From: Candidatus Beckwithbacteria bacterium GW2011_GWC1_49_16
GTDB taxonomy: Bacteria > Patescibacteriota > Microgenomatia > UBA1400 > CG1-02-47-37
DNA length: 64,000 nucleotides
Assembly: GCA_001029675.1 (NCBI GenBank)
Contig: CP011210.1
Coordinates: 948,891-1,012,890 of the forward strand
Direction: 5' to 3'
In this document: positions 1-64,000 of the stretch, one piece after another
Layout: each line of letters starts with the position of its first letter
How positions within the stretch are numbered: the stretch's first letter is position 1
Program-made: the position numbers and the translations under genes
Notes under the pieces: model-generated
Database searches by the model: none
The model's input: the letters and a program-made list of their open reading frames with translations, nothing else
What the model was told of the DNA's origin: nothing

Positions 1-1309
1 GGAGGAAGCTTGATAAAGAAATGGCTAAAGCCAGGCCTAAAACCGACAGGTTTAAGGAGTAGACGAACCAAAAGCTTAGCGCCACGTTGGTTAAAACGGC
101 GATCGCTCCCAAAAAAAGCGGGGTTTTGGTGTTGGAGAGGGCGTAAAAGCCGCGGACCAGAATCTGGATGGCGGACTGGGCAAAGACAGAGATGGCAAAC
201 AGGGCCACGACCTGGCCGGTTAACAAAGTCGCCTGCCAGGGAAAGCCTTTGGCGCCGAAGGCGAGCCTTACTGCCGGAACCCTTAAGACTAACAAGATCA
301 TGCTGGCGGGCAAAGATAAATAGAGAACCTGATTTAAGGAAGAGACAAACAGGTCTTTGAATTTATCCAGCGATTTGCTGGTTTGCTGAGACAAGGTGGG
401 CAGGGCGGCTTGGCCGATGGTGGCGCCGAAAAGACCGACGGGTAAGGTGTTTAGGTGCTGGGCAAAGTAAAAGATAGCCAAAGACCCTGAAGCCAAAGAG
501 GTGGCGATAAAGACGGCGACGGTCAGTTCAATTTGGGTGATGGCTAAAGCCAGGGTGCGCGGCAGCATCAGACGGCCGATTCTTTTGACTGCCGGGTGGC
601 GGTAGTCGAAGTTGGGACGATAATAAAAACCAATTTGTTTAATTAAAGGAAGCTGGACTAACAGGTGGAGTAAGGCGCCGATGACCACGCCGATAGCCGG
701 GCCGTAGATGCCAAAAATGGGGCTTAAAACCAGGATGCCGAAGATGATGCCGAGGTTGTAGGCGATGGGAGAAAGCGCCGGAACGAGAAAGTGTTGGTAG
801 GACTGGAGCATGCCGGTGACAAAGTTTGACACCAAAAAGCTACCCTGGGCAATGATTAAAACTCGGGTAAGGTTAACCATTAAAACTAGCTCTCTGGCGG
901 TAAAGGTGGGGGCGATCAGGCGGCTTAAGGGTTCGGCAAACAGGGCCAAGAGCAAACCTAAAACCAAAAAAAGGCTAAAGCTTATGGTGATGACGGCCGA
1001 GGCGACGTGCCAAGCCTTCTTGGGATTTTTGACCAGGTACTGGGAAAAAACCGGAATAAAGGCGGCCGACAAAGCGCCGACGACCAAAAGCTGGAAGATC
1101 ATGTCGGGGAGCCTGAAGGCGGCAAAGTAGACGTCCAGTTGCCAGGCAAGGCCTTCACCAAAAAAAGTGCCGGCCAAAAAGCGGTCGCGCAGCAGTCCTA
1201 AGAGGCGGGAGAAAAAAACTGCCGCCATCAAGACCGAGGCGGCGGAAAGAATGCTGTTTTGTTTGCGGGAAAAAAACGAGTGAGAGTTTTTGAGGAAATT
1301 ATTTACCAT
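1..1309 (-). CDS. murJ: Lipid II flippase MurJ/MviN, partial; N-terminus at 1309 and the gene runs off the window start
   Basis: Reverse-complement translation from the ATG at 1307-1309 gives MVNNFLKNSHSFFSRKQNSILSAASVLMAAVFFSRLLGLLRDRFLAGTFF...DVYFAAFRLPDMIFQLLVVGALSAAFIPVFSQ, which matches MurJ N-terminal conserved blocks. It is absent from the ORF track because no stop falls inside the window. The plus-strand ORFs at 10-360, 810-1130 and 1007-1201 are antisense artefacts. Confidence 0.7.
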   Translation of the reverse strand, partial: MVNNFLKNSHSFFSRKQNSILSAASVLMAAVFFSRLLGLLRDRFLAGTFFGEGLAWQLDVYFAAFRLPDMIFQLLVVGALSAAFIPVFSQYLVKNPKKAWHVASAVITISFSLFLVLGLLLALFAEPLSRLIAPTFTARELVLMVNLTRVLIIAQGSFLVSNFVTGMLQSYQHFLVPALSPIAYNLGIIFGILVLSPIFGIYGPAIGVVIGALLHLLVQLPLIKQIGFYYRPNFDYRHPAVKRIGRLMLPRTLALAITQIELTVAVFIATSLASGSLAIFYFAQHLNTLPVGLFGATIGQAALPTLSQQTSKSLDKFKDLFVSSLNQVLYLSLPASMILLVLRVPAVRLAFGAKGFPWQATLLTGQVVALFAISVFAQSAIQILVRGFYALSNTKTPLFLGAIAVLTNVALSFWFVYSLNLSVLGLALAISLSSFL

Positions 1310-1374
1310 GATCAGTGCCCGAGTATAACATGGGGGTTGTCAGACAAACAACCAAAAGGTACAATGCGGGCATT

Positions 1375-1605
1375 ATGCCGATAATTAAGTCAGCCGAAAA
1401 AAAACTGCGATCGGACAAATCAAAAACCAGAGTCAACCAAGCCTACCGCTTAAAGTACCGGGAGGCAGTCAAAGTTGCCCGAGAAAAAAAGACTAAAAAA
1501 GCCATAACCGAGGCGTTTCGGACGCTAGACCGGGCGGCCAAAAGAAAAGTGATCCACAAAAACAAAGCTGACAGGCTAAAATCACGGTTGATGAAGCGGG
1601 CTTGA
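1375..1605 (+). CDS. rpsT: 30S ribosomal protein S20
   Basis: MPIIKSAEKKLRSDKSKTRVNQAYRLKYREAV...VIHKNKADRLKSRL is the typical S20 sequence (IKSAxKR...HKNxAxRxK). The ORF-track start at 1315 is probably an upstream extension. Confidence 0.8.
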   Translation: MPIIKSAEKKLRSDKSKTRVNQAYRLKYREAVKVAREKKTKKAITEAFRTLDRAAKRKVIHKNKADRLKSRLMKRA

Positions 1606-1625
1606 TACCTCTATACTGGTAGGAG

Positions 1626-2183
1626 ATGACCGCTGCCCGGAAGCTGACTGAGATTAACTTACTCCCCAAAGAGCGCTGGGAGACAGGAGTTTTAGGCAAA
1701 CTACTTAAATGGGCCTTGAATATCGGCCGCTACGTGGTGGTGTTTACGGAACTGGTTGTCATCGGCGCTTTCTTGTACCGGTTTGGGCTGGACCGACAGT
1801 TAACTGATCTTAAAGAGGAAATTGGCCAAAAACAGGCGTTGGTAGAAAGCTTTGGCGACTTTGAGGCTAAGTTTCGGGATTTGCAAGAAAAGTTAAAGAT
1901 AGTCAAAGAGATCGAAGGAGGGCAAGTTAAAGCAGACCAGGTGCTTGACGGGGTGAGCCAGATTACCCCCTTGGATACGGTTTATGACTCAATCTTGATT
2001 GACGAGGAGGGAGTAACCTTGGAAGGCCAGACTTTATCGGAGGTGGGGTTGGCGACACTACTTGCCAAAGCTCAAGGCAGCCAGCTATTTGAAGGCGTGG
2101 CACTAGAGAGTGTCAGTTCGGCGACAGACAACCAAGGGGCAATTGAGTTTAGATTGAAACTTAATTATGAAACTAACAACTAG
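1626..2183 (+). CDS. pilN: Type IV pilus assembly protein PilN-like
   Basis: N-terminal INLLPKE motif followed by a single TM helix and a coiled-coil region, the typical PilN architecture. Confidence 0.65.
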   Translation: MTAARKLTEINLLPKERWETGVLGKLLKWALNIGRYVVVFTELVVIGAFLYRFGLDRQLTDLKEEIGQKQALVESFGDFEAKFRDLQEKLKIVKEIEGGQVKADQVLDGVSQITPLDTVYDSILIDEEGVTLEGQTLSEVGLATLLAKAQGSQLFEGVALESVSSATDNQGAIEFRLKLNYETNN

Positions 2184-2796
2184 AGTCAACCGCGGCGGCT
2201 ACTCGGCTTACTGGCGCCGCTTAAGAACTTTATCCCAGGCGCCGTCGGCCAAGGTGTCTGGTTTAGTCAGTCTGACGATTTTTACGGTGGCGTTTTTTGG
2301 CTTGTTTGCCATTTTACCCACCTTCCGCACCATTGCCGAACTGACCCGGGAGATCGACGATGCCAAGGCAGTCAACAGCAGTTTAGCCAAAAAAATTAAG
2401 GCGCTGGAAAACGCCGAAGAAGTCTACTCCCAAGCCTTGCCGCGGCTAACGCTGATTGACGCGGTGGTGCCCGGCGGGCCGGAGTTTGACCGCTTGGCTT
2501 GGCAGATTCAATGGTTGGGGGCGGACAGCGGAGTGAACATTACCAGCGGCAGCTTCGGCGGTTTTCCTTTGCTTTCGACCAAAGAAAGCAGCGAGCTTAG
2601 CCAAATCGAGATGGAACTGACGGTGCAGGGCGACTACGGGGCGATTAAAAACTTTTTGGCGGATTTGACCAAGATCGACCGGCTGGTGGCAATAAATGAA
2701 GTTAATATTACCAGTAAGGGCAGCCAAGGAGTTCAGGTAGTAACGGCCAACATTCAGGCTTTGGCGTATTTTTTGCCGGGAGGAGAAAATGATTAG
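2167..2796 (+). CDS. pilO: Type IV pilus assembly protein PilO-like
   Basis: Immediately follows pilN with an ATGA overlap. Has an N-terminal TM segment, a coiled coil and a C-terminal globular domain; it occupies the PilO position. Confidence 0.55.
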   Translation: MKLTTRVNRGGYSAYWRRLRTLSQAPSAKVSGLVSLTIFTVAFFGLFAILPTFRTIAELTREIDDAKAVNSSLAKKIKALENAEEVYSQALPRLTLIDAVVPGGPEFDRLAWQIQWLGADSGVNITSGSFGGFPLLSTKESSELSQIEMELTVQGDYGAIKNFLADLTKIDRLVAINEVNITSKGSQGVQVVTANIQALAYFLPGGEND

Positions 2797-3130
2797 CGCT
2801 CTCTACGAAAAAAAGCTCAAGCGCGACATCTTTAGGCTGTCGCTGATGACCTTGATCACGGTGGTAATTTGGATCGGGGTAGCCACCTACAGAGCTTTTA
2901 CTAAAAGCCAAGTTGGCGGCAAGATAAAAAGCCAGATTATACCCTTGACGCCTACTCTTGATCTTGACACAATGGAACTTACAGATCAGAGGCTCAAAGT
3001 TGAACCGGTTAACTGGGACAGTCTGCAACCGGTATTTGAGGTGGTGCCGGAAACGGCTGAGCCGGAAGCCTCGCTAAGCGAGGAAGCCTCGCCGAGCGGG
3101 GAAGCCACCGCCAGCGGCTCTCAACTATGA
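2789..3130 (+). CDS. Small membrane-anchored protein, Ser/Glu/Ala-rich C-terminus (possible PilP-position protein)
   Basis: One N-terminal TM helix. Overlaps the pilO stop and the next gene start, i.e. operon-coupled. Confidence 0.35.
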   Translation: MISALYEKKLKRDIFRLSLMTLITVVIWIGVATYRAFTKSQVGGKIKSQIIPLTPTLDLDTMELTDQRLKVEPVNWDSLQPVFEVVPETAEPEASLSEEASPSGEATASGSQL

Positions 3131-4449
3131 AAAAATTTGGTTTAAGCAAAATTCACTTTCCTACTGCCCTAGGACTATTAATTTTATTGGTCGCCATTGG
3201 CGTGGGGGTGATGTTGGTAAGGAATCGCACCGGGGTGGACACGGAAGCGGAAGGGTCGCTGACACCCAGACAAGTGAGGATCACCAATGTGGCTGATACC
3301 AGTTTTAGCGTATCCTGGATTACCGATCAGGTGGCAAGCGGCCAGATCCGCTATGGCACCGAAGCCAATTCTTTGACTAAAACCGCGGCCGACGAAAGAG
3401 ACCAGCTATCGGGAGACACGGGCAGTTACGAGGTCCACCAAGTAACCTTGAAAAATCTGACGGCAACAACTGCCTATTACTTCAAGTTGGAGTCTGGCGG
3501 AAAACAGTTTGACAACAACGGCAAACCGTTTGAAGTGGCTACCGGGCCGACCCTGGGTGACCCGCCGGCGGCAGACCCGATTTACGGCACGGTTTTAACC
3601 TCGTCGGGGACGGCGGCAGAAGGAGTTTTGGTTTACATTAATGTCGCCAACGCCGGGCCGCTGTCGGCTTTGGCCAAGGCCAACGGCAACTGGGCTTTGA
3701 ATTTATCGACCGCCAGGACGGCAGATTTAGGCAGTTACTTGGCTTACGACACCCAAGCGACGATCGTCAATTTGTTGGCTCAGGGAGGAAAACTAGGGAC
3801 GGCGACGGCGGTGACCACCGCGGCCAACGACAGCCCGGTGCCGGACATTACTCTCGGCCAGTCTTATGACTTTAGGGCTGACGCTGCCAAAACCCAAGAC
3901 CAAACCGCCGAGCCGTTAACCGGCTTTGAACTGTCGCCGATTGCCACTGGCTCGGCCGCGGCGACTGCCTCGGGTGAAGTAACTTTAGAGAATCCCAGTT
4001 TTGACGGCGAAGTCTTAAACGCCACCCAGCCGGCGTTTATCGGCACCGGGCCGCCGGGAACGGTGTTGACGCTCCTGGTGGAGTCGGAAAATACCTATAC
4101 CGGATCGGCGACTGTCGATGCTAGCGGCGAGTGGGAATTTAGCCCCCCGGCGGGGCTGACCCCGGGCGGGCACACGGTGACGATTTCCTATATCGACGAT
4201 AATGGCGACGAGCAGACGCTCACCCGTAACTTTGTCATCGCCGCCGCCGGCGACAGCGACGAGCCGGCAATCACCGCTACCCCTTCGGGGCAAACGGCGT
4301 CGCCGTCACCCGCGGCCAGAACCGGACTGCCGGCAACGGACTCGGGAGTGCCGGAGCCGGGAACAGGAGAGATAACTTTATTAATGCTGATTATGGGTTT
4401 AGGCTTGCTGGCCGGAGGAGCGGTAGTCAAAAGGATAAATTCGCTGTAA
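3127..4449 (+). CDS. Cell-surface protein with an N-terminal signal-anchor, an FN3-like (purple-acid-phosphatase N-terminal type) domain and a C-terminal hydrophobic anchor
   Basis: PRQVRITNVADTSFSVSWITDQVASGQIRYG is an FN3-like motif. The C-terminus LPATDSGVPEPGTGEITLLMLIMGLGLLAGGAVVKRINSL has an LPxT(D/G)-like motif, a TM helix and a basic tail. Confidence 0.5.
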   Translation: MKKFGLSKIHFPTALGLLILLVAIGVGVMLVRNRTGVDTEAEGSLTPRQVRITNVADTSFSVSWITDQVASGQIRYGTEANSLTKTAADERDQLSGDTGSYEVHQVTLKNLTATTAYYFKLESGGKQFDNNGKPFEVATGPTLGDPPAADPIYGTVLTSSGTAAEGVLVYINVANAGPLSALAKANGNWALNLSTARTADLGSYLAYDTQATIVNLLAQGGKLGTATAVTTAANDSPVPDITLGQSYDFRADAAKTQDQTAEPLTGFELSPIATGSAAATASGEVTLENPSFDGEVLNATQPAFIGTGPPGTVLTLLVESENTYTGSATVDASGEWEFSPPAGLTPGGHTVTISYIDDNGDEQTLTRNFVIAAAGDSDEPAITATPSGQTASPSPAARTGLPATDSGVPEPGTGEITLLMLIMGLGLLAGGAVVKRINSL

Positions 4450-4458
4450 TATGAAAAT

Positions 4459-5910
4459 ATGGATGACAGCCTGCTGACGCCCTCAACACCCCCCGCCACT
4501 CCACCGACTCCGGAAGACGAGCAGAAAAAAATTGACGAGCTGGCCCAAAAACTCCCCAGCGACCTGGAAAAACCTCTGCCACCGCCCAAACCACCGGGTC
4601 CGCCGCCGCCGCCGCCCTTCACTCCACCAGTTGCTGGGCCCCCGCCGCCGCCCGACGATAAACCCCTCTCCGGCGACGCCAACGTCCCGCCGGAAGAACC
4701 GGAGATAAAAAGTCCGGGTAAATTTAACCAGGTCGGCAAAGCAGTCAAAAAACACGGCGTTAAAATCGCCGGCGGAGCTTTGGTGGTGACGCTTTTAATC
4801 GGCGGCGTCATCGTCGGGCAAAATTTGGTCCAGCAGAGACAGGTGGTGGAACAGCAGGCAAAATTAGGATGTGATTTCACTAATAACTGTTCAGGTTGTG
4901 AGGGTTGGGCGCCTGGAGACGGCGAATGTTGCCCTGTAGGACCGCCTGATGCTTGTGATGATCCTGGATCGTTAATATGTATTCCTGACCCATATGTTTC
5001 AGAGTGCGTGGAATATCCCTATGCAGATAAATGTGAGGGGGTAAAGGGCTTTACCGGTTATTATTGGAGGCCTGTTGAGTTTGAGATTGACCCCGAAACC
5101 GATCCTCGGTGTAAAGAAAGTCCGCCGCCGGGAGGTGAAGGAAAACACACTGAATGTCGTAATAATGCCTGCGAGATCGTTGACGGTTCGGGACCAATCG
5201 AGTGTACTAGCAACGCCGATTGTGCTCACCCCTCGCCTTCTCCCTCACCGTCGGCGAGTCCGTCTCCTTCTCCGTCATCTTCACCTTCGCCGCAACCGGA
5301 ATTGGCCTGTGTGGATTTGAGCACCTCACCGGAAGAAAACGCCATTAAGCTCGGGGACTCGGTGACTTTGACCTGTCAAGCCAGCTTCTCCTCGGTCAGC
5401 CCGGTAGCCCAATTCCGCTACCAGGTCGGGGGCGGAGCCTTTGTGGAGGATCCGACTAGCTTCCCGATTGACACCGGCACCGGCCAAGCCACTAAAAACA
5501 TCACCATCGATCAAACTGGCACCTGGTTGGCGCAGTGCCGAGTCTGTACCGATTCAACTGCCGCCAGTTGTACCGGCTGGGGCCAGGCGGATGGTATTGG
5601 CGGCCCTAGTTTGCCGCCCCCACCAGAACCGCCCGGGCCGCCCGTGCCAGAACAAGCCAGCTGCGACTTGAGTTTATCTGCCGGCAGCGTTTCCTGCGGC
5701 GGCGGGTCTTGTAGCGGAACACTGCGCTGGACCAACAATGTGGTAGTTAATATCATCCAGACCAACCGGGTAATCGCCGCCAGCCAACAACCGCCCAGTG
5801 GTTCCAAACAAATTTCCGCCAGGACGGCGGCGGATTTGGCAATCAGCTGCCAAACTACCAACGGACAAACGCTGGATACTTTAAGCCTGTCGGGGCAATT
5901 TAATCTTTAA
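4459..5910 (+). CDS. Pro-rich / Cys-rich membrane-anchored surface protein
   Basis: N-terminal poly-Pro tract (PPPKPPGPPPPPPFTPPVAGPPPPP), a TM helix, multiple CxxC-rich modules and an (SP)n linker (PSPSPSPSASPSPSPSSSPSP). Confidence 0.5.
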   Translation: MDDSLLTPSTPPATPPTPEDEQKKIDELAQKLPSDLEKPLPPPKPPGPPPPPPFTPPVAGPPPPPDDKPLSGDANVPPEEPEIKSPGKFNQVGKAVKKHGVKIAGGALVVTLLIGGVIVGQNLVQQRQVVEQQAKLGCDFTNNCSGCEGWAPGDGECCPVGPPDACDDPGSLICIPDPYVSECVEYPYADKCEGVKGFTGYYWRPVEFEIDPETDPRCKESPPPGGEGKHTECRNNACEIVDGSGPIECTSNADCAHPSPSPSPSASPSPSPSSSPSPQPELACVDLSTSPEENAIKLGDSVTLTCQASFSSVSPVAQFRYQVGGGAFVEDPTSFPIDTGTGQATKNITIDQTGTWLAQCRVCTDSTAASCTGWGQADGIGGPSLPPPPEPPGPPVPEQASCDLSLSAGSVSCGGGSCSGTLRWTNNVVVNIIQTNRVIAASQQPPSGSKQISARTAADLAISCQTTNGQTLDTLSLSGQFNL

Positions 5911-5919
5911 CTATAAACT

Positions 5920-6828
5920 ATGCCGGAACAACCAATACCAACACCAACGAGCCAACCCCCCGCCGCTAAACCTGCCTCGCCGGCAGGCGGGGCTTCGGCG
6001 GGTAAAGGGGAAAAGAAATGGCTGTTGTGGGGCCTGATTGGCTTTACGGTCATCTTACTTATCACCGCGGTGGTGTTGTTTTTACAGCTAAGAAAACCGG
6101 CGGAAGAACCGGCACCCAGAGTCAGGCCGACGCCGACTCCGGCGATACCGCCGGTTCAGGAAGTAACCGGAGCTGGCGTCTGCGAAACCACCTTCACCGT
6201 CACCGGGCCGACTTGTACCGGAGTGACGATTGATCCAACGGGTACCAGCGTTTCGGCCGGAGATGACCGGGAACTGACGGCAGAGGTAACCGGCGGGTCG
6301 GGGACGTACACCCATGAGTGGACGATTACCAGCGACGGGGCTGATGAGGGAGATTTAAGCTCAACTACCGCCAACCCGACGACCTGGACGGCGCCTGGCA
6401 GCTTAGATGAGTCTCAATCGTGGACGATTACCGATACTATTACCGATGCCGTAGGAGAAGATATTACTACCAGCTGCAGTGTAATTCTAAACTTTACCGG
6501 TTTGGTCGCCTGTTTTGATACCTGTGATACCGACCTAGACTGCGAAGAGGGCCTAAGTTGTACTGATGTGGCCGGTACTTTCCGCTGTGTCGATGCCAAT
6601 TGTCCCGAAGACGTTGATTGTAGTTGTGCCGACGCTTCGCCGTCGCCTTCACCGTCGGTGTCGCCGTCGCCAGGGGTATCTCCCTCGCCTACTCCGCCAG
6701 GCATAACCCAAGCGTCACCGTCGCCGAGAGTGGCTCAACCCGAGCTGCCCGAAGCCGGCTTCTCGGCGCCCTTGGTCATCGGCGTCGCCGGAGGAATTCT
6801 GTTGGTGATACTCGGTCTGTTGTTCTAA
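5920..6828 (+). CDS. Cys-rich surface protein with N-terminal TM anchor, (SP)n linker and C-terminal LPEAG plus hydrophobic tail
   Basis: TM at residues ~35-55; the CxDxDLDCEEGLSCTD module is paralogous to the previous gene; the C-terminus is ELPEAGFSAPLVIGVAGGILLVILGLLF. Confidence 0.5.
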   Translation: MPEQPIPTPTSQPPAAKPASPAGGASAGKGEKKWLLWGLIGFTVILLITAVVLFLQLRKPAEEPAPRVRPTPTPAIPPVQEVTGAGVCETTFTVTGPTCTGVTIDPTGTSVSAGDDRELTAEVTGGSGTYTHEWTITSDGADEGDLSSTTANPTTWTAPGSLDESQSWTITDTITDAVGEDITTSCSVILNFTGLVACFDTCDTDLDCEEGLSCTDVAGTFRCVDANCPEDVDCSCADASPSPSPSVSPSPGVSPSPTPPGITQASPSPRVAQPELPEAGFSAPLVIGVAGGILLVILGLLF

Positions 6829-6829
6829 A

Positions 6830-8068
6830 TTACTTCCAGGTCGGCAGCCAAAACCAATACTTAACCAAGTTTTTGGGGAGATGGACGGCGGTGTTAATTG
6901 GATAGAAGAAAAGAAAAAGAGCTACGACGATAGTCGTGTAGTAGATGATTAGTAGGCGACCTCGCTGGGGCGAGGTTTTTTGAAAGTCAATTAGCGCCCA
7001 GGCAATAATGATGGTAAGTAAGGATAGGGCCGGTAGGTAGTGGTGTAAGAAAAGAATTCTGGGGGAGAAAGACCAAGGCAACCAAAGAAGAAAATAACTG
7101 ACAAGAAGGTAGATCGTTGATCGTTGATGGCGGTAGAGGGCGTAGATCACGGCCACCAGTCCGCCCCAGAAAACGGCCGGGTTGCCCAGGTTATAAATGT
7201 TGGCGATGGTGTCTTTAGCATAGTCGACGTAAAACCAAACGGGACGAGCCAAAAGCGGCCACGTAAGGGCGGCGGTTTGGTAGTCGTGGGTGGCGGAAAG
7301 ACCGGTTTGGTACCAATAGATTTGCTGGTGGAGGTGGTAAAAGTCGATTAAGCTGTGGCCTTGAGCGAAAAACTGAAGGTAGGAAAGAAAGTAAATGACC
7401 ACAGGAATAATCAGTAAACTGTAAACCGTAATCAGTAACTTTTTAGGATTGGTAATTAAAACTTTTAGTTGGGGTAAAAGAAAAACGGCAAAGATGGGGT
7501 AGATGGCTAGGGCGGAGTGCTTGGTGGCAAGAGCCAAGCCGGTAAAGATGCCGGTGAGATAAAGATGTTTTAAGGTCCGACCTTTAAGAGCACGGTAAAA
7601 AAAGGTCAGCGCCAAAAGCATAAAGGTGGTGACGAAGATGTCGTTCATGGTGATTCTGGACATGGTGAGAGCGAGGCCGTCAAGCGAAAAAAAGGCGGCG
7701 GCCAAAAGCGACAGTTTAGGGTTTTTAAACAGGGCCTGGGCGAGAGTAAAAACCGCCGCCACGGCCAGGGTGCCGAAAAGGGCGCTGGGAAACCGCCAGG
7801 CAAAACTGTTATCGCCCAAAAGCTTGACCGAACCTGCCTGGATCAGTTTGGCCAGCGGCGGGTGAAGCCAATCATAAGCCGTCCCCTTTTCGGGGGGCTC
7901 GTGCCACCATTCGTAGCCGGCCGGATTATTTTCAGCGTGAGCCCGGACGGTGACGACATGATAGACTTCGTCAAAAACGTAGGCCGGCGGGATGCCAAGG
8001 CGGAAGACACGGACAACTAGGGTGAAAGTAAGTATTGCCCAAAATGCCTTGGTGTAAAATGACTTCAT
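6830..8068 (-). CDS. GT-C fold glycosyltransferase, PMT/ArnT-like (GT39/GT83 family)
   Basis: Polytopic membrane protein with a DE motif in the first periplasmic loop (YVFDEVYH). The start is probably the internal Met MKSFYTKAFW, which shares a CATG with the divergent gene at 8067. Confidence 0.6.
   Translation of the reverse strand: MKSFYTKAFWAILTFTLVVRVFRLGIPPAYVFDEVYHVVTVRAHAENNPAGYEWWHEPPEKGTAYDWLHPPLAKLIQAGSVKLLGDNSFAWRFPSALFGTLAVAAVFTLAQALFKNPKLSLLAAAFFSLDGLALTMSRITMNDIFVTTFMLLALTFFYRALKGRTLKHLYLTGIFTGLALATKHSALAIYPIFAVFLLPQLKVLITNPKKLLITVYSLLIIPVVIYFLSYLQFFAQGHSLIDFYHLHQQIYWYQTGLSATHDYQTAALTWPLLARPVWFYVDYAKDTIANIYNLGNPAVFWGGLVAVIYALYRHQRSTIYLLVSYFLLWLPWSFSPRILFLHHYLPALSLLTIIIAWALIDFQKTSPQRGRLLIIYYTTIVVALFLFFYPINTAVHLPKNLVKYWFWLPTWK
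7572..7584. repeat. Solo 13-mer AAGGTCCGACCTT inside the PMT-like glycosyltransferase coding sequence
   Basis: Exact 13/13 match to the repeat terminus, embedded as ...LKGRTLK... in the minus-strand protein. Confidence 0.7.
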
Positions 8069-9545
8069 GAGATTTATTGTAGCACTCACGTTTTGGGTAG
8101 TGGTATTTTGGTTAACTTTTAGCCAGACTATGTTCAGGCAAAATGACGGTGTTTTTGGCGCCTGCTCAAACTGCTGGGGCGATTGGTCGGCCCACACCAG
8201 CTACATGGCCTCGTTTGCCTTTGGGCGAAACTTTCCGCCCAGCTTACCGATTTTGGCCGGCGAAAAATTCAGCTATCCCTTTTTAGTGGATTTGATCACG
8301 GCCGGAGTGGTCAAGCTGGGAGTCGACTGGGTGAAAGCAATGGTGGCGGTCAGCTTAGTCACCGCGGTGGGGTTGGCGGGGGCGGTAATAGCTTTTGGCT
8401 GGAAGCTAACCGGTAAGTTTAAAATCGGGGTGGTAACGGCGCTGGTGTTTTTTTTAAACGGCGGCGTGGGCGAGTGGCAAAATCTTATTTCCTCCCAGGT
8501 CGTCCCCCAGCGGGGGCTGGCTCTGGGGATGACCATGGCCATCTGTGTCTACTGGTTGCTGTGGCAAAAGAAACTTTTTTGGGCGGGGGTGGTGGCAGGT
8601 TTGTTGCCGCTGGTTCACGCCCATTCGTTTATGGCGGTAGTCTTGGTGGCGGGGGGGCTAGGGGGCTGGCGAGTGATCAGAGCAAAAAATAAAACCAAGG
8701 AAATTTCAGCCTGGTTGGCTTTTGCTGTCCCGGCGTTGATTCTGGGCGGGGCGCAGGTGAGGTATTTTTACGCCGGGGTCTTGGGCCAAAACTTTGTCAG
8801 GTGGCAACCAGGCTGGCTGGCTGGCGGCGGCCTTTGGGGCTGGGCCTGGTTTTGGCTCAAAAACGCGGGGCTGGTCTTGGTTTTGGCAACAGCAGGCTGG
8901 TGGCTGGCTCCAAAAAATCTCCAGCGTTTTAGCCTGGTATTCTGGGGGTTGTTTTTTCTGGCTAACTTAGTCGTCTTTCAACCTTGGGATTGGGACAACA
9001 CTAAAATGTTGACCCACTGGCATTTAATGGCTTCGGTGCTGGCGGCCGGGGTAATCGTCAGGTTTTTTGACCATAAACGCTGGTTGGTAAAAATCTTAGG
9101 AGTGGGGGTGTTGGTTGCCAGTGTTTGGTTTGGATCGGTTAAGGTCGTGGCCATTGCCAAAGGGGAAAATCAGTATCGCTTTTGGGATAAAAACCAAATC
9201 GAAGCCGCGGCTTGGGTCAAAGACAATACCCCTCCCCGAGCAGTGTTTTTGACCGCTTCAAACCATGATCACTGGCTGCTTCCACTCACCGGCAGAAAAA
9301 TCGTCATCGGTTACCCGGGCTGGCTGTGGACTTACGGGCTTAACTACAGTCAGCGGGAAAAAGAAGTCGGAGAAATTTTTGGCGGCGGACAGACGGCAGA
9401 CAGCCTAATGGACAAATACCGGGTCGACTACGTCGTTTTAGGGCCGGAAGAAAAAAGACTCGACTCTATCAACCAGGAATATTTCCAAACCAAGTTGACT
9501 GAAGTTTACCAGCTTGAGGACTACCAAGTCTTTGCGGTCAACTAA
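8067..9545 (+). CDS. Polytopic integral membrane protein with C-terminal soluble domain (putative GT-C-type glycosyltransferase)
   Basis: About 11 predicted TM helices followed by a ~130-aa soluble C-terminal domain; sits in the glycosyltransferase neighbourhood. Confidence 0.4.
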   Translation: MRFIVALTFWVVVFWLTFSQTMFRQNDGVFGACSNCWGDWSAHTSYMASFAFGRNFPPSLPILAGEKFSYPFLVDLITAGVVKLGVDWVKAMVAVSLVTAVGLAGAVIAFGWKLTGKFKIGVVTALVFFLNGGVGEWQNLISSQVVPQRGLALGMTMAICVYWLLWQKKLFWAGVVAGLLPLVHAHSFMAVVLVAGGLGGWRVIRAKNKTKEISAWLAFAVPALILGGAQVRYFYAGVLGQNFVRWQPGWLAGGGLWGWAWFWLKNAGLVLVLATAGWWLAPKNLQRFSLVFWGLFFLANLVVFQPWDWDNTKMLTHWHLMASVLAAGVIVRFFDHKRWLVKILGVGVLVASVWFGSVKVVAIAKGENQYRFWDKNQIEAAAWVKDNTPPRAVFLTASNHDHWLLPLTGRKIVIGYPGWLWTYGLNYSQREKEVGEIFGGGQTADSLMDKYRVDYVVLGPEEKRLDSINQEYFQTKLTEVYQLEDYQVFAVN

Positions 9546-10755
9546 GGCTTTTGCGCACAAAAACGGCCCTCAAGCTTAAGATTAACAGGGTAATAAGAGT
9601 CAAATTTCTTAAAAGCATCAGGTAGTAAATCGGCAAGCTTCTGCCGGCAGAGTAAAAATCTTCAAGAAAAGGAGTATAGAGGACGGGGTAAACGTTTTGG
9701 TTTAACAGCAGGGCGACAAGGGTAAGGCCGAAAAGAACAAAGTAGTCGTTTTTGGCTTGCGAGCCGGTGAGGCGGAAAAAGGGAAAAAGGGAAACAAACC
9801 ACCAGAGGTACTGGGCGTGGAGGTTTTTGGAAAAAAGCAAAAACACCAGAATAAGGCAAAAAACCAGAGCGAAGCTTAATTTTTGGCGCAATTTCGGCCG
9901 GCGGTAAAGGTACCAGTAAAAGAGAATAACCGGCAAAAACCAGAAGCGGTTAAACCAGGCAAGGCCGACGGCGTCGACTAAGGGAGAATCGACTCCCCAG
10001 ACGCCGTAGCCGCCAAGAAGAGGCAGGGGCCTGCCAGCGGTCAGAAGCGACCAGCCGGTAAGAAGGCTGCCGGGGACGGATTCGATGCTGACGTATTTTA
10101 GGGCGTGGAAACTTAGTCCGGCGCCGATGTCATCGAGTCTGCCGCCGAGATAAAGGTAAGGAATCAGGCTTAAAAGAATCGCTTGAAGATAGTAAAGTAA
10201 GAAAGCGATCGCGGCTTTGGGGTTCTTTTTGGAATAGGTAAGAAGCATTAAATAGGGCAAGATGATGACGGGGTAGACTTTGACCGCGGTAGCCAGCCCC
10301 AAGACAAAGGCAGACAGCGGCGGCTTTTTTTGGACAAACAAAACCAGGCTTGCCGCCACCAACAAAGCGGCCAGGGCTTCAAAGCGAAACAGAATAATCG
10401 GGCCCAAGAAAACTAGGGCAAACGGAAGGGTGAGTCTTTGGATCAAGGGGCGGCGGCGGGTTAAATAAAGCTGGAGGCCTAAAATGGCTAGAATGATAAT
10501 AAAAAAAGCGTTCAAGTAATTCACATAGAGAAAAGGAGCCAGACCGGCAATAAAAGCGGGTAAGAGCAAAAACAGGCTGGTGGCCGGCAGAATTTCTATG
10601 CCGGGAGCGTCAAAAAAGGTGCGGTATTTAAAAAAGTGCTCGACTCTTAAAAAATAATTCCAGACGTCGACTTCAAGATGCCCCCGCCACAGGGGAATGT
10701 GGGCTTGAAAAAAAATCACGGCTAGAGCTAAGAGAGCCAAGCTTAAATACTTCAT
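9538..10755 (-). CDS. DUF2029/GT87-like polyprenyl-phosphate-sugar-dependent glycosyltransferase
   Basis: Polytopic membrane protein with a ...ATAVKVYPVIILPYL... motif typical of the DUF2029/GT87 family. The start is taken at MKYLSLALLALAV (ATG 10753-10755), which overlaps the stop of the LCP gene. Confidence 0.45.
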   Translation of the reverse strand: MKYLSLALLALAVIFFQAHIPLWRGHLEVDVWNYFLRVEHFFKYRTFFDAPGIEILPATSLFLLLPAFIAGLAPFLYVNYLNAFFIIILAILGLQLYLTRRRPLIQRLTLPFALVFLGPIILFRFEALAALLVAASLVLFVQKKPPLSAFVLGLATAVKVYPVIILPYLMLLTYSKKNPKAAIAFLLYYLQAILLSLIPYLYLGGRLDDIGAGLSFHALKYVSIESVPGSLLTGWSLLTAGRPLPLLGGYGVWGVDSPLVDAVGLAWFNRFWFLPVILFYWYLYRRPKLRQKLSFALVFCLILVFLLFSKNLHAQYLWWFVSLFPFFRLTGSQAKNDYFVLFGLTLVALLLNQNVYPVLYTPFLEDFYSAGRSLPIYYLMLLRNLTLITLLILSLRAVFVRKSLS

Positions 10756-11819
10756 GGCGTCTGATTTTGGTAGAAGAGCTCGTCGATGTAGTCGTGAACA
10801 AGAGTCCAATCGTTGTCGACGGGGATTAAGACCCAAGCACCATAAAGGCTGTCGGGCGGGTGGTAAAGTAGCGGCGGGATGTCTTCGACTTCACTCCCCT
10901 GGTTTAAAATTCCGGTTCTTAAGCTGTCCTGGTCAACCCGGAGCGCCAGCTTGGCCAAATCGGACCAGCTTTTTTGAGGAATGTCGGTTTTGACCGAGGC
11001 AGAAAATATTTGGTAGAGACCTTTAACCTTTTTTAGGCTCAAGAATACCTTCGGGCTCAAGAGTTTTTTCTTGAAGCTCAAGATGACCCGCTGTTGGCGC
11101 TGGGAGCGGGCGTAGTCGGTGCCTTCTTCGCCGGCGGCGTTACGGGACCTAATGTACTTTAAAGCCGTGACGCCGTCCATGACTTGGCTGCCGGCTTTAA
11201 ATTCGACGGTTTGGTAGCGGTCGGATTCGGGCTCGGCGTTTTCTTTGCCAGGGATGGGGTATTTGGCATCGACGAAGCCGTGGGGAACGTCGACGCTGAT
11301 GCCGCCGACGATGTCGATGGCTTTTTCAAAACCGGAAAAATCGAGTAAGGCGGCGTAGTGGACTGGCTGGTTGACGATTTCGGCAACGGCGGCTCGGGAC
11401 AAAGTCAAACCCCCGCCGTCCAATTTGCCCTCGCCGTAAAAGTAGGCGGTGTTTAGTTTGGCTTGGAGCGACTCGACCCAAATGTCCCGGGGCAGCGAGA
11501 CCAAAACGGCGTCGCCGCTTAAAAGTTCAACGGAGATAAGCATGATGCTATCGGTTAACTCTCCCCCGGGGTGGTCGCCGCCGGCGACGCCTAAGAGCAA
11601 AAAGTTCGTCCGGCCCTTGAAACTTTCAAGGCTGGTGACGCTGGGGTTCAAAAAGGAGACGGCGGCGGCCGGGCCGCGGGCAAGATTTTTTAAGCCTCTC
11701 CCCAGGGCCGGGGAAAGGAGGATGACTAAGCTCAAAAAGACAGCGACGGCAAGCAAATAAGTTAGGGGGCGGACCAACCACAGGTGTTTATAAAGGCGGC
11801 GTCTCAATTTGGGGAACAT
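10752..11819 (-). CDS. LCP family (LytR-CpsA-Psr) cell-wall glycopolymer phosphotransferase
   Basis: N-terminal TM helix, then FLLLGVAGGDHPGGELTDSIMLISV...VSLPRDIWV...LNTAYFYG, the LCP core motifs. Confidence 0.75.
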   Translation of the reverse strand: MFPKLRRRLYKHLWLVRPLTYLLAVAVFLSLVILLSPALGRGLKNLARGPAAAVSFLNPSVTSLESFKGRTNFLLLGVAGGDHPGGELTDSIMLISVELLSGDAVLVSLPRDIWVESLQAKLNTAYFYGEGKLDGGGLTLSRAAVAEIVNQPVHYAALLDFSGFEKAIDIVGGISVDVPHGFVDAKYPIPGKENAEPESDRYQTVEFKAGSQVMDGVTALKYIRSRNAAGEEGTDYARSQRQQRVILSFKKKLLSPKVFLSLKKVKGLYQIFSASVKTDIPQKSWSDLAKLALRVDQDSLRTGILNQGSEVEDIPPLLYHPPDSLYGAWVLIPVDNDWTLVHDYIDELFYQNQTP

Positions 11820-11833
11820 GTTATGATTCTAAC

Positions 11834-13636
11834 ATGCCCAAATCCCTGACTAAAGCTTTAAACCCGCCTCAAAAACTGGCGGTGACTTTTGGCGAAGGAC
11901 CTTTGCTCATTTTGGCGGGAGCGGGTTCGGGAAAAACCCGGGCCTTGACTTATCGGGTAGCCTATTTGATCAAGGAGCGCCAAGTGGATCCGAAAAGGAT
12001 TTTACTGGTGACGTTTACCAACAAGGCGGCGGGTGAGATGAGACAACGGCTAGAAAAGTTAGTAGGACGAGACCACAGCGCCGGTCTTTTTGCCGGGACG
12101 TTTCATGCCTTTTGCGTCCGGCTTTTAAGAATTGATGGGGGCAAGATCGGCATCGAGCCAAACTTTGTGATTTACGACGAGGCTGACAGCCTGGCGGTGA
12201 TCAAAAAGGCGATCAAAAACTTAAAGCTTAATCCCAAAACCTACAAACCCCGAGGGGTGAAAAGCCTTATTTCCCAGGCTAAAAACGAGCTGATTTCTGC
12301 CGAGGCTTATCCCCAGTACGCCCGGGGCGAGTGGCAAAAGGGGGTGGCGGAGATTTTTTTGGAGTACCAACGCTTACTTAACCGCTTCCGGGCGCTTGAT
12401 TTTGACGATCTTTTAATGAAAGCGGTTTACCTGCTTAAAAAAGACCAACCGACGCGGCAAAAATACCAAGACCGGTATCAGTGGGTACTGGTGGATGAAT
12501 ACCAAGACACCAACAAGGCCCAGTATGAACTGACTAAAATCTTGGCGGGTAAGTGGCGTAATTTGGCGGCGGTGGGAGATTTTTCCCAGTCGATTTATGC
12601 TTTCCGGGGGGCGGATTACCGCAACATCAACCAATTAAAGCAGGATTTTGCCGACTTGAGACAGATAAGTTTAGAACAAAATTATCGCTCGACCCAGACG
12701 ATTTTGGACGCGGCTACCGCGGTGATTGCCAAAAATAGCCTCCACCCGGTGTTGACCTTATGGACCAAGGCGGGTTTGGGGGCGAAGGTAAAGATTTTTG
12801 AGGCAGACAACGAAAAAGAAGAAGCAGGTTTTATCGTCGCCACGATAAAAAACGACCCAGGCAGCCATGCGGTTTTATACCGAACCAACGCCCAGTCCCG
12901 GGTAATCGAGGAGGCGCTTCTTAAAAACGGAATGGCCTACAGCTTGGTGGGCGGGGTGAGATTTTACGCGAGAAGAGAGATCAAGGACCTGACGGCCTAC
13001 CTAAGGCTAATCAACAACCCCAAGGATTTAGTCAGTTACCAACGGTTGGAAAAGTTGGGGAAAAGGAGTCTTAACCGGTTTGTTAACTGGCTCGACCAGA
13101 AAAAAAATATCGACAAGCTGCCGACCAGAAAAATTTTGGAGCAGGTGGTCAAAGTAACCGGCTATCTTGACCGGTTTGACAAAAAGAACGAGGAAGATCT
13201 AAACCGCCTGGAAAACATCGATGAATTAAACAGTGTGGCGGAAGAGTTTAAGGATTTGGGGGCCTTTTTAGAAAACGCAGCCTTGGTCGAGGCGGCCGAC
13301 CGGCCGACGCTAAAGGGTAAAGAAAACCACGAGGGAGTAACCTTGATGACCATGCACAACTCCAAGGGCCTGGAGTTTGATACGGTGTTTATGATCGGCA
13401 TGGAAGAGGGACTTTTCCCCCACTCGCGGTCTAGTTTCAACAAAGAGGATCTCGAGGAAGAACGCCGGCTCTGCTACGTGGGCATGACTCGGGCTAAGCG
13501 GCAGCTTTATTTGTCTTATGCCCGGGGCCGGTTTTATTTTGGCAGACGAAACTACAATACGGTCAGCCGGTTTTTGGCCGATATCGACGAGGGCTTGTTG
13601 GAGTTTGTTAATCAGGAATTTGATATTATTACTTAG
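11834..13636 (+). CDS. pcrA: ATP-dependent DNA helicase PcrA/UvrD (600 aa, compact)
   Basis: Walker A AGAGSGKT; motif III VGDFSQSIYAFRGAD intact; motif VI VGMTRAKRQLYLSY. Confidence 0.85.
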   Translation: MPKSLTKALNPPQKLAVTFGEGPLLILAGAGSGKTRALTYRVAYLIKERQVDPKRILLVTFTNKAAGEMRQRLEKLVGRDHSAGLFAGTFHAFCVRLLRIDGGKIGIEPNFVIYDEADSLAVIKKAIKNLKLNPKTYKPRGVKSLISQAKNELISAEAYPQYARGEWQKGVAEIFLEYQRLLNRFRALDFDDLLMKAVYLLKKDQPTRQKYQDRYQWVLVDEYQDTNKAQYELTKILAGKWRNLAAVGDFSQSIYAFRGADYRNINQLKQDFADLRQISLEQNYRSTQTILDAATAVIAKNSLHPVLTLWTKAGLGAKVKIFEADNEKEEAGFIVATIKNDPGSHAVLYRTNAQSRVIEEALLKNGMAYSLVGGVRFYARREIKDLTAYLRLINNPKDLVSYQRLEKLGKRSLNRFVNWLDQKKNIDKLPTRKILEQVVKVTGYLDRFDKKNEEDLNRLENIDELNSVAEEFKDLGAFLENAALVEAADRPTLKGKENHEGVTLMTMHNSKGLEFDTVFMIGMEEGLFPHSRSSFNKEDLEEERRLCYVGMTRAKRQLYLSYARGRFYFGRRNYNTVSRFLADIDEGLLEFVNQEFDIIT

Positions 13637-13639
13637 GCG

Positions 13640-14785
13640 ATGATTATTAGAGACATTACCGCCAGCGACAGACTCAAGTTTAATGACGCGGTCGGGCATC
13701 CGCTGCAGGCTTTTGAGTGGGGGCAGTTCAGGCAGGAAACCGGAGTTAAAGTGATCAGGAAGGCCATTTTTGAAGGCGATAAATTGATCACTCCGGTTCA
13801 GGTGACCATTCATCAGCTGCCAAAAGTAAATTGGAAAATCGGCTATTTTCCTCGAGGGCCGATGCCGGACGAGGATCAGATGAAGTTATTAACCCAGATC
13901 GGCAAACAAGAAGGACTAATGATGATTAAACTCGAGCCGAATGTGGCAGCGGTGATAAATGACGGCGGGCCAAAAGTTCAGGCCTGGGAGACGGTAAGGA
14001 CGTTTTTGCGGTCTTTCGGGGCCAGGCCGGGAAGGTCGCTTTTTACCGATTATTCGTTTCAGCTGGATTTGACCGAGAGCGAGGAGAAACTTTTAAAAAA
14101 CATGCACTCTAAAACCCGCTACAACATCAGGCTGGCAGAAAGAAAGGGGGTCAAGGTGGCGGTGGATAATTCCCCGGCCAGCTTTGAATGGTTTCTGAAA
14201 CTTCTGTTTGAGCAAACGGTGGTGCGGCAGGGGTTTTATGCCCACACGCCGGATTATTTTAAAAAGCTGTGGGGGGTGTTGGCACCGGCCGGCATTGCCC
14301 ACCTGCTTCGGGCCTATGTGGGCGATAAAACTTTAGCGGTGTTTATGGTGTTTAAGTTTAATAACTGGTTGTATTACCCCTACGGAGCGTCGACGCGGGA
14401 AGAAAAGGAGCTAATGGCGCCAAACTTGGCTATGTGGGAAGCGATTCGCTTTGGCAAAAAGGAGGGGTGTAAGAAGTTTGACCTGTGGGGAGCGCTGTCG
14501 CCCACCCATAACAAAAATGATCCCTGGTACGGCTTTCACCGGTTTAAGGAAGGCTATGGAGGCAAGCTGGTCGGCTTTATCGGCAGCTACGATTTGGTGC
14601 TTGAACCCAAGAAATATTTGGCTTACCGGGCCGGTGACAGCTTACGCTGGGCATACCTTAGGACTGCGGCGGCGGCCAAAAGGATGCCGGGACAACTAAG
14701 CGGAGTTTTCTCTGATGTGCCAGAAAAGGTAGGTGAGGTCGCCAGCGACGCGATCAAGACTTTTGAAAAAGATGACCGATCTTAG
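13640..14785 (+). CDS. FemAB-family peptidoglycan peptide-bridge aminoacyltransferase
   Basis: Length and FemX/FemA-like architecture; the ...SKTRYNIR... core motif is repeated in the adjacent paralogue. Confidence 0.65.
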   Translation: MIIRDITASDRLKFNDAVGHPLQAFEWGQFRQETGVKVIRKAIFEGDKLITPVQVTIHQLPKVNWKIGYFPRGPMPDEDQMKLLTQIGKQEGLMMIKLEPNVAAVINDGGPKVQAWETVRTFLRSFGARPGRSLFTDYSFQLDLTESEEKLLKNMHSKTRYNIRLAERKGVKVAVDNSPASFEWFLKLLFEQTVVRQGFYAHTPDYFKKLWGVLAPAGIAHLLRAYVGDKTLAVFMVFKFNNWLYYPYGASTREEKELMAPNLAMWEAIRFGKKEGCKKFDLWGALSPTHNKNDPWYGFHRFKEGYGGKLVGFIGSYDLVLEPKKYLAYRAGDSLRWAYLRTAAAAKRMPGQLSGVFSDVPEKVGEVASDAIKTFEKDDRS

Positions 14786-15644
14786 GCAAGCTCGGGCTTA
14801 TTGGCGATACATGAAAAGCTTAGGCTGGCGGGTGGTCGACGGCGCCTTTGTCAAAAAACTCCCCTTTTTAGCTTTGAGCCTGGTCAAAATCCAAAGGCCG
14901 GAGCGTCAACCTAATCTTGCCGCGCTGAAAAAATTTCGCCCCATCTACATTAGCTACGAACCAGCGGTCAACCACAAACCCCCTGCCGGTTTCCGCCCGG
15001 GGTCACCCCTTTTGCCGTCAAGAACCATTTGGCTTGATTTGAGAAAGAGCCAGAAAAAACTTTTACAAGAAATGCGCCCCAAAACCCGCTACAATATTAA
15101 AAAATTACGGATTACGGATTACGGATTACGGATTACTCAAGGCAGTCAGCTAAGCGACGATCAACTCGCTGCTTTTTACCAAATTTACCGGGAAAACGCT
15201 AAAAAGCAAAGATTTTGGGGAGCAAGCTTTACTCAACTGAAGTCGTTGGCCACCTGTTTTGGTAAAAAGGCTTATTTAATCATTGCCAGACGGATGGCGC
15301 AGGCAGGGGAAAGCCGAAGGCAGGGTTTGGCTGGCAATGATGTCATTGGCGGGCTTTTAATTCTCGTTCACGACCGCGTGGCGTATTACTCCCACAACGC
15401 GGCCACCAATGAAGGGCGCAGGCTCTTTGTTCCCACCATCTTAACTTGGGAGGCGATTAAGCTAGCCAAAAAACTTGGCTGTCATACTTTTGACTTTGAG
15501 GGTATTGACGACCCTCGCTTCCCGGTCACCCGCAAATGGACGGGGTTTTCTCGCTTCAAAAAAAGCTTTGGCGGTAAGGAGGTCAACTACCCCCAGGCTT
15601 TGGTAAAATGGCAAGTACCGTTGTATCGATACAATAGAACTTAA
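14772..15644 (+). CDS. FemAB-family aminoacyltransferase, second copy
   Basis: Paralogous to the previous gene (RPKTRYNIKK vs SKTRYNIRL; FKKSFGG vs FKEGYGG). The start is taken at the internal Met MTDLRQ to avoid a 53-nt overlap. Contains the heptanucleotide repeat listed separately. Confidence 0.6.
   Translation: MTDLRQARAYWRYMKSLGWRVVDGAFVKKLPFLALSLVKIQRPERQPNLAALKKFRPIYISYEPAVNHKPPAGFRPGSPLLPSRTIWLDLRKSQKKLLQEMRPKTRYNIKKLRITDYGLRITQGSQLSDDQLAAFYQIYRENAKKQRFWGASFTQLKSLATCFGKKAYLIIARRMAQAGESRRQGLAGNDVIGGLLILVHDRVAYYSHNAATNEGRRLFVPTILTWEAIKLAKKLGCHTFDFEGIDDPRFPVTRKWTGFSRFKKSFGGKEVNYPQALVKWQVPLYRYNRT
15104..15136 (+). repeat. Tandem heptanucleotide repeat (ATTACGG)x4.7 inside the femAB-2 coding region
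   Basis: Direct reading: attacgg attacgg attacgg attacgg attac, translated as ...LRITDYGLRITQ... Confidence 0.85.
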
Positions 15645-16102
15645 TGATTGTGGCCTTGGAAAACATCAGGAGTCTTTATAACGTCGGGGCGATTTTAAGA
15701 AGCGCCAGCTTTTTTGGAGTGAGCGAGGTATTTTTGGTGGGGGTAACGGGGTCGAGGAAAATCGGCGGCCAAAGGTGGCTTCACGAAGGGTTAGCCAAAA
15801 CCGCTTTGGGAGCAGAATGGCAGTTACAGATCAAAATCTTGAAAGACAGCCAGAAATTGATTGATCTTGCCAAGAAGAACGGTTTGAAACTGGTAGTAGT
15901 GGAGCAAACGGCGGGGGCAACTCCCCTGTCAAGCTTCCGGCCGGGCAAAAACATGGTCTTGGTCTTTGGCAACGAGGTAACTGGCGTCAGTCAAAAAGTT
16001 TTGGCGGCGGCAGACAAGGTGGTAGAAATCCCCCGACGGGGCAAAAAAACTTCTTTAAATGTCGCCGTGGCGGCCGGAATTGTTTTAAGTCGATTGGGGT
16101 AG
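15644..16102 (+). CDS. SpoU/TrmH-family RNA 2'-O-methyltransferase
   Basis: SPOUT motifs: LYNVGAILRSA...LVFGNEVTGVS...SLNVAVAAGIVL. Confidence 0.8.
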   Translation: MIVALENIRSLYNVGAILRSASFFGVSEVFLVGVTGSRKIGGQRWLHEGLAKTALGAEWQLQIKILKDSQKLIDLAKKNGLKLVVVEQTAGATPLSSFRPGKNMVLVFGNEVTGVSQKVLAAADKVVEIPRRGKKTSLNVAVAAGIVLSRLG

Positions 16103-19100
16103 GTCCTGCCTGTCGGTAGGCAGACCCAGGGGCCAGCAGTGGCGGCGGTATTCGCAGCGAAGACAATGGCGTTGATAGTCGGTGGTGCGGGCAAAGCGGT
16201 GGCGGCGAATGGCTTTCATCGAAGACTTGATGGTGGTCATCAATTTGGCTACCTGATCGTCTGGAATGTCAAAGCTTCGTTTGACAAACTTGGTCTTTTT
16301 TAGGCCGGACTCGACAAAATCCAGCTCGGCTTCTAAGACTTTGTAGCTTAGGCGCGGATCAGCAGCAAAAAGAAGCCTGTAGAAAACCAGCTGACGAAAA
16401 AGGTCGCCCGAAGAAGTTTTGGTCTGGCCCAAAATGTCGTTAGCGCTTTTAGTCGGCCCGGTTTTGTAGTCGGTGACCTTGATGGTCTTTTTGGTTTTAT
16501 CGATTAAATCAACCCGGTCGATTTTGCCGGATAAGGGGATGTCGTCCAGGTAGGGCTTGGAGTAAAAACCGCCAAAGCGCAATTCTACGGCCAACGGCTT
16601 GGTCATCTCTTGATGGTAGTAGCGGTAGTAGGCGGCAAGGGCGTTGACGCCTTTATCAATAAAATCGGCGTGTCTCACCGGAGTTAAAACTTCACTACCT
16701 AAAGCTTTCTTAAACTGGCTTAATAAAAATTCCTTGGCGGGCAAGCGGTTGGTTTTGAGGAAGCGGCGGTAGAATATTTCCAAAGCCTTATGGACGGCGG
16801 TGCCAAAAGATAAGTAGGCTTGTTTGGCCCGGGGGACACGAATGAGGTTGTTTAGCTTGAATTTATAGCTGCAGGCCAGATAGGTGTTTAGGGCCGTAGC
16901 CGAGAGTTTAAAGTCTTTTAAAATGAGGTTGAGAAAATCACTTTCTTTGACGGACGGGGTTACCTGGGGCAGGGGTTTTAAGAGTTTGGTTAGGGCCTGT
17001 TTGGCCTGTTTAGTTAATTGGGGTGAGACGGGTTCAAGGTATTTTTGAGGAATTTCGGAAACAAACATGGAGGGGACGGCTTCTTTGCCGGTGACGGAAC
17101 CCGAGTAGCGGTCGGCGTAAGTAACGCAGACTTTTTTGCGGGCGCGGGTTAGCCCCACGTAAAACAGCCGCCTTTCGTCTTCATTTTTCTCTTTTTTTTG
17201 AAGATCGGTGAAGCTTAAGATCCCTTGGGGAAGTTTGATTAACTCCCGGGTGCGGTTGTTGCCCCATTTTTTATCGATAGCCCGATAAATAAAGACGTAG
17301 TCCCATTCCCTCCCCTTGGCTTTGTGGACGGTAGATAGGGTGACGGCGTTGGTTTTTATGTCCAGATCCTGCTCGACGACGCTCAAACGGTTTTGTTCCA
17401 TCAACTCAAGGGCTTTAATGAAACCAACCAAGTTGAGGCTGTGGTCGGCTTGGTTTAAACTTTTGACCTCGGCAAAAAGCGAGTTTAAACGGTTTAGCTT
17501 TTCGACGCTATCGGGCAAAGTCTCGAGCCAGCTTAAAAACCCCGACTGCTTTAAAACCATTTCGAAAAACTGGCTGAAGGTTTTTTCGGCGTCCAGCTTT
17601 CTCCAATCAGAAAGCTTGCCAATAAACTTAGTGATTTTGGAGCCGGATTTGAGCTTTAATTTTTTAAATTGGGGCGAGAGAATAAAGTCCACCAGATTGG
17701 TGTCGGCTTGGGCGACGGCCCGGGAAAGTTTTAAGATATCCAGGGCGTCTAATTTCAAAAACTGATAGTTTAACAGGGTGAATAAATCAAGGTCGTCACC
17801 CGCGCCTCCGCCGGCGTCGCTGATCACTTTCAAAAGGAGCAAAAACTGGTTTACTACCGGGTCGATTAAGACGTTGCCGCCGCCTTCTATGTCCAAACTC
17901 ACCCCAAACTTGGTGAGCATTTCTGCCAGCGTCCCGGCGTCGGCGTTGTGGCGAAAAAGAACGGCGATACTCTCTGGTTTGGTACCTGATTTGATCAGCC
18001 GGTCTATCTCCCGGGCGAGCCAAAAGGTTTCCAGAGTTTCCGAAGGAAATCTGACCAAAGACAGCTTTTGCTCTTTGAATTTACCTTGGGATTTTAATGT
18101 GGTGGTGGCTTTTTTGAGCTGGAGCTGGTTTTTTTTGATGACGGCGGCGGAGGCATCCAGGATGGTTTGAGTGGAACGGTAGTTTTGCGCCAGTTCAATC
18201 ACTTGGGCTTGGGGGAAAAGATTGTTGAAGGCGATAAAGTTCTCGGTCGAAGCTCCTTGGAAGCGAAAAATTGAATTATGAACTACCACATTGTTGGCTA
18301 CAAAATTGTGGCTAGGCGGTACTTCCAAGTCATAAACATTGATGGTTTTTATTTTCTTCTCGCGTTTAATGACTTTATCGTAGATAACCTTATGCCTTCT
18401 AACCACAGGGAGGTAGTTGCCAACTAAAATATTGCCTGCTTGCATTATTCTTGAGGGGCGGTGCTGTATCCTGGTAGTTCCTAAAGGCGCCTTAATATCA
18501 ATAATTCCAGGGAGTTTTCTCTCAAGCTTTTCGGCAATTTTATACAATTGAGAGAAATCAGTGTTATTTAGTCTGAAGCCTTTACCGATATTTTTATTTC
18601 TAAGCTTAAATCCGAGCTTGTTAAGTTTTTTTATGATTTTTTTGTTTGAAGTTTGGATTCGTAGCTCATGAAGAATGGAGGGGGATTGTAGTAGTCCTTT
18701 TTTATCATATTTAGAGCGATAGTTTCTTGAACACATAACAAGGTTAATTTTGATTCTCCCGTCCCCCAAAGTGGTTGCATCTCGAATATAATGGGGTTGA
18801 TTAAGATTTACCCCGAGATCTTGAGCAAGTATGGCAGCATTTTTTTCTGTATCAAACTCTTGATACAGCTTTTTAAGCCACTTGCCAGTAATTGCGTTAT
18901 TTCTTTCTTGAAAAACAACCGTTGGGATTTTGTAGGTAAGCGATAAAACCATTTCACGGTATCTGGCTTCTGCTTCTGATTTGTGTGCTGACAGGCCAAT
19001 AATTTTATCGGCTCCTGCCTCAATTTTTAGTCTTACTGAAAGGCTTCTTGTAATGCCTAAACGCCAACCCAAGCTTTTTTTATACATGAGGTAAACATAC

Positions 19101-20185
19101 CAGATGTTAGTCATTTCTCTGGGCGGGATAAAACAGAACATTTTATGATTATCTGTAGTAGCTATTTTTTGACCTGACTCGGTTGTAAAAGTAATGAGCC
19201 TAACTTTTCTTTTTTGCTTGAAAACCCTTTTAACTTTAGCGTAAGAGGTGTAGCCTTTACCTACCGCGGTTAAAACTTCATCTCCGGCTTTAATCTTTTC
19301 GATGTTTTTAAGGCCTGATTTGGTGTTGATTTTGATGCCCGCCGGCAAACACTGGTTCGGGTCTCCGACAACAAAGACATTGGCCTGATCGCCCCAGTAG
19401 GAAGCCAGAAGTTGTAAAACCTGGTTTTGAGCCGAGTTGGTATCCTGGTACTCGTCAACTAAAAAATAAAGCAGGCGCTCCTGATGGGTTCTTAATATGT
19501 TGGTATCCTGCTTAAAAGCGACTGCCACAAAATTGATCATGTCTTCAAAGTCATAGCGGCCTTTTTGGGCGAGTAACTTTTGGTAGGTTTGATAAACCCG
19601 AGCCAGGTCGTAGTTTTTGTCCAGCGTTTTTCTAGCGTTTAATAAGGCGGTGGCGGAAAGTTTGTTCTTCTCTTTTACCAACGAGGCTTTCTCTTTTTTG
19701 ACGATGGCGGCAAAAGTGATCGGGCTGACGGCTTCTCTTTTGAGGTCTTTTATTGATTCTATTAGGCTTGGGGTGTAGTAGAGGGGCGAGTTGGCCGGCT
19801 TGATAGCTTTAAAACGGCCGTGAGACAAAATCTGGTTAAAAATATCCACCCTTTCCAGTTCGGAAAGAGGCTCAAGATTCAAAGAAATGGCAAAGCGGTC
19901 GGCAAATTCCTGGATGACCGAGGAGCAAAAAGAGTGAAAAGTGGAGATATTAACGTAATAGGCCGGTTGGCCGATAGTGGCAAGTAGCCTCTGGCGCATC
20001 TCTCTGGCGCCGGATTCGGTAAAAGTTAAAGCCAAAATGCCGTCGGGGGGAGTGTCGGTTTTTTTCAAGATGTAAGCGATGCGCTCGGCGATGATCTGGG
20101 TTTTGCCGGTGCCGGGGCCGGCGATGACCATGACCGGGCCTTCGATGGTAGTGACGGCTTTAACTTGGGCCGGGTTTAGCTTCAT
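16085..20185 (-). CDS. UvrD-family helicase fused to a C-terminal Cas4/RecB-like PD-(D/E)xK nuclease with a four-Cys cluster, interrupted by an intein
   Basis: N-terminal Walker A AGPGTGKT and DEYQDTN. Motif III is split (VVGDPNQ | intein | SIFRFQGAS). The C-terminal nuclease carries Cys residues at YLACSYKF and CLRCEYRRHC. Confidence 0.8.
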   Translation of the reverse strand: MKLNPAQVKAVTTIEGPVMVIAGPGTGKTQIIAERIAYILKKTDTPPDGILALTFTESGAREMRQRLLATIGQPAYYVNISTFHSFCSSVIQEFADRFAISLNLEPLSELERVDIFNQILSHGRFKAIKPANSPLYYTPSLIESIKDLKREAVSPITFAAIVKKEKASLVKEKNKLSATALLNARKTLDKNYDLARVYQTYQKLLAQKGRYDFEDMINFVAVAFKQDTNILRTHQERLLYFLVDEYQDTNSAQNQVLQLLASYWGDQANVFVVGDPNQCLPAGIKINTKSGLKNIEKIKAGDEVLTAVGKGYTSYAKVKRVFKQKRKVRLITFTTESGQKIATTDNHKMFCFIPPREMTNIWYVYLMYKKSLGWRLGITRSLSVRLKIEAGADKIIGLSAHKSEAEARYREMVLSLTYKIPTVVFQERNNAITGKWLKKLYQEFDTEKNAAILAQDLGVNLNQPHYIRDATTLGDGRIKINLVMCSRNYRSKYDKKGLLQSPSILHELRIQTSNKKIIKKLNKLGFKLRNKNIGKGFRLNNTDFSQLYKIAEKLERKLPGIIDIKAPLGTTRIQHRPSRIMQAGNILVGNYLPVVRRHKVIYDKVIKREKKIKTINVYDLEVPPSHNFVANNVVVHNSIFRFQGASTENFIAFNNLFPQAQVIELAQNYRSTQTILDASAAVIKKNQLQLKKATTTLKSQGKFKEQKLSLVRFPSETLETFWLAREIDRLIKSGTKPESIAVLFRHNADAGTLAEMLTKFGVSLDIEGGGNVLIDPVVNQFLLLLKVISDAGGGAGDDLDLFTLLNYQFLKLDALDILKLSRAVAQADTNLVDFILSPQFKKLKLKSGSKITKFIGKLSDWRKLDAEKTFSQFFEMVLKQSGFLSWLETLPDSVEKLNRLNSLFAEVKSLNQADHSLNLVGFIKALELMEQNRLSVVEQDLDIKTNAVTLSTVHKAKGREWDYVFIYRAIDKKWGNNRTRELIKLPQGILSFTDLQKKEKNEDERRLFYVGLTRARKKVCVTYADRYSGSVTGKEAVPSMFVSEIPQKYLEPVSPQLTKQAKQALTKLLKPLPQVTPSVKESDFLNLILKDFKLSATALNTYLACSYKFKLNNLIRVPRAKQAYLSFGTAVHKALEIFYRRFLKTNRLPAKEFLLSQFKKALGSEVLTPVRHADFIDKGVNALAAYYRYYHQEMTKPLAVELRFGGFYSKPYLDDIPLSGKIDRVDLIDKTKKTIKVTDYKTGPTKSANDILGQTKTSSGDLFRQLVFYRLLFAADPRLSYKVLEAELDFVESGLKKTKFVKRSFDIPDDQVAKLMTTIKSSMKAIRRHRFARTTDYQRHCLRCEYRRHCWPLGLPTDRQDLPQST
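18275..19351 (-). mobile_element. Intein (~359 aa) inserted in helicase motif III of the UvrD-family protein
   Basis: Starts with Cys (CLPAGIKINTKSG...). Block B TxxH is TTDNH, ~67 aa in. Block F/G is NVYDLEVPPSHNFVANNVVVHN followed by the +1 Ser. Removing it restores VGDPNQSIFRFQGAS. Confidence 0.8.
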
Positions 20186-20697
20186 TTAAGATGCTGGTAA
20201 AAGTAAATGGCGGCGATTAACCGCCCCTTATAGCGGTTGGCTTTGGGGAGACGGCCATATTGCTTGAAGCCCATTTTTTTATAAAAGGCTAGGGCGACTT
20301 TATTTTCGGCCATACATTGTAAGATGGCGGTAGTTAGTTTCAATTTTTTCCGAGCTTGTTTTAAGGTATAGGAAAACAATTTCTTACCTAGGCCTTCAGA
20401 GCGATATTCTTTTAGAAGGGCAATCCCAATTTCGCCGAGGTGGCGGGAACGACGACCTTGTCTTTCGACGCCGCAGGAACCGATCATTTTCTTGCCGTCA
20501 AAAACGCAGGTGATGACTTTGTTGTTCTGTTTGATTTTTTTAAGGTCTGTTTGAAAGTGTTCCCTCTCTGCTTTTTTGGTGAGTGGTTCATCGGGGCTTA
20601 GGGTGATGAAGGTGTCTTCGGCTTCGATGGTCTTGGCGTAGCGGTAGAGAGCTTCAAAGTCTGTGGGGCGAGGAGGGCGAAAAGTAATTTTTTTCAT
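20182..20697 (-). CDS. GNAT family N-acetyltransferase
   Basis: CoA-binding motif RSEGLGKKL and GNAT fold length. Confidence 0.7.
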   Translation of the reverse strand: MKKITFRPPRPTDFEALYRYAKTIEAEDTFITLSPDEPLTKKAEREHFQTDLKKIKQNNKVITCVFDGKKMIGSCGVERQGRRSRHLGEIGIALLKEYRSEGLGKKLFSYTLKQARKKLKLTTAILQCMAENKVALAFYKKMGFKQYGRLPKANRYKGRLIAAIYFYQHLK

Positions 20698-21677
20698 TTA
20701 AGCTTTTTGGGTTCGTCTTTGGGAGCAATCTGCCTAGTGGAATCGAGTTTTTGGCCCAAGAGGTTAAAGCTTTTGGCGACGTTGGCAAATTGGTTGTAGG
20801 CGTTGTTTAAATGCTTACCTAAAAGCTCCAACACCGATTCAGTTTTCTCGTAGTCTTTTTGGATGGCCCGCATCAGCCGAAAAATTTCTCGGGTTTTGGC
20901 TTCGATTTTTTGTCCCTCAAATGACAACAGTAGGCTTTGCAAGACCATATACAAAGTGTTGGGAGAAACTGGATAAATCCGGTAGGTTTTGGCAAATTCT
21001 AAAAGAGCCGGGGTGGTGGCAATTTCGTGGTAAACGGCCTCAGAAGGAATGTACATGATCGCCAAGTCCAAAGTGCCCTCCTCGGGGAAAATGTATTTTG
21101 AGGCGATGGCGACGACGTGTTTTTTGACATCGCGGGCAAATTCCTTTTTGGCAGCCACGCGTTCTGCCTTGCTGTCGGCAGTGGTCATTTTCCGAAAATT
21201 TTCTAAGGGGAATTTGGAATCTATGGGTAAGATGCCGGCCGAGGTTTTGATGGCGGCGTCGACTTTGTCCCCTGACTTAAAAGCATATTGGAGATGAAAG
21301 CTGTCTTTGGGGAATGATTGGCTGATTAAATCCTTTAACACCTGTTCGCCAATGTTGCCGCGTAGTTTGGGTGATTTTAAAAAAACTTGCAACTCCCGCA
21401 TCGATTGGCCGAGTTCGTTCATCTGACCCACCTCTTTAGCTACGTCTCTTATATATTTGGCGGCGTTGTCCAGGCGCTCGTTTAAAGTTTTGGTCGACTG
21501 CTGCATCGAGCTGGTCAAGGTCGGCGACAGTTTCTGGAGGCTGTCGATTACCTTCAAAAGATTGTCGTCGGGTTTGAGACTATCTTTTAACTGGCTAAAC
21601 TGGCGATTGACCAACCAAGCCACTAAGGCCAAAGCAACGATTATTAAGGCAGCAATCAAGTAAATGTCTGGAGACAT
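20694..21677 (-). CDS. rmuC: DNA recombination protein RmuC
   Basis: N-terminal TM helix, a coiled coil, then RGNIGEQVLKDLI...DAAIKTSAGILPIDSKFPLE, the RmuC core. Confidence 0.8.
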   Translation of the reverse strand: MSPDIYLIAALIIVALALVAWLVNRQFSQLKDSLKPDDNLLKVIDSLQKLSPTLTSSMQQSTKTLNERLDNAAKYIRDVAKEVGQMNELGQSMRELQVFLKSPKLRGNIGEQVLKDLISQSFPKDSFHLQYAFKSGDKVDAAIKTSAGILPIDSKFPLENFRKMTTADSKAERVAAKKEFARDVKKHVVAIASKYIFPEEGTLDLAIMYIPSEAVYHEIATTPALLEFAKTYRIYPVSPNTLYMVLQSLLLSFEGQKIEAKTREIFRLMRAIQKDYEKTESVLELLGKHLNNAYNQFANVAKSFNLLGQKLDSTRQIAPKDEPKKLK

Positions 21678-21703
21678 AAGCGAATTAATTGTAACATAAA
21701 GGC

Positions 21704-22030
21704 ATGAGGTCTAAGAGAAAAAACTTTTTACCGACTCTGGTTTTAATCTTGGTGTTGTGGGGGCTTTTGGGGTTGCTTCTGACCCAGGTTGATCCGGAGC
21801 TGGTAAAGGATATTTTAGTGCCGGGGCTTTACTTGCCGTTTTTTTTGCTGTTTTTTCCGGCTAGTTTTTTAACGCTGGCGGTAGTGCTAGCTAACAGCCG
21901 CCGGGGCTTGATTGTGGCCTCGGCTTTAAATTTGTTTTTGGCGTTACGGCTTTTCGGTTTGGGAAACGTTCTCAATCTAATCTTACTTGCCGGAATTGCG
22001 GTGGCAGTTGACCGCTACTTTGAGGTATAG
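21704..22030 (+). CDS. Small membrane protein, hypothetical
   Basis: Three to four hydrophobic helices; no recognisable motif. Confidence 0.3.
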   Translation: MRSKRKNFLPTLVLILVLWGLLGLLLTQVDPELVKDILVPGLYLPFFLLFFPASFLTLAVVLANSRRGLIVASALNLFLALRLFGLGNVLNLILLAGIAVAVDRYFEV

Positions 22031-22052
22031 TTTAATTAGTTAAAGTTGATTT

Positions 22053-22427
22053 ATGCAAGTTTCCAAGCTGGACGTTGCCAAGGATGTAGAGCAAAAGATT
22101 TTCCGGTCGCTTTATCAGGTGTTAGCAGACCTTAAAAATCCCAATGACGTGGCCAAGTTTTTAGACGACGTTTTGAGTGACACAGAAAGAACGGTTTTGG
22201 CCAAAAGGTTGGGCATTGCGGTGTATTTGTCTAAAAACCGGTCGTACGAGTCGATTAGGCGTGATCTTAGAGTTTCAAGCGCCACGATTGCCAGCGTCCA
22301 AAAGTGGCTGGAACACAGCGGCGAAGGCTTGATGCTGGCCTTAAAGCGGATTGAGGCGGACGAGTGGGCGGCGGTGGCGGCGGGCAAGATTGCGGCATCC
22401 TTCAAACGAGCATTTAAACGCAACTAG
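22053..22427 (+). CDS. TrpR-like YerC/YecD family DNA-binding protein
   Basis: ...LSDTERTVLAKRLGIAVYLSKNRSYESIRRDLRVSSATIASV... is a TrpR-like helix-turn-helix. Confidence 0.6.
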   Translation: MQVSKLDVAKDVEQKIFRSLYQVLADLKNPNDVAKFLDDVLSDTERTVLAKRLGIAVYLSKNRSYESIRRDLRVSSATIASVQKWLEHSGEGLMLALKRIEADEWAAVAAGKIAASFKRAFKRN

Positions 22428-22465
22428 AGTTTGGGATTTTTCGGCTTTGGGCTAAAATAGGACTT

Positions 22466-24010
22466 ATGGCAGACAAATTTTATGTGACGGCGGCGATCCC
22501 TTACGTCAATGGTCTTCCCCACTTGGGACACACCCTGGAGTTTACCATCGTTGATGTAATTTCCCGTTACCAGCGGCTTTCTAGTAAGAAAGCGCTGTTG
22601 ACTTCTGGTTCGGATGAAAATGGCCAGAAGATTTTGCAAGCGGCCAAAAAGGAAAATTTACCACCGCAAAAATTGGCGGACAAGTATACCAAAGATTTTC
22701 TGGCTCATGCCAAACAACTTAACGTTAATTTTGACGTCTGGCGGAGAGGAACGGACAAGAAAAATCACTGGCCGGGGGTGGTAAAGTTGTGGCAGCGGGC
22801 AGAAAAGAATGGTGACATTTACAAGAAAAAGTATCAAGGGCTTTACTGCGTCGGCTGCGAGCAGTTTTACAAAAAGGGTGAGCTTGTCGACGGCAAGTGT
22901 CCGGAGCATTTGATCAAGCCCGAGGTGGTGGAAGAGGAGAACTACTTTTTCAAATTGTCACGCTACCAAAAACGCCTGGAAAAGCTGATTGCTGACGGCA
23001 AGTTGCGGGTGCTGCCCGAGGTAAGAAAAAACGAGACGTTAGGCTTTATCAGGCAGGGCCTGGAAGATTTCTCGGTGTCTCGGCCTAAAGAAAGGTTGTC
23101 CGACTGGGGCATCCCGGTGCCCGGAGATGACTCCCAAGTAATGTACGTTTGGTTTGACGCTTTGACGATTTACATGACGGCGGTGGGGTGGAACTGGGAT
23201 TTGAAAAAGTTTAAAACCTGGTGGCCGGCAGATTTGCACGTTATCGGCAAAGGAATTTATCGCTTTCACACGGTCTACTGGCCGGCGATGCTTCTTTCCA
23301 CCGGGTTCCCCTTGCCCAAAGCGGTCTTAGTTCACGGCTATGTCACTTCCGACGGGCAAAAGATGGCCAAATCTTTGGGAAACGTGGTGGATCCGGAAAA
23401 GTTGCTGGCAAAATACGGCACCGATCCAGTGCGCTACTATTTACTCAAAGAAATTCCTACCCAGTCGGACGGCGATTTTACCGAAGCGCGCTTCAAAGAG
23501 GTCTACAACGCCGATTTGGCTAACGGTTTGGGAAATTTGGTGGCACGGGTTTTAACCATGGCCGACAAATTTACCGGCGGGAAGGTGCCGTCAGTTGATC
23601 AAGACCCGGACGCTCACCCTCTGCGCGTCGATGAAAAAATCTATAACTGGAAAAAGGCCTGGCAGGCGATTGACCAACACGTCAATGCTTATGAGTTTCA
23701 GCGGGCGCTTGAAGCCATTTGGGAGTTTGTCCACGCAGCTGATAAATACATTGATGAAAACAAGCCCTGGGAACTGGCTAAAAAGGGGCAACAAAAAGAA
23801 ATCGACTGGGTAGTTTATGGACTGCTTGATAGCTTGCATCAGCTAGCGTGGCAGATTTACCCCTTTCTGCCGGAAACGGCGCAAAAAGTCGCCCATGCGC
23901 TCTCGATCGAAAAACTGCTGGCTAAAAATCCTATTTTTAAAGATAGCTGGGTGAATATTAAGCCGGGCACCAAAATTAAAAAAATTAAACCTTTGTTTCC
24001 TAGGCTTTAA
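22466..24010 (+). CDS. metG: Methionyl-tRNA synthetase
   Basis: HLGH motif (PYVNGLPHLGHTLE), Zn knuckle CVGCEQF...CPEH, and KMSKS-type KMAKSLGN. Confidence 0.9.
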   Translation: MADKFYVTAAIPYVNGLPHLGHTLEFTIVDVISRYQRLSSKKALLTSGSDENGQKILQAAKKENLPPQKLADKYTKDFLAHAKQLNVNFDVWRRGTDKKNHWPGVVKLWQRAEKNGDIYKKKYQGLYCVGCEQFYKKGELVDGKCPEHLIKPEVVEEENYFFKLSRYQKRLEKLIADGKLRVLPEVRKNETLGFIRQGLEDFSVSRPKERLSDWGIPVPGDDSQVMYVWFDALTIYMTAVGWNWDLKKFKTWWPADLHVIGKGIYRFHTVYWPAMLLSTGFPLPKAVLVHGYVTSDGQKMAKSLGNVVDPEKLLAKYGTDPVRYYLLKEIPTQSDGDFTEARFKEVYNADLANGLGNLVARVLTMADKFTGGKVPSVDQDPDAHPLRVDEKIYNWKKAWQAIDQHVNAYEFQRALEAIWEFVHAADKYIDENKPWELAKKGQQKEIDWVVYGLLDSLHQLAWQIYPFLPETAQKVAHALSIEKLLAKNPIFKDSWVNIKPGTKIKKIKPLFPRL

Positions 24011-24041
24011 ACCCAGTCATACTTAAGATAATTTAAATTAT

Positions 24042-24737
24042 TTAAGTTTTATCCCATCTTTCTTTGTCATGATAAAGTTGCAGCCACTGGTTTAGGGTTA
24101 GAGTCGTGGGGCGGCGGGCAGAGGCAAAGCTTCTTTTAATAAAACTTTGATAGTTTTTTCTTTGAGACCAGGGCAATAGCGGTTTGTCGCGCTGTTGAAT
24201 CCGCAGCAAAACCGAGGCGACTTTAGGTTTGGGCACAAAATCGCGCCGGTGAAATTTGTGGACAATGGCAAAGCGAAACCAGGGACGCCAACAGACAGAA
24301 AACTGACCCCGGTAAGAAATCCCCGACCAGCGCTCGGCCACATCTTTTCTGACCACCAAGTAGCTATCTTGCGGCGGATTAATATCATTAAGTAATTTGC
24401 GAACAATTAAACCCTCAACATCAAATGGTAAATTAGCAAACACCTTGTAAGCTTCGTGGGGCAACTCCCAGGTTAAAAAGTCCTGATGAATAAGTTTTAA
24501 ATTGGGGGTGTTGGAGAAATCGCGGCTAAGCTGCTGATATAGGCTCTGATCCAACTCAACAGCAACCACCTGTTTGGCAACGTCCAACAACTCGGCAGTT
24601 ATGATCCCTTTGCCCGGACCAACTTCAATGACTAAATCGTTTTTACCAATAGAAGATTGCCGTACCAGTTGGTGGACCAACTGACGGTTATGAAGAAATC
24701 GCTGGGAAAGTTCCGGCCTCCGCCAAGACGTATACAT
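24042..24737 (-). CDS. rRNA adenine N6-methyltransferase family protein (KsgA/Erm-like)
   Basis: N-terminal SQRFLHN (cf. GQNFL/SQNFL), SAM motif VIEVGPGKGIITAEL, and NLPF (as ANLPFDV). Confidence 0.55.
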   Translation of the reverse strand: MYTSWRRPELSQRFLHNRQLVHQLVRQSSIGKNDLVIEVGPGKGIITAELLDVAKQVVAVELDQSLYQQLSRDFSNTPNLKLIHQDFLTWELPHEAYKVFANLPFDVEGLIVRKLLNDINPPQDSYLVVRKDVAERWSGISYRGQFSVCWRPWFRFAIVHKFHRRDFVPKPKVASVLLRIQQRDKPLLPWSQRKNYQSFIKRSFASARRPTTLTLNQWLQLYHDKERWDKT

Positions 24738-24838
24738 GGCGGCGGCGGAGCATCATGGTAATCATAGCGGTAGGATTATAACATAACCATCAGGATCATT
24801 AAGGCCTGATCCTATAACAGATGAGATATAATAGGAGA

Positions 24839-25678
24839 ATGTTGGTAGATACCCATAATCATCTTAACTTTGAGGCGTTCGATAAGGACTGGGAAGCGGC
24901 GGTGAATAGGGCCAGCGAGGCCGGGGTAGGAAAAATGATAGTGGTGGGGACGGATATTGATACCAGCCTTAAAGCGATTGCCATGGCCAAACAAAGAAAA
25001 ACGCTTTGGGCCACGGTCGGATTTCATCCCCACCACGTTAAAGCCTTAATTAAACTCCCCTACGCCAGGGTACAGCTGGCGCAAATTACCGACCAGTTGA
25101 AGAAAATGGCCCGAGGTAAACAGGTGGTGGCGGTGGGAGAATGCGGCCTGGATTATCACACTTACCAAAACAGTCGGCATAAACACCCGGACAACGGCCG
25201 GGACTGGGAGAAACTGAAAGACTTACAAAAGCAGATATTTGGGATGCAGATAGAGTTGGCCCGAGAATTAAAGCTGCCTTTGGTGATTCACAACCGGGAA
25301 GCGGACATGGAGGTGTTGGATGCGATTGACCATTTTTGCAAAAAAGACGGCAATGTGCCCCGTGGGGTGCTCCATTGCATTTCGGGCAGCAGTGAGTTTT
25401 TAGAAAAAGGCCTTAACATGGGTTTTTATATCGGGGTTGACGGCAACGTCACTTATGACGGCAAGGTTAAGGCCTTGGCGAAAAAGATTCCTTTGGAGCG
25501 GCTGGTGGTCGAGACCGACTCGCCGTACCTCGCCCCTAAACCGCGACGACGGTTGAGGAATGAGCCGGCCAATGTTAAAATCGTGGCCGAGTTTCTGGCG
25601 AAACTTAAAAATATATCCAGAGAAAAACTAGAGCAGGCAACCACGAAAAACGCCGAAAGGTTATTTAATTTACACTAA
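24839..25678 (+). CDS. tatD: TatD family metal-dependent hydrolase/DNase
   Basis: MLVDTHNHL start and HxH...E...H...H...D arrangement. The ORF-track start at 24821 is probably an upstream extension. Confidence 0.8.
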   Translation: MLVDTHNHLNFEAFDKDWEAAVNRASEAGVGKMIVVGTDIDTSLKAIAMAKQRKTLWATVGFHPHHVKALIKLPYARVQLAQITDQLKKMARGKQVVAVGECGLDYHTYQNSRHKHPDNGRDWEKLKDLQKQIFGMQIELARELKLPLVIHNREADMEVLDAIDHFCKKDGNVPRGVLHCISGSSEFLEKGLNMGFYIGVDGNVTYDGKVKALAKKIPLERLVVETDSPYLAPKPRRRLRNEPANVKIVAEFLAKLKNISREKLEQATTKNAERLFNLH

Positions 25679-25680
25679 TC

Positions 25681-27171
25681 ATGGTGAAAGAGTATTTGAA
25701 TAAAAATCAAAAGCGGGTGATGCGGACTTTGGAGATTCTGCCGGGAGCCATCTCTTGGTCTTTGATTATTTTCCCCATCTGGGGGTCGCTGGTGATACCG
25801 GTGGCGGTCGCTTACTACATCATTGCCTTTGACGTTTACTGGCTGTATCGGTCAATCTGGACGGCGACATTGTCTTTAATTGCCCACTACCGGTTGCGGG
25901 CGGCACAGCAGTTTGATTGGTTAAACGAAGCCCAGTCGTTTCTTGATTGGGAAAGGATCCACCACATCGTGGTGATTCCCACTTACCAAGAACCCTTGTA
26001 TATTTTAAAGCGGACTTTGACCGGGCTTTCCCAGCAGACTTTTCCCAGAGAAAACCTGACGGTAGTGGTGTCTTTTGAAGAGCGGGAAGGAGAGGCGGCC
26101 ACAAAGATGGGGAGAATTTTAAAACGGGAGTTTGGTGAGATTTTTGGCAATTTTATCATCACTTTTCACCCTGATTTGCCGGGAGAGGTTAAAGGCAAGT
26201 CTTCAAACACTGCCTGGGCGGCGCGGCTAGCTAAAAAGAAGCTAATTGACGAACAGGAACGGGACATCAATTATGTGACGATTACCTCAAACGACGCCGA
26301 CGCCTTGCTTCACAAGCAATACTTTTCCTATTTGACTTTCAAGTTTTTGGACGACCCGGACAGATATGAGAAGATTTGGCAGTCGGCGATCCAGTTTTAC
26401 AACAACATCTGGCGGCTGCCGGCCGTCACCCGAGCCTACAACCGGGTGTCTTCGGTAGTTCAGACCGGGATTTTGATGAGAAAAGACAGGTTGATGAATT
26501 TTTCCACCTACACTTTGAGCTTGAAGCTGGTAGATAAGGTGGGCTACTGGGATACGGACGTCATTCCCGAAGACTACCGGATGTTCTTTAAAACCTTTTA
26601 TGCCACCCGGGGTAAGGTCGAAGTCGAACCGATATTTTTGCCGGCGTTTTGCGACGCGGCCGAGTCGACGACGTTTTGGAAGACGATGAAAAACCAGTAT
26701 AACCAAGTCAAACGCTGGGCTTGGGGGGTGTCGGACGACGCTTATATTATTTACAAATGGCTGACGGTGCCCAACATGCCGTTTTGGGAAAAGTCGATCC
26801 GGGCCATGTATGTAATTAAGGATCACGTCTTGTGGCCGGTGAACTGGTTTGCCATCACCTTGGGGGCCAACATTCCACCGCTACTTAATAAAGATTTCAA
26901 CCGGACGATTATCGGCAAGACCCTGCCCCAGGTGTCGTCGGGGATTTTGACTTTGGCCTTGGTAGCACTGGCGGCGATCATTTTTATTGACTGGCAGCAA
27001 AAACCCAAGGCGCCGGAAGGAACTCCCTGGTGGAAGCGGTTTTTTGCGCCGTTTGAGTTTGTGTTACTGCCCATCGTCGGCTTTTTCTTCACCGCGCTTC
27101 CCGGGCTAGACGCCCACACCCGGCTGATGCTTGGCCGCTACATCGAGTACAAGGTGACGGAGAAGGTTTAG
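25681..27171 (+). CDS. Processive family-2 glycosyltransferase (membrane-embedded, QxxRW motif)
   Basis: N-terminal TM helices, a GT-A domain, QVKRWAWG (the Q(Q/R)xRW motif of cellulose/chitin-synthase-like enzymes) and C-terminal TM helices. Confidence 0.6.
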   Translation: MVKEYLNKNQKRVMRTLEILPGAISWSLIIFPIWGSLVIPVAVAYYIIAFDVYWLYRSIWTATLSLIAHYRLRAAQQFDWLNEAQSFLDWERIHHIVVIPTYQEPLYILKRTLTGLSQQTFPRENLTVVVSFEEREGEAATKMGRILKREFGEIFGNFIITFHPDLPGEVKGKSSNTAWAARLAKKKLIDEQERDINYVTITSNDADALLHKQYFSYLTFKFLDDPDRYEKIWQSAIQFYNNIWRLPAVTRAYNRVSSVVQTGILMRKDRLMNFSTYTLSLKLVDKVGYWDTDVIPEDYRMFFKTFYATRGKVEVEPIFLPAFCDAAESTTFWKTMKNQYNQVKRWAWGVSDDAYIIYKWLTVPNMPFWEKSIRAMYVIKDHVLWPVNWFAITLGANIPPLLNKDFNRTIIGKTLPQVSSGILTLALVALAAIIFIDWQQKPKAPEGTPWWKRFFAPFEFVLLPIVGFFFTALPGLDAHTRLMLGRYIEYKVTEKV

Positions 27172-27189
27172 GGCTGATACAATAAAAGC

Positions 27190-28701
27190 ATGCTTAAACG
27201 CGTCTGGCGCTGGGTGAAGAAAAACGAGGCTTTGGCCTGGTTAGTGGTTTTCTCGGTGGTGTTGCGGATTACCTCCTGGTTTGAGCCTTACTGGTACGGC
27301 GACGAGGGTATTTATTTAGTTTTAGGCCAGGCTTTGCGGCGCGGGCTGGTGTTTTACCGCGACATCCACGACAACAAGCCGCCTTTACTTTACCTTTTGG
27401 CGGCCGTCGCCGGGGGCGTCACCTGGTTTAGGGTGATACTGACCGTCTGGTTTGGGGCGACAGTGGTGGTATTTTACCGGTTGATGGAAAAGCTTTTTCC
27501 CAAAAACAAGTTAGCCTGGTATTTGTCGACCATAACCATGATTTTGGGGACGACGGCCACCGAGGGCAACATTGCCAACGCGGAGATATTTATGATCGGG
27601 CCGATTATGCTCGCCATGCTAATGGCCTTGCGGCAAACTCCCGCCTCCGCCAAGGCTTCGGCGGGCAAGCGAAACTGGCTCTTGGTGGGACTTTTGATGG
27701 CGGTGGCGTTTTTATTTAAAGCGCCGGCGGGGGCTGATTTGGCGGCACTGCTCATTTGGTTGGTAGCCTTTACCCGACTGGGTAAAAAAGCTTGGCTCAA
27801 AGCCGCGCTGATCTTGGTAGGATTTTTACTGCCGCTGGCGGCCACCTTGGTTTACTACGCTCAAGTGGGAGGACTGGAGCGTTACGTGCGGTCGGCGCTG
27901 CTTCAGAACATCGGCTATCTTTCATCCTGGCAGACCGGAGAACACTCGGCTTCGGGGTTTTCCTCTCAATCGGGGCTAATGCTTCGGAGCGGGGCCTTGG
28001 CAGTTTTGATCGGGGGATTTTTTTGGCTTAAAAAACGATTTAAGCTGGAAACCAAGTTGAGCCTGATGGTGGTGTGGTTTTTTGCGGCCTTGTGGGCGGC
28101 GTTACTCTCCGAAAGGCCGTATCCTCATTATCTTATCCAGCCGCTAGTGCCGGCGGCAGTGCTGGTGAGCTTTTTGCTTTTTGGCAAAAGAAAGTTGGTG
28201 CGGTTGGTGGTGGTGACGGCGGCTTTGGTGGCAGCGGTAAGCTTCTATCAAATTCGCTTTTGGCAGTATCCGGTGGCGGCTTACTACCAAAATTTTATTG
28301 GGTATGCCTTAGGGCAAAAAAGCCGGGAGGCTTACTTTGACTTTTTTGACTGGCGGGTGAACCAGACTTATCGGGTAGCAGAGTTGGTTAAGAAATATAC
28401 CACGAGCGACGAGCCGATTTTTGTCTGGGGCGACGAGCCGTATATTTATGCGCTTTCCGAAAGGCTGCCGGTAGGCCGCTATACGGTCGCCTACCACATC
28501 TATGATTTTGACGGCTTTGAGGAGACGCTTACCGCCTTGGACGAGAAACGGCCGAGCCTGGTGGTGATGATGGAGTATGAGACACGGCCGTTTGAGGGGT
28601 TAACCGCGAGGCTGGCTACAGATTATGTCTTGGTAGACAAAGTCGACCAGGCCCTGATCTACATGCGGGTTGACGGGGTCACCCGTTCGCCAGGCTTATA
28701 A
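27190..28701 (+). CDS. GT-C fold glycosyltransferase, ArnT/PMT-like
   Basis: YWYGDEGIY DE motif after TM1 and ~11 TM helices plus a C-terminal soluble domain. Confidence 0.55.
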   Translation: MLKRVWRWVKKNEALAWLVVFSVVLRITSWFEPYWYGDEGIYLVLGQALRRGLVFYRDIHDNKPPLLYLLAAVAGGVTWFRVILTVWFGATVVVFYRLMEKLFPKNKLAWYLSTITMILGTTATEGNIANAEIFMIGPIMLAMLMALRQTPASAKASAGKRNWLLVGLLMAVAFLFKAPAGADLAALLIWLVAFTRLGKKAWLKAALILVGFLLPLAATLVYYAQVGGLERYVRSALLQNIGYLSSWQTGEHSASGFSSQSGLMLRSGALAVLIGGFFWLKKRFKLETKLSLMVVWFFAALWAALLSERPYPHYLIQPLVPAAVLVSFLLFGKRKLVRLVVVTAALVAAVSFYQIRFWQYPVAAYYQNFIGYALGQKSREAYFDFFDWRVNQTYRVAELVKKYTTSDEPIFVWGDEPYIYALSERLPVGRYTVAYHIYDFDGFEETLTALDEKRPSLVVMMEYETRPFEGLTARLATDYVLVDKVDQALIYMRVDGVTRSPGL

Positions 28702-28703
28702 AT

Positions 28704-29114
28704 ATGAAAAAGCCACGGCAGATGAGTTTTTTCTCTAACACCGGCGCGGGTTTTGGTGAGGTAAAACTTCAGATCGATACTCTCGCGGCCGACCCGGCGG
28801 CAAAAATTGGCCTAAGGATCGCCTTTTTGGCCTTAGGGGTGGAATTTTTGGTCTTGGCTTTGTCTTGGAGCCGGCTGCCTCCCGAAGTGCCGCTGTGGTA
28901 CAGCCGGCCTTACGGGGAAAGCCAACTGACGGGGGCGTGGTGGCTATGGTTGCTTCCAGGGGTGGGTTTGTTTATAAACTTGGTGTCGATCAGATGGGCG
29001 GGGGTGGTGGTGGCAACAGAAAAACTCTTGGCCCAAATCTTGGTGTGGGTGGGGGCGATGACGGCGGTAATGGGGTTGGCGGCAGTGAGCAAAATTGTGG
29101 CCTTGATGTTATGA
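28704..29114 (+). CDS. Small 3-4 TM membrane protein (possible flippase-type partner)
   Basis: Hydrophobicity pattern only. Overlaps the next gene start with an ATGA. Confidence 0.3.
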   Translation: MKKPRQMSFFSNTGAGFGEVKLQIDTLAADPAAKIGLRIAFLALGVEFLVLALSWSRLPPEVPLWYSRPYGESQLTGAWWLWLLPGVGLFINLVSIRWAGVVVATEKLLAQILVWVGAMTAVMGLAAVSKIVALML

Positions 29115-30205
29115 ACTTGGTTTATTTAATTAAAGTGACCGGGTTAGCGGCGATACTTTCCGCCATAATTACTCCGATAATAATCAGGCTGTATCGGCGT
29201 CTCAATTGGCTCGATGATCCTAAAAAGGCGACTCACCCTAAAGTGATTCACGCTTACCCGGTCCCCCGCGGGGGCGGAGTGGCGATATTTTTGGCGATAG
29301 CGGTTTCAAGCTTGACCTTTTTACCGGTAGACAAGCACCTTTTGGGCATTCTTTTGGGGGCAGGGGTTTTAGCCGTGGTGGGATTGGCGGACGATGTCAA
29401 AAATGTTAATCCTTATTGGCGGCTTTTATGGGGAGTTTTGGCGGCGGGGCTGGTGGTGGGAGCGGGCATCGGCATTCCCTATATTTCCAACCCCTTCCGC
29501 GCCAACGCGGTGATTTTGCTGTCTAGCCCGCAAATCCCGATTTACCTTTTAGGGAAACTCCGGACCATCTGGATTTGGGCGGACGTGTTTGCGCTTATTT
29601 GGATCGTGGGAGTGATGAACTTTGTCAACTGGTCAAAGGGGCTTGACGGGCAGCTGCCGGGGATCGTGGTGGTAGCGGCGACGGTAATTGGGGTTTTAAG
29701 CTTAAGGTTTGTCGACGACGTCACCCAGTGGCCGGTAATTGTTCTGGCGTTTATTTTAGCCGGGGCTTACCTGGGTTTTTTGCCTTGGAATTTTTATCCG
29801 CAAAAAATCATGCCCGGTTATGGCGGCGGGGCTTTGGCGGGTTATTTTTTGGCGGTGTTGGCGATTCTGTCTGGAGCCAAGGTAGCTACAGCCATTCTGG
29901 TTTTGGGGGTGCCCTTGATGGACGCAGTTTACACTGTGGTTAGAAGGGTGGCTGCCGGCCGCTCTCCGGTTTGGGGAGACAGGGGACATCTGCATCATAA
30001 ACTCATGGATTTGGGTTGGGGGAAAAGGCGGGTAGCGCTGTTTTACTGGCTGGTGACGGCAATATTGGGGCTTTCGGCTTTGCGATTGAATAGCACAGCC
30101 AAGGCCTATACAATGGTGCTATTGGCAGTGGTTTTAGGAGGATTTTTATTATGGCTGAATACGGCTACTTACTTCTTAAAGAAGCCCGGCCGCGACAGTG
30201 GCTGA
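29111..30205 (+). CDS. Polyprenyl-phosphate N-acetylhexosamine-1-phosphate transferase (WecA/MraY family)
   Basis: ...GLADDVKN... and ...VMNFVNWSKGLDGQLPG... (cf. NAxNxxDGLDGL), ~10 TM helices. The start is at MNLVYLIKV (ATG 29111) within the longer 28865 ORF. Confidence 0.7.
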   Translation: MNLVYLIKVTGLAAILSAIITPIIIRLYRRLNWLDDPKKATHPKVIHAYPVPRGGGVAIFLAIAVSSLTFLPVDKHLLGILLGAGVLAVVGLADDVKNVNPYWRLLWGVLAAGLVVGAGIGIPYISNPFRANAVILLSSPQIPIYLLGKLRTIWIWADVFALIWIVGVMNFVNWSKGLDGQLPGIVVVAATVIGVLSLRFVDDVTQWPVIVLAFILAGAYLGFLPWNFYPQKIMPGYGGGALAGYFLAVLAILSGAKVATAILVLGVPLMDAVYTVVRRVAAGRSPVWGDRGHLHHKLMDLGWGKRRVALFYWLVTAILGLSALRLNSTAKAYTMVLLAVVLGGFLLWLNTATYFLKKPGRDSG

Positions 30206-31077
30206 AAAACCTGGCGCTTTATACCGGGCTGGTGTTTTCCGGCTGGCTGTTTATAGCGGAAAAGTTTTGGACGGTGACGGCGGCTTTTTTGATTTTTTCC
30301 TTGATGACGGGCTCTGTCTACATCCTGAACGACATTATCGATTTGGAGTCGGACAGAAAACATCCGTTTAAGAAAAAGCGCCCCGTCGCTTCCGGCAAGC
30401 TGCCGATGCCGGTGGCGCTGTTTTTTAGCCTGATGGGGTTGGTGGCTGCTTTCTATCTTGGCTGGAGTCTGTCTTTTTTTCTGTTTTTAGGACTGCTGGC
30501 CTACCTGACTTTACAGCTGGTTTACAGCGGCTGGTTGAAACATATACCGATCATGGACGTGATGCTCATCTCCGCCGGTTTTATCGTCAGGGTGTATACC
30601 GGGGCGGCGATGATCGGGGCGCATATCAACGTTTGGCTGCTACTTTGCATCATTTCTTTTTCGCTGTTTCTGGCTATTGGCAAAAGAAGAAGCGAGCTGA
30701 CACTTTTACAAGGCCAAACTGCCAGCCGCAGGGTTTTGGGCCGCTACCCGGAAAAGTTACTCGACGTTTATACGGCCATGTTTGCCAATACTACCTGGGT
30801 GACTTACGCGCTTTTCACCTTCATGTTCCCGCCGTTTGCTTTTCGGGGGCGGGTGTTGACTTTACTGGCTGATCTGCCCCGGACCTTTAGGTCAGAAAAG
30901 TGGCTGATGGTGACGATTCCTGTGGTCATCTACGGGGTGATGCGCTACCTCCATTTAATTTACGAGAAAAACCAAGGCGAGTCGCCAGAGCGGATTTTGA
31001 CTGACGACCGGCCGATGCTGATCACTGTCGCTCTCTGGGGTTTAATGGTGGTGGGGATTTTGTACGGCCTGGGGTAA
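30151..31077 (+). CDS. UbiA-family prenyl-phosphate phosphoribosyltransferase (decaprenyl-phosphate phosphoribosyltransferase-like)
   Basis: LKEARPRQWLKNL start, the Asp-rich motif YILNDIIDLESDRKH (NDxxDxxxD), and ~8 TM helices. Confidence 0.65.
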   Translation: MAEYGYLLLKEARPRQWLKNLALYTGLVFSGWLFIAEKFWTVTAAFLIFSLMTGSVYILNDIIDLESDRKHPFKKKRPVASGKLPMPVALFFSLMGLVAAFYLGWSLSFFLFLGLLAYLTLQLVYSGWLKHIPIMDVMLISAGFIVRVYTGAAMIGAHINVWLLLCIISFSLFLAIGKRRSELTLLQGQTASRRVLGRYPEKLLDVYTAMFANTTWVTYALFTFMFPPFAFRGRVLTLLADLPRTFRSEKWLMVTIPVVIYGVMRYLHLIYEKNQGESPERILTDDRPMLITVALWGLMVVGILYGLG

Positions 31078-31079
31078 AT

Positions 31080-32006
31080 TTACTCGTACTTCTCGGCGTA
31101 TTTGCCGGTAATCCAGCAGCTCTTACCCGATTCATACTCGACTTGATACCAGCCGGACTGCTCATCCAATAAAGGAAATTTGTCACCGTGGTCTAAAGCG
31201 GCGACGATGGTCTCGTCCCCGCCGCCGGTAGACGGTTCGCTCCTGCAGTTGACGTAACCGTCGGCTTCGTTATCAATGACCACGTAAGGTAAATCCGGAT
31301 CGCCAGCGCCTGAAGTAGGTGAGGCTTTGGGAGAGGCAGTGGTTTTAGGGCTGGGGCTGGCTTTGGGGCTGGGTGAGGGTGAGACTTGGGCAGAGGGAGT
31401 AGCTTCCTGGTCGTCCTCGGCGCCGGAAACGGTATCTCCCTCCCGAGCCAGCTGAACTGAGGCAATCAGTTTGTAACCCTTGACGGTTTTGGCTTTGATG
31501 CTTCTTTCCCGGTAACCGGGGGAAGAAACGACCAAGACGTGGTCGCCTTCGGAAACAGAATCGATAGACAAGGGGGCAAAGCCTCTGGGTTCGCCGTCGA
31601 GGTTGACCACGGCTCCGTCGGGGGTGGTAACGACGGCGATCGAGGTAGCGTTTTTGTCAGCTAAGGCTTCAAAAGACAAAATTTCGCCGCTTGATTCTTC
31701 CTCGGTTAGGCCCAGTTCGCGCTTGACGACGGTCAGAATGCCAGGGGTGAGGTTAACCCGACCCTCCCAGACGGTTAAGGCCTGACCAGAGGACTCGGGG
31801 ACGATTTTCAAGACGTATTCGCCGGGCTTTAGTTTTTCGTTGTAGTAAGGAGTTTGACCTAAATGCTCGCCATCAAGAAAGACGGTGGCTTTAGGGGAGG
31901 CTTCGACGGAAAGGGCGGCTTTTTTACGGGAAGATAACAAACTTCTCACCCCAAAAATGGCTCCGCCGATGAGCAGGATGATTAAAACCCAGGCAAAGCG
32001 TTTCAT
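31080..32006 (-). CDS. Secreted/anchored PEGA-domain protein with (SP/SPK)n linker and a C-terminal SH3-like domain
   Basis: Two PEGA-like motifs (VFLDGEHLGQTPY, VVNLDGEPRGFAPL) and an SPSPSPKASPSPK linker. The start is taken at MKRFAWVL. Confidence 0.55.
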   Translation of the reverse strand: MKRFAWVLIILLIGGAIFGVRSLLSSRKKAALSVEASPKATVFLDGEHLGQTPYYNEKLKPGEYVLKIVPESSGQALTVWEGRVNLTPGILTVVKRELGLTEEESSGEILSFEALADKNATSIAVVTTPDGAVVNLDGEPRGFAPLSIDSVSEGDHVLVVSSPGYRERSIKAKTVKGYKLIASVQLAREGDTVSGAEDDQEATPSAQVSPSPSPKASPSPKTTASPKASPTSGAGDPDLPYVVIDNEADGYVNCRSEPSTGGGDETIVAALDHGDKFPLLDEQSGWYQVEYESGKSCWITGKYAEKYE

Positions 32007-32047
32007 CAGAGGAGATTGTAGCAAAAAATGGTATAATTATCAAACTA

Positions 32048-32119
32048 GGCCTAGTGGCGAAGAGGTAACGCGGCTGTCTGCAAAACAGCCATACGTCGGT
32101 TCGATTCCGACCTAGGCCT
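32048..32119 (+). tRNA. tRNA-Cys (anticodon GCA)
   Basis: 7-bp acceptor stem GGCCTAG/CTAGGCC, T-arm GTCGG-TTCGATT-CCGAC, and anticodon stem GCTGT/ACAGC with loop CTGCAAA. CCA is not encoded. Confidence 0.85.
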
Positions 32120-32159
32120 CTAACTTGACAAAGGCTCTTTTTGTGGTAATATACCTTTC

Positions 32160-32190
32160 TCCTCCCGAAAATGGGAGGATTTTTTGTTTG
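32160..32190 (+). terminator. Rho-independent terminator downstream of tRNA-Cys
   Basis: TCCTCCC-gaaaat-GGGAGGA hairpin followed by TTTTTTGTTT. Confidence 0.55.
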
Positions 32191-32207
32191 GGCCGCATGG
32201 CCCGATC

Positions 32208-32960
32208 ATGAAACGAAAAGAATTTTCGCTTGTAGTTTCGACACTATCGCTAGGTAAGGCAACCACGAGACTTACGGTCAACCTCATCAAGTTTATGGGT
32301 TGGTCGTTGGTGTGGGGAGTTACCATGCTTCCCTATCAAATCTTCCGGGTGTTTTTACCTAAGCGTGGCCCGGGCAGACCCGGAAGCCACCCGATCTCGA
32401 AGTTTTTCCGCAGTGCCTTTGAGAGTAAAAGGGCCCGAAAATTTGTTGGGGCCGGCTTGGCCATGGTCTTGATGCTATCTAACCTGGTGGGTAATATCCT
32501 GGCGGTAGAAGGGACACAGGCGGTTGACCCGACCCTGATTTCTACCCCGGAAACCCAGGTAGTGACCCAAACCACTCTAGAGACGCCTTTAGAGGGGGTG
32601 GTCGCCCAGGGCTTTAACGGGCTCCATAGAGGAGTAGATGTCTTGGCGCCGATAGGCACGCCGATTGAACCGGTAGCCGACGGGGTGGTGAAGGAAGCCA
32701 GCTTTGGCAGATTGGGTTGGGGCAATACCATCGTGGTCGAGCACGAGGGTGGTTTGGCTTCGCGTTATGCCCACTTGAGCCAAATCAAGGTGGTGGCGGG
32801 AGAAAAAGTCAGCAAAGACCAAGTGATCGGTACCGTGGGAATGACCGGGTGGACTACTGGCCCCCACCTTCACTTAGAAATGTACCAAAACGGCCGGGCG
32901 ATTAATCCGCTTACTGTACTGCCGACGTTTCAAAGCCAGCTTCTGGCTCTGGGGCAGTAA
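32208..32960 (+). CDS. M23 family metallopeptidase (peptidoglycan endopeptidase-like)
   Basis: HRGVDVLAPIGTPI...GWGNTIVVEHEGG...GMTGWTTGPHLHLEM are the M23 HxxxD...HxH motifs. The start is taken at MKRKEF. Confidence 0.75.
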   Translation: MKRKEFSLVVSTLSLGKATTRLTVNLIKFMGWSLVWGVTMLPYQIFRVFLPKRGPGRPGSHPISKFFRSAFESKRARKFVGAGLAMVLMLSNLVGNILAVEGTQAVDPTLISTPETQVVTQTTLETPLEGVVAQGFNGLHRGVDVLAPIGTPIEPVADGVVKEASFGRLGWGNTIVVEHEGGLASRYAHLSQIKVVAGEKVSKDQVIGTVGMTGWTTGPHLHLEMYQNGRAINPLTVLPTFQSQLLALGQ

Positions 32961-33094
32961 AGTTGATTTCTTCAATTTGGCCGGCTTGCTCGCGGTTGGC
33001 GGAAAAAAGAGATATTCCCAAGATAGCTAGGGCCAGTAAAAACAAGATGGCGGTGGCCAAGGCGCTTAAAATGATTTGGTGCAGGCGGGAGAGT

Positions 33095-33889
33095 TTAAGC
33101 ATTCTTTCTTAAGAGTAGACCAAGTTGGTAGATATCGGTGTGGGGCGGAGACAAGTAAATAGTAAAGCTATTATCAAGTTTTCTCAAAGCTTTTAAATAG
33201 TCAAAGTAGCTGTTGGCAAGTTGATAGGCTTTAAAATTGGCATGCAGTACCTTGGGCTTCTTCCCTTTAACCTGGCTCATGGCTCGCGCTATGTCCATGG
33301 TTTTTTTGACCGAGTTACAGGCTGAACCAAGAATTAACCCAGAGACATCATCGTCCTTAAGAATTTCCTCCGTCCTCTCTGGCGTAGAGCGACCGCCATA
33401 AATTATTGGGGTCTCAACGGGAATCTGCCTTTTTATGGCCTTAGCGCAGGCGGAAATAAGCTTGGATGCGGGCGGAGGCATATCGTCACGTCCGCTCCCG
33501 CGAGACCCCCACTTGGGCTCATAACCAATCACTAAACCCTCAAGTGAACTCTCCGGAATATCTTTAAAAATTTGAGCTGTCTTTTGACCAACGGTTAGAG
33601 CAACTTCGGTTTCAGCTTTATCCGCAAACTCCTCCCAGGATTCACCTAACAAAACCGTAGTTTTTGATAAAAATTCTAGGCCGAGCTGCTTCTGCTTAGC
33701 CTCAAGGTAAATGAGTTTTTGGCGAATTATCTGAGGATTATCACCAACTTCAGAATGGCCGATGATTACACCTTGGGCCCCGGCGGAAGCTATTTGTTCT
33801 AAACTAACGTCACCCGTGCGAGCATAAGGGTCCAAATTATCCCCCTCATAGATATCAAAGTTTTGAGCAGAAAGAATAAATTTTGCCAT
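33095..33889 (-). CDS. tpiA: Triosephosphate isomerase
   Basis: IIGHSEVG (cf. IVGHSERR) and VIGYEPKWGSRGSG (cf. AYEPVWAIGTG). Confidence 0.75.
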   Translation of the reverse strand: MAKFILSAQNFDIYEGDNLDPYARTGDVSLEQIASAGAQGVIIGHSEVGDNPQIIRQKLIYLEAKQKQLGLEFLSKTTVLLGESWEEFADKAETEVALTVGQKTAQIFKDIPESSLEGLVIGYEPKWGSRGSGRDDMPPPASKLISACAKAIKRQIPVETPIIYGGRSTPERTEEILKDDDVSGLILGSACNSVKKTMDIARAMSQVKGKKPKVLHANFKAYQLANSYFDYLKALRKLDNSFTIYLSPPHTDIYQLGLLLRKNA

Positions 33890-34554
33890 TAGAGCCTGAC
33901 GTCGCCGTAGACGTTGACGGTTCTTAAAAGTTTTTTAAGCTGTTTGGTTTCCTCTTTTAAGATGTTGACCGATTTGTCAACCTTAAACATACCGCCGTGG
34001 CCAGGGACGATGTAGTCGACCAGCTCCCAGATTTTAGCCCGGTTTTTGATGTGGGATTTGGGGCGTTTGCTAAAAGCGATCCATTCGTGGGCTTTTTTCC
34101 AGTCGCCTTGGTATTCGAACAGATCGCCGGTAAAAGCGACCAGGCCTTTTTGGGTTTTAACCAAAACCCCAATGCTTCTGTCGTCGTGGCCGGTCATGCC
34201 GGTGACGGTGACGTTGTCGTCGATTTTGAAGTTTTTATGGAAAAAGGTGGCCAAATCGCCCTGGTAGATGTCAAAGCCGACTACCAGAATAGCTTTGGGG
34301 AAAATGTTGTTGTTTGAGGTGTGGTCGGCGTCGCCGTGGGTGCAAACGACATAATCAATATCTGCTGGCTTGAGGCCGTGTTTGGCAAGGCCTTTGACAA
34401 TCACCTGTTTATCTTTAGGCAGGCCGGTGTCGACGACAATGTTTTTCTCTGATTTGATCAGGGAGATGGTACCGTCGGCTTTTTGGGCTTCGAGCTTTTT
34501 TTGCCAGACGGCGTAGCCGGGCTGAAGTACAAAGACTTGGGCTAGTTTTGCCAT
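33889..34554 (-). CDS. MBL-fold metallo-hydrolase
   Basis: VVCTHGDADH is the HxHxDH motif. Confidence 0.75.
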   Translation of the reverse strand: MAKLAQVFVLQPGYAVWQKKLEAQKADGTISLIKSEKNIVVDTGLPKDKQVIVKGLAKHGLKPADIDYVVCTHGDADHTSNNNIFPKAILVVGFDIYQGDLATFFHKNFKIDDNVTVTGMTGHDDRSIGVLVKTQKGLVAFTGDLFEYQGDWKKAHEWIAFSKRPKSHIKNRAKIWELVDYIVPGHGGMFKVDKSVNILKEETKQLKKLLRTVNVYGDVRL

Positions 34555-34580
34555 ACGGGGTATTTTACCACTTTTGATGC

Positions 34581-35210
34581 CTAGAGCTTAAACGCCTGGA
34601 TGCTGGTGGCATTTTTGTCAGGATAAGCCCAGGCATTGATAAACTGCTTGAGAGTGCGTTTTTGGTTGGGCCTGGCTGGACGGCCGGGGTCGTGGAAATA
34701 AACGTGTTTATCGTTAATATCAAAAACTAAAACAAAGTGGCCGGAGTAACCTTTTTTGTCGTAGAGGGCATAGTAGTTACAGCTGCAACCTGCCAAATAA
34801 CCCTTTCTAATTAATCTTTTTAGATCTTTAAGGGTGGGGGCTTTTTGGTAAAACTTAAAAGTCTTGGTAAAATGGGCGGCAGCTTTTCTTTCGTAGGTAA
34901 TATCGCTGTTGTCAATTTGGGCCTGACCTACCTTTTTACCGTATTTTTTTATAAGGTATTTCTCTCCCTCTTGGGCAAACTTTAAATAATCAAAATCTTC
35001 ATAATACTCGATGTCAAAACCCATTTTTTTGAGACTGATTAAGCCGTGCATCGGCCAGGTCCAAAGACCCTTCTTTTTGGCCACAATTTTATTTAAGCTT
35101 TTCATGGAAAAGTTTTTGGCAGGAAGAAAGTGTTTTAGCACCATGCGCAGGCAAGCTGGGTAACAGGAGGTGTTGTCTTTGGAGTTGGGGTAGAAAGGAA
35201 TTTGGCTCAT
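34581..35210 (-). CDS. Papain-like cysteine peptidase domain protein (C39-like/BtrH-like)
   Basis: A Cys near the N-terminus in CYPACLRM and a downstream His (SGHFVLVFD) in the typical order. Confidence 0.35.
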   Translation of the reverse strand: MSQIPFYPNSKDNTSCYPACLRMVLKHFLPAKNFSMKSLNKIVAKKKGLWTWPMHGLISLKKMGFDIEYYEDFDYLKFAQEGEKYLIKKYGKKVGQAQIDNSDITYERKAAAHFTKTFKFYQKAPTLKDLKRLIRKGYLAGCSCNYYALYDKKGYSGHFVLVFDINDKHVYFHDPGRPARPNQKRTLKQFINAWAYPDKNATSIQAFKL

Positions 35211-35214
35211 AAGC

Positions 35215-35853
35215 TCATTTTTCCGCTTGAATCAGCCCGACATTGAGGCCAAGGTGTTTCCGATTTAATTGTTTAAACCCTGCCTGCCTGACAAAAATAG
35301 GAATTTTGCCTTGGTAGTTATCGCTGGTATGTTCGAGTAAATTCTGGAGCTTAACCAAGGTGGTAAAGACTGGATTTTTTGGCTTGACGAAATCAATTAA
35401 AATCAGTCTGCCCCTTGGCTTTAAAACCCGATAGATTTCTTTTAAGGCGCGTTTTTTGTACTTTGTGGGCAAGTGATGGAGCATCAGGCTGGACCAGACT
35501 AGATCAAAAGAGTTACCTGAAAAAGGCAGTTTTTCTGCCAAAGAAATTTTAAAGTGAATGGCGGCTCCGGCTTTTTGGGATTTTTTTCTAGCAATTTGTA
35601 AAATGCTGGTGTCGGCGTCGAGACCATAGAGCTTTGATTTAGGATAGTGGGCGGCAAGATAAAGCAGGTCATCACCGGTTCCACAGCCGACGTCTAAAAT
35701 CTTGAGTCTGTCAGATAACTTAACATGCTTAAAAACACGCCTGTGGAGCGCTTTTCTTAAACCGAATGGGTTACCTAGATCATAAAAGGGAGTTAAAAAA
35801 TCAAAAAACAAGGGCGGCTTGAATTTGTATGCGGTTTTGGGGCGATGGAACAT
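35215..35853 (-). CDS. Class I SAM-dependent methyltransferase
   Basis: ILDVGCGTGDD motif I and acidic motif II LYGLDAD. Confidence 0.75.
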   Translation of the reverse strand: MFHRPKTAYKFKPPLFFDFLTPFYDLGNPFGLRKALHRRVFKHVKLSDRLKILDVGCGTGDDLLYLAAHYPKSKLYGLDADTSILQIARKKSQKAGAAIHFKISLAEKLPFSGNSFDLVWSSLMLHHLPTKYKKRALKEIYRVLKPRGRLILIDFVKPKNPVFTTLVKLQNLLEHTSDNYQGKIPIFVRQAGFKQLNRKHLGLNVGLIQAEK

Positions 35854-37484
35854 TACATTCCGCCCATGCCGCCCATGTCGGGCATGCCGCCGCCAGCCTT
35901 AGTCTCGTCTTTTTCAGGTAGGTCGCAAATTAAAGCCTCGGTGGTGAGGATCATGCCGGCCACAGAAGCGGCGTTTTGGAGAGCCGAACGGGTGACTTTG
36001 GCGGGATCAACAATACCCTGGGACAGCATCGAGCCAAACTCAAGCGTTAAGGCGTTGAAGCCAAAGTCGGCTTTGCCCTCTTCGACTTTTTTGACCACCC
36101 AACCGGCTTCGGCGCCGGAGTTTTCGGCGAGTAATCTCACCGGTTGCTTGAGGGCGAAACGCAAGATTTCTAAGCCGACTTTTTCGTCTTCGTTATCAGG
36201 AGTAACACCCTCTAGAGTTTTGATGGCTCGAAGCAGGGCCACGCCGCCTCCTGGGACAATGCCCTCTTCGATGGCGGCCTTGGTGGCTTCGACGGCGTCT
36301 TTGACGCGCTCTTGAGTTTCTTTGAGCTCGATCTCGGTGGCGGCGCCGACGTTAATGACGGCGACTCCGCCGGAAAGTTTGGCCAGGCGCTTTTCGAGAT
36401 TTTCTTTGTCGTAGTCGGAGTCGGAGCGGTCGATCTCCTGCTTGATGGCGGCGATTCTGGCGTTGATATCCTTCTTGTTACCCTTGCCGCCGATGATGCG
36501 ACAGTTGTCTTTGTCGGCCCAAACTTTTTCGGCCCGGCCGCAGTCTTCGACGGTGGCCGAATCAAGTTTTCTACCGGTGTCTTCAGAGATGACCGAGCCA
36601 CCGGTTAAAATGGCGATGTCAGTTAACATCTCTTTTCTTCTGTCGCCAAAGCCGGGGGCGTTGACGGCCAGGATGTTAAAGGCACCGCGCAATTTATTGA
36701 CTACTAAGGTAGCCAAAGCCTCACCCTCAATGTCGTCGGCGATAAGAACAATGTTTTTGGTGACTTTAACGGCAGCCTCCAGGAAAGGGAGTAGGTCGGA
36801 GATGGCGGAGATTTTCTGGTCGGTGATTAAAATCAAAGGCTCTTGGATTTCGGCTTCCATGGTGTCGGGGTTAGTGACGAAATAGGCCGAAGCGTAACCT
36901 TTGTCAAACTCCATGCCCTCTTTGTGGTCGATGGACATTTCAAAACCTTTGGATTCCTCGACTTCGACGACGCCGTCGCGGCCGGCCATTTTGAGGGCTT
37001 CGGCGATTTTGGCGCCGATTTCGGGACTGGCGGAAGAAATGGTGGCCACTTGGGTAATTTCCTGGTCGCCCTTGACGTCTTTAGCCATTTTTTTGATTTC
37101 TTCAACCACCGCGGCTACTCCCTTGTCGATGCCTCGTTTCATCAGCATCGGGTTGGCGCCGGCGGTGATGTTTTTCAAACCCCTGGAGACAATGGCTTGA
37201 GCCAGAAGGGTCGAGGTGGTGGTGCCGTCGCCGGCAACGTCGTTGGTTTTGGAGGCAGCTTCTTTAATCAGTTGGGCGCCCATGTTTTCAAAAGGATCCT
37301 CAAGGTCGATTTCTTTGGCGACGGTGACTCCGTCGTGGACGACGCTGGGGGCGCCCCATTTTTTGTCCAGAGCCACGTTTCTGCCTTTAGGGCCTAAGGT
37401 GGTAACCACGGCCTTGGAAAGAAGGTTGATGCCTTTTAAGAGTTTTTGGCGGGCTTCTTCGGAGAAAAGTAATTGTTTGGCCAT
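35853..37484 (-). CDS. groEL: Chaperonin GroEL
   Basis: Full-length typical GroEL ending in the GGM repeat. Confidence 0.95.
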
Positions 37485-37509
37485 ACTTCGACTACGCTCA
37501 GTACAAGTA

Positions 37510-37806
37510 CTACTTGACTAGAGCAAGTACATCCTTGAATTCGATAAATAGTAACTCGTCTTTGTCGGTGGCGCCCATTTTGACTTCGTTGCCGCCCCAT
37601 TTTTTGTAGATAATGCTGTCGCCGACTTGGCAGGGGGCCGGTCTCTTGGCCCCGGAGTCGGTGATTTCGGCGGGGCCGACTGCCAGAACCTTAGCCTGCT
37701 GGGGTTTTTCGTCGTGGGAATCGGGCAAGTAAATGCCGGAGGCGGTCTTTTTGGCCATGTCTTCCGGTTTAACAAGAATGTAGCCGGCGGTGGGTTGAAA
37801 TTTCAT
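37510..37806 (-). CDS. groES: Co-chaperonin GroES
   Basis: [14 protein letters not shown]... The ORF-track start at 37815 is a GTG extension; the ATG at 37804-37806 fits better. Confidence 0.9.
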
Positions 37807-37808
37807 AG

Positions 37809-37835
37809 TTATCACTCAATTAATGTAAGTGCTAT
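37809..37835 (-). promoter_or_regulatory. CIRCE-like inverted repeat (HrcA-operator-like) immediately upstream of groES
   Basis: In gene orientation it reads ATAGCACTT-N9-GAGTGATAA, against the consensus TTAGCACTC-N9-GAGTGCTAA (3 mismatches in 18). Confidence 0.4.
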
Positions 37836-37861
37836 TTTAACAAGCAATAAAAACTTGTCAA
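37834..37861 (-). promoter_or_regulatory. Sigma-70-like promoter for groESL (TTGACA-16-TAAAAT)
   Basis: The reverse complement of 37856-37861 is TTGACA; after a 16-nt spacer the reverse complement of 37834-37839 is TAAAAT, directly upstream of the CIRCE-like repeat. Confidence 0.4.
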
Positions 37862-37917
37862 GGGCTGGTTAATCCCTGTTGACAAAAACTGCCACTTGTA
37901 ATAACATAGTTATTACT

Positions 37918-38160
37918 ATGCCCTACCAAAGTATTTTTAAAGCTGGTAACAGCAACGTGGTTACCATTCCGACCGAGTTAATGAAAGAGCTTAACTTAAA
38001 AATTGGCGAAAAGGTGGTGGTGGAAAAATCACCGGTCGGTCAGGGTTTCTTGGTTAAAAAGGCGCCATCAAAAAGACCTTATCAAGACGAAATGCTTCAG
38101 TGGTTTAAAATTTTTGTCAAAGAAAACGGCGCTATTTTAGATGAGCTGGCAGTACGTTGA
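37918..38160 (+). CDS. AbrB/MazE (SpoVT-AbrB) family antitoxin, Phd-position partner of Doc
   Basis: ...NSNVVTIPTELMKELNLKIGEKVVVE... is a swapped-hairpin AbrB-type motif. It overlaps the doc start. Confidence 0.6.
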   Translation: MPYQSIFKAGNSNVVTIPTELMKELNLKIGEKVVVEKSPVGQGFLVKKAPSKRPYQDEMLQWFKIFVKENGAILDELAVR

Positions 38161-38530
38161 TATCGGCGAGGTTTATACCATTCACCAACTGATAATCAAA
38201 AGGGCTGGGACGAAGGCAAGCATCAGAGATTTTACTCTTCTTCACTCGGCAGTGGAGCGACCAAAAGCCAGCTTTGCTGGAAAAGATTTATACGCCAGTG
38301 TCTATACCAAAGCGGCGGCTTTGCTCCAATCCCTGTGTTTAAATCACCCCTTTAGTGACGGCAATAAACGGACTGCTTGGGCTACCACTCATCGCTTTTT
38401 ATGGAAAAACAAATGTCACTTAAAGGCTAAAACCAAAGACGCGATTGAGTTTATGATTTTTGTTGACATCAAAAAACCGCCACTCGAGGTTATCGCGGCG
38501 TGGCTAAAACAAAGAACTAAGAAATTTTAA
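38141..38530 (+). CDS. doc: Doc (death-on-curing) toxin, Fic/Doc family
   Basis: [13 protein letters not shown] is the Doc signature HxFx(D/N)GNKR. Confidence 0.8.
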
Positions 38531-39296
38531 GATCGATAAAATAGCCCACCAAGTAAGCGGCTAAGGCGGCAATCGCCCCAACCAGGAGCATTTCGATGCC
38601 GGAGCGGAGCGGGTGGCGGCGGGTTACAAGGGTGCGCAAAGAGCCGACGGTGAAAAGGGCTAAAGCGGTAAAGATGATAGATAAGTCAAAAGGGCTTAGG
38701 GGGGAAAGGCGGGCAAAAACGTAAGGTAAAAGGGGGAAAAGGCCGGCGACGGAAAAGGCGATAAAAGTTGCCAGGCCATTTTTGACCGGGCTGGCGTCGT
38801 CTTCGGCGATGAGACCTAATTCCTCGACCATCATGCAGTCGACCCAGACTTTTTTGTCGGCGGTAATGATAGCGACGGCTTTTTTAAGATCTTGGCCTTT
38901 GAAACCCTTTTTTGCCATGATGGCTTCGACTTCTTTTTTCTCCAGGTCGGGGAGATGGTCGACTTCCCATTCTTCCATTTTCCGCTCGCGTTTGATGTAC
39001 TCGAGCTCTGATTTGGTGCCCAAATAGTTGCCGATCGCCATGGCCAAGCCGTCGGCCAGAAGGTTGGCAAAGCCCAAAATCAAAACGATCGCGGGGGAAA
39101 GTCTGGCGCCGGCAACGCCGGCGACCACGGCAAAAGTGGTGACGATACCGTCGTTGGCGCCGTAAACCACGTCTCTGATATAAGTGCCGCCGATGGTGGC
39201 GTGATAGGTTTCTTTGGCGGTGCCTTGGAGGTGTTGGCGTCTGGCCTCGGCGATTTTCTGTTTTAGGCTTTGGGGCATACTAGATTTTCCCCTCAA
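38517..39296 (-). CDS. VIT1/CCC1 family iron/manganese transporter
   Basis: ...[20 protein letters not shown]... and C-terminal TM helices. Confidence 0.7.
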
Positions 39297-39750
39297 AAGT
39301 AATATCTAAGGGTTTGAGGTTGAGGCGTCGGTAAAATTTGATGGCGCGGGTGTTTTTATAATAGCAGTTCACCTGGAGAGTGCGGAGGTTGTTTTGGCGA
39401 CACCAACTTTTAAAAGCGGCAATGAGCCTGGCGCCTACTTTTTGAGATCGGTACTGGGGGAGAACGCCGATGTTTTCCAGCTCGGCTACGCTTCTAGTGC
39501 GATAAAAAAATGCTTTCTTTTTGCCGTTGAGGTAGCCCGCTGGTTTTCCGTCAATTTCGGCGATTAAGCAGCAGAATTTTTTATCCGAGGTAATTTCTTT
39601 TAAATATTTTGTCCCTGCGCGGGTAAACTCCCAGTCTGGATTGAAAAAGGGGTCAAACCGGCTGTTGGCAGTAAAAATTTCGTGGTTTAATTTTTGAATT
39701 TTTTTCCAGTCTTTGAGCTTGGCTTTTCTGATTTTTACAGGAGGGCTCAT
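39280..39750 (-). CDS. GNAT family N-acetyltransferase
   Basis: ...[21 protein letters not shown]... CoA-binding motif. Confidence 0.7.
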
Positions 39751-41135
39751 TTAATTGATTGTAACATTTTGCTGGTAGAGACCCTTGGGTTGTGGGGTAA
39801 AACGACTTTGAGGCGGCCGCCTAATTTTTCCATGATGCGGCGTTTTTCTTTCTGGTTGGGGGTGCTGGCGGAGACGGCCAGGATGTCGGGGCGAATTTTT
39901 TTGATGAGGGCCTCGTGGGCGGCGGGAGAGAAAAATTTCTCCGGCAGGGCAAAGACTTGGTCGGCAATTTTCAAGCGGCGCAAGTTAATCAAGCGCCGGC
40001 TGATGGGGTTGATCGGCCGACCCGGGCCCTTAAGCAGGCTAACCCGGGTGTCGGACTCGACGCCGACTAATAAAATGTCGCCCTGTTTTTTGGCGGCCTT
40101 TAAAAATTTTACGTGTTCTGGATGGAGAATATCGAAAACGCCGGTGGCGAGAACTTTTCCTCTTTCCTTCCCAATAAGGTCCGACCTTTCGCCTGCCGGC
40201 GAGCCCTTCTCGGCTGGCAGCCGGGAATTCCTGTTAAGGTCGGACCTTGATAGCCTAGACAGACGCTGGCGGTATTTTTTCATGACGATTTGGCCGGTGG
40301 GGCGGGGGTGAAAAAAGGCCTGGTGGGGGCCTACCCTTTCGCGGGTAATTTTTGGCTTCATGTACCAAAGTTGGAGGCGGAAGGCGAAGGACTCCAACCA
40401 ATCAATAAGGTCTGACCTTCCCCGATGTGACTTCGGGGGCACCTTCTCGGCTTGCAGCCGGGAATTCCTGTTAAGGTCAGACCTTTGTAAGCGAAAAGAG
40501 TTCGGGAGAAAGCGGGTTACCCAAGAATTGGAGGCAATAAATTTTTGGTAAGTGCCATCTTTGTTAATCAAGGGTTTGACTTGAGCCACTTCGTGGGCGG
40601 TGTAAAGGTTGCGACGAGAGGCGGGTACGGCCAAAGCCGATTCGTCCAGCCAGAGATTAAGACAAAGTTTGTCGGCCACCTCCGAGGAATCCATTCGGCC
40701 ACCTCGGAGGTGAGGAAACAATAAAATCGTTGCCAGCAAGCGGGTGAGCCAGAGGCGATTTTTTGAGGTAACCACCATCAAATCAATGTCGTCGTTTTTG
40801 TCGGCATTCTTCATGGCCAGAGCGCCGGTGACGGCGACCAGCCTGACCGTCGGAATCAGTTTTAACCAGCCGGCGACGCGGCGGGCTAACCTAAGCTTGG
40901 CGGCCGAGATTTGGGCGCGGCGGCGGCGGAGAGCCACTAAATGAGAACGGCCTTTGAGGTGGAAATATCGGCTGGTCTTTACTATAAGGTCCGACCCACC
41001 CTGCGGGTAAATAGCGCCTGCGGCGCTTTCCTTAATGGGTCGGACCTTTAAGTCGCCGGCTATCTGCCACCTAATAATTTCGCTAGCAGTCAGCGGGTAA
41101 TCAAAAATATCCGCGTAGGCGACGGTCTTAAACAT
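39747..41135 (-). CDS. Composite ORF: N-terminal minimal nucleotidyltransferase (Pol-beta-like) domain plus C-terminal RfaE-domain-II-like cytidylyl/adenylyltransferase, with three in-frame palindromic repeat insertions; may be two genes
   Basis: N-terminus YADIFDYPLT...GALAMKNADKNDDIDLMVV. C-terminus ...GVFDILHPEHVKFL...LLKGPGRPINP (cf. GxFDxxHxGH and KGPGRPVNP of HldE/RfaE). The repeats are translated as RSDLNRNSRL... Confidence 0.4.
   Translation of the reverse strand: MFKTVAYADIFDYPLTASEIIRWQIAGDLKVRPIKESAAGAIYPQGGSDLIVKTSRYFHLKGRSHLVALRRRRAQISAAKLRLARRVAGWLKLIPTVRLVAVTGALAMKNADKNDDIDLMVVTSKNRLWLTRLLATILLFPHLRGGRMDSSEVADKLCLNLWLDESALAVPASRRNLYTAHEVAQVKPLINKDGTYQKFIASNSWVTRFLPNSFRLQRSDLNRNSRLQAEKVPPKSHRGRSDLIDWLESFAFRLQLWYMKPKITRERVGPHQAFFHPRPTGQIVMKKYRQRLSRLSRSDLNRNSRLPAEKGSPAGERSDLIGKERGKVLATGVFDILHPEHVKFLKAAKKQGDILLVGVESDTRVSLLKGPGRPINPISRRLINLRRLKIADQVFALPEKFFSPAAHEALIKKIRPDILAVSASTPNQKEKRRIMEKLGGRLKVVLPHNPRVSTSKMLQSIK
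40176..40248. repeat. Miniature palindromic repeat, copy a (AAGGTCCGACCTT ... AAGGTCGGACCTT)
   Basis: 13-bp terminal inverted repeats read directly. Its internal core is shared with copy b. Confidence 0.8.
40407..40485. repeat. Miniature palindromic repeat, copy b (AAGGTCTGACCTT ... AAGGTCAGACCTT)
   Basis: Shares a 45-bp core (cttctcggctKgcagccgggaattcctgttaaggtcRgacctt) with copy a at about 42/45 identity. Confidence 0.8.
40985..41048. repeat. Miniature palindromic repeat, copy c (AAGGTCCGACC ... GGGTCGGACCTT), with a different internal segment
   Basis: The same terminal inverted-repeat motif bounds a distinct ~40-bp internal sequence, which is itself a palindrome (ccctgcgg...gcgcctgcggcgc). 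Confidence 0.65.
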
Positions 41136-42676
41136 TACTTATTGGCGGCTAGACCATACTGGGACAGAACCTGGCTGACACCCTGGGAGAGGGTGTCGGT
41201 GATTTTTTTCTCGGGCTCGTTTTTAAGGTAGGAGTTGATGGCATCTTGGTAGTATTTAATCAGCCGGTCGTTTAAGCCGTTGTCAAAGGTGCGGTCGGCC
41301 AAAGGCCAGGATTGGGCCGAAACGGCTTGGGTGATGATGGCGCCCAAAAAGGGGTCTTCTTGAATGGCGGCGGTCATGTCCTGGCGGGGGTAGGGCTCGC
41401 CGAAAAGGCGTTCCTTGCCGGCCAGGTCGTGCATTTTTAACAGCGTTTCTTTGGAGCTTAGGTATTTGAGAAAGTCCCAGGCGGCGGCTTGGGAGTCGGA
41501 CTTTTTAGAGACGCCTTCGAGCCAGTAAGTGGCCCAAGTGATGTTGGTGCCTGGCAGCTGGGGTACGGGATAGAGTCTGAAGTTTAACTCGGGGTTTAGA
41601 GCTTTGATTTCCAAAGCGCGCCAGGAGGGGGCAAAAATCATGGCCACTTTTTCGTCGGCAAAAGCCAGGGTGGAGTTGGGCAGCTTTTCGTTCCAGGAAC
41701 CGTCTTGGGTGGTAAACAGGGTATAAAACTTTAAGGCGGAAGTGACGGTGGTTTGGTCAGGCTTGGTGGGGTCACCGCCGTTTTGAAGAATCATTAATCC
41801 TAAAATGTCGGAGAAATGGTCGACGTTGTTGGTGGTGCCCAAAGCGATGCCGCCGACGAGTAAGTTGCCTTTGGCGTCTTTTTGGGCCAGTTTGAAGGCG
41901 GTGCTTCTAAGATTGTCCCAAGTGGTGGGAATTTTGAGGTCGGCGTTTTGGGCAAAGATACTTTGGTTGACGTAGAGGGCTAAGGCATCAAACTCTAAGG
42001 GAATGCCGTAAAAATTGCCATTGGTAAAGGCGTCTCTTCTAACGATGGGGTAGAAGGTGGTGTCAAACTCGTTTGGCGAGTAGATGTTTTCGGGAACAGA
42101 AGCCAGGTCGGCTTTGAGCATAGGCAGCCAGGTATTGTGCCAGCGGAATATGTCGGGGCCCTCATTTCGGGCCAGGGCCGATTGGAGGCGATCGCGATAA
42201 TCCTTAGGCGACTGGCGGGTGTAGTTGACGGTAATGTTGGGGTGATCTTGGCGGTAGTCTTCGATGATTTTGGCCATGATGCTCTCCGGTTCCCACAAGC
42301 CCCAATAGTCAAGGGTGACAACGTCTGGTTCAGGGGCCTTTCTGAAACGGGGCAAGATGACTTTGGTGACTAAAAGTCCCAGCAGAATAACGACGATCAG
42401 GCCGATGATGACGGGGAAAAAGCGCTTGAAAAACGGTTCAGCCACCGGCGGGGCTTGGGCGGGCTCACCGGGCGGTGGCGTGGGCGGCGGCTGATCTATT
42501 GGTGGGGGCGGGACAGGTTGGGATTGCTGCTCCGCACTTTGGATCGGAAAGGGGGGGCTTTCCGGCGGCGGCGGAACTGGCGGCGGAGCGGCCGGGGGCG
42601 AAACCGGAGGAGTTTGAGTGGGATCGTCGGGCATATATGTTATCATCTTAACAACAGGTGATAGTTGAAGCAACAT
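41135..42676 (-). CDS. ABC transporter extracellular solute-binding protein (family 1, sugar-type) with a Pro-rich N-terminal region
   Basis: Pro-rich tract, a TM/signal anchor, then a ...DYWGLWEPES...DIFRWHNTWLPML... SBP-1 fold. Confidence 0.65.
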   Translation of the reverse strand: MLLQLSPVVKMITYMPDDPTQTPPVSPPAAPPPVPPPPESPPFPIQSAEQQSQPVPPPPIDQPPPTPPPGEPAQAPPVAEPFFKRFFPVIIGLIVVILLGLLVTKVILPRFRKAPEPDVVTLDYWGLWEPESIMAKIIEDYRQDHPNITVNYTRQSPKDYRDRLQSALARNEGPDIFRWHNTWLPMLKADLASVPENIYSPNEFDTTFYPIVRRDAFTNGNFYGIPLEFDALALYVNQSIFAQNADLKIPTTWDNLRSTAFKLAQKDAKGNLLVGGIALGTTNNVDHFSDILGLMILQNGGDPTKPDQTTVTSALKFYTLFTTQDGSWNEKLPNSTLAFADEKVAMIFAPSWRALEIKALNPELNFRLYPVPQLPGTNITWATYWLEGVSKKSDSQAAAWDFLKYLSSKETLLKMHDLAGKERLFGEPYPRQDMTAAIQEDPFLGAIITQAVSAQSWPLADRTFDNGLNDRLIKYYQDAINSYLKNEPEKKITDTLSQGVSQVLSQYGLAANK

Positions 42677-44453
42677 GAGACAAGGCTTTAAAAAGCTTTA
42701 TAAAAAAATCGTTAAGCGGCCGAGATTAAAGTGGACTTTAATAGCTCTGGGGGTAGTGACGGTTTTGATGATAGCCGTAGTGGCGGCTTATCATCTAGCT
42801 TTCACCCAAAGGGTGTTTCCGCGGGTCAGCGTGGGGGCGATAGAGCTGTCTAATTTGACCATTCCCGAAGCGGAAAGCCTGCTCGTCAAATCCCTGCCGA
42901 GAGAAATTCCGACGGTTAATTTAGTTTTGGGAGGCAACGAGTGGCCGCTTGAATTAAATAAGCTGCGGTTAAAGTACGAGCCAAAAACCACTGCCCAAAA
43001 AGCTTATCTTTTGGGAAGGGGCGGGAGGTTACTGCCGGACATCGCCGCCAAGTGGCGTTTGTGGTGGCGGGGAGAAGCGATGGACTACAGCTATACGGTT
43101 GACGAGTCGGGGTTGGCGGAGAAGTTAAACATGGTCGCCGATCAGCTCGACGAACCGGCGATTGAGCCCAATTTGACGCTTAGCCAAGACGGCCGGGTGG
43201 AGCTGACGCCGGGAAGAAACGGCAGGTTGGTGGATAGATCCGAGCTAATGGAGCTGGTTAGAGCCAGAATCGGCCGGCTTGACTTTGATCAAATCGGCAT
43301 TCCCATAGAATTGGTCACGGTGGCGGTGGATGGGGGTAAACTCTCGGCAGCGCAAGAAAGGGCAGAGAGGCTTAAAGAAAAAACCATCGAGCTTGACTAT
43401 GACGACAACACAAGACAAGTTTCCGGCCAGGAGCTTTTGGATTTGATTGATTTCAACGGGGGCTTTAGTGAAGTAAAAGTAGCCAGCCTGTCTTCGTTTC
43501 TGGCGGCAGAGATTGACCGGCCGGCGCAAAACGCGCTTTTTAACTTTGACGGGACGCGGGTGGTGGAGTTTAAACCGGCGCTGCCCGGCTTGAAGTTAAA
43601 TGAGGCTGAAGCCAGAGCGATGATCGCCGACAGCCTTGCTAAGCTTGAAGGCCAGGAAGAAGCGAGGCTTGCCGTCAGGTTGCCGCTAACCAAAACCGAG
43701 GCGGCGGTAAAGACCGAAGACGTCAATGATTTAGGAATAAAGGAACTTTTGGGTGTGGGCGAATCGACCTTTCATGGTTCGATTGCCACAAGGGAACACA
43801 ACATCGCTTTGACGGCGGCGAGATTAAACGGCGTCTTGGTACCGCCGGGAGAAGTATTTTCCTTTAACCAAATGGTGGGGGACGTGTCGGCGGCAACCGG
43901 TTATCAGTCGGCTTACATCATCAAAGACGGGCGGACGATTTTGGGCGACGGCGGCGGGGTGTGCCAGGACTCGACCACGGTGTTTCGGGCGGCCTTGGAC
44001 GCGGGCTTGCCGATCGTGGAGCGCCACGCTCATTCTTACCGGGTGAAGTACTACGAGCAGAACGCGCCACCGGGAATTGATGCGACGGTGTATGCCCCGA
44101 GCGTGGATTTAAAGTTTAAAAACGACACCCCGGCACATATTTTAGTTCAGGCTTTAGCCGATACCGGCAGTAATTATTTGCGGGTGGAGATCTACGGCAC
44201 CAGCGACGGGCGGGAGGCGACGGTAGAAAACGCCAAGATTTGGGGACAAGCTCCCCCGCCGGCACCGCTTTACCAAGATGACCCGACCTTACCTCTCGGC
44301 ACGGTCAACCAAGTCGACTGGGCGGCGTGGGGGGCGAAAACCTCGTTTGATTGGCGGGTGACAAGAAACGGTGAAGTGATCAACGAAAAGACCTTTTATT
44401 CTAATTTTCGCCCTTGGCAGGCGGTGTATCTTAGGGGTACCGGCGGGATTTAG
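42675..44453 (+). CDS. VanW family protein with N-terminal TM anchor
   Basis: The C-terminal ~150 aa GDGGGVCQDSTTVFRAAL...ERHAHSYRV is the VanW core. Confidence 0.7.
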   Translation: MRQGFKKLYKKIVKRPRLKWTLIALGVVTVLMIAVVAAYHLAFTQRVFPRVSVGAIELSNLTIPEAESLLVKSLPREIPTVNLVLGGNEWPLELNKLRLKYEPKTTAQKAYLLGRGGRLLPDIAAKWRLWWRGEAMDYSYTVDESGLAEKLNMVADQLDEPAIEPNLTLSQDGRVELTPGRNGRLVDRSELMELVRARIGRLDFDQIGIPIELVTVAVDGGKLSAAQERAERLKEKTIELDYDDNTRQVSGQELLDLIDFNGGFSEVKVASLSSFLAAEIDRPAQNALFNFDGTRVVEFKPALPGLKLNEAEARAMIADSLAKLEGQEEARLAVRLPLTKTEAAVKTEDVNDLGIKELLGVGESTFHGSIATREHNIALTAARLNGVLVPPGEVFSFNQMVGDVSAATGYQSAYIIKDGRTILGDGGGVCQDSTTVFRAALDAGLPIVERHAHSYRVKYYEQNAPPGIDATVYAPSVDLKFKNDTPAHILVQALADTGSNYLRVEIYGTSDGREATVENAKIWGQAPPPAPLYQDDPTLPLGTVNQVDWAAWGAKTSFDWRVTRNGEVINEKTFYSNFRPWQAVYLRGTGGI

Positions 44454-44460
44454 GCAAAAT

Positions 44461-45648
44461 ATGGTTCGAAAGCTTCAAAGCCTTAGCTTAAAGCAACTAA
44501 AAAGTTTTCAAAAAGAATTTGAGCGGCAAACTCGAGCCAGGCTGCAACGCCGGGCCAGTTCGCTGGCTTGGTTTGACTCGCTGATTGGGCCGTGGGAGGG
44601 AAAGTTGATGCAAAAAACACCGGTGGCGGTGGTGGAGCTGGGGGGGTCATTTTTGAGGTTGGGGGTGGCAGAAAGCGGCGACGGAAAAACGGTTGGCTGG
44701 CTTAAAAGGCCGCAAAGTCAAAAAGCGGTTAATTACCACCTAAACTCCCAGGATTTTGTCGACTGGCTGGCGGAAAAAACTTTGCCGTTTTTAAAAGCCG
44801 GCCGGGCCAAAAGGGTGGGGTTTATTTTTTCTTACCCCCACCGGCCCAGACTCAACGGCAGGCATATTACCGGAGTGCTTACCAGGCTAACTAAGGCCCT
44901 GGTGATTCCCGATGCTATCGGGGTGAATGTGGGGAAAATGTATCTTACAGCTTTATCCCACCGTGGCTGGCCTTTGAAAAAACTGGTGACTATAAATGAC
45001 ACCGTGGCGGTGGCCTTGAGCGTGCCTGGCGCCTGGATGGGGTTGGTGATGGGAACAGGGGCCAATATTTGCTCTACCCACCCGAAGTTAAAACGCCTAA
45101 GGAACATCGAGGCGGGTAACTTTGACGGCGGGACCCATACTTTGGCCAGCCTAGCCGTTGATTTGCTGGAAAGGCCGGGAGAGCAGACGATGGAAAAACA
45201 AACTACCGGCCGGTATCAATATCGCGTCTTGGCTTTTGCCGCTTTGACGGCGGGAATGAGACCGGAGTTGGCCCGGGCGATCATGGTTGAAGGCGACAAG
45301 GTCGAGTCTGCCTTGGTGGGGAAAATCAGCCGGGGCCAGTTTAATTTATTAAAGTCTGCTTCTTTGACAAAAACAGAAAAACAAGAGCTGAAGATTATGG
45401 CGCAAATAATTCTGGAAAATGCTTGGCAGATGTGGGGGGCGGTGTTGGCGGCAGTGGTAAAAATGAATCCGGAGAGAGTTAAAAACGGGCCGGTAAAAAT
45501 CCCGGTGACGGGCGGGGTGATATTAAATGAGCCGGTCTTTTTTAACGGCCTTAAAGCGACGGTGGGAAAATTATCGGGTAAGAAAATTGAGCTGGTAAAA
45601 ATCGTTGACCCGATCCGCGGGGCAGCGGTAGCGGCGCTCGTGGAGTAA
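44461..45648 (+). CDS. Actin-fold sugar kinase, hexokinase-like (tentative)
   Basis: VAVVELGGSFLRLGV (cf. LDLGGTNFRV), VTINDTVAVALS (cf. LINDTVGTL) and LVMGTGANICS (cf. GTGxNxAY). Confidence 0.35.
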   Translation: MVRKLQSLSLKQLKSFQKEFERQTRARLQRRASSLAWFDSLIGPWEGKLMQKTPVAVVELGGSFLRLGVAESGDGKTVGWLKRPQSQKAVNYHLNSQDFVDWLAEKTLPFLKAGRAKRVGFIFSYPHRPRLNGRHITGVLTRLTKALVIPDAIGVNVGKMYLTALSHRGWPLKKLVTINDTVAVALSVPGAWMGLVMGTGANICSTHPKLKRLRNIEAGNFDGGTHTLASLAVDLLERPGEQTMEKQTTGRYQYRVLAFAALTAGMRPELARAIMVEGDKVESALVGKISRGQFNLLKSASLTKTEKQELKIMAQIILENAWQMWGAVLAAVVKMNPERVKNGPVKIPVTGGVILNEPVFFNGLKATVGKLSGKKIELVKIVDPIRGAAVAALVE

Positions 45649-45659
45649 AATAGAAGTTT

Positions 45660-47954
45660 ATGTTGAATCTGTGGCTGGCGAAACAAGCCAAAAAATATGG
45701 CGACAAAGAAGCGATAGTTTTTGATGATTTTGACAGCGGGAAAAAATGGCGGGTGTCTTACCGGCAACTTAATAGCCTCACGGCTAACCTGGCGGTTTAT
45801 TTGCGTCATTTGGGGCTTGCGCCCGGACAAAGGTTGGCGTTTGCTTTTGAAAACAGCTTAGAAGTAATCCTAATTAATTTGGCTGCCTGGCGGGCGGGAT
45901 TGGTAACGGTGCCTTTGGACATCACCCGGGACACGCCGGAAAGAAAAGCTTACAAATTAAAGTTTACCGAAACAGAAGTTTTGTTTACTAGAAAAGATGA
46001 AAAAAGCGTCCAAGAAAATCGCTGGCTAAAGAGCCGGCTTAAAAACCTGGAAGTAATTGAACTGGCAGACTTTAGTGAATTGAAAGCCAGGCTAGTCAAG
46101 TCCGACAGCAGCCCAGATTTTCAAACCGACCCCGATAGAGATGCTTTAATTTTGTTTACCTCGGGGACGACCGCTTTGCCCAAAGGCGCCAGGCTGACGT
46201 TAAACAATTTGTGGGCCAACGCCCAGTCAATTGTCGACTGGTTGAGGTTTGGCCAGCGCGACCGGTGGCAGGTGGTCTTACCGCTGCATCACATTAACTC
46301 GACTACTTTTGTCAACACCGCGCTGATGGCCGGCGGGACGGTGGTGTTGCTGCCGCGCTACTCCAAGTCGCGTTTTTGGCAGGCTTTGGCGGAAAATCGG
46401 GTGACGGGGACTTCGATCGTACCGACGATCGCCTACGACATGTTAAGCGAAGAAAAGGCTTTTTTGAAATATAAAAGCAAGCTCAAACAAGTACGGCGGA
46501 TCCAGATCGGCTCGGCGCCGGTCCAGCCGACGGTGGTAGAAGAGTTTATGGCTAAATTCAAAATTCCTTTGATTCAGGGTTATGGCCAGACGGAAACCTC
46601 GCTTCGGAGCACGGGAGTGCCGATGGCTTTGACCGCTTCACAATATAAAAAAATTAGACAGCTTAATTCTTTGGGGACTGAACTAAAACACACCCAGGTG
46701 ACCGTGCTTGACCGGGCGGGCCGAGAGGTTGGCGAGGGCAAGGTGGGTGAGATCGTTGTCCGCGGCCCGGTGGTGATGAAAGGGTATTTGAAAAACCCGG
46801 CCGCCAACAAAGAGGCTTTCCAGTTTGGCTGGTTTCACTCGGGCGACACCGGCTACTGGCGGCGGCTTTTCGGCCGGAAGTTTTTCTTTCTTAAAGGACG
46901 AACCAAAGAAATCATCCACAAAGGCGGAGTCTTGGTCTCGCCTTTGGCAGTGGAAAATGCTCTGCTTAAGGCTTATCCTACCCTAAAACAGGTTTACGCC
47001 GTTGGCTTCCCTGATGCCCGCATGGGTGAAAGAATTGGTCTGGTGGCGGTAGCTAAAAACGAGAAAACATTAGCAAAGATTTTGGCCGACGCCGCTGCCG
47101 GGAAGGTTGCCGGCTTGAGCCGGTACGAAGCGCCGAGTGCGCTAGTTGCCATTGACGAAAGCAACTTGCCCAAGACGTCGACGGGCAAGGTACAACGGAT
47201 CAAGCTTAAAGAAAAATTTGCGGTCAAACTTTTGGAACGATCCAGAACCATAACTGAAAGCGATCAATACCGCTTTAAACTCTTGGGGCCGGAAGAAACT
47301 TCCCTTTTGCGTCAAGCACTGGCTATCAACAACCAGCGCTGGGGCAAAAAGCTTAATAGTAATTTGGCCGAATTTAGAAAGCGGGCAGAAAACGGTTTGC
47401 TTTTGGCAGCTATCGATAAAAAATCCCATCGGGTGGTCGGCAGCGTAGCCGCACTTCAATTAAATAAACAGTTACTTCCCCCCACTTGGAGAAAGGCTAC
47501 CGCCGCCGGCACGCTTAAAAACCACGACTATAAAGGAGATAGTTTAGTCTGCGTCAGTATTTCGGCGGCGCAAACCCGTGACTCGAAACCCGTAACTCGA
47601 AACAGTCTTAAAATCCAAAAGACTAAGTTGACGCCAGCCAAACTCAAAGTCTATTTGACCAGCGATAAAGACAATATAGTCAGGTTCCACCGCAAGCCCA
47701 AAGGCGGATTTGGCCGCGGCGCCAGGCTCATCAAAGTTCTCCCCGGCGGAAGATTAGAAGACCAAGACTCGCTGGGCTACAACATTGTCTTTGAGTATCC
47801 AAAACTCACCCATCGACCCAGAATGAGCCAACAAGCGTCAATCGGAGTTCAACTAATTGAAGCGGCATTGATTTATGCCTATGAGCATAAAATCAAGCAT
47901 GTTTTGGCCTACTCGCGTCCGGCAGAGCTTAGCAAATATTTTAAAAAGGGCTAA
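45660..47954 (+). CDS. ANL-superfamily adenylate-forming enzyme (acyl-/aminoacyl-AMP ligase) with a ~250-aa C-terminal domain of unknown function
   Basis: LILFTSGTTALPKGARLT (the A3 motif) and GYGQTETS (the A5 motif); the residues after ~510 have no motif I recognise. Confidence 0.65.
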   Translation: MLNLWLAKQAKKYGDKEAIVFDDFDSGKKWRVSYRQLNSLTANLAVYLRHLGLAPGQRLAFAFENSLEVILINLAAWRAGLVTVPLDITRDTPERKAYKLKFTETEVLFTRKDEKSVQENRWLKSRLKNLEVIELADFSELKARLVKSDSSPDFQTDPDRDALILFTSGTTALPKGARLTLNNLWANAQSIVDWLRFGQRDRWQVVLPLHHINSTTFVNTALMAGGTVVLLPRYSKSRFWQALAENRVTGTSIVPTIAYDMLSEEKAFLKYKSKLKQVRRIQIGSAPVQPTVVEEFMAKFKIPLIQGYGQTETSLRSTGVPMALTASQYKKIRQLNSLGTELKHTQVTVLDRAGREVGEGKVGEIVVRGPVVMKGYLKNPAANKEAFQFGWFHSGDTGYWRRLFGRKFFFLKGRTKEIIHKGGVLVSPLAVENALLKAYPTLKQVYAVGFPDARMGERIGLVAVAKNEKTLAKILADAAAGKVAGLSRYEAPSALVAIDESNLPKTSTGKVQRIKLKEKFAVKLLERSRTITESDQYRFKLLGPEETSLLRQALAINNQRWGKKLNSNLAEFRKRAENGLLLAAIDKKSHRVVGSVAALQLNKQLLPPTWRKATAAGTLKNHDYKGDSLVCVSISAAQTRDSKPVTRNSLKIQKTKLTPAKLKVYLTSDKDNIVRFHRKPKGGFGRGARLIKVLPGGRLEDQDSLGYNIVFEYPKLTHRPRMSQQASIGVQLIEAALIYAYEHKIKHVLAYSRPAELSKYFKKG

Positions 47955-47963
47955 AATATACTT

Positions 47964-48290
47964 ATGGCACAGATGGTTCTGGCTTATATTACCTGCGAGT
48001 CCGTCAAGCAGGCTAAAGTTATCGGCCGGCATTTACTCAATAAAAAACTTACCGGATGTGTCAATATTTTTCCGACGATGCAGCCGATGTTTCTGTGGCC
48101 ACCGAAATCAGGAAAAATTGACGAAAGCAAAGAAGTTGTGCTTCTGGTCAAAACCTTAAAAAGTCGCTATAAGGCGGTGGAAAAAGAAGTGATCAAAATG
48201 CACACTTTCGATACGCCGTGCGTGCTTGAAATTCCGGTGGGGCGGGTGGCCAAAAAATACTTTGACTGGATCAAAGGCGAGGTTAAATAA
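47964..48290 (+). CDS. cutA: Divalent-cation tolerance protein CutA
   Basis: ~108 aa; the VLAYITCESVKQAKVIG... start is typical of CutA1. Confidence 0.7.
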   Translation: MAQMVLAYITCESVKQAKVIGRHLLNKKLTGCVNIFPTMQPMFLWPPKSGKIDESKEVVLLVKTLKSRYKAVEKEVIKMHTFDTPCVLEIPVGRVAKKYFDWIKGEVK

Positions 48291-49137
48291 GAAATTGGGG
48301 TAGGGCGAAAGAGCTTTGGTGGATTTTGGCGTTGTAGTAATTTAAATCTTTGATTGATCTGGGATAAATGTCTTTTTCTGGGTCAAGTTTTTTAGAGGCA
48401 ATGTTCATCAGGTAAAGTCCGCCAGGAATATATTTGCAGGTGACGGAGTAGTTTTTGGCTAGAGAAAAGGTAGTTTTTAGTTTGCGGTTGATAGATTGGT
48501 AAAATTTTTCACCATAGTAGCCATTTTGGCCGTCGGTTAGAAGAATCCCCTGCTGGTTTAACTTTTTAAAGCAGTCCTTGTAAAATCTGGTTTCAAATAA
48601 GGAGAAAGATATGCCTGGTTTGCCTTTGGCGTCGAAAGCTTCGGTACCGGTGACAAAGATTACATCGTAAAAATTTTCTGGTTGGCTTTTAATAAACTGG
48701 GAGCCTTCGGCGATATGAAGCTTAACTCTTTTATCTTGAAAGGCTTTTTTGGCGACCGGAAAGTGCTGGGAGCAGAGTTTGACTACCGTTTGGTCGATGT
48801 CGACCATGTCGATTGGCTCTACCTCTTGATATTTAATGAGCTCGGCGACAGAATGACCATCGCCACCACCGATGAGTAAGACTCTTTTCTTCTTAAACTT
48901 GCCCACACTCATGGGCACGTGAACGATCATCTCGGGCATGGCAGTTCCCTGATCTTCTGTGCGATAAATCCAGTTGTTTAGGAGTAATGTAGTGCCGAGA
49001 GTTTTAGCTTTGACGATTTTAATGTTTTGAAATTTAGTTTGCTGGCTAGCCAAAATTTTATCGATTTTAAAACTTAAACCAGCACCGTCGGCGTATTCGT
49101 CGTAGAGCCAAGATTTTCCGGATGGGCTGGAGGTCAT
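48283..49137 (-). CDS. speE: Spermidine/spermine synthase family aminopropyltransferase
   Basis: [15 protein letters not shown]...[11 protein letters not shown]...DVIFVTGTE are the SpeE motifs. Confidence 0.7.
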
Positions 49138-50120
49138 ATAAGTTTCTGTTGGTCGGGGGCCTGGGGTGGCTTTTTGCCGAAGTGGGTAAAGGCTTTGGCG
49201 GTGGCCATGCGGCCGCGGCTAGTGCGTTTTAAGAAGCCAATTTGCATGAGATAGGGCTCGATGACTTCTTCGATGGTGTCACGCTCCTCGGCGATGGTGG
49301 CGGCCATGGTTTCCAGACCCACCGGGCCGCCTTCGTGTCTGTCGATGATGGCTTTTAAAAGCCGCCGGTCGTTGGCATCAAGGCCCATGTCGTCGACTTC
49401 AAGAAGTTTAAGGGAGTCCTGGAGCACTTCTTTAGTAATCCCCTTTTGACCTTGGATTTGGGCCATGTCGCGGCAGCGCTTTAAAAGTTTTAAGGCAATC
49501 CGGGGAGTGCCGCGGGAGCGGGAGGCGAGGTTTTTGGCGATCGAGGGCTCAAGCTTAAGCTTAAACTTGGCAGCGGCGTTTAAAATCACCTGGGCCAGGT
49601 CGTCGGGGGTGTAAAAGGTCAGGCGGTGGGTCATGCCGAAGCGGTCGCGCAGCGGGCTGGCAAGCAGGCCAATGCGGGTGGTGGCGCCAATCAGGGTAAA
49701 CTTGGGTAGGTCTAGCTTTAGGGTTTTGGCCGACGGCCCTTGGCCCAAGACGATGTCGAGCTGGTAATCCTCCATGGCCGGATAGAGGGTTTCTTCGACC
49801 ACTTTGCCTAGGCGATGGATCTCATCAATGAAAAAGATGTCGTCGTCTTTTAAATTGGTTAAGATGGCGGCTAAGTCGCCGGCTCGCTCTATGGCCGGGC
49901 CGGAAGAGCTCCTAATGTTGACCCGTAACTCTCTGGCAATCAAATGAGCCAAGGTGGTTTTGCCTAAGCCCGGGGGACCGTAAAGGAGGATGTGTTCGAC
50001 GGCCTCGCGGCGCTTTTTGGCGGCTGACAGGGCCACTTTGAGGGAACGCTTGATTTTGCCCTGGCCGACAAAGTCGTCCCAGCTTTCAGGGCGGGCCAGG
50101 TATGATTTAGCTTGGCTCAT
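49134..50120 (-). CDS. ruvB: Holliday junction helicase RuvB
   Basis: Walker [12 protein letters not shown] and a typical RuvB fold. Confidence 0.9.
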
Positions 50121-50692
50121 TGTTGGTGACCCAAACTTTTAATGGCCTTGGCGACAAGGGTTTCGACCGAGTCTTTGGGGCTGGCGACTTGTTTTAGGGC
50201 TTCTACGGCTTCGCGTTTGGTAAAGCCTAAACCGATTAAGGCCTCAAGGGCTTCTTGGGATTGGGGCGACTCACCGGTTAAGTCCAAAGCCGTGAGGTCG
50301 CCGAGTTTGGGCTTTAGTTCGATAATGATTTTTTGGGCGTTTTTTCTGCCCAGGCGGGGAACGGAAGTAAAAAAGTCGACGTCTGCTTGGGAGATGGCGG
50401 TTTGGATCCGGTCGACGCCTTTATCCATAAGCTTGACGGCAATCTTGGGGCCGACGCCAGAGATGGCGATCACTAGTTTAAACAATTGAAGCGCTTCGCG
50501 GCTGTCAAAACCGTAAAGATCTAAGGTGTCCTCGCGGACGTGGGTGTAGATAAACAGAGACGCTTGATTAAGCTTAAGCAATGAATTCCGGGTGGTTTGG
50601 GGCACAAAAACCTGGTAGCCAACTCCCCTAACAGATAATAAAATGCTGTCGAGGGTAAAAGTTTCTGGTTTGCCTGTGAGTTTGCCGATCAT
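50117..50692 (-). CDS. ruvA: Holliday junction DNA helicase RuvA
   Basis: MIGKLTGK... start and HhH motifs. Confidence 0.85.
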
Positions 50693-50696
50693 AACT

Positions 50697-51185
50697 TCAT
50701 TTTACCCTACTTTTTAGTTTGTAGGAAAAGGCGTGGGTTAAAGCCACGGCTAAGGCGTCGGCGGTGTCGTCGGGTTTAGGAATGGCTGGCAACTTTAAAA
50801 TAGCTTTGGTCATCTGCTGGACTTGGGCTTTGTCGGCTTGGCCATAACCGGTGACGGCTTGTTTTATTTGTAAAGGGGTGTAGGAAAAACTGGGGATAGC
50901 GGCGAGTTCGGCGGCGACTAAGATGACTCCCCTAGCCTGGGCCACTTTGATGGCGGAGGTTCGGTTTTTGGCAAAAAACAGGTCTTCGACGGCGACGGCG
51001 TCAGGATGGTGACTGGTCAAAAGCTTGGTAAATTGGTCAAAAAGCTGTTTGAGGCGGGTGGGTTCGGCGAGAGTTTTTTTGGTTTCGATCAAACCATACT
51101 CGCCTACTATCTGGTCGCCGGCCTTGTCGTTGACTATGCCCCAACCCAGCCGGGCCGTCCCCGGATCGACGCCTAAAATCTTCAT
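50697..51185 (-). CDS. ruvC: Holliday junction resolvase RuvC
   Basis: MKILGVDPGTARLGWGIV start. Confidence 0.85.
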   Translation of the reverse strand: MKILGVDPGTARLGWGIVNDKAGDQIVGEYGLIETKKTLAEPTRLKQLFDQFTKLLTSHHPDAVAVEDLFFAKNRTSAIKVAQARGVILVAAELAAIPSFSYTPLQIKQAVTGYGQADKAQVQQMTKAILKLPAIPKPDDTADALAVALTHAFSYKLKSRVK

Positions 51186-51216
51186 GGCTCAATTATAGCG
51201 TGATATAATGGGTTAA

Positions 51217-52164
51217 ATGAAGTTTAGGAAGATTTTGCTTCTAGACTACACCGGCAAAGAGCTGGAAAAGACATATTGGGAGAAGATCGCTAGATTGGCA
51301 GATAAGAAGGTTTTTCTTACTTCTAGTTCTAAAAACTTGGGGAAAGAATTGGTTGAAGCAGATGGAGTGTTGTTAAAGTTGGGGGCCAAATTTGGCCAGG
51401 ACTTAATGGATCAGGCGTCTAAGCTTAGGTACATTGGGATGCTGGGAACTGGAGTTGGTGGGGTTGACCTTAAGTATGCAACAAAGAAAAAAATTACTGT
51501 TTGTAATATTGCCGGCTATGCCACCGAGGGGGTGGCAGAATTTACTTTTGGGGCAATCATAGATTTTCTGAGAGAAATTGAGAGGGCCAAACAACAAGCG
51601 CGCCAAGGAGACTATTCCGAAGCGACTTTTGCCGGAACAGAAATTAAGGGCAAAAAGTTTGGAGTCATCGGCTTAGGAAGTATTGGCGCCAGAACGGCCG
51701 AGCTGGCTTTGGGGTTTGGGGCAAAAGTTTTCTACTGGTCAAGAAACAGAAAGAAAAATTACGAAAGAAAAAGAATAAAATACAGGACAATTGCTAACCT
51801 GCTAAAAGAGTCGGATATTATCACTCTTAATTTGGCGCTTAATCCAAAAACTAACGGGTTTTTGGGCCGAACAAGATTGAGCCTAATTAAGAAAGGGGCC
51901 TTACTGGTAAATCCAAGCCCGATGGAATTGATAGGTCTTAAGGCTTTGGTTTCAAGGCTCAAAAAGAAGGCAATTAGCTTTATATTAGACCACTCTGATG
52001 AGATGACTAAGGAACAATTAAGACTGCTTAAGCCTTACAAAAACTGTTTGATTTATCCCCCAATCGCCTACACCACCGAGGAAGCGACAGCTTTAAAAAA
52101 GGATATTTTTGTAGATAACCTGGAAAACTTTCTTAAAGGAAAGCCGAGTAATAAAGTAAATTAA
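51217..52164 (+). CDS. D-isomer-specific 2-hydroxyacid dehydrogenase (NAD-binding)
   Basis: GVIGLGSIGARTAELA Rossmann motif and catalytic R/E/H spacing. Confidence 0.75.
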   Translation: MKFRKILLLDYTGKELEKTYWEKIARLADKKVFLTSSSKNLGKELVEADGVLLKLGAKFGQDLMDQASKLRYIGMLGTGVGGVDLKYATKKKITVCNIAGYATEGVAEFTFGAIIDFLREIERAKQQARQGDYSEATFAGTEIKGKKFGVIGLGSIGARTAELALGFGAKVFYWSRNRKKNYERKRIKYRTIANLLKESDIITLNLALNPKTNGFLGRTRLSLIKKGALLVNPSPMELIGLKALVSRLKKKAISFILDHSDEMTKEQLRLLKPYKNCLIYPPIAYTTEEATALKKDIFVDNLENFLKGKPSNKVN

Positions 52165-52174
52165 AGTTGCCCCT

Positions 52175-52244
52175 AAGGACAGACCTTCCAGCTTCGCTGT
52201 CCCGGCTTGGCCGTTGGCCACGCCTCCTGTTAAGGTCTGGCCTT
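52175..52244. repeat. Degenerate copy of the same repeat family in the valS 5' leader
   Basis: AAGGACAGACCTTcc...cctgttAAGGTCTGGCCTT; it shares cctgttaaggtc with copies a/b and gaccttcc with copy b. Confidence 0.6.
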
Positions 52245-52262
52245 ATTGGCTATAATACTGCC

Positions 52263-54494
52263 ATGGATAAGCGTTACCAGCCGGACCTGTTTGAGGATAA
52301 AATTTATCGAGACTGGGAGAAGTCGGGGACTTTTACCCCCAAGGCTAAAGGCGAGGCCTACTCGATCATCATGCCGCCGCCAAATGCCAACGATCCGCTT
52401 CATATCGGCCACGCCTGTTTTGTCACTTTAGAGGACATCTACGCCAGGTTTGAAAGGATGCGGGGCAAATCGGTTTTGTGGCTGCCGGGGACAGACCATG
52501 CCGGCATCGAAACCCAGTACGTCTTTGAAAAACGCTTGAAAAAAGAGGGTAAGAGCCGATTTGATTTTGACCGGGGAACTCTCTACCGGATGATTTGGGA
52601 TTACGTTGAGGAAAACTCGGGAACGGCGATAAAACAGATGAAAAAATTGGGGGCAAGCGCCGATTGGAGCCGGACCAAGTTTACTTTAGATAAAGACGTG
52701 GTCGCGATGGTGGTGGACACTTTCAAAAAACTCTACGATGACGGCTTGGTGTACCGGGAAGTGCGCTTGGTTAACTACTGTACTTCTTGCGGCACGGCCT
52801 TCTCTAACCTGGAGGTGAAGCACGTCGAAAGAGTAAGTCCCCTTTACTACATGAAGTACGGGCCGTTTACCCTGGCGACCACCAGGCCGGAGACCAAGTT
52901 CGGTGATACGGCCATCGAGGTTCACCCCGACGACAAACGTTACCAAAAATGGATCGGCCAAGAAGTCGAGGTCAAAGGTTTGGCGGGTAAGTTCAAGATG
53001 CGGGTGATTGCCGACAGAAGAGTAGACCGGAAGTTTGGCACCGGGGTGGTCAAGGTGACGCCGGCTCACGACTTTAATGATTTTGACGTTTACCTCAAAC
53101 ACAAGAAAGAGGTGCCGGGGCCAAAGCAGGTCATCGGCTTTGACGGCCGGATGAACCAGCTTGCCGGAAAGTACCAAGGACTAAAGGTGATGGAGGCAAG
53201 AAAAGCGGTGGTGGCCGACTTGACCAAGCGGGGCTTAATGGAAAAGGTGGATGAAACCTACCGGAATACCATCGGCGTCTGTTACCGCTGTGGCACAACG
53301 ATCGAGCCTTTACCCCTGCCCCAGTTTTATATCAAGGTAAAACCCCTAACCCAAAGGGCTTTGCGGGCATTAAAAGAGAAAAAAGTGAAGATCTTTGGCG
53401 CCGGCTACGACAAAATTTTGAACCACTGGCTCAAGAGCCTTGACGACTGGAACGTCAGCCGCCAAATCGTTTGGGGCATTCGCTTGCCTATATGGTATGA
53501 GGCTGATAAAAATCCGGAGGTTGAAGTTAAGTTTTTGAACAAAGACAAAAAACTCATAAGCGACCAGGTGGGCGAGTTGTTGAAAAATTATTCGTTGGCA
53601 GAGATAAAACGGGGCTTGCAAAGCCTGCGGGCGCCGCTCACGGCCAAGTTTACCGTCTCCCCTACCTCGCCGGGAGAAAATTTCCTCCAAGAAACCGATA
53701 CCTTTGACACTTGGTTTTCCAGTTCCCAGTGGCCGTTGGTTACCCTGAAGACAAGCAGATTTAAAGATGACTTTAAACGCTTTTACCCCACTAGCCTCAT
53801 GGAGACGGCTTACGACATTTTGATTTTCTGGGTGATGCGGATGCTTTTTATGGGACTTTACTTAACCGGCAAGGTACCTTTTGAAAAGGTTTATCTTCAC
53901 GGCTTGATCCGCGACGAAAAGGGGCAGAAGATGAGTAAGTCTAAGGGAAACGTGGTCGATCCGGTCGAGGTAATCCAAAAATACGGCGCCGACGCCTTAA
54001 GGATGGCTTTGGTAATTCGGTCAACGGCAGGCCGAGACAAAAACGTCGGCGACGATGATATCAGAGGCATGCGCAACTTGACTAACAAGATCTGGAATGC
54101 GGCCCGGTTTGTGATCGTGTCCAATAATACCCACTCAGAACACTCCCGGAGTGGGGTTGCGCCTGCGGCACACTCCGGGAGTGATAGCGACCTGAAAGAT
54201 GAAAAATTTAAGAAGGAGCTGTCCGGCGTGGTGAAGCAAATCACCGACCAGCTTGAAGCGATGAAGCCGGGGCTGGCGGCGGAAACGGTTTATTTCTACT
54301 TCTGGCACTGGTTTTGCGATGAATGTATTGAGCAGAACAAGCAGGGTAAAATTTCGCCACTAGCTTTGATCAAAGGTTTGCGGGTGTTTTTGAAGCTTTT
54401 ACATCCTTTTGTGCCGTTTGTAACCGAGGCAGTCTGGAGGCAGTTGCCCAAGACCGAGGAAAAATTACTGATTGGCGCCCAATGGCCCGCCTGA
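52263..54494 (+). CDS. valS: Valyl-tRNA synthetase
   Basis: PPPNANDPLHIGHA (HIGH), LPGTDHAGIETQ (the ValS hallmark) and KMSKSKGN. The start is taken at MDKRYQPD; the ORF-track start at 52167 reads through the palindromic repeat. Confidence 0.85.
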   Translation: MDKRYQPDLFEDKIYRDWEKSGTFTPKAKGEAYSIIMPPPNANDPLHIGHACFVTLEDIYARFERMRGKSVLWLPGTDHAGIETQYVFEKRLKKEGKSRFDFDRGTLYRMIWDYVEENSGTAIKQMKKLGASADWSRTKFTLDKDVVAMVVDTFKKLYDDGLVYREVRLVNYCTSCGTAFSNLEVKHVERVSPLYYMKYGPFTLATTRPETKFGDTAIEVHPDDKRYQKWIGQEVEVKGLAGKFKMRVIADRRVDRKFGTGVVKVTPAHDFNDFDVYLKHKKEVPGPKQVIGFDGRMNQLAGKYQGLKVMEARKAVVADLTKRGLMEKVDETYRNTIGVCYRCGTTIEPLPLPQFYIKVKPLTQRALRALKEKKVKIFGAGYDKILNHWLKSLDDWNVSRQIVWGIRLPIWYEADKNPEVEVKFLNKDKKLISDQVGELLKNYSLAEIKRGLQSLRAPLTAKFTVSPTSPGENFLQETDTFDTWFSSSQWPLVTLKTSRFKDDFKRFYPTSLMETAYDILIFWVMRMLFMGLYLTGKVPFEKVYLHGLIRDEKGQKMSKSKGNVVDPVEVIQKYGADALRMALVIRSTAGRDKNVGDDDIRGMRNLTNKIWNAARFVIVSNNTHSEHSRSGVAPAAHSGSDSDLKDEKFKKELSGVVKQITDQLEAMKPGLAAETVYFYFWHWFCDECIEQNKQGKISPLALIKGLRVFLKLLHPFVPFVTEAVWRQLPKTEEKLLIGAQWPA

Positions 54495-54931
54495 ACCCTT
54501 ACGTCAAAGTTTTGGGGGCGAGAATTTATCGGCCGGTAAAACCGCTGCTTGATCCCCTATTTTCCCGAGTAAAACCGGTACATATATTGATTCTGTTGCT
54601 GGTGGTGGGACTCGGGGGAAGTTTTTGGCCTGTCGTGGACGGCAGATTAAACTTGGCGCCGTCGGCTCAAGAAAAAGCGGCGTGGTGGCCGGGGTCAAAA
54701 GAAACCGAAGAATGGGTGAGCCGCCCCGATAGACTGCGAGCAGAAATTTTAAAATGGGAAAAGGTTTTGCAAGACAGGCCCTACGACCAGGGAGTGCTAC
54801 TCCAACTGGCAGTTCTAAATTGGCAGGTGTACGAAGAGCAAAAAGCGCTGGAGTACTTTGCCAGGGCAAAATACCTTGACCCAAATAACGCTGAAGTCCG
54901 AAGGCTGGGAGAATCTATTTTTCTTTTTTAG
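54482..54931 (+). CDS. Membrane-anchored TPR-like protein, hypothetical
   Basis: One TM helix and TPR-like helices at the C-terminus. Confidence 0.3.
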   Translation: MARLNPYVKVLGARIYRPVKPLLDPLFSRVKPVHILILLLVVGLGGSFWPVVDGRLNLAPSAQEKAAWWPGSKETEEWVSRPDRLRAEILKWEKVLQDRPYDQGVLLQLAVLNWQVYEEQKALEYFARAKYLDPNNAEVRRLGESIFLF

Positions 54932-55643
54932 GTTCAGGCTTGGGCTTGTCGGCGGGTTTTTCTTCCTCTTTCTTCTCCCCTTCTTTTTCAGCCTCGCCTT
55001 CGGCGGGAGCGGTTTCTGCCTCGGCGGCGGCTTCGCCTTCTGCCGGAGCGGCCTCGACGGGTTTTTCTTCCTCTTTAGCCGGTTCTTCGATCTGGACGAC
55101 AATCTCCTCTGGGTTTTCGGTAACCAGTTTGACTTTGGCGGCGTCAACTTTGATGTCTTTTAAGGTCAAGCCCTGGCCGATTTCTTCAAGGGTAGAAACG
55201 TCTAAAACAAATTTATCAGGCAAATCGGTAGGCAGGGCTTCGACTTCGATCTCGTCTAAGACTTGAACCAGCACCCCACCCTTGTTGACTCCGGGGGCTT
55301 CGCCGGTTAATTCAATAGGAATATCGACGGTGACTTTCTTGGTCAGGTCGACCTGGTGGAAGTCAACGTGCAACAGTTCGTCGGTGACGGGGTGAAGGTG
55401 GACGTTGTGGATCAAAGCCGGACGGGCCTTGGTTTCTTTGTCGACCTTGAGTTCAATAATGCCGGTCTCCCCTGCCTGATCAAAGGCGGCTTTGAAGTCC
55501 TTGGCGGGCACCTGGACAGCCAAAGATTTAACGTCCTTGCCGTAGATGTTGCCGGGCAACACCCCCTCGCGGCGGAGCTTTTTAACTTTTCTACCGGTAA
55601 GGTCTCTTTTTATGACGGAAAGCTTGATTTTATCAGTGGCCAT
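54915..55643 (-). CDS. rplY: 50S ribosomal protein L25 / general stress protein Ctc, with an acidic/Lys-rich C-terminal tail
   Basis: ...VIKRDLTGRKVKKLRREGVLPGNIYG... is the L25 signature; a ~60-aa E/A/K/P-rich low-complexity tail follows. Confidence 0.8.
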   Translation of the reverse strand: MATDKIKLSVIKRDLTGRKVKKLRREGVLPGNIYGKDVKSLAVQVPAKDFKAAFDQAGETGIIELKVDKETKARPALIHNVHLHPVTDELLHVDFHQVDLTKKVTVDIPIELTGEAPGVNKGGVLVQVLDEIEVEALPTDLPDKFVLDVSTLEEIGQGLTLKDIKVDAAKVKLVTENPEEIVVQIEEPAKEEEKPVEAAPAEGEAAAEAETAPAEGEAEKEGEKKEEEKPADKPKPEPKKEK

Positions 55644-55670
55644 GATTCACGCATGGTAGCACATTTCCTT

Positions 55671-58600
55671 TTACTTCTCAATAAAGTCGACGGTGAAGAC
55701 ACGGTCGTAGGAAAGATCGGACTCGAAGGTGGTTACTTGGGCAGAAGTGAGGGCCCGGGGAGAAGTGGAGGTGGCTAGTAAGAAAGATGGATGGTTGACG
55801 ATGACCTTGACCGGATCGGCGATGATGCCCGGCTGCTTGGGAATGACGACCGCCAGTTTGCCCTCGCGCGACCCCTCTTGGGGAGCGGTAGCCAGCTTAC
55901 CCGGCAAGCGGTAGGTCATCTCCACCGCCAAGGTGTGCTTGACCGGAACGGTAACGGGGAAGCCTAAAACGAGTTTGTCACCCACCTGGGAGGCATCGAT
56001 GTCGGCCTCGGGGTCAAGCTTGGTCTCGCCTACTTTGACCGAGATGACTCGCGAACCGGCGGGAATGTAAGCTCTTAAATAGCTTCGGTAATTTCCTCCG
56101 GGCCAGGCGTCCGCCGGGCTTTGGTTTTGGTAGGTAATGGTAGCAGTAGATAGAATTTCCTTAGTCTTTAGAATGGTCAGCTGGTATTCCAGCTCTCGGT
56201 TTAAGAAGTAGTTGGCTTTATTGATGCCCAAGTTGGCCTCGACGGGATAAAAGTAGTCGACGATCGGGGCGGGGTTGGCGGCGATTAAGGGGGCATAGAG
56301 AGCGCCGGCCCAGTTTTGTTCTAAAAGAATTTTTTGGCTGCCCTCGTCGTGGAGATTGAGAAGAATTTGTTTTTGGGTCATGGCGGTTTCGAGGGCTTGG
56401 GTAAACTGGAGTAGTTCGCCGGCAGAGGCGTTTTGGGCTCGGTCGAAAAGTTCACGGGCAAGAGACCCCAAAAAGTCTTTCTTTTGAGTTGAGCCGGGGA
56501 AAAAGTCGATTTCAGTGCGGTATTCGGCACGCTCAAACAAGTTGGTGGCGGTGATTTCCTCGTTGAAGTCGGGCAGTTTAACCGGGCCGGTGACTTTAAG
56601 AAATTCTCTGGCGGCCGGGAGGTTGACGGCGATCACCCCATCGACGTTTCTGCCGGTGGATTTGTTGAGAAACCACTCGGCGCGGGGGCCGGAGACGGTA
56701 AAATCGGGGTCCCAGTTCGAGTCCCTAAAAAACCACGAGTTCTGGCCTAAAAACTCCTTGAGGGGTTCGGGGGGTTCGACAAAACCAGACAGCTGGCCGT
56801 CGGCGGCGTAGATGTCTTCGACAGTGAAGTCTAAAAGCTTCCCTTTTTCAAAGGTGAGTAAACCATAGGAACCGATGAATCCCCCTGTAGGACGGATCTC
56901 GGCGTTGTTTTGAAACAAAATTAGGTAGGTTTTTTTGGAGTTTTGAGCGATTAGATCGGGAACCAACGGCAGCATCACCCGAGCCTGGTTGACTTTTTGG
57001 CGAATGGCGGGAAAGTCGGTGGTCAACTGGTGGAGTTTTTGGCTTAAAGGAGTAGACAGGTTCAGACTCAACTGCCTGCCGCTTTGGAGTTCGGACTCAA
57101 CAAAAGAGAGTTCGGAGTAGGCTTGGTCGAGGTTAACCTTGATACGATTTAGGGCTAAATCGAGGTTGCCGTCTTGGTGCTTGAGGACGATTGAGGCTAA
57201 CAAGGTACCGTCTTGGGCGGCGGCGGCTAGGTGGAGAGTCCCCTGGCTTAGTTTGCCGCCGATGAACAGGAGTTGATCAAGGTTGGTAGCCAACTCCCCT
57301 GCCCCAACTGCGCTTAAGACCGCGTGGCGGCTTCGCAGTAACCGGCGGGAAGATTGAAAGTGTCTGTCGGCCGAGGTGGTGAGTTTTTCCAGTCGGTCCA
57401 GGTGGGTAAGGTCGGTCGATGAGGCAGCCTGGTTTAAGTAACTGACACCCAAAAGGGTATGGCCTATCATTAAAACCAGGGGTCCGAGGACAAGAACCAG
57501 GGCGAGAGCGAGGGTGAGGACGGCGGTTTTGGTCCGACGAGAAAGTTTGCTGAAGCCGGGAAATTGGGGAAGCTTGGGAAGTTTGGAAAGTTTGGGATGT
57601 TTGGGAAGTTTGAATTTAGGCAAGGCCGGAAACTTAGGTATAGTAATATTTTTTTTGGGAGCATCGGGGAAGGCTGGCTTAATCCCCAACTCTTCCAAAG
57701 AAAGCTGGTCTTCCCGGCGGGGTGTTTCTGGGGGGGGTGGTTGTTTAATTTCTTCAGGTAGTTTGGCCTGGCCGCTTTGGAGCCATTCTAAGGTGCGGGT
57801 AATCCCCTCTTCAAGGTCTACCTTGGATGTCCAACCTAGGTTTTGTTGAGAATTTAAGGTTTCCTTAGGAAGGCTCATTGGGCCGAGAGTGTCTTCGCCT
57901 TTGACGAAGTCAATTTTCAAACCCTTGTCGGCTAAAACCTCTTTGATTTTGTAGGCCACGTTTAGAAGAGTAATTTTCTCCGGATTTAGCAGGGTGTAGA
58001 TCTCGCCGGTGGAGCTTTGGGTGAACATGGCCTTGGTGAGGCCGTAGACGATATCGGATACAAAAGTGGGGTAAAGAGGGGTGAGGCCGTTGCCGGGGAT
58101 TTCCAGGGTATCTCCCTTTTTGGCGGCAAGAAAGAGTTTGGCCAGACCGGTGCCGGTGGCAAGATCCATGCGGGGGCCGTAGACGTGGGCGAGGCGGACG
58201 ACGCGGGCGTCAAGCTGGTGGCGGTTGACGTATTCAAAAGTTAGAGCCTCGCTGAAACGCTTGGCTTCGTGGTGAGAATAGAGTTCTTGGGCGACGTGGT
58301 CGGAGCCAAAATAATGAGTCAAGTCGCTAGTGGCGAGGCGAGCGGAAAAAATATCGGTGGTGGAGGCGAGAAGAAACTTAGCTTGGTGTTTTTTGGCTAT
58401 TTCTAAAAGCTCGCGGCTGCCCAGGGAGTTGACCAAAAGCGTGTCCAGGCTGACGTCGAGGCCATTGACATAGGCTTCGATGCCGGCCAAGTGAAAGACG
58501 TAGTCGACCTGGGGCAGATTGGTTTTTAAAGGTTTGTTTAGGTCGTGCTCAAAAAAAACAAAGTTCTTTTGGTCAAGCAAGTGGTTGAGGTTTTGTTTTT

Positions 58601-58769
58601 TGCCGCTTAAAAAATTGTCGATGCCATAGACCAAACAGTTTTGCAAAATTAAAGCGTCGCAGAGATGGGAGCCAATAAAGCCGGCGGCGCCGGCGACCAG
58701 GGCGGTGGGGAGGTGAGAAGACGACTTAACTTGTTGGACAGATTTTTTGGCAGGCATAGCTTGAACCAA
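55671..58769 (-). CDS. Fusion protein: N-terminal NAD-dependent epimerase/dehydratase (SDR), central TM and KLPKLP-repeat linker, C-terminal DUF4012-like domain
   Basis: GAAGFIGSHL Rossmann motif; KFPALPKFKLPKHPKLSKLPKLPQFPGF repeats; ...PTGGFIGSYGLL... in the C-terminal half. Confidence 0.55.
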   Translation of the reverse strand: MVQAMPAKKSVQQVKSSSHLPTALVAGAAGFIGSHLCDALILQNCLVYGIDNFLSGKKQNLNHLLDQKNFVFFEHDLNKPLKTNLPQVDYVFHLAGIEAYVNGLDVSLDTLLVNSLGSRELLEIAKKHQAKFLLASTTDIFSARLATSDLTHYFGSDHVAQELYSHHEAKRFSEALTFEYVNRHQLDARVVRLAHVYGPRMDLATGTGLAKLFLAAKKGDTLEIPGNGLTPLYPTFVSDIVYGLTKAMFTQSSTGEIYTLLNPEKITLLNVAYKIKEVLADKGLKIDFVKGEDTLGPMSLPKETLNSQQNLGWTSKVDLEEGITRTLEWLQSGQAKLPEEIKQPPPPETPRREDQLSLEELGIKPAFPDAPKKNITIPKFPALPKFKLPKHPKLSKLPKLPQFPGFSKLSRRTKTAVLTLALALVLVLGPLVLMIGHTLLGVSYLNQAASSTDLTHLDRLEKLTTSADRHFQSSRRLLRSRHAVLSAVGAGELATNLDQLLFIGGKLSQGTLHLAAAAQDGTLLASIVLKHQDGNLDLALNRIKVNLDQAYSELSFVESELQSGRQLSLNLSTPLSQKLHQLTTDFPAIRQKVNQARVMLPLVPDLIAQNSKKTYLILFQNNAEIRPTGGFIGSYGLLTFEKGKLLDFTVEDIYAADGQLSGFVEPPEPLKEFLGQNSWFFRDSNWDPDFTVSGPRAEWFLNKSTGRNVDGVIAVNLPAAREFLKVTGPVKLPDFNEEITATNLFERAEYRTEIDFFPGSTQKKDFLGSLARELFDRAQNASAGELLQFTQALETAMTQKQILLNLHDEGSQKILLEQNWAGALYAPLIAANPAPIVDYFYPVEANLGINKANYFLNRELEYQLTILKTKEILSTATITYQNQSPADAWPGGNYRSYLRAYIPAGSRVISVKVGETKLDPEADIDASQVGDKLVLGFPVTVPVKHTLAVEMTYRLPGKLATAPQEGSREGKLAVVIPKQPGIIADPVKVIVNHPSFLLATSTSPRALTSAQVTTFESDLSYDRVFTVDFIEK

Positions 58770-58862
58770 TTCATGTTACTTGATAAACGGCCTGGCGGCA
58801 ACTCTGTACTGCGGTAAATCCGAAGCTTTGTCTTCGGTCACTTTACTCTGGAAATTCGGGGT

Positions 58863-59288
58863 TTAAACTTCGTCCAAGGCCTGGTTGACCAGTAAATCGG
58901 CTTCGAAGTTTTTGGCGCGGGGAATGGCGGTATAAGAAACAGCAAGGCCGAGTTTACCTTCAAGCTCCCTGACTTCAATGACTTTTTGGCGCAAGGAAGC
59001 GTCTTTAACTTTCCAGTTGCCGTTTAATTGGTTGACGACTAGGGTGGAATCCAAAAAAAATTTACAATTTTTGAATTTAGATTTTCGAATTGTTTCCCGG
59101 TGACTGGTCAACCACTCCAGGGCGACGATGACGGCTTGGTACTCGGCTTGGTTGTTGGTGGTTTTGCCGATATATTTGCCAAACCGGTGGAGGGTTTTTT
59201 GGTTTTGATCTTTGATGACGACGCCGGTGGCGGCTGGGCCGGGGTTGCCGCGGGCACCGCCGTCAACAAAGATATTAAGATTGTTCAT
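58863..59288 (-). CDS. rnhA: Ribonuclease HI
   Basis: ...IFVDGGARGNPGPAATGVV...TNNQAEYQAVIVALEW... Confidence 0.85.
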   Translation of the reverse strand: MNNLNIFVDGGARGNPGPAATGVVIKDQNQKTLHRFGKYIGKTTNNQAEYQAVIVALEWLTSHRETIRKSKFKNCKFFLDSTLVVNQLNGNWKVKDASLRQKVIEVRELEGKLGLAVSYTAIPRAKNFEADLLVNQALDEV

Positions 59289-59739
59289 CGGCCAAGCGAA
59301 CTATCAGGTGGCGGTTTTTACCCTCGCCTTGGGACTCGGTGGTGACTTCGGGGGTAGCACTTAAAAACTGGTGGATGAGGCGGCGCTCGTAGGGGTTTAA
59401 GTTAAAAAGAGCAATGGGCTCGCCGGAGTAGATGACTTTCTCGGCGGTGGCCTGGGCCATTTGCTCTAAGTCTTGGGACCTTTTTTGGCGGTAGTCGCCG
59501 ACGTTAACGACCACTTTGACCCACTGGCCTTGATCTTTATAAAGGAGCAGGCCCAAAATCAGCTGGAGGGCGGAAATAGTTTCGCCGTGGTAGCCGATGA
59601 GCACCCCCGCGTCCTCATCGGAGGCAACGATGTCGACTTGATAGCCATCGTCCGGGTTCTTTTTAACACTGATTTTTTCCGGCTTGATGTCCAGGTGGTC
59701 AAGAAGGTCGCCAAGGAGAGATTTAATTTTTTTGTCCAT
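59275..59739 (-). CDS. khpB: Jag/KhpB RNA-binding protein (KH and R3H domains)
   Basis: ...GYHGETISALQLI... KH motif and ...ERRLIHQFL... R3H motif. Confidence 0.8.
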   Translation of the reverse strand: MDKKIKSLLGDLLDHLDIKPEKISVKKNPDDGYQVDIVASDEDAGVLIGYHGETISALQLILGLLLYKDQGQWVKVVVNVGDYRQKRSQDLEQMAQATAEKVIYSGEPIALFNLNPYERRLIHQFLSATPEVTTESQGEGKNRHLIVRLADEQS

Positions 59740-60511
59740 TTTTTAGTCTCATCTGCTGGATAAGCATAAAGATAGAAAAGGTTAGCCAGTATAGTACCAG
59801 GCCCGAAGGAAAACGCAAGCCGACAAACAGGGTCATGATGGGAAAGAGATAAAGCATCTGTTCCTGCATGGCGGCGGCGATGTCGTCGGATTTGGCTTCG
59901 GTCTTTTTGGCTTTGGCCTGGGTGCCCTTGGTGGCGGTGAGCATTAAACGAGAGGAAAAGAATTGGATGATGGCGGCGGCGATCAAAAAGGGGCCGGGGA
60001 GGCTAGAAAACTTTATCGGCCCGAGGTTAACTTGGGGGACAGGAATTAAGTCGGGGCGGGTGAGGTCAAGGTAGAAAAATTTAGAGTTGATGGTGGCGTC
60101 GGCGGCCAGTTTTAGGGGTTGATAAAGCAGTTGGTTTAAGCTGTCGACGACGTTGCCGCCATTTTGGAGGACTTGGTTAAAAGCTTGAAAAAGGGCGATA
60201 AGGATGACGATTTGGACGATTTGGGGTAAGCAGCCGGCGGCGGGGTTGACGCCTTCTTTTTGGTAGAACTTTAGTTGGGCCTGGGCGAAGGCTTGGCGGT
60301 CTTGGCCGTATTTTTCTTTGAGTTTGGCCAGTTCCGGCTGAAGCTCTTTTAACTTTTGGGCGGATTTAATCGACGGAGCGGTTAAGGGGTTTAAAGCGCC
60401 TCTAATGACGGCGGTCAGGCCGATGATCGCCAGGCCTAAATTTTGGCCTAAAACCTGGTAGAAGAAAATCAGGGCATTGACCAGCGGCTGGAAAAAAATA
60501 AGTTTCCACAT
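59723..60511 (-). CDS. yidC: Membrane protein insertase YidC (short form)
   Basis: ...AIIGLTAVIRGALNPLT... and the typical 5-TM arrangement. Confidence 0.85.
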   Translation of the reverse strand: MWKLIFFQPLVNALIFFYQVLGQNLGLAIIGLTAVIRGALNPLTAPSIKSAQKLKELQPELAKLKEKYGQDRQAFAQAQLKFYQKEGVNPAAGCLPQIVQIVILIALFQAFNQVLQNGGNVVDSLNQLLYQPLKLAADATINSKFFYLDLTRPDLIPVPQVNLGPIKFSSLPGPFLIAAAIIQFFSSRLMLTATKGTQAKAKKTEAKSDDIAAAMQEQMLYLFPIMTLFVGLRFPSGLVLYWLTFSIFMLIQQMRLKNGQKN

Positions 60512-60515
60512 AGTG

Positions 60516-60728
60516 TTATTTTAATGGGTCGGAGCCTCCGGCTGACCAGGGGTGACAGCGAACTATTCGCCTCAGCCCGAACCACGAACCTTTTAATATA
60601 CCATACTTTTTGATGGCCTCATAAGAGTATTGGCTGCAGCTGGGAGTAAACCTACAGCCGCCTTCGACCAGATGAAACCAGCGGTTTTTTTGGTATGTCT
60701 TAATCAGCTTTAAAATGAGGCGCTTCAT
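60516..60728 (-). CDS. yidD: Membrane protein insertion efficiency factor YidD
   Basis: ...[19 protein letters not shown]... Confidence 0.8.
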
Positions 60729-60984
60729 AAACTAAAAACAAATAATCTTTTCCGGGCTCATAAGCTCCTATTTGCTTTTCAATTGCTATCATGGTTTGTC
60801 GTTTCATGTTGTTGCGCTGGACGGCGCCGCGAGCTGCCTTTTTGGTGATGACTACGCCGAAACGGGGGCGGTCCAAGTGGTTTGCCGCGGCCTTGACGGT
60901 TAGCCCGGGCTCGCGTTTAACCACCGGCGCTGACAGCAGTTGTCTAACGCGGTAGCCGGGGAGGCGGTGAACTCGGGGAAGCAT
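60700..60984 (-). CDS. rnpA: Ribonuclease P protein component
   Basis: Basic ~94-aa protein, ...RLGVVITKK-like [22 protein letters not shown]. Confidence 0.8.
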
Positions 60985-61024
60985 AACAAAATTTCTAATT
61001 TCTAATTAACCTAAGTGCTATCGG

Positions 61025-61162
61025 TTATACCGCCAACCTCTGGCGTTTTTTGGCGCGGCGGCGCGCCAGCACCTTTCTGCCGGCGGCTGTGCTTTGTTTT
61101 TTTCTAAAGCCGTAGCGGCGGCTGCGGCGGCGCTTGGAGGGTTGATAAGTGCGTTTAGGCAT
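61025..61162 (-). CDS. rpmH: 50S ribosomal protein L34
   Basis: Translated by hand: [45 protein letters not shown]. It is below the ORF-track size cut-off. Confidence 0.85.
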
Positions 61163-61199
61163 AATTTAGCCAAGTATATATTACTTTGCTTTTCCCAAC

Positions 61200-61212
61200 A
61201 AGGTCCGACCTT
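61200..61212. repeat. Solo 13-mer AAGGTCCGACCTT in the rpmH–dnaA intergenic (origin-proximal) region
   Basis: Exact match; it lies ~37 bp from a perfect DnaA box. Confidence 0.7.
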
Positions 61213-61248
61213 GTTGTTAATTTTCGTGTATTGTTGGTGTTGACGGGG

Positions 61249-61257
61249 TGTGGATAA
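61249..61257 (-). promoter_or_regulatory. Perfect DnaA box (TTATCCACA) upstream of dnaA
   Basis: The plus strand reads tgtggataa. Confidence 0.5.
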
Positions 61258-61292
61258 GTGGGTATGGTGGTAATACTCCTGCCTAATGTAAC

Positions 61293-62696
61293 ATGAATAA
61301 TGAGTCGTTGTGGTCGGCGGTGAGAAGCGAGCTTGAGTTAAACTTGTCGCCGGGAAACTTTGCTACTTGGATTGCGCCTCTGGCGCTTTTATCGCTTAAA
61401 GAAAGCGGTGGTAAGTCAATATTGACGATCGCCTGCCCGTCGGTGTTTCATAAAAACCAGATTAGCGAGCGGTATTTGGGCCAGATAGCGGCAGTGGCGG
61501 AAAAGGCATTAAAGAAAAAGTGTGAGATTAAACTAGCGGTGAAGCAGCGGGCGGTAAAGCAAAAAAAGGGCCGGCGGGGGAGCGGTGAGGGCGAAGATTT
61601 GTTTTCGGTAGACATAGCCAAAATGGAAAGGGAGGCTTATCTTGAGGCGGCGGCCAGGGTGGGCTTGTCTGCCGCGCTGACTTTCAAAAACTTTGCCGTC
61701 TCCGGCTCCAACGAGGTGGCTCACGCGGCGGCGAGAACTGCGGCCAAAAGCCCGGGGCAAGTGTATCGGCTCGTCTTTGTTTATGGCGGGGTGGGGGTGG
61801 GCAAAACCCACCTGATGCAAGCGGTGGGGCACGAGATTCTAGCCAAAAACCCTGACGCGGCGGTGGTGTATTGCACCGGCGAGGAATTTACCAACGAGAT
61901 CATTGAAGCGATCAGAAATAAAACCACGGCCAACTTTCGCCACAAGTACCGCCAGGCTAGGGTGCTACTTTTAGATGACGTCCAGTTTATCGGAGGAAAA
62001 GAAACGGTTCAGGAAGAGTTTTTCCACACTTTTAACGCGGTCCATAAAGAGGGGGGCCAGGTGGTTTTGACCAGCGATCGGCTGCCAAATGAAATCGCCG
62101 GGCTTGAGGATAGGCTTAGGTCGCGGTTTGAGGGGGGGCTGACGGTAGATATCCAACCGCCGGGGTTTGAGTTGAGGACGGCAATTTTACTGATTAAGGC
62201 CCAGCAGCTCAATATGGAACTGCCAATGAGGGTGGCCCAGGTGGTGGCGGCCAACGTAGAATCAACCCGAAAACTTGAGGGGGTGCTTCTAAGGCTTAGC
62301 GGAGAACAGGTGGCTAAAAAAGAGGCCCTGACCGAAGAGCTGGCGATGGCGCTACTTAATAAAATCAACGGCGAGACGGTAAGACTTAAAAGCCGGGTGA
62401 CGGCGACGCAGGTGGTGCGCCTGGTGGCGGAATACTACCAGCTAAAGACTACCGACATTCGGGGAGAACGACGGCTTAAAACGGTGGCCTTGCCGCGGCA
62501 GGTCGTGATGTACCTTTTGCGTAAGGAGCTGCGGCTGTCTTTGAAAGAAGTGGGTCGGGTTTTGGGCGGAAGGGACCATTCGACGGTGCTTCACGGACAA
62601 GAAAAAGTCTCCCGGCTTCTTTCCGAGTCGGAAGATTTGCGCCTCGATGTTATCAACATTAGAAAGCAAATTTATCAAAACAGGGGAAAGGTTTAA
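61293..62696 (+). CDS. dnaA: Chromosomal replication initiator DnaA
   Basis: AAA+ Walker A GGVGVGKTHL and the C-terminal DNA-binding domain. Confidence 0.95.
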   Translation: MNNESLWSAVRSELELNLSPGNFATWIAPLALLSLKESGGKSILTIACPSVFHKNQISERYLGQIAAVAEKALKKKCEIKLAVKQRAVKQKKGRRGSGEGEDLFSVDIAKMEREAYLEAAARVGLSAALTFKNFAVSGSNEVAHAAARTAAKSPGQVYRLVFVYGGVGVGKTHLMQAVGHEILAKNPDAAVVYCTGEEFTNEIIEAIRNKTTANFRHKYRQARVLLLDDVQFIGGKETVQEEFFHTFNAVHKEGGQVVLTSDRLPNEIAGLEDRLRSRFEGGLTVDIQPPGFELRTAILLIKAQQLNMELPMRVAQVVAANVESTRKLEGVLLRLSGEQVAKKEALTEELAMALLNKINGETVRLKSRVTATQVVRLVAEYYQLKTTDIRGERRLKTVALPRQVVMYLLRKELRLSLKEVGRVLGGRDHSTVLHGQEKVSRLLSESEDLRLDVINIRKQIYQNRGKV

Positions 62697-62700
62697 TGAG

Positions 62701-62870
62701 TTGTCCACTGTTTTTAGGTTATCAACAAGATATTCACAAAAACATCCACCGCCGGAGCGGGGGTTATCAACAGGAAAAAAAGGCAAAGATTTTAGGGGAA
62801 AAATCGATTATAATGAACATATCAAAGCCGCCTACTAAAACTACTACTAATACTAAATAATTGTAGGAGA
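62701..62870. promoter_or_regulatory. Putative oriC: cluster of DnaA-box-like 9-mers followed by an AT-rich tract in the dnaA–dnaN spacer
   Basis: TTGTCCACT (62701), TTATCAACA (62719), ATATTCACA (62730), TTATCAACA (62764), then ...ctactaaaactactactaatactaaataatt... Confidence 0.45.
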
Positions 62871-62875
62871 AGAGA

Positions 62876-63997
62876 ATGAAACTATCCATACTTCAGGAGA
62901 ATTTGGCCCACGGGGTAACTGCAGTAAGCCGGGCGGTAGCCGCCAAAGCGCAATTGCCGGTTTTGGCTAACATTTTATTGGCCACAGAAGGAGGAAAACT
63001 TAAACTTTCGGCGACAAACCTAGAAACAGGAATTACCGTTTGGCTTAACGCCAAGGTGGAGAGAGCAGGCAAAGTGACGGTGCCGGGGAGGGTTTTTGGG
63101 GAGCTGGTGACCAGCTTGCCGCAGGAGGCGGTGGAACTAACAGTATCGGAAGAAAAGGTTCAGGTAAAAAGCGGCGCTTACCGCGCGACGGTTAATGGGA
63201 TTAGTGCCGAGGAGTTTCCGGAGGTGCCGACCCTAGCCGGCAAGAAAGCGGCGGGAGAGTTGGGGCTTGATGGGGCGGCTTTATCGGAGGCGGTCAGCCT
63301 GGTGGCGTTTGCGGCGGGGACAGATGAGGCCAGGCCGATATTTACCGGAGTAAAAATGGAGTTTAGCAAAAAAGGCCTGCGGCTGGCGGCGACCGACGGC
63401 TATCGCTTGAGCGTTAAAAGCTTGCCCGGGTCAAAAATTAAAGGAGCGGGCAAAGAGATGGTGGTGCCGGCCAGAGCCCTAACCGAGCTAACCAAGATGC
63501 TTAAAGATGAGGAGGGGGAGGAAGTGCGGCTGGCGGCGACCGACAAGGAAAAGCAGCTGATTATGAGTCTTGATGGGGTGGAGGTGGTGACCAGATTACT
63601 CGAGGGTGATTTTCCGGACTTTGACAAGATCGTTCCAGGCAGCAGCAAAACCAAGCTGGAGCTGGAAACGGAAGAATTACACCAGGCGGTCAGAGCCGCG
63701 GCGATTTTTGCCCGAGACAGCGCCAACATTGTCAAGTTTAAGATAGAAAAAGACAAGCTGACGGTGACGGCCAACGCGCCCCAGGTGGGCGAAAACGAAA
63801 TAGGCGTGGCGATTAAAAAAACGGGCGAGGACAGCGAGGTGGCGTTTAACAGCCGCTACTTACTGGAAATGTTGTCGGCGGTGACGGCGGAGAGGTTGGG
63901 GTTGGAGCTGTCAGGGCCGCTTTCACCAGGGATGTTTCGGGCGGCGGGGGACGACTCCTGGCTTCATATCATCATGCCGGTGAGGGTGCAGGGGTAG
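62876..63997 (+). CDS. dnaN: DNA polymerase III beta sliding clamp
   Basis: MKLSILQENLAHGV... and three-domain length (373 aa). Confidence 0.9.
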   Translation: MKLSILQENLAHGVTAVSRAVAAKAQLPVLANILLATEGGKLKLSATNLETGITVWLNAKVERAGKVTVPGRVFGELVTSLPQEAVELTVSEEKVQVKSGAYRATVNGISAEEFPEVPTLAGKKAAGELGLDGAALSEAVSLVAFAAGTDEARPIFTGVKMEFSKKGLRLAATDGYRLSVKSLPGSKIKGAGKEMVVPARALTELTKMLKDEEGEEVRLAATDKEKQLIMSLDGVEVVTRLLEGDFPDFDKIVPGSSKTKLELETEELHQAVRAAAIFARDSANIVKFKIEKDKLTVTANAPQVGENEIGVAIKKTGEDSEVAFNSRYLLEMLSAVTAERLGLELSGPLSPGMFRAAGDDSWLHIIMPVRVQG

Positions 63998-64000
63998 GGG

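Follow-up and report, generated by a model that had tools for sequence, protein, structure and literature searches.

A perfect heptanucleotide array, (ATTACGG)x4.7, lies within the coding region of FemAB2, a FemAB-family gene in the genome of a tiny groundwater bacterium of the CPR (Candidatus Beckwithbacteria), at positions 15104-15136 (forward strand) of the window, that is, of the whole 64-kb stretch of DNA that was analysed. The array leaves the reading frame open, arrays of the same period occupy the same position in orthologous genes with units that are specific to each lineage, and the consensus assemblies hold no variants of the FemAB2 tract. On balance, we lean towards regarding the tract as a genuine coding microsatellite placed in the helix-to-strand linker of the FemAB2 protein, which would belong to a clade-wide class of arrays made by slippage and would constitute a latent frameshift site. 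Read conservatively, it is a well-documented coding microsatellite that counsels caution with phase-variation calls made from sequence only. The comparative result is the weightier one: in-frame arrays of a non-triplet, 7-nt unit, located inside core genes, dominate the tandem repeats that were sampled.

The tract and its host gene

The raw letters and TRF both confirm the repeat that the initial annotation had reported in femAB-2. After an AAAAA leader, four ATTACGG units and a partial one, ATTAC, are followed by TCAAGG, and TRF describes them as an array of period 7 with 4.7 copies, 100% matches, no indels and a score of 66, which is the top score of the perfect (100%-match) arrays of the window. 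The tract opens with the third position of codon K111, ends with the second position of T122 and, in its context, encodes KK-LRITDYGLRIT-QG, a translation that agrees with the peptide originally noted. Likewise, the ORF at 14772-15644 bears out that FemAB2 is in frame at its present number of copies, the unit length being indivisible by three, and modelled alleles bear out that the gain or loss of one unit would truncate the protein, to 145 aa and 124 aa, respectively. Changes of two units were modelled to give products of 138 aa (loss) and 131 aa (gain), and changes of three units stay in frame, with 283 aa upon loss and 297 aa upon gain. Since slippage by one or two units ends the protein early, the tract can be considered a latent frameshift hot spot.

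FemAB2 (14772-15644, forward strand) encodes a protein of 290 aa from an ATG at 14772; an alternative GTG start at 14733 gives the ORF of 303 aa that had been listed. The protein is a member of the FemAB family by profile (59.8 bits against Pfam FemAB, PF02388, with a cut-off of 24, and 35 bits against PF13480) and by fold. Its AF2 model (pLDDT 92, pTM 0.89) has S. aureus FemX (6snr; E 9.5e-16) as its best Foldseek match, with W. viridescens FemX (4ii9 and 1ne9) and FemA (1lrz) among the further top matches; the structural likeness was established by profile search and fold search, a single-sequence search of the PDB being uninformative. In public collections the exact 290-aa protein bears the name 'pentaglycine interpeptide bridge formation protein, Candidatus Beckwithbacteria', and its homologues are labelled FemA/FemB family or lipid II:glycine glycyltransferase in the source records. 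For this uncultured lineage, FemAB2 is predicted to be an aminoacyl-tRNA-dependent peptidoglycan bridge transferase.

In the FemAB2 model a helix (residues 103-112) is found at the conserved KTRYNIKK motif (K104-K111; 15081-15104, forward strand), which was delimited in alignments and ends in AAAAAA, where the tract is anchored on its 5' side; the tract itself covers the helix end (112), a loop (113-119) and a strand (120-123). Within the motif, T105, R106 and Y107 are invariant across 27 aligned sequences, and N108 is invariant across 65.

Directly upstream of FemAB2, and overlapping it by 14 nt, lies its paralogue FemAB1 (13640-14785, forward strand, 381 aa), which has no heptanucleotide tract in the Beckwithbacteria genome and whose orthologues in the relatives L028 and L030 carry one, at a site other than that of FemAB2. 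Downstream, the start of a gene encoding a SpoU-family RNA methyltransferase (15644-16102, forward strand) overlaps the stop of FemAB2 by 1 nt, so that they probably form one operon. The gene order LytR-UvrD-FemAB1-FemAB2 is kept in L002 and L005, and the FemAB1-FemAB2 pair also in L008.

Tracts at the same codons in orthologues

A comparison with related genomes, which had been proposed as a check on the repeat, showed that many orthologues have it at these very codons. FemAB2 orthologues at 40-61% identity bear heptanucleotide tracts of 4-5 copies at this site, including (AATTACG)x5.1 in L002, (AAATCAC)x4.4 in L005, (AAATACG)x4.4 in L168, (CGAAATT)x4.0 in L012, (TCAAAAC)x5.1 in L027 and (CTCACAA)x4.6 in L097. 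At the equivalent sites of FemAB1-type sequences the period-7 measure reaches just 4-16 of 28, with the exception of L136 and L141, which are distant FemAB homologues with tracts of their own. The sequences of the window, L002, L005 and L094 can be aligned in register, as AAnAA followed by 4-5 copies of ATYACRR and then by AGG, and within each of these lineages every copy carries the substitutions of that lineage, the units being ATTACGG, ATTACGA and ATCACAA. The occurrence of lineage-specific units in register at one site indicates concerted evolution. In a neighbour-joining tree, L168, L002, L005 and L094 form one clean tract-bearing clade, and the other tract-bearing sequences are scattered among tract-less ones. 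As for the more distant lineages, their tracts may have an ancient origin with subsequent turnover, or they may have been born recurrently at a permissive site.

Given the tracts at the same codons in so many relatives, the repeat is not a one-off duplication. That the FemAB2 tract is a recent event of this kind, or an artefact of assembly, is hardly credible, in spite of its being perfect and of the fact that no relative above 61% identity is at hand for dating it: an identical tract is found in independent assemblies from several samples and pipelines, and an array of 33 nt is far below the k-mer sizes that appear in the contig names (k127, k141).

Tracts at this site can be length-neutral. 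The linker has 12 aa in L097, which bears a perfect tract, and also in the tract-less L021 and L029, and L012 and L016 are of equal length, the difference between them being confined to the middle 12 nt. L168, with about 8 units and a linker that is 7 aa longer, represents an in-frame +3-unit allele. The idea that the tracts are simple insertions of 21 nt holds at the FemAB1 and Mur-ligase sites but not at that of FemAB2, whose linkers with and without a tract are sometimes equal in length.

The same comparisons bear on two other explanations. Selection at the protein level for the repeated peptide LRIT-DYG-LRIT could be the source of the periodicity, since the peptide has a period of 7 residues and its second LRIT is a beta strand in the model. 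We find this scarcely plausible, because a peptide can have a period of 7 residues without a period of 7 nucleotides in each of the three codon phases, and because the peptides of the tracts are wholly different between lineages (LRITDYG, SQITNNK, SHNSQLT, EIRNSKF) and have no structural motif in common. It is also very improbable that the tract acts as a nucleic-acid element, i.e. as a phased DNA- or mRNA-binding array that regulates the FemAB1-FemAB2-SpoU operon. Such a role would fit the strict maintenance of period 7 between lineages, and heptamer arrays beside start codons in Beggiatoaceae have been proposed to be binding sites for a regulator (PMC4679880), but the unit differs freely by lineage (ATTACGG, ATCACAA, CTCACAA, GAAATTC), no Rfam family matches at the tract, and the tracts are found at many internal positions of unrelated genes, with no consistent distance to the start.

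Period-7 arrays in Microgenomates

A repeat survey of 758 kb of Microgenomates DNA, in which the loci are biased towards peptidoglycan gene clusters, revealed an excess of 7-nt tandem arrays over those of other unit lengths. The self-match scan rendered 24 tracts of period 7, as compared with 0-1 for each of the periods 4-6, 8-13 and 15 and with 5 for period 14, and the arrays detected by TRF (at least 3.5 copies and 85% matches) were 28 of period 7, 4 of period 8 and 1 of period 6. After block-shuffling of the 758 kb, the same scan for period 7 gave 0 tracts, and chance can therefore be excluded. Most tracts (32 of 36) have an open frame within ORFs of 228-820 codons, the host genes including FemAB1, FemAB2, UvrD, Mur ligase, a GT4 glycosyltransferase and NIF3. 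Copy numbers are mostly 4.0-5.6 according to TRF. The units are stop-free in all phases in 35 of the 40 observed, and the AT-rich stop-free necklaces of highest probability (AAAATAC, AAAATTC, AAATTAC and others) are of the kinds encountered.

According to the summary in PMC4679880 of the survey by Mrazek, Guo and Shah (2007), heptanucleotides are the commonest longer-unit class among the long SSRs (5-11-nt units) of prokaryotes, a polymerase-contact length of 7 nt has been proposed to favour slippage, and the units most often met within genes are multiples of three. The dominance of period 7 in the sampled Microgenomates matches the abundance of heptanucleotides in the survey, and the Microgenomates arrays make testable the old proposal, attributed to Mrazek et al. 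2007, of a preferred slippage length of about 7 nt. On the other hand, these arrays are non-triplet and yet mainly coding, unlike those of the survey, which is older than the CPR genomes. Another family, the TAACTGA direct repeats of marine Beggiatoaceae, cyanobacteria and some Bacteroidetes, resembles the Microgenomates tracts in that many short sets (2-6 copies) are dispersed over the genome and a few of them lie inside ORFs, in variable surface loops; 7-nt-step indels occur in it between close strains (PMC4679880). It differs in that a single heptamer is present per genome, whereas the Microgenomates units are diverse, and in that TAACTGA has stop codons when read forwards and lies for the most part between genes, immediately before their starts, whereas the Microgenomates tracts are mostly stop-free and coding. 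A predominance of intergenic, start-adjacent placement of this type was not found in the Microgenomates sample, in which 32/36 tracts are within long ORFs.

A second, degenerate heptanucleotide tract is present in the window at 7408-7438 (minus strand; TRF period 7, 4.4 copies, 79% matches), inside the ORF of a PMT-family glycosyltransferase (6830-8197; Pfam PMT and PMT_2), where it encodes KKLLITVYSLLII. It reads GTTACTG, ATTACGG, TTTACAG and TTTACTG, preceded by AAAAA. The AAAAA leader and a unit of the form NTTACNG are thus common to both tracts of the window, and the second one contains the sole ATTACGG of the window outside the FemAB2 tract. This likeness would be expected if heptamers were written actively or from a template, by a mobile mini-cassette or by break repair that copies a unit, with units shared per genome, and not by ordinary slippage. 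Moreover, L025 has GTATCAA arrays at two non-homologous sites, some units recur in unrelated genes (GAAATTC in L012 and L142, GAAATCC in L141 and L154, AAAACTC in L027 and L136), and the TAACTGA arrays of Beggiatoaceae are suspected to be mobile (PMC4679880). However, the sharing of units within genomes falls short of significance (pairs that differ by no more than one mismatch: 2 of 12 inside a genome, 10% between genomes; P = 0.34), the resemblance among units is to be expected from AT-rich composition together with avoidance of stop codons, and the tracts at orthologous sites are in register with their flanks, which fits vertical descent. We consider templated writing improbable.

The reading that we favour is that of slippage under selection, in which the FemAB2 tract would be one of a class of short (about 4-6 copies), in-ORF heptanucleotide tracts of the Microgenomates. 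From the comparative patterns we infer both the slippage or template-switch mechanism and a selective filter. The tract would be made, and then repeatedly re-homogenised, by replication slippage or a template switch at an offset of 7 nt, and selection would let through only those outcomes that keep the frame, contain no stop codon in any phase and can be accommodated in a surface segment tolerant of sequence change. Under such a filter the array would spread up to its constrained flanks and then stall: its expansion would stop at the constrained codons, KTRYNIKK on the left and Q/RG on the right, at a length of about 33 nt, or 4.7 units. The copy number is fixed in the sampled populations, and the tract shows none of the behaviour of a high-frequency on/off switch. 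The persistence of tracts at the same codons at about 50% protein identity, together with their concerted units, offers a handle on how slippage and selection shape the loops of CPR proteins.

A bolder version of this reading, which we put forward tentatively as a possibility, is that a lineage-wide process of the Microgenomates (CPR), with a strict 7-nt offset, writes and rewrites arrays in the tolerant loops of core enzymes (FemAB, Mur ligase, UvrD), the arrays persisting at orthologous codons across deep divergence and evolving in a concerted manner. The FemAB2 tract would then be one of many latent frameshift sites, some of which might possibly act as low-frequency cell-wall switches in episymbiotic bacteria.

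Copy number and phase variation

The tract had been put forward in the initial annotation as a candidate site of phase variation. The mechanics of the frameshift stand, but neither length variants nor OFF alleles were found in the consensus assemblies, and phase variation at the FemAB2 tract is not supported. An exact match to the 290-aa protein occurs in 93 collection blocks, LRITDYGLRIT is encoded by all nine of the nine members of the FemAB2 90% cluster, and the tract is identical at 4 other loci of the species, from at least three further assemblies, which makes 5 DNA copies with 4.7 units. The predicted products of the alleles from -3 to +3 units (14 products with three start choices, comprising 8 to 12 off-frame and 2 in-frame) do not occur in a collection of about 15 billion proteins. 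No relative that bears a tract is out of frame at its own tract, the P0028 cluster (18 members, from a second species) contains neither a copy-number variant nor an allele out of frame, and a HMMER search with the N-terminal 111 aa against 1.84 billion cluster representatives rendered 172 matches, among which there was no unit slip. A search for contigs with an altered FemAB2 through the flank of the neighbouring SpoU protein retrieved just the standard arrangement.

Several candidate slip alleles were discarded. Short HMMER matches that could have been OFF products proved to be chimeras, adapter read-through (VSYTHLTLPTN) or pieces from the ends of contigs. Among the matches, the one lesion located at the site, in P0147 (= L170), is a deletion of 23 nt in which the TRYN motif is lost. 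Two short cluster members were not tract variants either, P0125 having either an N-gap in its scaffold or a deletion of 55 nt upstream, and P0126 a deletion downstream.

It is rather unlikely, therefore, that the tract is a true contingency locus, at which reversible one-unit slips would switch FemAB2 and alter the interpeptide bridge, and which second-order selection for mutability would maintain. Some features do agree with it. The length of the unit is indivisible by three and the protein is cut short when one or two units slip, the paralogue FemAB1 lies alongside, and FemAB2 is disrupted in three relatives (in L024 and L096 elsewhere than at the tract, and also in L170), a hint that genomes can lose it, although errors of assembly are possible in these cases. 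The position of the tract is conserved while the sequence of its unit changes, as is known from contingency loci. Moreover, a near-perfect periodicity kept at about 50% protein identity is hard to explain by neutral slippage of an array of 4-5 units, and its maintenance across lineages could reflect selection for mutability instead. These features have to be weighed against the constancy of copy number in the assemblies of the species and in the P0028 cluster, against the intact frame of the tract-bearing relatives, and against the existence of identical-looking tracts in the UvrD and Mur-ligase genes, which are unlikely to be contingency genes. Should unit-length variants appear in reads, the tract would be, as far as the literature searched goes, the first contingency locus reported in the Candidate Phyla Radiation, and a real switch would have an effect on peptidoglycan cross-bridges that could bear on interactions with phages and hosts.

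That a coding heptanucleotide repeat can switch a gene is shown by NeuO, the polysialic-acid O-acetyltransferase of E. coli K1 (CUS-3 prophage), whose VNTR has the unit 5'-AAGACTC-3' (PMC13001214). Both NeuO and FemAB2 have a 7-nt tandem unit in the ORF of an envelope-modifying acyl- or aminoacyl-transferase (a predicted one, in the case of FemAB2), and both give a full-length product only at one residue class of the copy number modulo 3. However, NeuO has 3 to 53 repeats in 64 genomes, with 65.6% OFF, and minority lengths are measurable in culture (93% with 21 repeats, 1.9% with 20 and 5.4% with 22) (PMC13001214), whereas FemAB2 has 4.7 units and no variant or OFF allele in the assemblies examined. 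Furthermore, the tract of FemAB2 is internal, after residue 111, and the repeat of NeuO is at the 5' end of the gene. The heptanucleotide SSRs of Haemophilus influenzae include TGAAAGA in the hmw1A/hmw2A promoter, AATTTTG inside hmw1A, and AACAACC in or near a TonB-dependent receptor gene (PMC2651432); like the FemAB2 tract, they have a 7-nt unit and some of them are intragenic, with frameshift consequences (PMC2651432), but they range from 1 to 38 copies between strains, with truncated ORFs, a variation that has not been seen in FemAB2. NeuO and the Microgenomates tracts also have in common their A-rich, stop-free units, and the unit AAAACTC of the relatives L027 and L136 is one base off the AAGACTC of NeuO.

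A perfect heptanucleotide array within the coding region of FemAB2

FemAB2, the second of two tandem FemAB-family genes, extends on the + strand from an ATG at 14772 to a stop at 15644, with a GTG at 14733 as mechanical start, and its 290-aa product matches the Pfam family FemAB with 59.8 bits (cut-off 24). The upstream paralogue FemAB1 (13640-14785, 381 aa) overlaps it by 14 nt, and a downstream SpoU methylase gene overlaps its stop. Public collections include the exact 290-aa protein, e.g. as 'pentaglycine interpeptide bridge formation protein, Candidatus Beckwithbacteria', on contigs of up to ~0.55 Mb, as well as a 277-aa alternative-start version on a contig of 1.05 Mb; these records identify the organism as a groundwater bacterium of the Microgenomates, within the Candidate Phyla Radiation. 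At 15104-15136, between AAAAA and TCAAGG, FemAB2 bears four ATTACGG units followed by a partial ATTAC. This coding repeat, reported in the initial annotation, was confirmed in the raw sequence, by Tandem Repeats Finder (TRF; period 7, 4.7 copies, 100% matches, score 66) and by its placement in the ORF, and no other perfect array in the 64-kb window scored as high by TRF. When related DNA was block-shuffled and scanned for period 7, zero tracts were obtained, which rules out a chance origin.

Starting on the third base of codon K111 and ending on the second of T122, the tract encodes (K)LRITDYGLRIT directly after a conserved KTRYNIKK motif. In the AlphaFold2 model of FemAB2 (pLDDT 92, built on 65 homologues), whose top fold matches are FemX (6snr, 4ii9, 1ne9) and FemA (1lrz), this segment finishes helix 103-112, spans the loop 113-119 and opens strand 120-123. 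The perfect array is frame-critical. Modelled alleles with one unit less or more would yield products of 124 and 145 aa, and those with two units less or more, products of 138 and 131 aa; loss or gain of three units stays in frame (283 and 297 aa, respectively). It was correctly anticipated, then, that the present copy number keeps the gene in frame and that gain or loss of one unit truncates it.

Further along the gene, 15287-15345 (residues ~172-190) corresponds to a species-specific insertion of ~17-20 aa, ARRMAQAGESRRQGLAGNDVIGG, modelled with low confidence (pLDDT 62-79) and missing in most homologues. A population variant (protein P0126, locus L175) has a frameshifting deletion within it, and the relative locus L170 carries at this site a longer insertion with an internal GSDP..GSDP repeat.

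Copy number within the species and known phase-variable tracts

The copy number of the tract is invariant within the species among consensus assemblies. The exact FemAB2 protein is indexed in 93 collection blocks, and 24 contigs were examined. Its 90%-identity cluster has nine members, each with LRITDYGLRIT; where these differ in length, the cause is an alternative start, a deletion downstream, or, upstream, either a scaffold N-gap or a 55-nt deletion. The tract is identical in five DNA copies from independent assemblies, and the 21-23 longest contigs reached via the neighbouring SpoU gene carry the standard FemAB2. None of 14 products predicted for changes of -3 to +3 units, with three possible starts, was found among ~15 billion proteins. 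Thus, the length heterogeneity that had been proposed as a check was not observed at the consensus level. At 33 nt, the array lies well below the k-mer lengths that the contig names give for the assemblies (k127, k141), and assembly collapse is therefore not an issue. A second species-level cluster, P0028 (18 members), has its own tract and is equally invariant.

In function, the closest counterpart is the E. coli K1 gene NeuO, which has a coding AAGACTC repeat and is ON only at repeat numbers divisible by three; NeuO genomes contain 3-53 repeats, 65.6% of the genomes being OFF, and neighbouring lengths make up 2-5% in cultures (PMC13001214). Heptanucleotide tracts of Haemophilus range from 1 to 38 copies (PMC2651432). 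The FemAB2 tract fails to show the variable copy number and OFF alleles that define those systems at the population level. The proposal that it is a slipped-strand phase-variation site is partly supported: the frameshift mechanics hold and the tract recurs in relatives, yet nothing points to switching. The tract is a coding heptanucleotide simple sequence repeat (SSR), closer to the heptanucleotide class of longer-unit SSRs than to the NeuO/Haemophilus type, and partly like the TAACTGA heptamer arrays of Beggiatoaceae and cyanobacteria; unlike both, the arrays described here are predominantly coding and diverse in sequence. Full-text search found no relevant paper on phase variation in Patescibacteria or the Candidate Phyla Radiation (CPR) and, among the top-ranked matches, none on heptanucleotide repeats in these bacteria.

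Same-site tracts in relatives and a possible origin of the array

The comparative pattern around the tract is of more interest than the tract alone. Although the nearest homologues outside the species are just 61% identical to FemAB2, many relatives bear a heptanucleotide array at the same codons, including (AATTACG)x5.1 in L002, (AAATCAC)x4.4 in L005, (AAATACG)x4.4 plus degenerate units in L168, AATTTTC-like units in L008, (CGAAATT)x4.0 in L012, (TCAAAAC)x5.1 in L027 and (CTCACAA)x4.6 in L097, so that comparison with related genomes shows the tract not to be a one-off. Measured as offset-7 matches in the best 28-nt window after the motif, periodicity scored 17-27 in 17 of 48 distinct FemAB2 sites and 4-16 at FemAB1-type sites, except in the distant FemAB homologues L136 and L141, which have tracts of their own. 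In a DNA alignment of the window, L002, L005 and L094, the arrays share one register (AAnAA, four to five ATYACRR units, AGG), and the units are homogenised by lineage, ending in GG in all copies of the window, in GA in L002, and in AA in L005 and L094. Such substitutions, common to all copies within a lineage, indicate concerted evolution. In a neighbour-joining tree, L168, L002, L005 and L094 form one clean tract-bearing clade, and the other tract-bearing sequences are scattered among tract-less relatives. This pattern fits an old tract subjected to decay and turnover; recurrent birth of tracts at a permissive site in distant lineages is also possible.

No relative was found out of frame at its own tract, the frameshifts of L024 and L096 being located elsewhere. 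L168 represents an in-frame +3-unit allele, its units numbering about 8 and its linker being extended by 7 aa; L094 contains an extra perfect 18-nt duplication, and L005 a 48-nt insertion within the array. In L170 (JGI Ga0395776_0821753, 500-560; 61% identity), a 23-nt deletion takes out the conserved TRYN motif together with most of the tract, causing a frameshift, which could reflect either a pseudogene or an assembly error in a 1-kb contig. These changes mark the linker as an indel hot spot.

We infer that the array was created and homogenised by slippage or by template switching at an offset of 7 nt, for which a polymerase-contact length has been proposed (Mrazek et al. 2007, summarised in PMC4679880), and that selection, in a tolerant segment, would retain only versions that stay in frame and lack stops. 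The array would fill an unconstrained linker of ~11 codons, halting at the constrained flanks. The Woesebacteria-type linker is 12 aa long both as a perfect tract (L097) and as canonical sequence (L021, L029), and L012 (with tract) and L016 (tract-less), 61% identical, have linkers of equal length with common flanks, only the middle 12 nt being different. These equal lengths suggest that homogenisation need not proceed via out-of-frame intermediates: a patch could be copied from a 7-nt offset and the register then regained. Elsewhere, tracts lengthen the protein by a net 7-8 aa, which fits the addition of three units.

In-frame, GC-rich palindromic insertions with 21-nt and 26-nt arms were also observed in the FemAB2 linker of L005 (4414-4449) and L042 (2827-2887, inside a ~120-nt insertion at 2820-2945), in genes that are otherwise AT-rich; in L016 this position is occupied by a GC-rich patch of 12 nt. 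The palindromic insertions resemble the in-frame palindromic elements of Rickettsia.

Period-7 repeats in Microgenomates loci and other features of the window

A scan for arrays of any period over 758 kb, made up of the window and every fetched locus, rendered, at a threshold of 24/28 offset matches, 24 tracts of period 7, five of period 14, one each of periods 8, 9 and 12, and none of periods 4, 5, 6, 10, 11, 13 or 15; at 22/28, period-7 tracts amounted to 54. Independently, TRF (at least 3.5 copies, 85% matches) detected 28 repeats of period 7, four of period 8, one of period 6 and no others. Period-7 arrays, of about 4-6 copies, are by far the commonest tandem repeats in these Microgenomates (CPR) loci (L009-L175). 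Their location is mostly coding: ORFs of 228-820 codons contain, in open frame, 32 of 36 trimmed tracts. Copy numbers cluster about 4.0-5.6. Among the host sites are the loop that follows 'EP' in FemAB N-termini, FemAB1 of L028 and L030 (+7 aa with respect to the window FemAB1), UvrD before VTLMT (L019, L021), two sites in Mur ligase (L142; L140 and L154), a GT4 glycosyltransferase and a NIF3 protein; examples of arrays are L142 2967-2997, L148 1443-1481, L136 1297-1330, L019 914-940 and L028 1389-1415. Units differ at orthologous sites (AATCACG/AGCTACC, CACCGAA/CACCAAT, AAAATTC/GAAATCC). Their family look, A-rich with T and then C or AC, matches the prediction from avoidance of stop codons in all three phases when sequence is AT-rich: of the 40 units observed, 35 lack stops, and the stop-free necklaces of highest probability are those observed.

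Within a PMT-family glycosyltransferase (ORF 6830-8197, - strand), the window contains a second, degenerate heptanucleotide tract (7408-7438). It consists of GTTACTG, ATTACGG, TTTACAG and TTTACTG (TRF, 4.4 copies, 79% matches), encodes KKLLITVYSLLII, and holds the sole ATTACGG of the window outside FemAB2; by our own count it is ~80% identical to the FemAB2 tract over 44 nt, AAAAA leader included. Across genomes, within-genome sharing of units was not significant (P = 0.34).

Other features of the window include an intein-interrupted UvrD/PD-(D/E)XK helicase-nuclease of 1366 aa (16085-20185, - strand; precomputed Pfam matches Intein_splicing PF14890 and PDDEXK_1), a 9-nt repeat, GGGAAGTTT x6.1 with 82% matches (57558-57612), that encodes the proline/lysine-rich stretch PKFPALPKFKLPKHPKLSKLPKLPQFPGF of a 1032-aa protein (ORF 55671-58769, - strand), and a 14-nt tandem duplication, AAACCCGTAACTCG x2.3 with 94% matches, at 47572-47603.

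Follow-up and report, generated by a model that had tools for sequence, protein, structure and literature searches.

An intein with a predicted GIY-YIG-like middle domain in helicase motif III of a Patescibacteria UvrD-type helicase–nuclease

The 64-kb window, by which we mean the whole stretch of DNA analysed, carries on its minus strand (16085..20185) an open reading frame for the precursor of a UvrD/PcrA-type SF1 helicase with a C-terminal PD-(D/E)XK nuclease, recognized by the Pfam families UvrD-helicase, UvrD_C and PDDEXK_1. The source genome belongs to the Patescibacteria, as do the orthologues of the host protein, which are annotated 'ATP-dependent DNA helicase'. According to the ORF listing the precursor is 1366 aa long, and 1007 aa are left when the insert is removed in silico. 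The N-extein (aa 1–278; 19352..20185, minus strand) closes with VVGDPNQ, the first half of helicase motif III, while the C-extein (aa 638–1366 and the stop codon; 16085..18274, minus strand) opens with the Ser+1 of SIFRFQGAS, the second half of the motif, and runs on through UvrD_C and the PD-(D/E)XK nuclease. Between them lies a class-1 intein of 359 aa (precursor aa 279–637; 18275..19351, minus strand), with Cys1 at one end and His358-Asn359 followed by Ser+1 at the other. Read along the minus strand from 19351 to 18275, its flanks are ...WGDQANVFVVGDPNQ / CLPAGIKINTKSG ... NVYDLEVPPSHNFVANNVVVHN / SIFRFQGAS. The original prediction placed a 359-aa insert at exactly this position between VVGDPNQ and SIFRFQGAS, and the ORF translation agrees with it to the residue.

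The insert is an intein of full length, in which a large middle domain separates the two splicing lobes. In the Hint domain, the N-terminal lobe (intein aa 1–83; 19103..19351, minus strand) holds Cys1 of block A and the block-B pair T66/H69; the TxxH motif predicted about 67 residues in is the TTDNH at intein residues 65–69, so that TxxH corresponds to T66..H69. The C-terminal lobe (intein aa 297–359; 18275..18463, minus strand), with Asp341 of block F and His358-Asn359 of block G, was delimited by the TIGR01443 match, by conservation and by alignment of the block F/G region to the solved inteins NpuDnaB and PhoCDC21-1. All the expected splicing residues are thus present (C1, T66..H69, D341, H358-N359 and Ser+1), including the starting Cys, terminal His-Asn and +1 Ser noted from the sequence at the outset. 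Among 114 relatives, drawn from clusters at ≤50% identity, C1, H69 and N359 are invariant, and D341 and H358 are conserved in 98% and 96%, respectively. The profile searches that had been suggested for the insert bear out a complete intein: Pfam Intein_splicing (PF14890) matches with E = 1.6e-16 and 60.9 bits against a gathering score of 35.8, TIGR01445 with 29.1 bits (cut-off 24.5) and TIGR01443 with 21.8 bits (cut-off 15.6), a level of similarity that is far above chance. The structure model of the intein contains a predicted Hint fold, on which solved LAGLIDADG inteins superimpose over about 136 Hint residues only.

In the unspliced protein the PF00580 match covers profile positions 1–251 (194.8 bits), ending at aa 279. 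Removal of the intein in silico yields a single match over positions 1–270 of 271, with 222 bits, and in the same spliced sequence PF13361 (136.9 bits) and PF12705 (111 bits) are also above threshold, which supports the assignment of the host as a UvrD-type helicase–nuclease split in motif III. The restored motif is contiguous, as was foreseen from the pcrA gene in the same window (11834-13636, plus strand), where the corresponding sequence is an uninterrupted AVGDFSQSIYAFRGAD. Because the intein interrupts the middle of motif III (GDPNQ|SIFRFQGAS), the unspliced protein should not work as a helicase. The segment is also patchily distributed: 118 of the 120 closest orthologues, of about 1000 aa, lack it and have an unbroken motif III, and the intein is present in the other two. 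A syntenic orthologue without the intein (P0157/L001) has the identical junction peptide VVGDPNQSIFRFQGAS and shares 15 identical bases with the host gene across the junction. The G+C content is 37.7% in the intein DNA versus 48.6% in the exteins. We reject the alternative that the segment is a lineage-specific, non-splicing insertion domain of the helicase, a reading that would have required homologues without an intein to keep it as a conserved domain; they do not, all three intein profile cut-offs are passed, the set of splicing residues is complete and the model shows the Hint fold. Across all ORFs of the window we found neither a second intein nor a second copy of the middle module.

Splicing would be expected to follow the standard class-1 path, which consists of attack by Cys1, transfer to Ser+1, Asn cyclization and ester rearrangement. 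Cys1 would attack the peptide bond preceding the intein, the N-extein would be handed to Ser+1, cyclization of Asn359 would free the intein, and rearrangement of the ester to a peptide bond would yield the 1007-aa helicase–nuclease.

The middle domain is where the intein departs from familiar examples. Some phage inteins have their endonuclease in another frame or on the other strand, an arrangement that we could rule out here: alternative ORFs in the intein DNA do not exceed 71 aa in any frame or on either strand, and hence the middle domain is read in frame. Searches of intein aa 75–305 against Pfam, NCBIfam and PHROG profiles, with E values up to 1, returned no match to LAGLIDADG, HNH or other families, in line with the original prediction, which saw neither of these two motifs and left the nuclease type open. 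The LAGLIDADG type is rejected on structural grounds as well, since the middle-domain model has no LAGLIDADG structural matches and solved LAGLIDADG inteins fit only the Hint part; the HNH type (beta-beta-alpha-metal) is likewise rejected, the middle domain having neither its profile nor its fold.

Instead, the structure model divides the middle domain into three parts. The first is a GIY-YIG-like module (intein aa 84–150; 18902..19102, minus strand) with a predicted beta-beta-alpha-beta-alpha order, which we propose as the nuclease catalytic core. It is followed by a two-helix linker (intein aa 151–195; 18767..18901, minus strand), with model helices at 156–165 and 168–179 and a terminal Pro-His motif (P186 conserved in 89% and H187 in 87%), and by a basic alpha/beta subdomain (intein aa 196–296; 18464..18766, minus strand) with a pI of 10.5 and 24 Lys/Arg among its 101 aa. 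The structural search with this subdomain gave no informative fold match; from its charge and position we propose that it is the DNA-binding part of the endonuclease.

The predicted module has the core topology of GIY-YIG nucleases, a three-stranded sheet with flanking helices in the order beta-beta-alpha-beta-alpha. Fold searches with two programs and two libraries place GIY-YIG nucleases at or near the top of the matches outside the intein family, and in large numbers. In the Foldseek search against viral models, the first three proteins apparently contain the same domain, after which GIY-YIG and group-I-intron endonucleases are abundant; MUG113 and T5orf172 are also on this list. Non-nuclease structures that score similarly may instead reflect the alpha/beta subdomain of aa 196–296.

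The sequence evidence for a GIY-YIG relationship is weak. Pfam GIY-YIG (PF01541) is matched by seven of 35 family members, with E values of 0.011–0.14 and 13–15 bits, below the gathering score of 22.6; the intein's own module (aa 84–150) has no Pfam match. A profile of the module found nothing relevant among PDB sequences, only a chance match to FGF18, and its hhalign comparison with ten I-TevI-like phage-record sequences gave a non-significant probability of 1.6%, which lends no sequence-level support to homology with I-TevI-like enzymes, even if the lone aligned stretch sets E133 opposite I-TevI Glu75. It is conceivable that the middle domain is a nuclease of unrelated or new fold, and that its likeness to GIY-YIG enzymes arises because the beta-beta-alpha-beta-alpha topology is small and common, or from structure prediction itself. 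We regard this as very unlikely, since both programs and libraries converge on many GIY-YIG enzymes, and PF01541 is the sole Pfam family matched by more than one of the 35 members, the matches being collinear over the whole module (member aa 4–67 on profile positions 1–68 of 78). Moreover, the module spacing Y-x10-(R)xG-x7-R-x3-E agrees with the GIY...YIG...R-x3-H/Y of I-TevI, for which we used a sequence 100% identical to phage records.

By this spacing, the I-TevI counterparts of Y87, R107 and E133 would be the GIY Tyr, Arg27 and Glu75. The same mapping would put the invariant Arg97 at the position of the YIG Tyr and the invariant Glu111 at that of His31, with no equivalent of Asn90, so that the canonical GIY-YIG catalytic set appears incomplete. 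One may therefore ask whether the intein splices but carries a middle domain that is no longer, or never was, a nuclease, and that serves as a conserved structural or DNA-binding domain, the intein being inherited vertically or acting as a host splicing switch on the helicase–nuclease. In addition to the apparently missing second Tyr, His/Tyr and Asn, sequence matches that all fall below the curated threshold speak for such a role, as do internal deletions within the middle domain of some relatives (P0002 and P0003), which indicate that decay occurs in the family. Novikova et al. have also argued that inteins in ATPase motifs may serve as sensors (PMC4760082). We nevertheless consider a non-nuclease role unlikely. 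Y87, R97, R107, E111 and E133, five charged or aromatic residues, are unchanged across the 114 inteins, and the module is the most conserved region of the intein, above the splicing lobes, as expected for an active site; M89, G99 and P143 complete the list of invariant positions in aa 84–150. Vertical inheritance in turn fits poorly with the distribution of the intein. In two full-length relatives the intein is more similar to ours than the exteins are (77% vs 59% in P0170, and 62% vs 43% in P0013), and the same holds for more distant full-length relatives (about 44% vs 27–29%). The middle domain, which is without annotation in Pfam, NCBIfam and PHROGs, occurs in 1450 or more protein clusters, almost always at the motif-III site, and its hosts are Patescibacteria, other bacteria and phages of E. 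coli. In giant proteins with several inteins, the same module is found in inteins at four or more further helicase sites. Taken together, the patchy distribution, the greater similarity of inteins than exteins and the occupation of several helicase sites argue for continuing mobility.

We therefore favor as the probable explanation a precursor with a class-1 intein that gives a spliced helicase–nuclease and releases a GIY-YIG-like homing endonuclease. The freed 359-aa protein, made up of a divergent GIY-YIG-like module, a two-helix linker and a DNA-binding basic alpha/beta domain, would cut the motif-III coding sequence of intein-less copies, and recombinational repair of the cut allele would copy the intein in.

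LAGLIDADG and HNH are the endonucleases that reviews name as being encoded in frame in inteins. Our intein resembles such class-1 inteins in Cys1, TxxH, His-Asn, the +1 nucleophile and a patchy distribution among orthologues, and, like PI-SceI, PI-PfuI, Mtu RecA (LAGLIDADG) and the HNH inteins, it has a putative in-frame endonuclease region splitting the Hint domain and sits in a conserved ATPase motif within a protein of DNA metabolism. Unlike them, it has a middle domain with neither profile nor fold of the two types and with a predicted GIY-YIG-like core. With the GIY-YIG homing endonucleases of group I introns and stand-alone genes (I-TevI, I-BmoI and the Seg proteins) it shares the predicted catalytic fold and a layout of catalytic module, linker and separate basic domain; judged by their spacing, conserved Tyr, Arg and Glu residues would also be common to both. 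It differs from this group in that the domain is translated in frame within a contiguous intein, has no NUMOD or zinc-finger DNA-binding modules and stays below the Pfam GIY-YIG threshold, and, if the residue mapping holds, in the exchange of the YIG Tyr for Arg and of the His/Tyr after Arg for Glu and in the lack of an Asn equivalent. No protein with a GIY-YIG motif is encoded elsewhere within the 64-kb window. The GIY-YIG domains of SLX1/URI and of the UvrC N-terminus belong to cellular repair nucleases outside mobile elements, and have no significant sequence similarity to the module.

The original prediction singled out an intein in a UvrD-type helicase as notable. The intein is there, but UvrD inteins in themselves have precedents: 16 had been counted by Novikova et al. 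(2016; PMC4760082), and the record of Escherichia phage JohannJBalmer (MZ501084) already annotates an 'intein-containing UvrD/Rep family helicase precursor'. The recorded UvrD/PcrA/Rep inteins share the host family with ours, in which the host is a Patescibacteria helicase–nuclease fusion; the kind of endonuclease is not stated in either of these sources. The JohannJBalmer intein is inserted where ours is (GDEFQ|C...SHN|CIYQFRG), and its middle module is also the same, with about 31% identity over the module; it thus belongs to the same intein family. GIY-YIG endonucleases are on record in 'fractured genes', where they lie between the two halves of a split intein (Dassa et al. 2009; PMC2677866), and GIY-YIG was stated to be unknown inside inteins (Dunin-Horkawicz 2006, PMC1564403; Dassa 2009, PMC2677866). 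A search of the accessible literature gave no report of an in-frame GIY-YIG-like intein endonuclease. While inteins are ordinary, and UvrD inteins known, what looks new is thus the GIY-YIG-like appearance of the mobility domain.

Extending the explanation to the whole family, we lean, by a narrower measure of confidence, towards a large and so far undescribed class, in which contiguous inteins carry an in-frame, GIY-YIG-derived homing endonuclease with an altered Tyr/Arg/Arg/Glu/Glu active site. Such inteins would have spread through motif III of SF1 helicases and to four or more further helicase sites, and their hosts would range from Patescibacteria and other bacteria to phages, some of them cultivable on E. 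coli. If this is true, GIY-YIG would be a third major nuclease lineage captured by inteins, beside LAGLIDADG and HNH, with a bearing on the view that inteins originated when stand-alone endonuclease genes repeatedly invaded splicing domains. The unannotated domain of all these clusters would then also have a name, and an active site that can be tested. The intein explains helicase genes that are often annotated as 'partial' or over-long, and as the same intein occurs in E. coli phages amenable to laboratory culture, splicing, cleavage and homing are directly testable.

The 1366-aa ORF at 16085..20185 on the minus strand of the window contains, exactly where the original prediction had placed it, an insert of 359 aa (precursor residues 279-637, window 18275..19351), which lies between VVGDPNQ and SIFRFQGAS, begins with CLPAGIKINTKSG, ends with NVYDLEVPPSHNFVANNVVVHN and carries the motif TTDNH at its residues 65-69. 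Both this observation and its interpretation as an intein are correct. The Hint-profile search of residues 279-637 proposed at that stage is positive: taken alone, the insert passes the curated cut-offs of Pfam Intein_splicing (60.9 bits, E = 1.6e-16, gathering score 35.8) and of NCBIfam intein_Nterm and intein_Cterm (29.1 and 21.8 bits, cut-offs 24.5 and 15.6), and the class-1 splicing residues are complete, with Cys1, Thr66/His69, Asp341 and His358-Asn359 followed by Ser+1. Its initial 70 residues align with the gp41-1 intein, and its final 23 with the solved NpuDnaB intein (INVYDLEVPPSHNFVANNVVVHN versus EEVFDLTVPGLHNFVANNIIVHN). Sixteen UvrD inteins are listed by Novikova et al. (PMC4760082), and PcrA and UvrD are among the intein hosts in a 2018 review (PMC5874633); the window insert is a further member of this known kind, an intein in a UvrD-family helicase.

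That the insertion splits helicase motif III, as had been claimed, is borne out by profile matching. The unspliced precursor matches PF00580 over positions 1-251 only, the match stopping at aa 279, and the NCBIfam pcrA, rep and uvrD models continue from aa 637 with the adjacent position of the model. Removal of the insert in silico joins TGGGGCGATCAGGCCAATGTCTTTGTTGTCGGAGACCCGAACCAG to TCAATTTTTCGCTTCCAAGGAGCTTCGACCGAGAACTTTATCGCC and gives a 1007-aa product, in which PF00580 is covered without a break over positions 1-270 of 271 (222 bits) and the UvrD_C and PDDEXK_1 domains come next; the comparator helicase gene at 11834-13636 (+), with its uninterrupted AVGDFSQSIYAFRGAD, likewise covers positions 1-270 of 271. 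The gamma-phosphate of ATP is contacted in PcrA and UvrD by the GDxxQ glutamine, and single-stranded DNA by the aromatic and Arg residues after it; on this ground the precursor would be expected to be inactive as a helicase until splicing, which would free an intein of about 41 kDa.

Searching with the spliced extein found thousands of relatives, the best 120 of which are Patescibacteria helicase-nucleases, nearly all of about 1000 aa, with named sources in Beckwithbacteria, Collierbacteria, WWE3, Pacebacteria and Dojkabacteria. The original prediction had named an alternative, a conserved non-splicing insertion domain shared by homologues, and this is not what was found: 118 of these 120 orthologues are free of the insert, and only two (P0156 and P0170) carry the intein. 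P0156 is encoded on an ENA contig of 81 kb; where it overlaps the window protein the two are 100% identical, so they presumably come from the same organism. The closest intein-less orthologue, P0157, has 73% identity and an identical VVGDPNQSIFRFQGAS; its neighbours in the syntenic locus L001 are FemAB genes and another UvrD helicase, as they are in the window. The 15 bases spanning the junction (AACCAG/TCAATTTTT, the stroke marking the junction) are identical between the spliced site of the window and L001; overall the two helicase genes are 69% identical.

Comparison of full-length relatives shows the intein to be more similar than its exteins, with identities of 77% versus 59% for P0170, 62% versus 43% for P0013, and about 44% versus 27-29% for a further group. 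G+C content is 37.7% in the intein DNA, 48.6% in the exteins and 50.5% in the whole window, and the bin that covers the intein region (18001-20000) is the lowest in the composition profile (0.418); in a low-G+C relative (locus L003), intein and exteins are alike (33% and 36% G+C). The excess of intein over extein similarity and the contrast in G+C fit transfer between lineages, without proving the window copy to be mobile still. Across the window, the plus-strand GC skew is positive in all but one 2-kb bin, whatever the gene direction, and the cumulative skew climbs almost steadily over 1-64000; the whole stretch is probably part of a single replichore. A 96-nt tRNA-Gly(GCC) called by ARAGORN at 53237-53332 (-), with its anticodon at position 39, is most likely a false positive; Rfam has no match at this site with E as high as 1, and the call falls inside a 775-aa ORF at 52167-54494 (+).

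The type of the domain between the two splicing lobes had been left open, and it is here that the present analysis adds most. The failure to see LAGLIDADG or HNH motifs by eye is matched by the profile searches, in which intein aa 75-305 has no Pfam, NCBIfam or PHROG match at E up to 1. LAGLIDADG and HNH were both rejected as candidates: neither has a profile match, and the solved LAGLIDADG inteins PI-PfuI, PI-PkoII, PI-SceI and TliVMA align with the model over the Hint part only. No ORF longer than 71 aa is present in the other frames of the intein DNA, and the predicted endonuclease would therefore be read in frame with the intein.

A word-indexed search of 5.8 billion proteins with the whole intein returned only eight relatives, all UvrD-type helicases with the insertion at the same site and most ending at contig ends. 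Seven of them (P0001-P0007) are partial, and in nearly all of these the sequence ends within the intein; metagenome assemblies may break there, for example through mixed intein-plus and intein-minus alleles in populations. A profile built from only the middle domain (alignment A2) matched 1450 of 1.84 billion cluster representatives with E of 1e-3 or less; of these, 706 reached 1e-10 and 114 reached 1e-30. A complete intein of the window type is present in 113 of the 150 best matches, nearly always between the motif-III GDxxQ (or a close variant) and [S/C]-I-Y-x-[F/W]-R-G-A. The hosts include helicase-nucleases from Patescibacteria, a helicase from Elusimicrobiota, PcrA-like proteins and, in metagenomes, very large multi-intein helicases that carry no annotation; the Collierbacteria records, labelled only "ATP-dependent DNA helicase PcrA", go back to 2015. 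The window intein is part of a large family in public data that is mostly unrecognised.

Across an alignment of 114 complete family inteins, the splicing residues C1, H69 and N359 are 100% conserved, as are Y87, M89, R97, G99, R107, E111, E133 and P143 of a module at intein aa 84-150, with L88, G95 and F147 at 97-99%; every invariant residue is present in the window copy. No other region of the intein is as well conserved as this module, in which the top residue has a mean frequency of 0.57, compared with 0.44 and 0.48 in the splicing lobes and 0.39 in the rest. By spacing, the I-TevI pattern G-I-Y6...Y17-V-G19...R27-x3-H31...E75 lines up with V-Y87-L...(10)...R97-L-G99...(8)...R107-x3-E111...E133 of the family. 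Mapped in this way, the family would keep three I-TevI residues (first Tyr, Arg and Glu), with Arg in place of the second Tyr, Glu in place of the His and no equivalent of Asn90. Within the GIY-YIG clan, the T5orf172 and MUG113 branches also have a basic residue where the YIG tyrosine would stand.

In the model of the intein, the middle domain begins with strands at 84-91 and 95-101, a helix at 104-110, a strand at 116-123 and a helix at 126-140, and the middle domain modelled alone has the same elements (pLDDT 79.1). The top three Foldseek matches among predicted viral structures (E = 4e-11 to 3e-6), two phage helicase-sized proteins and a phage "adenine-specific DNA methyltransferase", apparently contain the same domain; among the many matches that follow (E = 0.005-0.1), those with names are most often GIY-YIG and group-I-intron endonucleases, and Seg-like, MUG113 and T5orf172 proteins also occur. 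The third-best match, the 782-aa methyltransferase (BFVD A0A8S5TZY8, E = 3e-6), raises the possibility that the middle domain or whole intein may also reside outside helicases. When 35 diverse module sequences were scanned singly against Pfam (E up to 10), GIY-YIG (PF01541) was the only family matched by more than one, with seven matches (best E = 0.011) that are collinear where coordinates were printed (member residues 4-67 to profile positions 1-68 of 78); these score 13-15 bits, below the gathering score of 22.6. The window's own module had no Pfam match, and hhalign of the module with ten authentic I-TevI-type sequences was not significant. The likeness to GIY-YIG is consistent across methods at the level of fold and suggestive only at the level of sequence, and the most likely identity of the middle domain, one that we hold with fair confidence, is a divergent, putative GIY-YIG-type nuclease. 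Enzymes of the GIY-YIG type typically produce 3' overhangs of 2 nt, in many cases away from the insertion site.

After the module, the model has two helices (aa 156-179), and a Pro-His pair at P186 and H187 is conserved. The alpha/beta subdomain that comes next (aa 196-296) is strongly basic (24 Lys/Arg in 101 residues, pI 10.5) and had no informative match in the structural search. Since GIY-YIG homing endonucleases have a two-part layout, we propose that this subdomain may bind DNA. Two relatives, P0002 and P0003, have internal deletions of about 50 and 13 columns (within A2 columns 90-148), downstream of an intact GIY-YIG-like module, which may be stages of endonuclease decay.

Nine large proteins (P0023, P0026, P0027, P0030-P0033, P0052 and P0070; 1086-2536 aa, mostly giant metagenome helicase-like proteins) each have two or three copies of the module, every copy in an intein of its own. 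The insertion sites in multi-intein proteins include helicase motif II (VDE/C...HN/CQD and DEAQDLNK/C...HN/CQH), motif III, ...LIKHN/C...HN/SKQIP and GT[CS]H/C...VHN/STKG, and their variety suggests that the endonuclease has been retargeted repeatedly. P0026 has an additional, separate LAGLIDADG-looking intein in its P-loop. Three ORFs of 350-362 aa (P0062, P0108 and P0143) are hardly more than one family intein, without Cys1 and with ends of ...VSN, ...IHT... or ...VHD... instead of HN and a nucleophile; each could have arisen as a free-standing derivative, as a pseudogene or through a gene-calling artefact.

In phages, tblastn of 50,697 records found the middle domain in 39 genomes, mostly of E. 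coli phages of the Justusliebigvirus and Phapecoctavirus type, in genes labelled "DNA helicase" or "hypothetical protein". In Escherichia phage JohannJBalmer (MZ501084; L004 2255-3295), the gene is annotated as an "intein-containing UvrD / Rep family helicase precursor", and the record marks an intein mat_peptide of 347 aa. This intein, with the junctions GDEFQ/C...EILSHN/CIYQFRG, lies at the same helicase site as that of the window and carries the same module. JohannJBalmer (Bas62) is cultivable and belongs to the BASEL collection, and the same module is present in 38 other phage genomes. The E. coli phage copies would be good, straightforward experimental systems for this intein family.

GIY-YIG endonucleases were not known inside inteins according to Dunin-Horkawicz et al. 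(PMC1564403) and, likewise, Dassa et al. (PMC2677866). A 2025 survey of actinobacteriophage inteins reports in-frame LAGLIDADG and HNH endonucleases, antisense LAGLIDADG and VSR-like ones, and out-of-frame EndoVII-like ones, with GIY-YIG only in a general intein-associated list citing older papers. In the literature that was searchable, which takes in few subscription journals, a phrase search found no paper on a GIY-YIG intein. If the middle domain is indeed of the GIY-YIG type, this family would represent a new variant of intein architecture.

Follow-up and report, generated by a model that had tools for sequence, protein, structure and literature searches.

A putative operon for a polyprenyl-phosphate-dependent, pentofuranose-carrying envelope glycoconjugate in Candidatus Beckwithbacteria

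A compact and conserved five-gene cluster

Candidatus Beckwithbacteria belong to the Patescibacteria (CPR) and are ultrasmall groundwater bacteria. We analysed a 64-kb stretch of one such genome (GW2011_GWC1_49_16; hereafter the window), in which five co-oriented genes occupy positions 25681-31077 (Table 1). The genes are tightly packed, with successive junctions of +18, +2, -4 and -55 nt, as an earlier note on this DNA had claimed when it described overlapping or abutting boundaries on one strand. Inspection of the sequence showed that the ATG of the PNPT gene at 29111 forms an ATGA with the stop of the small gene, and this ATG was taken as the start in place of the TTG at 28865 given by the ORF lister; on this sequence reading the two genes are translationally coupled. 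The PPPRS gene shares 55 nt with the end of the PNPT gene and carries a GGAGGA Shine-Dalgarno sequence of its own. A TatD gene on the same strand ends 2 nt ahead of the GT2 start and may open the transcription unit; of the 80 related loci, 59 have it upstream of GT2, and MetRS usually stands before it. Other neighbours are wall-related, namely a PEGA/SH3 protein and an M23 peptidase.

Table 1. Features of the window, with predicted identities.
Feature	Position	Strand	Length or match
PMT-type GT-C, beside LCP gene	6830-8197
Weak GT87-like membrane protein, beside LCP gene	9538-10836
LytR-CpsA-Psr (LCP) family protein	10752..11819	-	PF03816, 97.8 bits
TatD-family metal-dependent hydrolase	24821..25678	+	PF01026, 259 bits
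GT2, membrane-integrated, cellulose/hyaluronan-synthase type	25681..27171	+	496 aa
GT2 DAD motif	26293-26301	+
GT2 PEDY motif	26566-26577	+
GT2 QVKRWAWG motif	26704-26727	+	aa 342-349
GT2 C-terminal YKVTEK motif	27148-27165	+
GT-C fold glycosyltransferase	27190..28701	+	503 aa
GT-C YGDE motif	27295-27306	+	aa 36-39
Small 3-TM membrane protein, DUF1648-like	28704..29114	+	136 aa
Conserved LPPxVPLWYSxPWGxxQLA loop of small protein	28875-28916
PNPT (polyprenyl-phosphate N-acetylhexosamine-1-phosphate transferase), WecA-leaning	29111..30205	+	364 aa
PNPT DD motif	29390-29395	+
PNPT HLHH motif	29987-29998	+
UbiA-superfamily polyprenyl-phosphate 5-phosphoribosyltransferase (PPPRS)	30151..31077	+	308 aa
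PPPRS NDIIDLESD motif	30328-30354	+	aa 60-68
PPPRS GKRRSE motif	30679-30696	+
DUF4012 fusion protein	55671-58769		1032 aa

Synteny in relatives proved strong. Across loci of ~20 kb from 80 species-level Patescibacteria (Microgenomates) genomes, the neighbouring genes include PNPT in 75, a gene in the GT-C slot in 70, the small gene in 66 and GT2 in 63. The occupied GT-C slots divide into 39 + 31 genomes; in the latter (~31 genomes, Gottesmanbacteria type) the slot protein resembles the window GT-C at the motif level only (RDE, EPPLYY; hhalign probability 7%, E 0.005), and Gottesmanbacteria loci hold an extra soluble GT2 of 231 aa. In 66 of 67 loci at most 10 nt separate the small gene from the PNPT gene, and in 45 of 69 the PNPT and PPPRS genes overlap. 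Order and spacing are conserved even between lineages so far apart that protein identities fall to 44-50%, in genomes of ~1 Mb. Since each cluster protein has thousands of homologues and the same gene order is seen in most of the 80 genomes, the cluster is not a product of chance.

A predicted phosphoribosyltransferase and a WecA-leaning primer enzyme

The earlier note had placed the UbiA-family protein (Pfam PF01040, 72.2 bits), with its NDxxDxxxD motif, closest to decaprenyl-phosphate phosphoribosyltransferase (DPPRS). Indeed, it scored 224.7 bits on NCBIfam NF008977, the model for that enzyme, slightly below the equivalog cutoff of 234, against at most 47.5 bits on prenyltransferase models, and so does not group with the menaquinone/ubiquinone enzymes. 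Its PDB sequence matches were to Rv3806c only (8j8j, M. tuberculosis; E 2.8e-30). Of the 15 residues with which M. tuberculosis Rv3806c contacts its substrates, 13 are identical (R22, K28, Y70, N73, D74, D77, D81, K87, R90, Q135, Y138, K143 and K191), and 11 substrate residues are invariant across 81 homologues. Y157 is replaced by F, a replacement that occurs in mycobacteria too, and ordinary UbiA prenyltransferases do not conserve the phosphoribose-binding residues (PMC10994848). On this sequence evidence we assign the protein as a polyprenyl-phosphate 5-phosphoribosyltransferase, not a quinone prenyltransferase. Its Rv3806c-like site for PRPP and polyprenyl-phosphate implies that it should make polyprenyl-P-5-phosphoribofuranose from these two substrates.

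The PNPT (PF00953, Glycos_transf_4, 91.4 bits) had been called a WecA/MraY-family enzyme, which its score and conserved catalytic motifs confirm. It reached 72.5 bits on the NCBIfam wecA model, 69.8 on MraY_archaea and 47.4 on bacterial mraY; wecA outscored bacterial mraY for this protein and for each of the 8 orthologues tested, with all scores under the cutoffs and the window PNPT far beneath both (the mraY equivalog cutoff is 192). D94/D95, N170..D179-G180 and H293-L-H-H296 are kept in at least 95% of 70 orthologues; the corresponding loop-V motif of WecA is HIHH (PMC5222938). With all the catalytic motifs of the WecA/MraY superfamily, the enzyme leans to WecA and should make polyprenyl-PP-HexNAc. 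This lipid is the usual primer of wall-linked glycans.

One could instead take the UbiA protein for an aromatic prenyltransferase (quinone, haem or chlorophyll type), the PNPT for the cell's MraY, or both, leaving no pentose-glycan system. Public records do label the former '4-hydroxybenzoate polyprenyltransferase-like', and the best PDB sequence matches of the PNPT are MraY chains. However, the profile scores of both proteins, the conserved PRPP-site residues and the HLHH motif, which is not the HHH-type loop of MraY, all point the other way, and CPR genomes are reported to carry essentially complete peptidoglycan pathways (PMC7143001). We regard this reading as close to refuted.

A synthase-type GT2, a GT-C enzyme and a small membrane protein

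The remaining component calls of the earlier note were likewise upheld. The GT2 (Glyco_trans_2_3, 31.6 bits), described there as a processive-type membrane enzyme, carries the D, DxD, ED and QxxRW motifs that mark membrane-integrated processive synthases; D205/D207, E297/D298, Q342/R345/W346 and Y490/V492/T493/K495 are invariant or almost so. Its C-terminal [FY]xVTxK resembles the UDP-contacting gating loop of BcsA/CesA (role of FxVTxK from PMC10592267). AlphaFold models of the GT2 and the GT-C had pLDDT values of about 90-91 (89.6 for the AF2 model of the GT2). Foldseek placed Chlorella virus HAS and BcsA as the best matches of the GT2 (E 5.6e-10, TM up to 0.57), and these fold matches rule out a GlfT2-like identity. 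The non-processive PcManGT (6yv7), which has a minimal cellulose-synthase-like fold, was also among the matches. As only ~4 TM helices are clear in the GT2, a channel-forming processive role is not assured.

By sequence the GT-C matched PMT_2 weakly (19.6 bits), and its model shows a clear GT-C fold with a C-terminal alpha/beta domain. D38-E39, within YGDE, are invariant and begin the first extracytoplasmic loop; the protein is an ArnT/PMT-like GT-C, as the earlier note had it. Enzymes of the GT-C class work at the outer face with polyprenyl-P(P)-linked donors. Structurally, ALG3, PIG-M and ArnT resemble the protein more than AftA, AftB and AftD do, although these three are also present among its matches.

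Pmt4 and Pmt1-2 are strong structural matches as well, and the loop-1 DE motif is like that of protein O-mannosyltransferases. The GT-C might then attach a PPPRS-derived pentofuranose by O-glycosylation to type IV pilins or to further surface proteins, as TfpW of Pseudomonas aeruginosa does (PMC11127046), with PNPT and GT2 serving another glycan; the window does include the pilus genes PilN and PilO. In 60-75 genomes, however, the cluster adjoins PNPT and GT2 rather than pilin genes, its neighbours are wall-related, and the window encodes a separate, bona fide PMT-family GT-C. We consider such protein glycosylation quite unlikely.

The small protein, for which three or four TM helices had been proposed, has three. 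The window copy has no Pfam match, 5 of 33 orthologues match DUF1648 weakly (best E 5e-4), and UniRef names it a DUF1648 domain protein. A search for conserved catalytic-type residues in it found none, it is not detectably GtrA- or SMR-like, and PAP2 motifs are absent; its homologues form 613 stand-alone clusters, with no fusions among the best 150. As the sole unassigned cluster member, it is a candidate for the dephosphorylation or flipping of the PPPRS product, as a partner or flippase.

The identity of the pentose

Pfam domain lists spanning about 1.8-62 kb of the window revealed no DprE1/DprE2-type epimerase in or around the cluster, in agreement with the earlier note, and no recognisable flippase (MATE, GtrA, SMR, Wzx), 5'-phosphoribose phosphatase (HAD-PRP, PAP2), PRPP synthetase or Glf. 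The sole SDR epimerase-type domain in these lists is the N-terminus of the DUF4012 fusion. The lack of a cluster-linked epimerase makes D-ribofuranose the simplest reading of the sugar; taken with the missing flippase and 5'-phosphatase, it makes polyprenyl-P-ribofuranose the simplest donor.

The earlier note had found the cluster reminiscent of arabinogalactan (AG) pathways. The mycobacterial AG/LAM arabinan pathway comprises WecA, the DPPRS Rv3806c, Rv3807c, DprE1/E2, GlfT1/2, Aft/Emb GT-Cs and Lcp1, and Rv3805c-Rv3808c presumably show a similar clustering of GT2, small membrane protein, UbiA and GT-C genes. The component logic stands, since a WecA-type primer enzyme, a DPPRS orthologue, a GT-C, a GT2 and an LCP protein are all encoded here within the window. 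The likeness does not extend to the GT2, which is membrane-embedded and BcsA/HAS-like, to the structural affinities of the GT-C, to the small protein, or to Glf, DprE1/E2 and a PAP2 phosphatase. The analogy is good for logic only.

A true arabinan-type pathway would need DprE1/DprE2-like or other epimerases elsewhere, converting polyprenyl-P-ribose to polyprenyl-P-arabinofuranose (or xylofuranose), with the GT-C as an arabino- or xylofuranosyltransferase. Beyond the shared components and the Aft enzymes among the GT-C matches, in three related genomes a paralogous PPPRS gene lies directly downstream of an SDR epimerase gene, which shows that pentose epimerisation is used in the clade. However, this SDR had no tblastn match within the window, there is no FAD-oxidase/ALO or DprE2-like gene in the 64 kb and none syntenic in the 80 loci (~20 kb each), and neither the GT2 nor the GT-C sides with its mycobacterial counterpart. 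We therefore judge an arabinan-type pathway unlikely.

A proposed pathway and its relatives

From the sequences and models we consider it reasonably probable that the five genes form one operon encoding a compact and wholly membrane-bound assembly line, whose product would be an envelope glycoconjugate that depends on polyprenyl-phosphate and bears a pentofuranose. PPPRS would make polyprenyl-P-5-phosphoribofuranose at the cytoplasmic face, and PNPT would prime the glycan with polyprenyl-PP-HexNAc. GT2 would elongate a backbone and possibly export it, as the synthase-dependent WecA/WbbF route does. After dephosphorylation and flipping of the PPPRS product, with the DUF1648-like protein as a candidate factor, GT-C would transfer the pentofuranose to the glycan outside. 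Attachment of the polyprenyl-PP-linked product to peptidoglycan may fall to an LCP ligase from another part of the genome, for which the LCP protein in the window is a candidate.

Among described systems, the closest to this cluster is three-component pentofuranose glycosylation rather than the AG or the Ara4N pathway. Such systems consist of PPPRS, a flippase and a GT-C, as in ORF15-ORF14-ORF12 of Citrobacter youngae O1/O2, and in serotype O1 ribofuranose is the default sugar without a linked epimerase (Kelly et al., PNAS 2024, PMC11127046). The present cluster likewise has a UbiA-type, PRPP-using phosphoribosyltransferase with a GT-C encoded beside it and no linked epimerase. In contrast to C. 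youngae, its PPPRS lacks the HAD-type phosphoribose phosphatase domain, a DUF1648-like 3-TM protein stands in place of a MATE, GtrA or SMR flippase, and the genes share one operon with PNPT and a synthase-type GT2, forming a core locus conserved across the clade rather than a serotype-variable accessory of an O-antigen locus. The pairing of a WecA-type initiator with a HasA/BcsA-like GT2 recalls, at class level, the synthase-dependent Und-P(P)-linked assembly of Salmonella Borreze O:54 (WecA/WbbE/WbbF; PMC2841628), where the GT2 polymerises and translocates; here, however, there is no WbbE-like adaptor GT in the cluster and the operon also holds the PPPRS/GT-C module. Gram-positive teichoic-acid glycosylation (CsbB/GtrB + GtcA + YfhO) and Ara4N addition to LPS lipid A (ArnC/ArnE-F/ArnT) differ in using a GtrB/ArnC-type GT2 on a nucleotide sugar as donor synthase, and in the nature of the small protein.

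The operon might also reflect envelope co-regulation only, with GT2 making an exopolysaccharide or glycolipid from a UDP-sugar, PNPT priming an unrelated wall polymer, and PPPRS and GT-C modifying a third target. HAS-/BcsA-type synthases normally need no polyprenyl primer, nothing ties the GT2 and PNPT products directly to the GT-C acceptor, and in a few loci (L014, L025, L038) GT2 and GT-C are missing or relocated while small-PNPT-PPPRS stay together. However, the conservation of order and spacing over such divergence in ~1 Mb genomes, and the translational coupling, make separate pathways very unlikely in our view. A single pentofuranose-carrying pathway, as proposed above, would combine a PPPRS/GT-C module with a PNPT as primer enzyme and a GT2 of the synthase type, in a gene set that has been kept in at least 60-75 related species.

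Results

We examined each of the five proteins of the cluster and the conservation of their order. The window corresponds to a contig from a groundwater metagenome, belonging to a Candidatus Beckwithbacteria genome (Patescibacteria/CPR, Microgenomates; NCBI GCA_001774295.1, MEZO01000006.1; ENA ERZ909590). The genes follow one another in the order membrane GT2, putative GT-C, small three-TM protein, polyprenyl-phosphate HexNAc-1-P transferase (PNPT) and UbiA-family enzyme (PPPRS, for the polyprenyl-phosphate 5-phosphoribosyltransferase activity predicted below), with junctions of +18, +2, -4 and -55 nt, and the GT2 gene starts 2 nt after the end of a TatD-family gene. The start codon of the PNPT gene is the ATG at 29111, which forms an ATGA overlap with the stop of the small gene; the upstream TTG given by the ORF lister is not the start. 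The PPPRS gene has a GGAGGA ribosome-binding site of its own, and a promoter/terminator scan, a method uninformative for CPR, found no strong terminator inside the cluster. The five proteins are identical to AKM79799-AKM79803, and the motifs quoted in the earlier note were indeed found in the proteins named for them.

Coordinates of the cluster, its surroundings and its variants (window positions unless a locus is named; L048, L055, L070 and L073 are individual loci among 80 related Patescibacteria loci)
Feature	Position	Strand	Remarks
GT2	25681-27171	+	496 aa ORF
GT-C	27190-28701	+	503 aa ORF
Small 3-TM protein	28704-29114	+	136 aa ORF
PNPT	29111-30205	+	364 aa ORF
PPPRS (UbiA family)	30151-31077	+	308 aa ORF
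Membrane-anchored PEGA/SH3 protein	31080-32024	-	two PEGA domains, Ser/Pro-rich linker, SH3_3
M23 peptidoglycan endopeptidase	32184-32960	+	follows in 23/80 loci
Second envelope-glycan locus	6830-11819
PMT-family GT-C	6830-8197	-
Membrane protein	8067-9545	+	weak DUF6798 match
Membrane protein	9538-10836	-	weakly GT87-like, 23.1 bits vs cutoff 25
LCP ligase	10752-11819	-
Two FemAB-family genes	13640-15644
UvrD-helicase/PDDEXK nuclease	16085-20185	-	1366 aa
rRNA adenine dimethylase-family protein	24042-24737	-	231 aa
Epimerase/DUF4012 fusion	55671-58769	-	1032 aa
dnaA	61293-62696
Extra soluble GT2	L073 5039-5731		231 aa; PF00535, 121.8 bits; same place in ~10 Gottesmanbacteria-type loci
PPPRS paralogue + SDR epimerase (PF01370)	L048 8640-10942		directly upstream, same strand
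PPPRS paralogue + SDR epimerase (PF01370)	L055 2715-4871		directly upstream, same strand
PPPRS paralogue + SDR epimerase (PF01370)	L070 2768-4832		directly upstream, same strand

PPPRS matched the UbiA family PF01040 at 72.2 bits (cutoff 34.2). Its top NCBIfam matches were three decaprenyl-phosphate phosphoribosyltransferase models (224.7, 186.7 and 134.1 bits), and models of quinone, haem, chlorophyll and archaeal-lipid prenyltransferases gave at most 47.5 bits, about 177 below the best score; the 224.7 bits fall about 9 short of the NF008977 equivalog cutoff of 234. The sole sequence matches in the PDB were two entries of the M. tuberculosis enzyme Rv3806c (2.8e-30). In the cryo-EM structure of Rv3806c, pyrophosphate is contacted by R22, K87, R90, K143 and Y138, Mg by N73 and D77, ribose by N73 and Q135, the 5'-phosphate by K28, Y70 and Y157, and the lipid phosphate by K28, Y157 and K191, and its phosphoribose contacts are unconserved among ordinary UbiA enzymes (PMC10994848). 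Thirteen of the 15 positions that we checked are identical in the window protein, including all 11 of R22, K28, Y70, N73, D77, K87, R90, Q135, Y138, K143 and K191; the replacements are Y157 to F, which also occurs in some mycobacteria, and K208 to R. The protein carries the Mg/pyrophosphate motif NDxxDxxxD. Across 81 CPR homologues, 11 of the 15 positions are invariant, as are ten of the eleven listed contacts, the exception being Q135 (kept in 66/81). We conclude that the predicted activity of the UbiA-family protein is that of a polyprenyl-phosphate 5-phosphoribosyltransferase, and that its public label, '4-hydroxybenzoate polyprenyltransferase-like', is probably mis-specific; some Patescibacteria homologues are already named decaprenyl-phosphate phosphoribosyltransferase by PGAP.

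The PNPT scored 91.4 bits against PF00953 and has the WecA-type motif set, namely DDxx(N/K), NxxNxxxGxDG and an H(I/L)HH loop V. Among 70 orthologues, at least 95% keep the corresponding residues (D94/D95, N170..D179-G180 and H293-L-H-H296). The HIHH motif of WecA loop V has been implicated in UDP-GlcNAc recognition (PMC5222938). The window protein reached 72.5 bits on the WecA model TIGR02380, and in this protein and 8/8 orthologues the WecA score exceeded that for MraY (69-92 vs 35-60 bits), all far under both cutoffs (326 for WecA, 192 for mraY). By motifs and relative scores, then, the PNPT is WecA-like rather than MraY. The small protein encoded just upstream has a conserved loop, LPPxVPLWYSxPWGxxQLA, besides its three TM helices. 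Five of 33 orthologues matched DUF1648, weakly, and a Pfam scan of the same 33 (E <= 1) gave no match to GtrA, SMR or PAP2. Its only invariant residues are Pro, Ser and Leu, which do not suggest catalysis. A Rosetta-stone fusion search found homologues in 613 clusters among 1.84 billion representatives; no fusion occurs in the best 150 of these, all of them 75-178 aa long and standing alone, and the search thus gave no clue to function. The small gene ends no more than 10 nt from the start codon of the PNPT gene in 66 of 67 loci.

As searches of the PDB by sequence and profile gave nothing significant for either the GT-C or the GT2, the latter two proteins were compared by fold. The GT-C had only weak Pfam scores (PMT_2 19.6 bits, DUF6427 22.9 bits), and neither its single sequence nor a 35-member profile matched the PDB; a precomputed Pfam label, 'Competence-induced Ccs4 N', gave no functional lead. 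Its AlphaFold2 model, built from 48 homologues, reached pLDDT 91.0 and pTM 0.91, and the best 21 PDB matches in Foldseek were all GT-C enzymes, including AglB, ArnT (TM 0.55), yeast OST, Pmt4, DPY19, AftA, AftB, ALG3 and ALG6. Residues D38-E39 of its YGDE motif are invariant and lie where the first extracytoplasmic loop begins. Because of the model fold, the Foldseek matches and the invariant D38-E39, we assign the 503-aa protein, at the level of fold class, as a predicted multi-TM GT-C glycosyltransferase.

The GT2 matched Pfam Glyco_trans_2_3 at 31.6 bits, and its AlphaFold2 model had pLDDT 89.6. Closest in fold were Chlorella virus hyaluronan synthase (HAS; E 5.6e-10, TM <=0.57) and BcsA, followed by PcManGT, a non-processive enzyme that is minimal cellulose-synthase-like. 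D165, D205-A-D207, E297-D298 and Q342-x-x-R345-W346 are invariant. The protein fits the class of membrane-integrated GT2 synthases in its GT-A domain, its D/DxD/(T)ED/QxxRW motifs and its TM and interface helices, of which only about four are strongly hydrophobic. Its C-terminus, E-Y490-K-V-T-E-K495-V (27148-27165 for aa 490-495), is invariant though predicted to be disordered. In BcsA and CesA, the [F]xVTxK motif of the gating loop contacts UDP (PMC10592267). The GT2 tail matches this motif with Y for F, but YKVTEK stands at the extreme C-terminus whereas the FxVTxK of cellulose synthases lies between IF3 and the next TM helix. We regard the tail as a lead to a possible UDP-hexose, beta-glucan-type activity, not as a demonstration.

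To follow the cluster across species we scanned one genome per GTDB species, which gave 80 loci, in Patescibacteria only, of Beckwith-, Gottesman-, Woese- and Pacebacteria, Microgenomates or Paceibacterota type; many of the binchicken MAGs have placeholder titles. Gene content was counted by clustering all ORFs of the 80 loci, where contig ends explain many absences. The PNPT adjoins PPPRS in 75 loci, the small protein is present in 66 and the GT2 in 63, with TatD (59) and MetRS (50) on the flank, and operon order is the same across the Beckwith-, Gottesman-, Woese- and Pacebacteria-type lineages. PPPRS and a gene in the GT-C slot, between GT2 and small protein, occur together in about 70 of the 80. 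In 39 loci the slot is taken by the window-type GT-C, and in 31 by a Gottesmanbacteria-type protein of about 444 aa. The two types aligned weakly by hhalign (probability 7%, E 0.005) and are equated only by their position, their size and the [YW]x-DE and PPLxY motifs that they share. Even in three rearranged loci (L014, L025 and L038) small protein, PNPT and PPPRS, or small protein and PNPT, are still together.

Several loci carry additional genes. In Gottesmanbacteria-type loci the extra soluble GT2, which could be a polyprenyl-P-sugar synthase or an adaptor GT, is encoded after TatD and before the membrane GT2. In some Pacebacteria a PMT-type or PTPS-related GT-C-like gene directly follows PPPRS. 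The PPPRS paralogues paired with an SDR epimerase, present in three related genomes, are 46-48% identical and adjoin PBP2-MreC-MreB, in L055 together with a Wzy_C+TPR protein; this arrangement recalls the ORF13 epimerase of Citrobacter youngae O2, which converts Und-P-ribose to Und-P-xylose. No tblastn match to the paralogue-linked epimerase was found in the window. Downstream, the PEGA/SH3 gene is convergent on the cluster and is kept there in 47/80 loci.

Components expected from known pathways were also sought. Pfam annotation of almost the entire window, and the 80 syntenic loci, showed no DprE1-type FAD oxidase and no DprE2-like gene beside the cluster. The annotation likewise showed no PRPP synthetase, no flippase of MATE, GtrA, SMR or Wzx type and no phosphoribose phosphatase (HAD or PAP2) in the cluster or window, and PPPRS has no extra domain, hence no fused phosphatase. 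UDP-galactopyranose mutase (Glf) was absent from the window. A role for TatD as this phosphatase was rejected for lack of support, since MetRS and TatD form a housekeeping gene pair whose adjacency is generally conserved.

Elsewhere in the window, the gene between MetRS and TatD encodes a dimethylase-family protein that scores higher on the NCBIfam model for Erm 23S rRNA methyltransferases (213 bits, cutoff 212) than on that for KsgA/RsmA (150 bits, cutoff 171); it is an Erm-like gene in a CPR genome. The AddA-like helicase/nuclease contains an intein-splicing domain, and the FemAB-family genes come after the second envelope-glycan locus. The DUF4012 fusion has an N-terminal NAD-dependent epimerase/dehydratase domain (PF01370, GDP_Man_Dehyd), the sole domain of SDR sugar-epimerase type seen in the window, and is unlinked to the cluster. 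GC skew is positive in almost all 2-kb bins, with a cumulative rise over the full window (1-64000). The position of dnaA, preceded by rnpA and yidC on the minus strand, places the window beside the replication origin.

Discussion

The individual parts of this operon are of already known kinds. Extracytoplasmic pentofuranose glycosylation has been described as a three-component pathway of PPPRS, flippase and GT-C, with optional epimerases (PMC11127046), and a WecA-primed route with a synthase-type GT2 is also known (PMC2841628). The best-supported reading is that the operon joins the two. The four enzymes would act on one product, the small protein may take on the transport or escort step that is otherwise missing, and the sugar would be ribofuranose, because no epimerase is linked to the cluster. 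An LCP enzyme, such as the one encoded beside further GT-C-like genes in the second envelope-glycan locus, may attach the product to peptidoglycan. What the data establish of this pathway are enzyme classes and conserved active sites.

As in the three-component system (PMC11127046), PPPRS and GT-C are encoded together; unlike it, cluster and window have no dedicated flippase (MATE, GtrA/SMR), and the cluster has no HAD PRP or PAP2 5'-phosphoribose phosphatase. The operon further differs from described systems in that PPPRS and GT-C share one conserved unit with a PNPT and a BcsA/HAS-like GT2, in that a DUF1648-like protein is included, and in the lack of a recognisable phosphatase, flippase or epimerase. 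Unlike the mycobacterial arabinogalactan pathway, no Glf/GlfT1/GlfT2 galactofuranan synthesis is seen in the window; among the structural matches of the GT2 model, GlfT2 came only 46th (E 5e-5) and aligned over the GT-A domain alone. Since the operon has neither phosphoribose phosphatase nor known flippase, one could imagine an anionic wall polymer specific to Microgenomates, in which the GT-C moves 5-phosphoribofuranose, not ribose, from polyprenyl-P-ribose-5-P and the DUF1648-like protein, coupled to the PNPT, is of a new kind that escorts or flips the lipid-linked donor. We consider this improbable; if true, the polymer would carry a charge like that of teichoic acids in the absence of their genes.

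With genomes of about 1 Mb, CPR/Patescibacteria possess very little biosynthetic capacity, and their envelopes mediate episymbiotic attachment to hosts; to our knowledge, almost nothing is known of the chemistry of these envelopes. Literature searches found no paper on this operon or on any CPR PPPRS pathway, and a full-text search gave no relevant paper tying decaprenyl-phosphate phosphoribosyltransferase or DprE1 to CPR/Patescibacteria.

To conclude, our analysis would correct the annotations '4-hydroxybenzoate polyprenyltransferase-like' and 'hypothetical protein', and reveals a PPPRS substrate site that matches that of the mycobacterial drug target Rv3806c. The DUF1648-type small protein is a candidate for the missing component of lipid-linked pentose pathways. 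Together, the operon and its PPPRS predict that a surface glycopolymer bearing pentofuranose is conserved across this clade.
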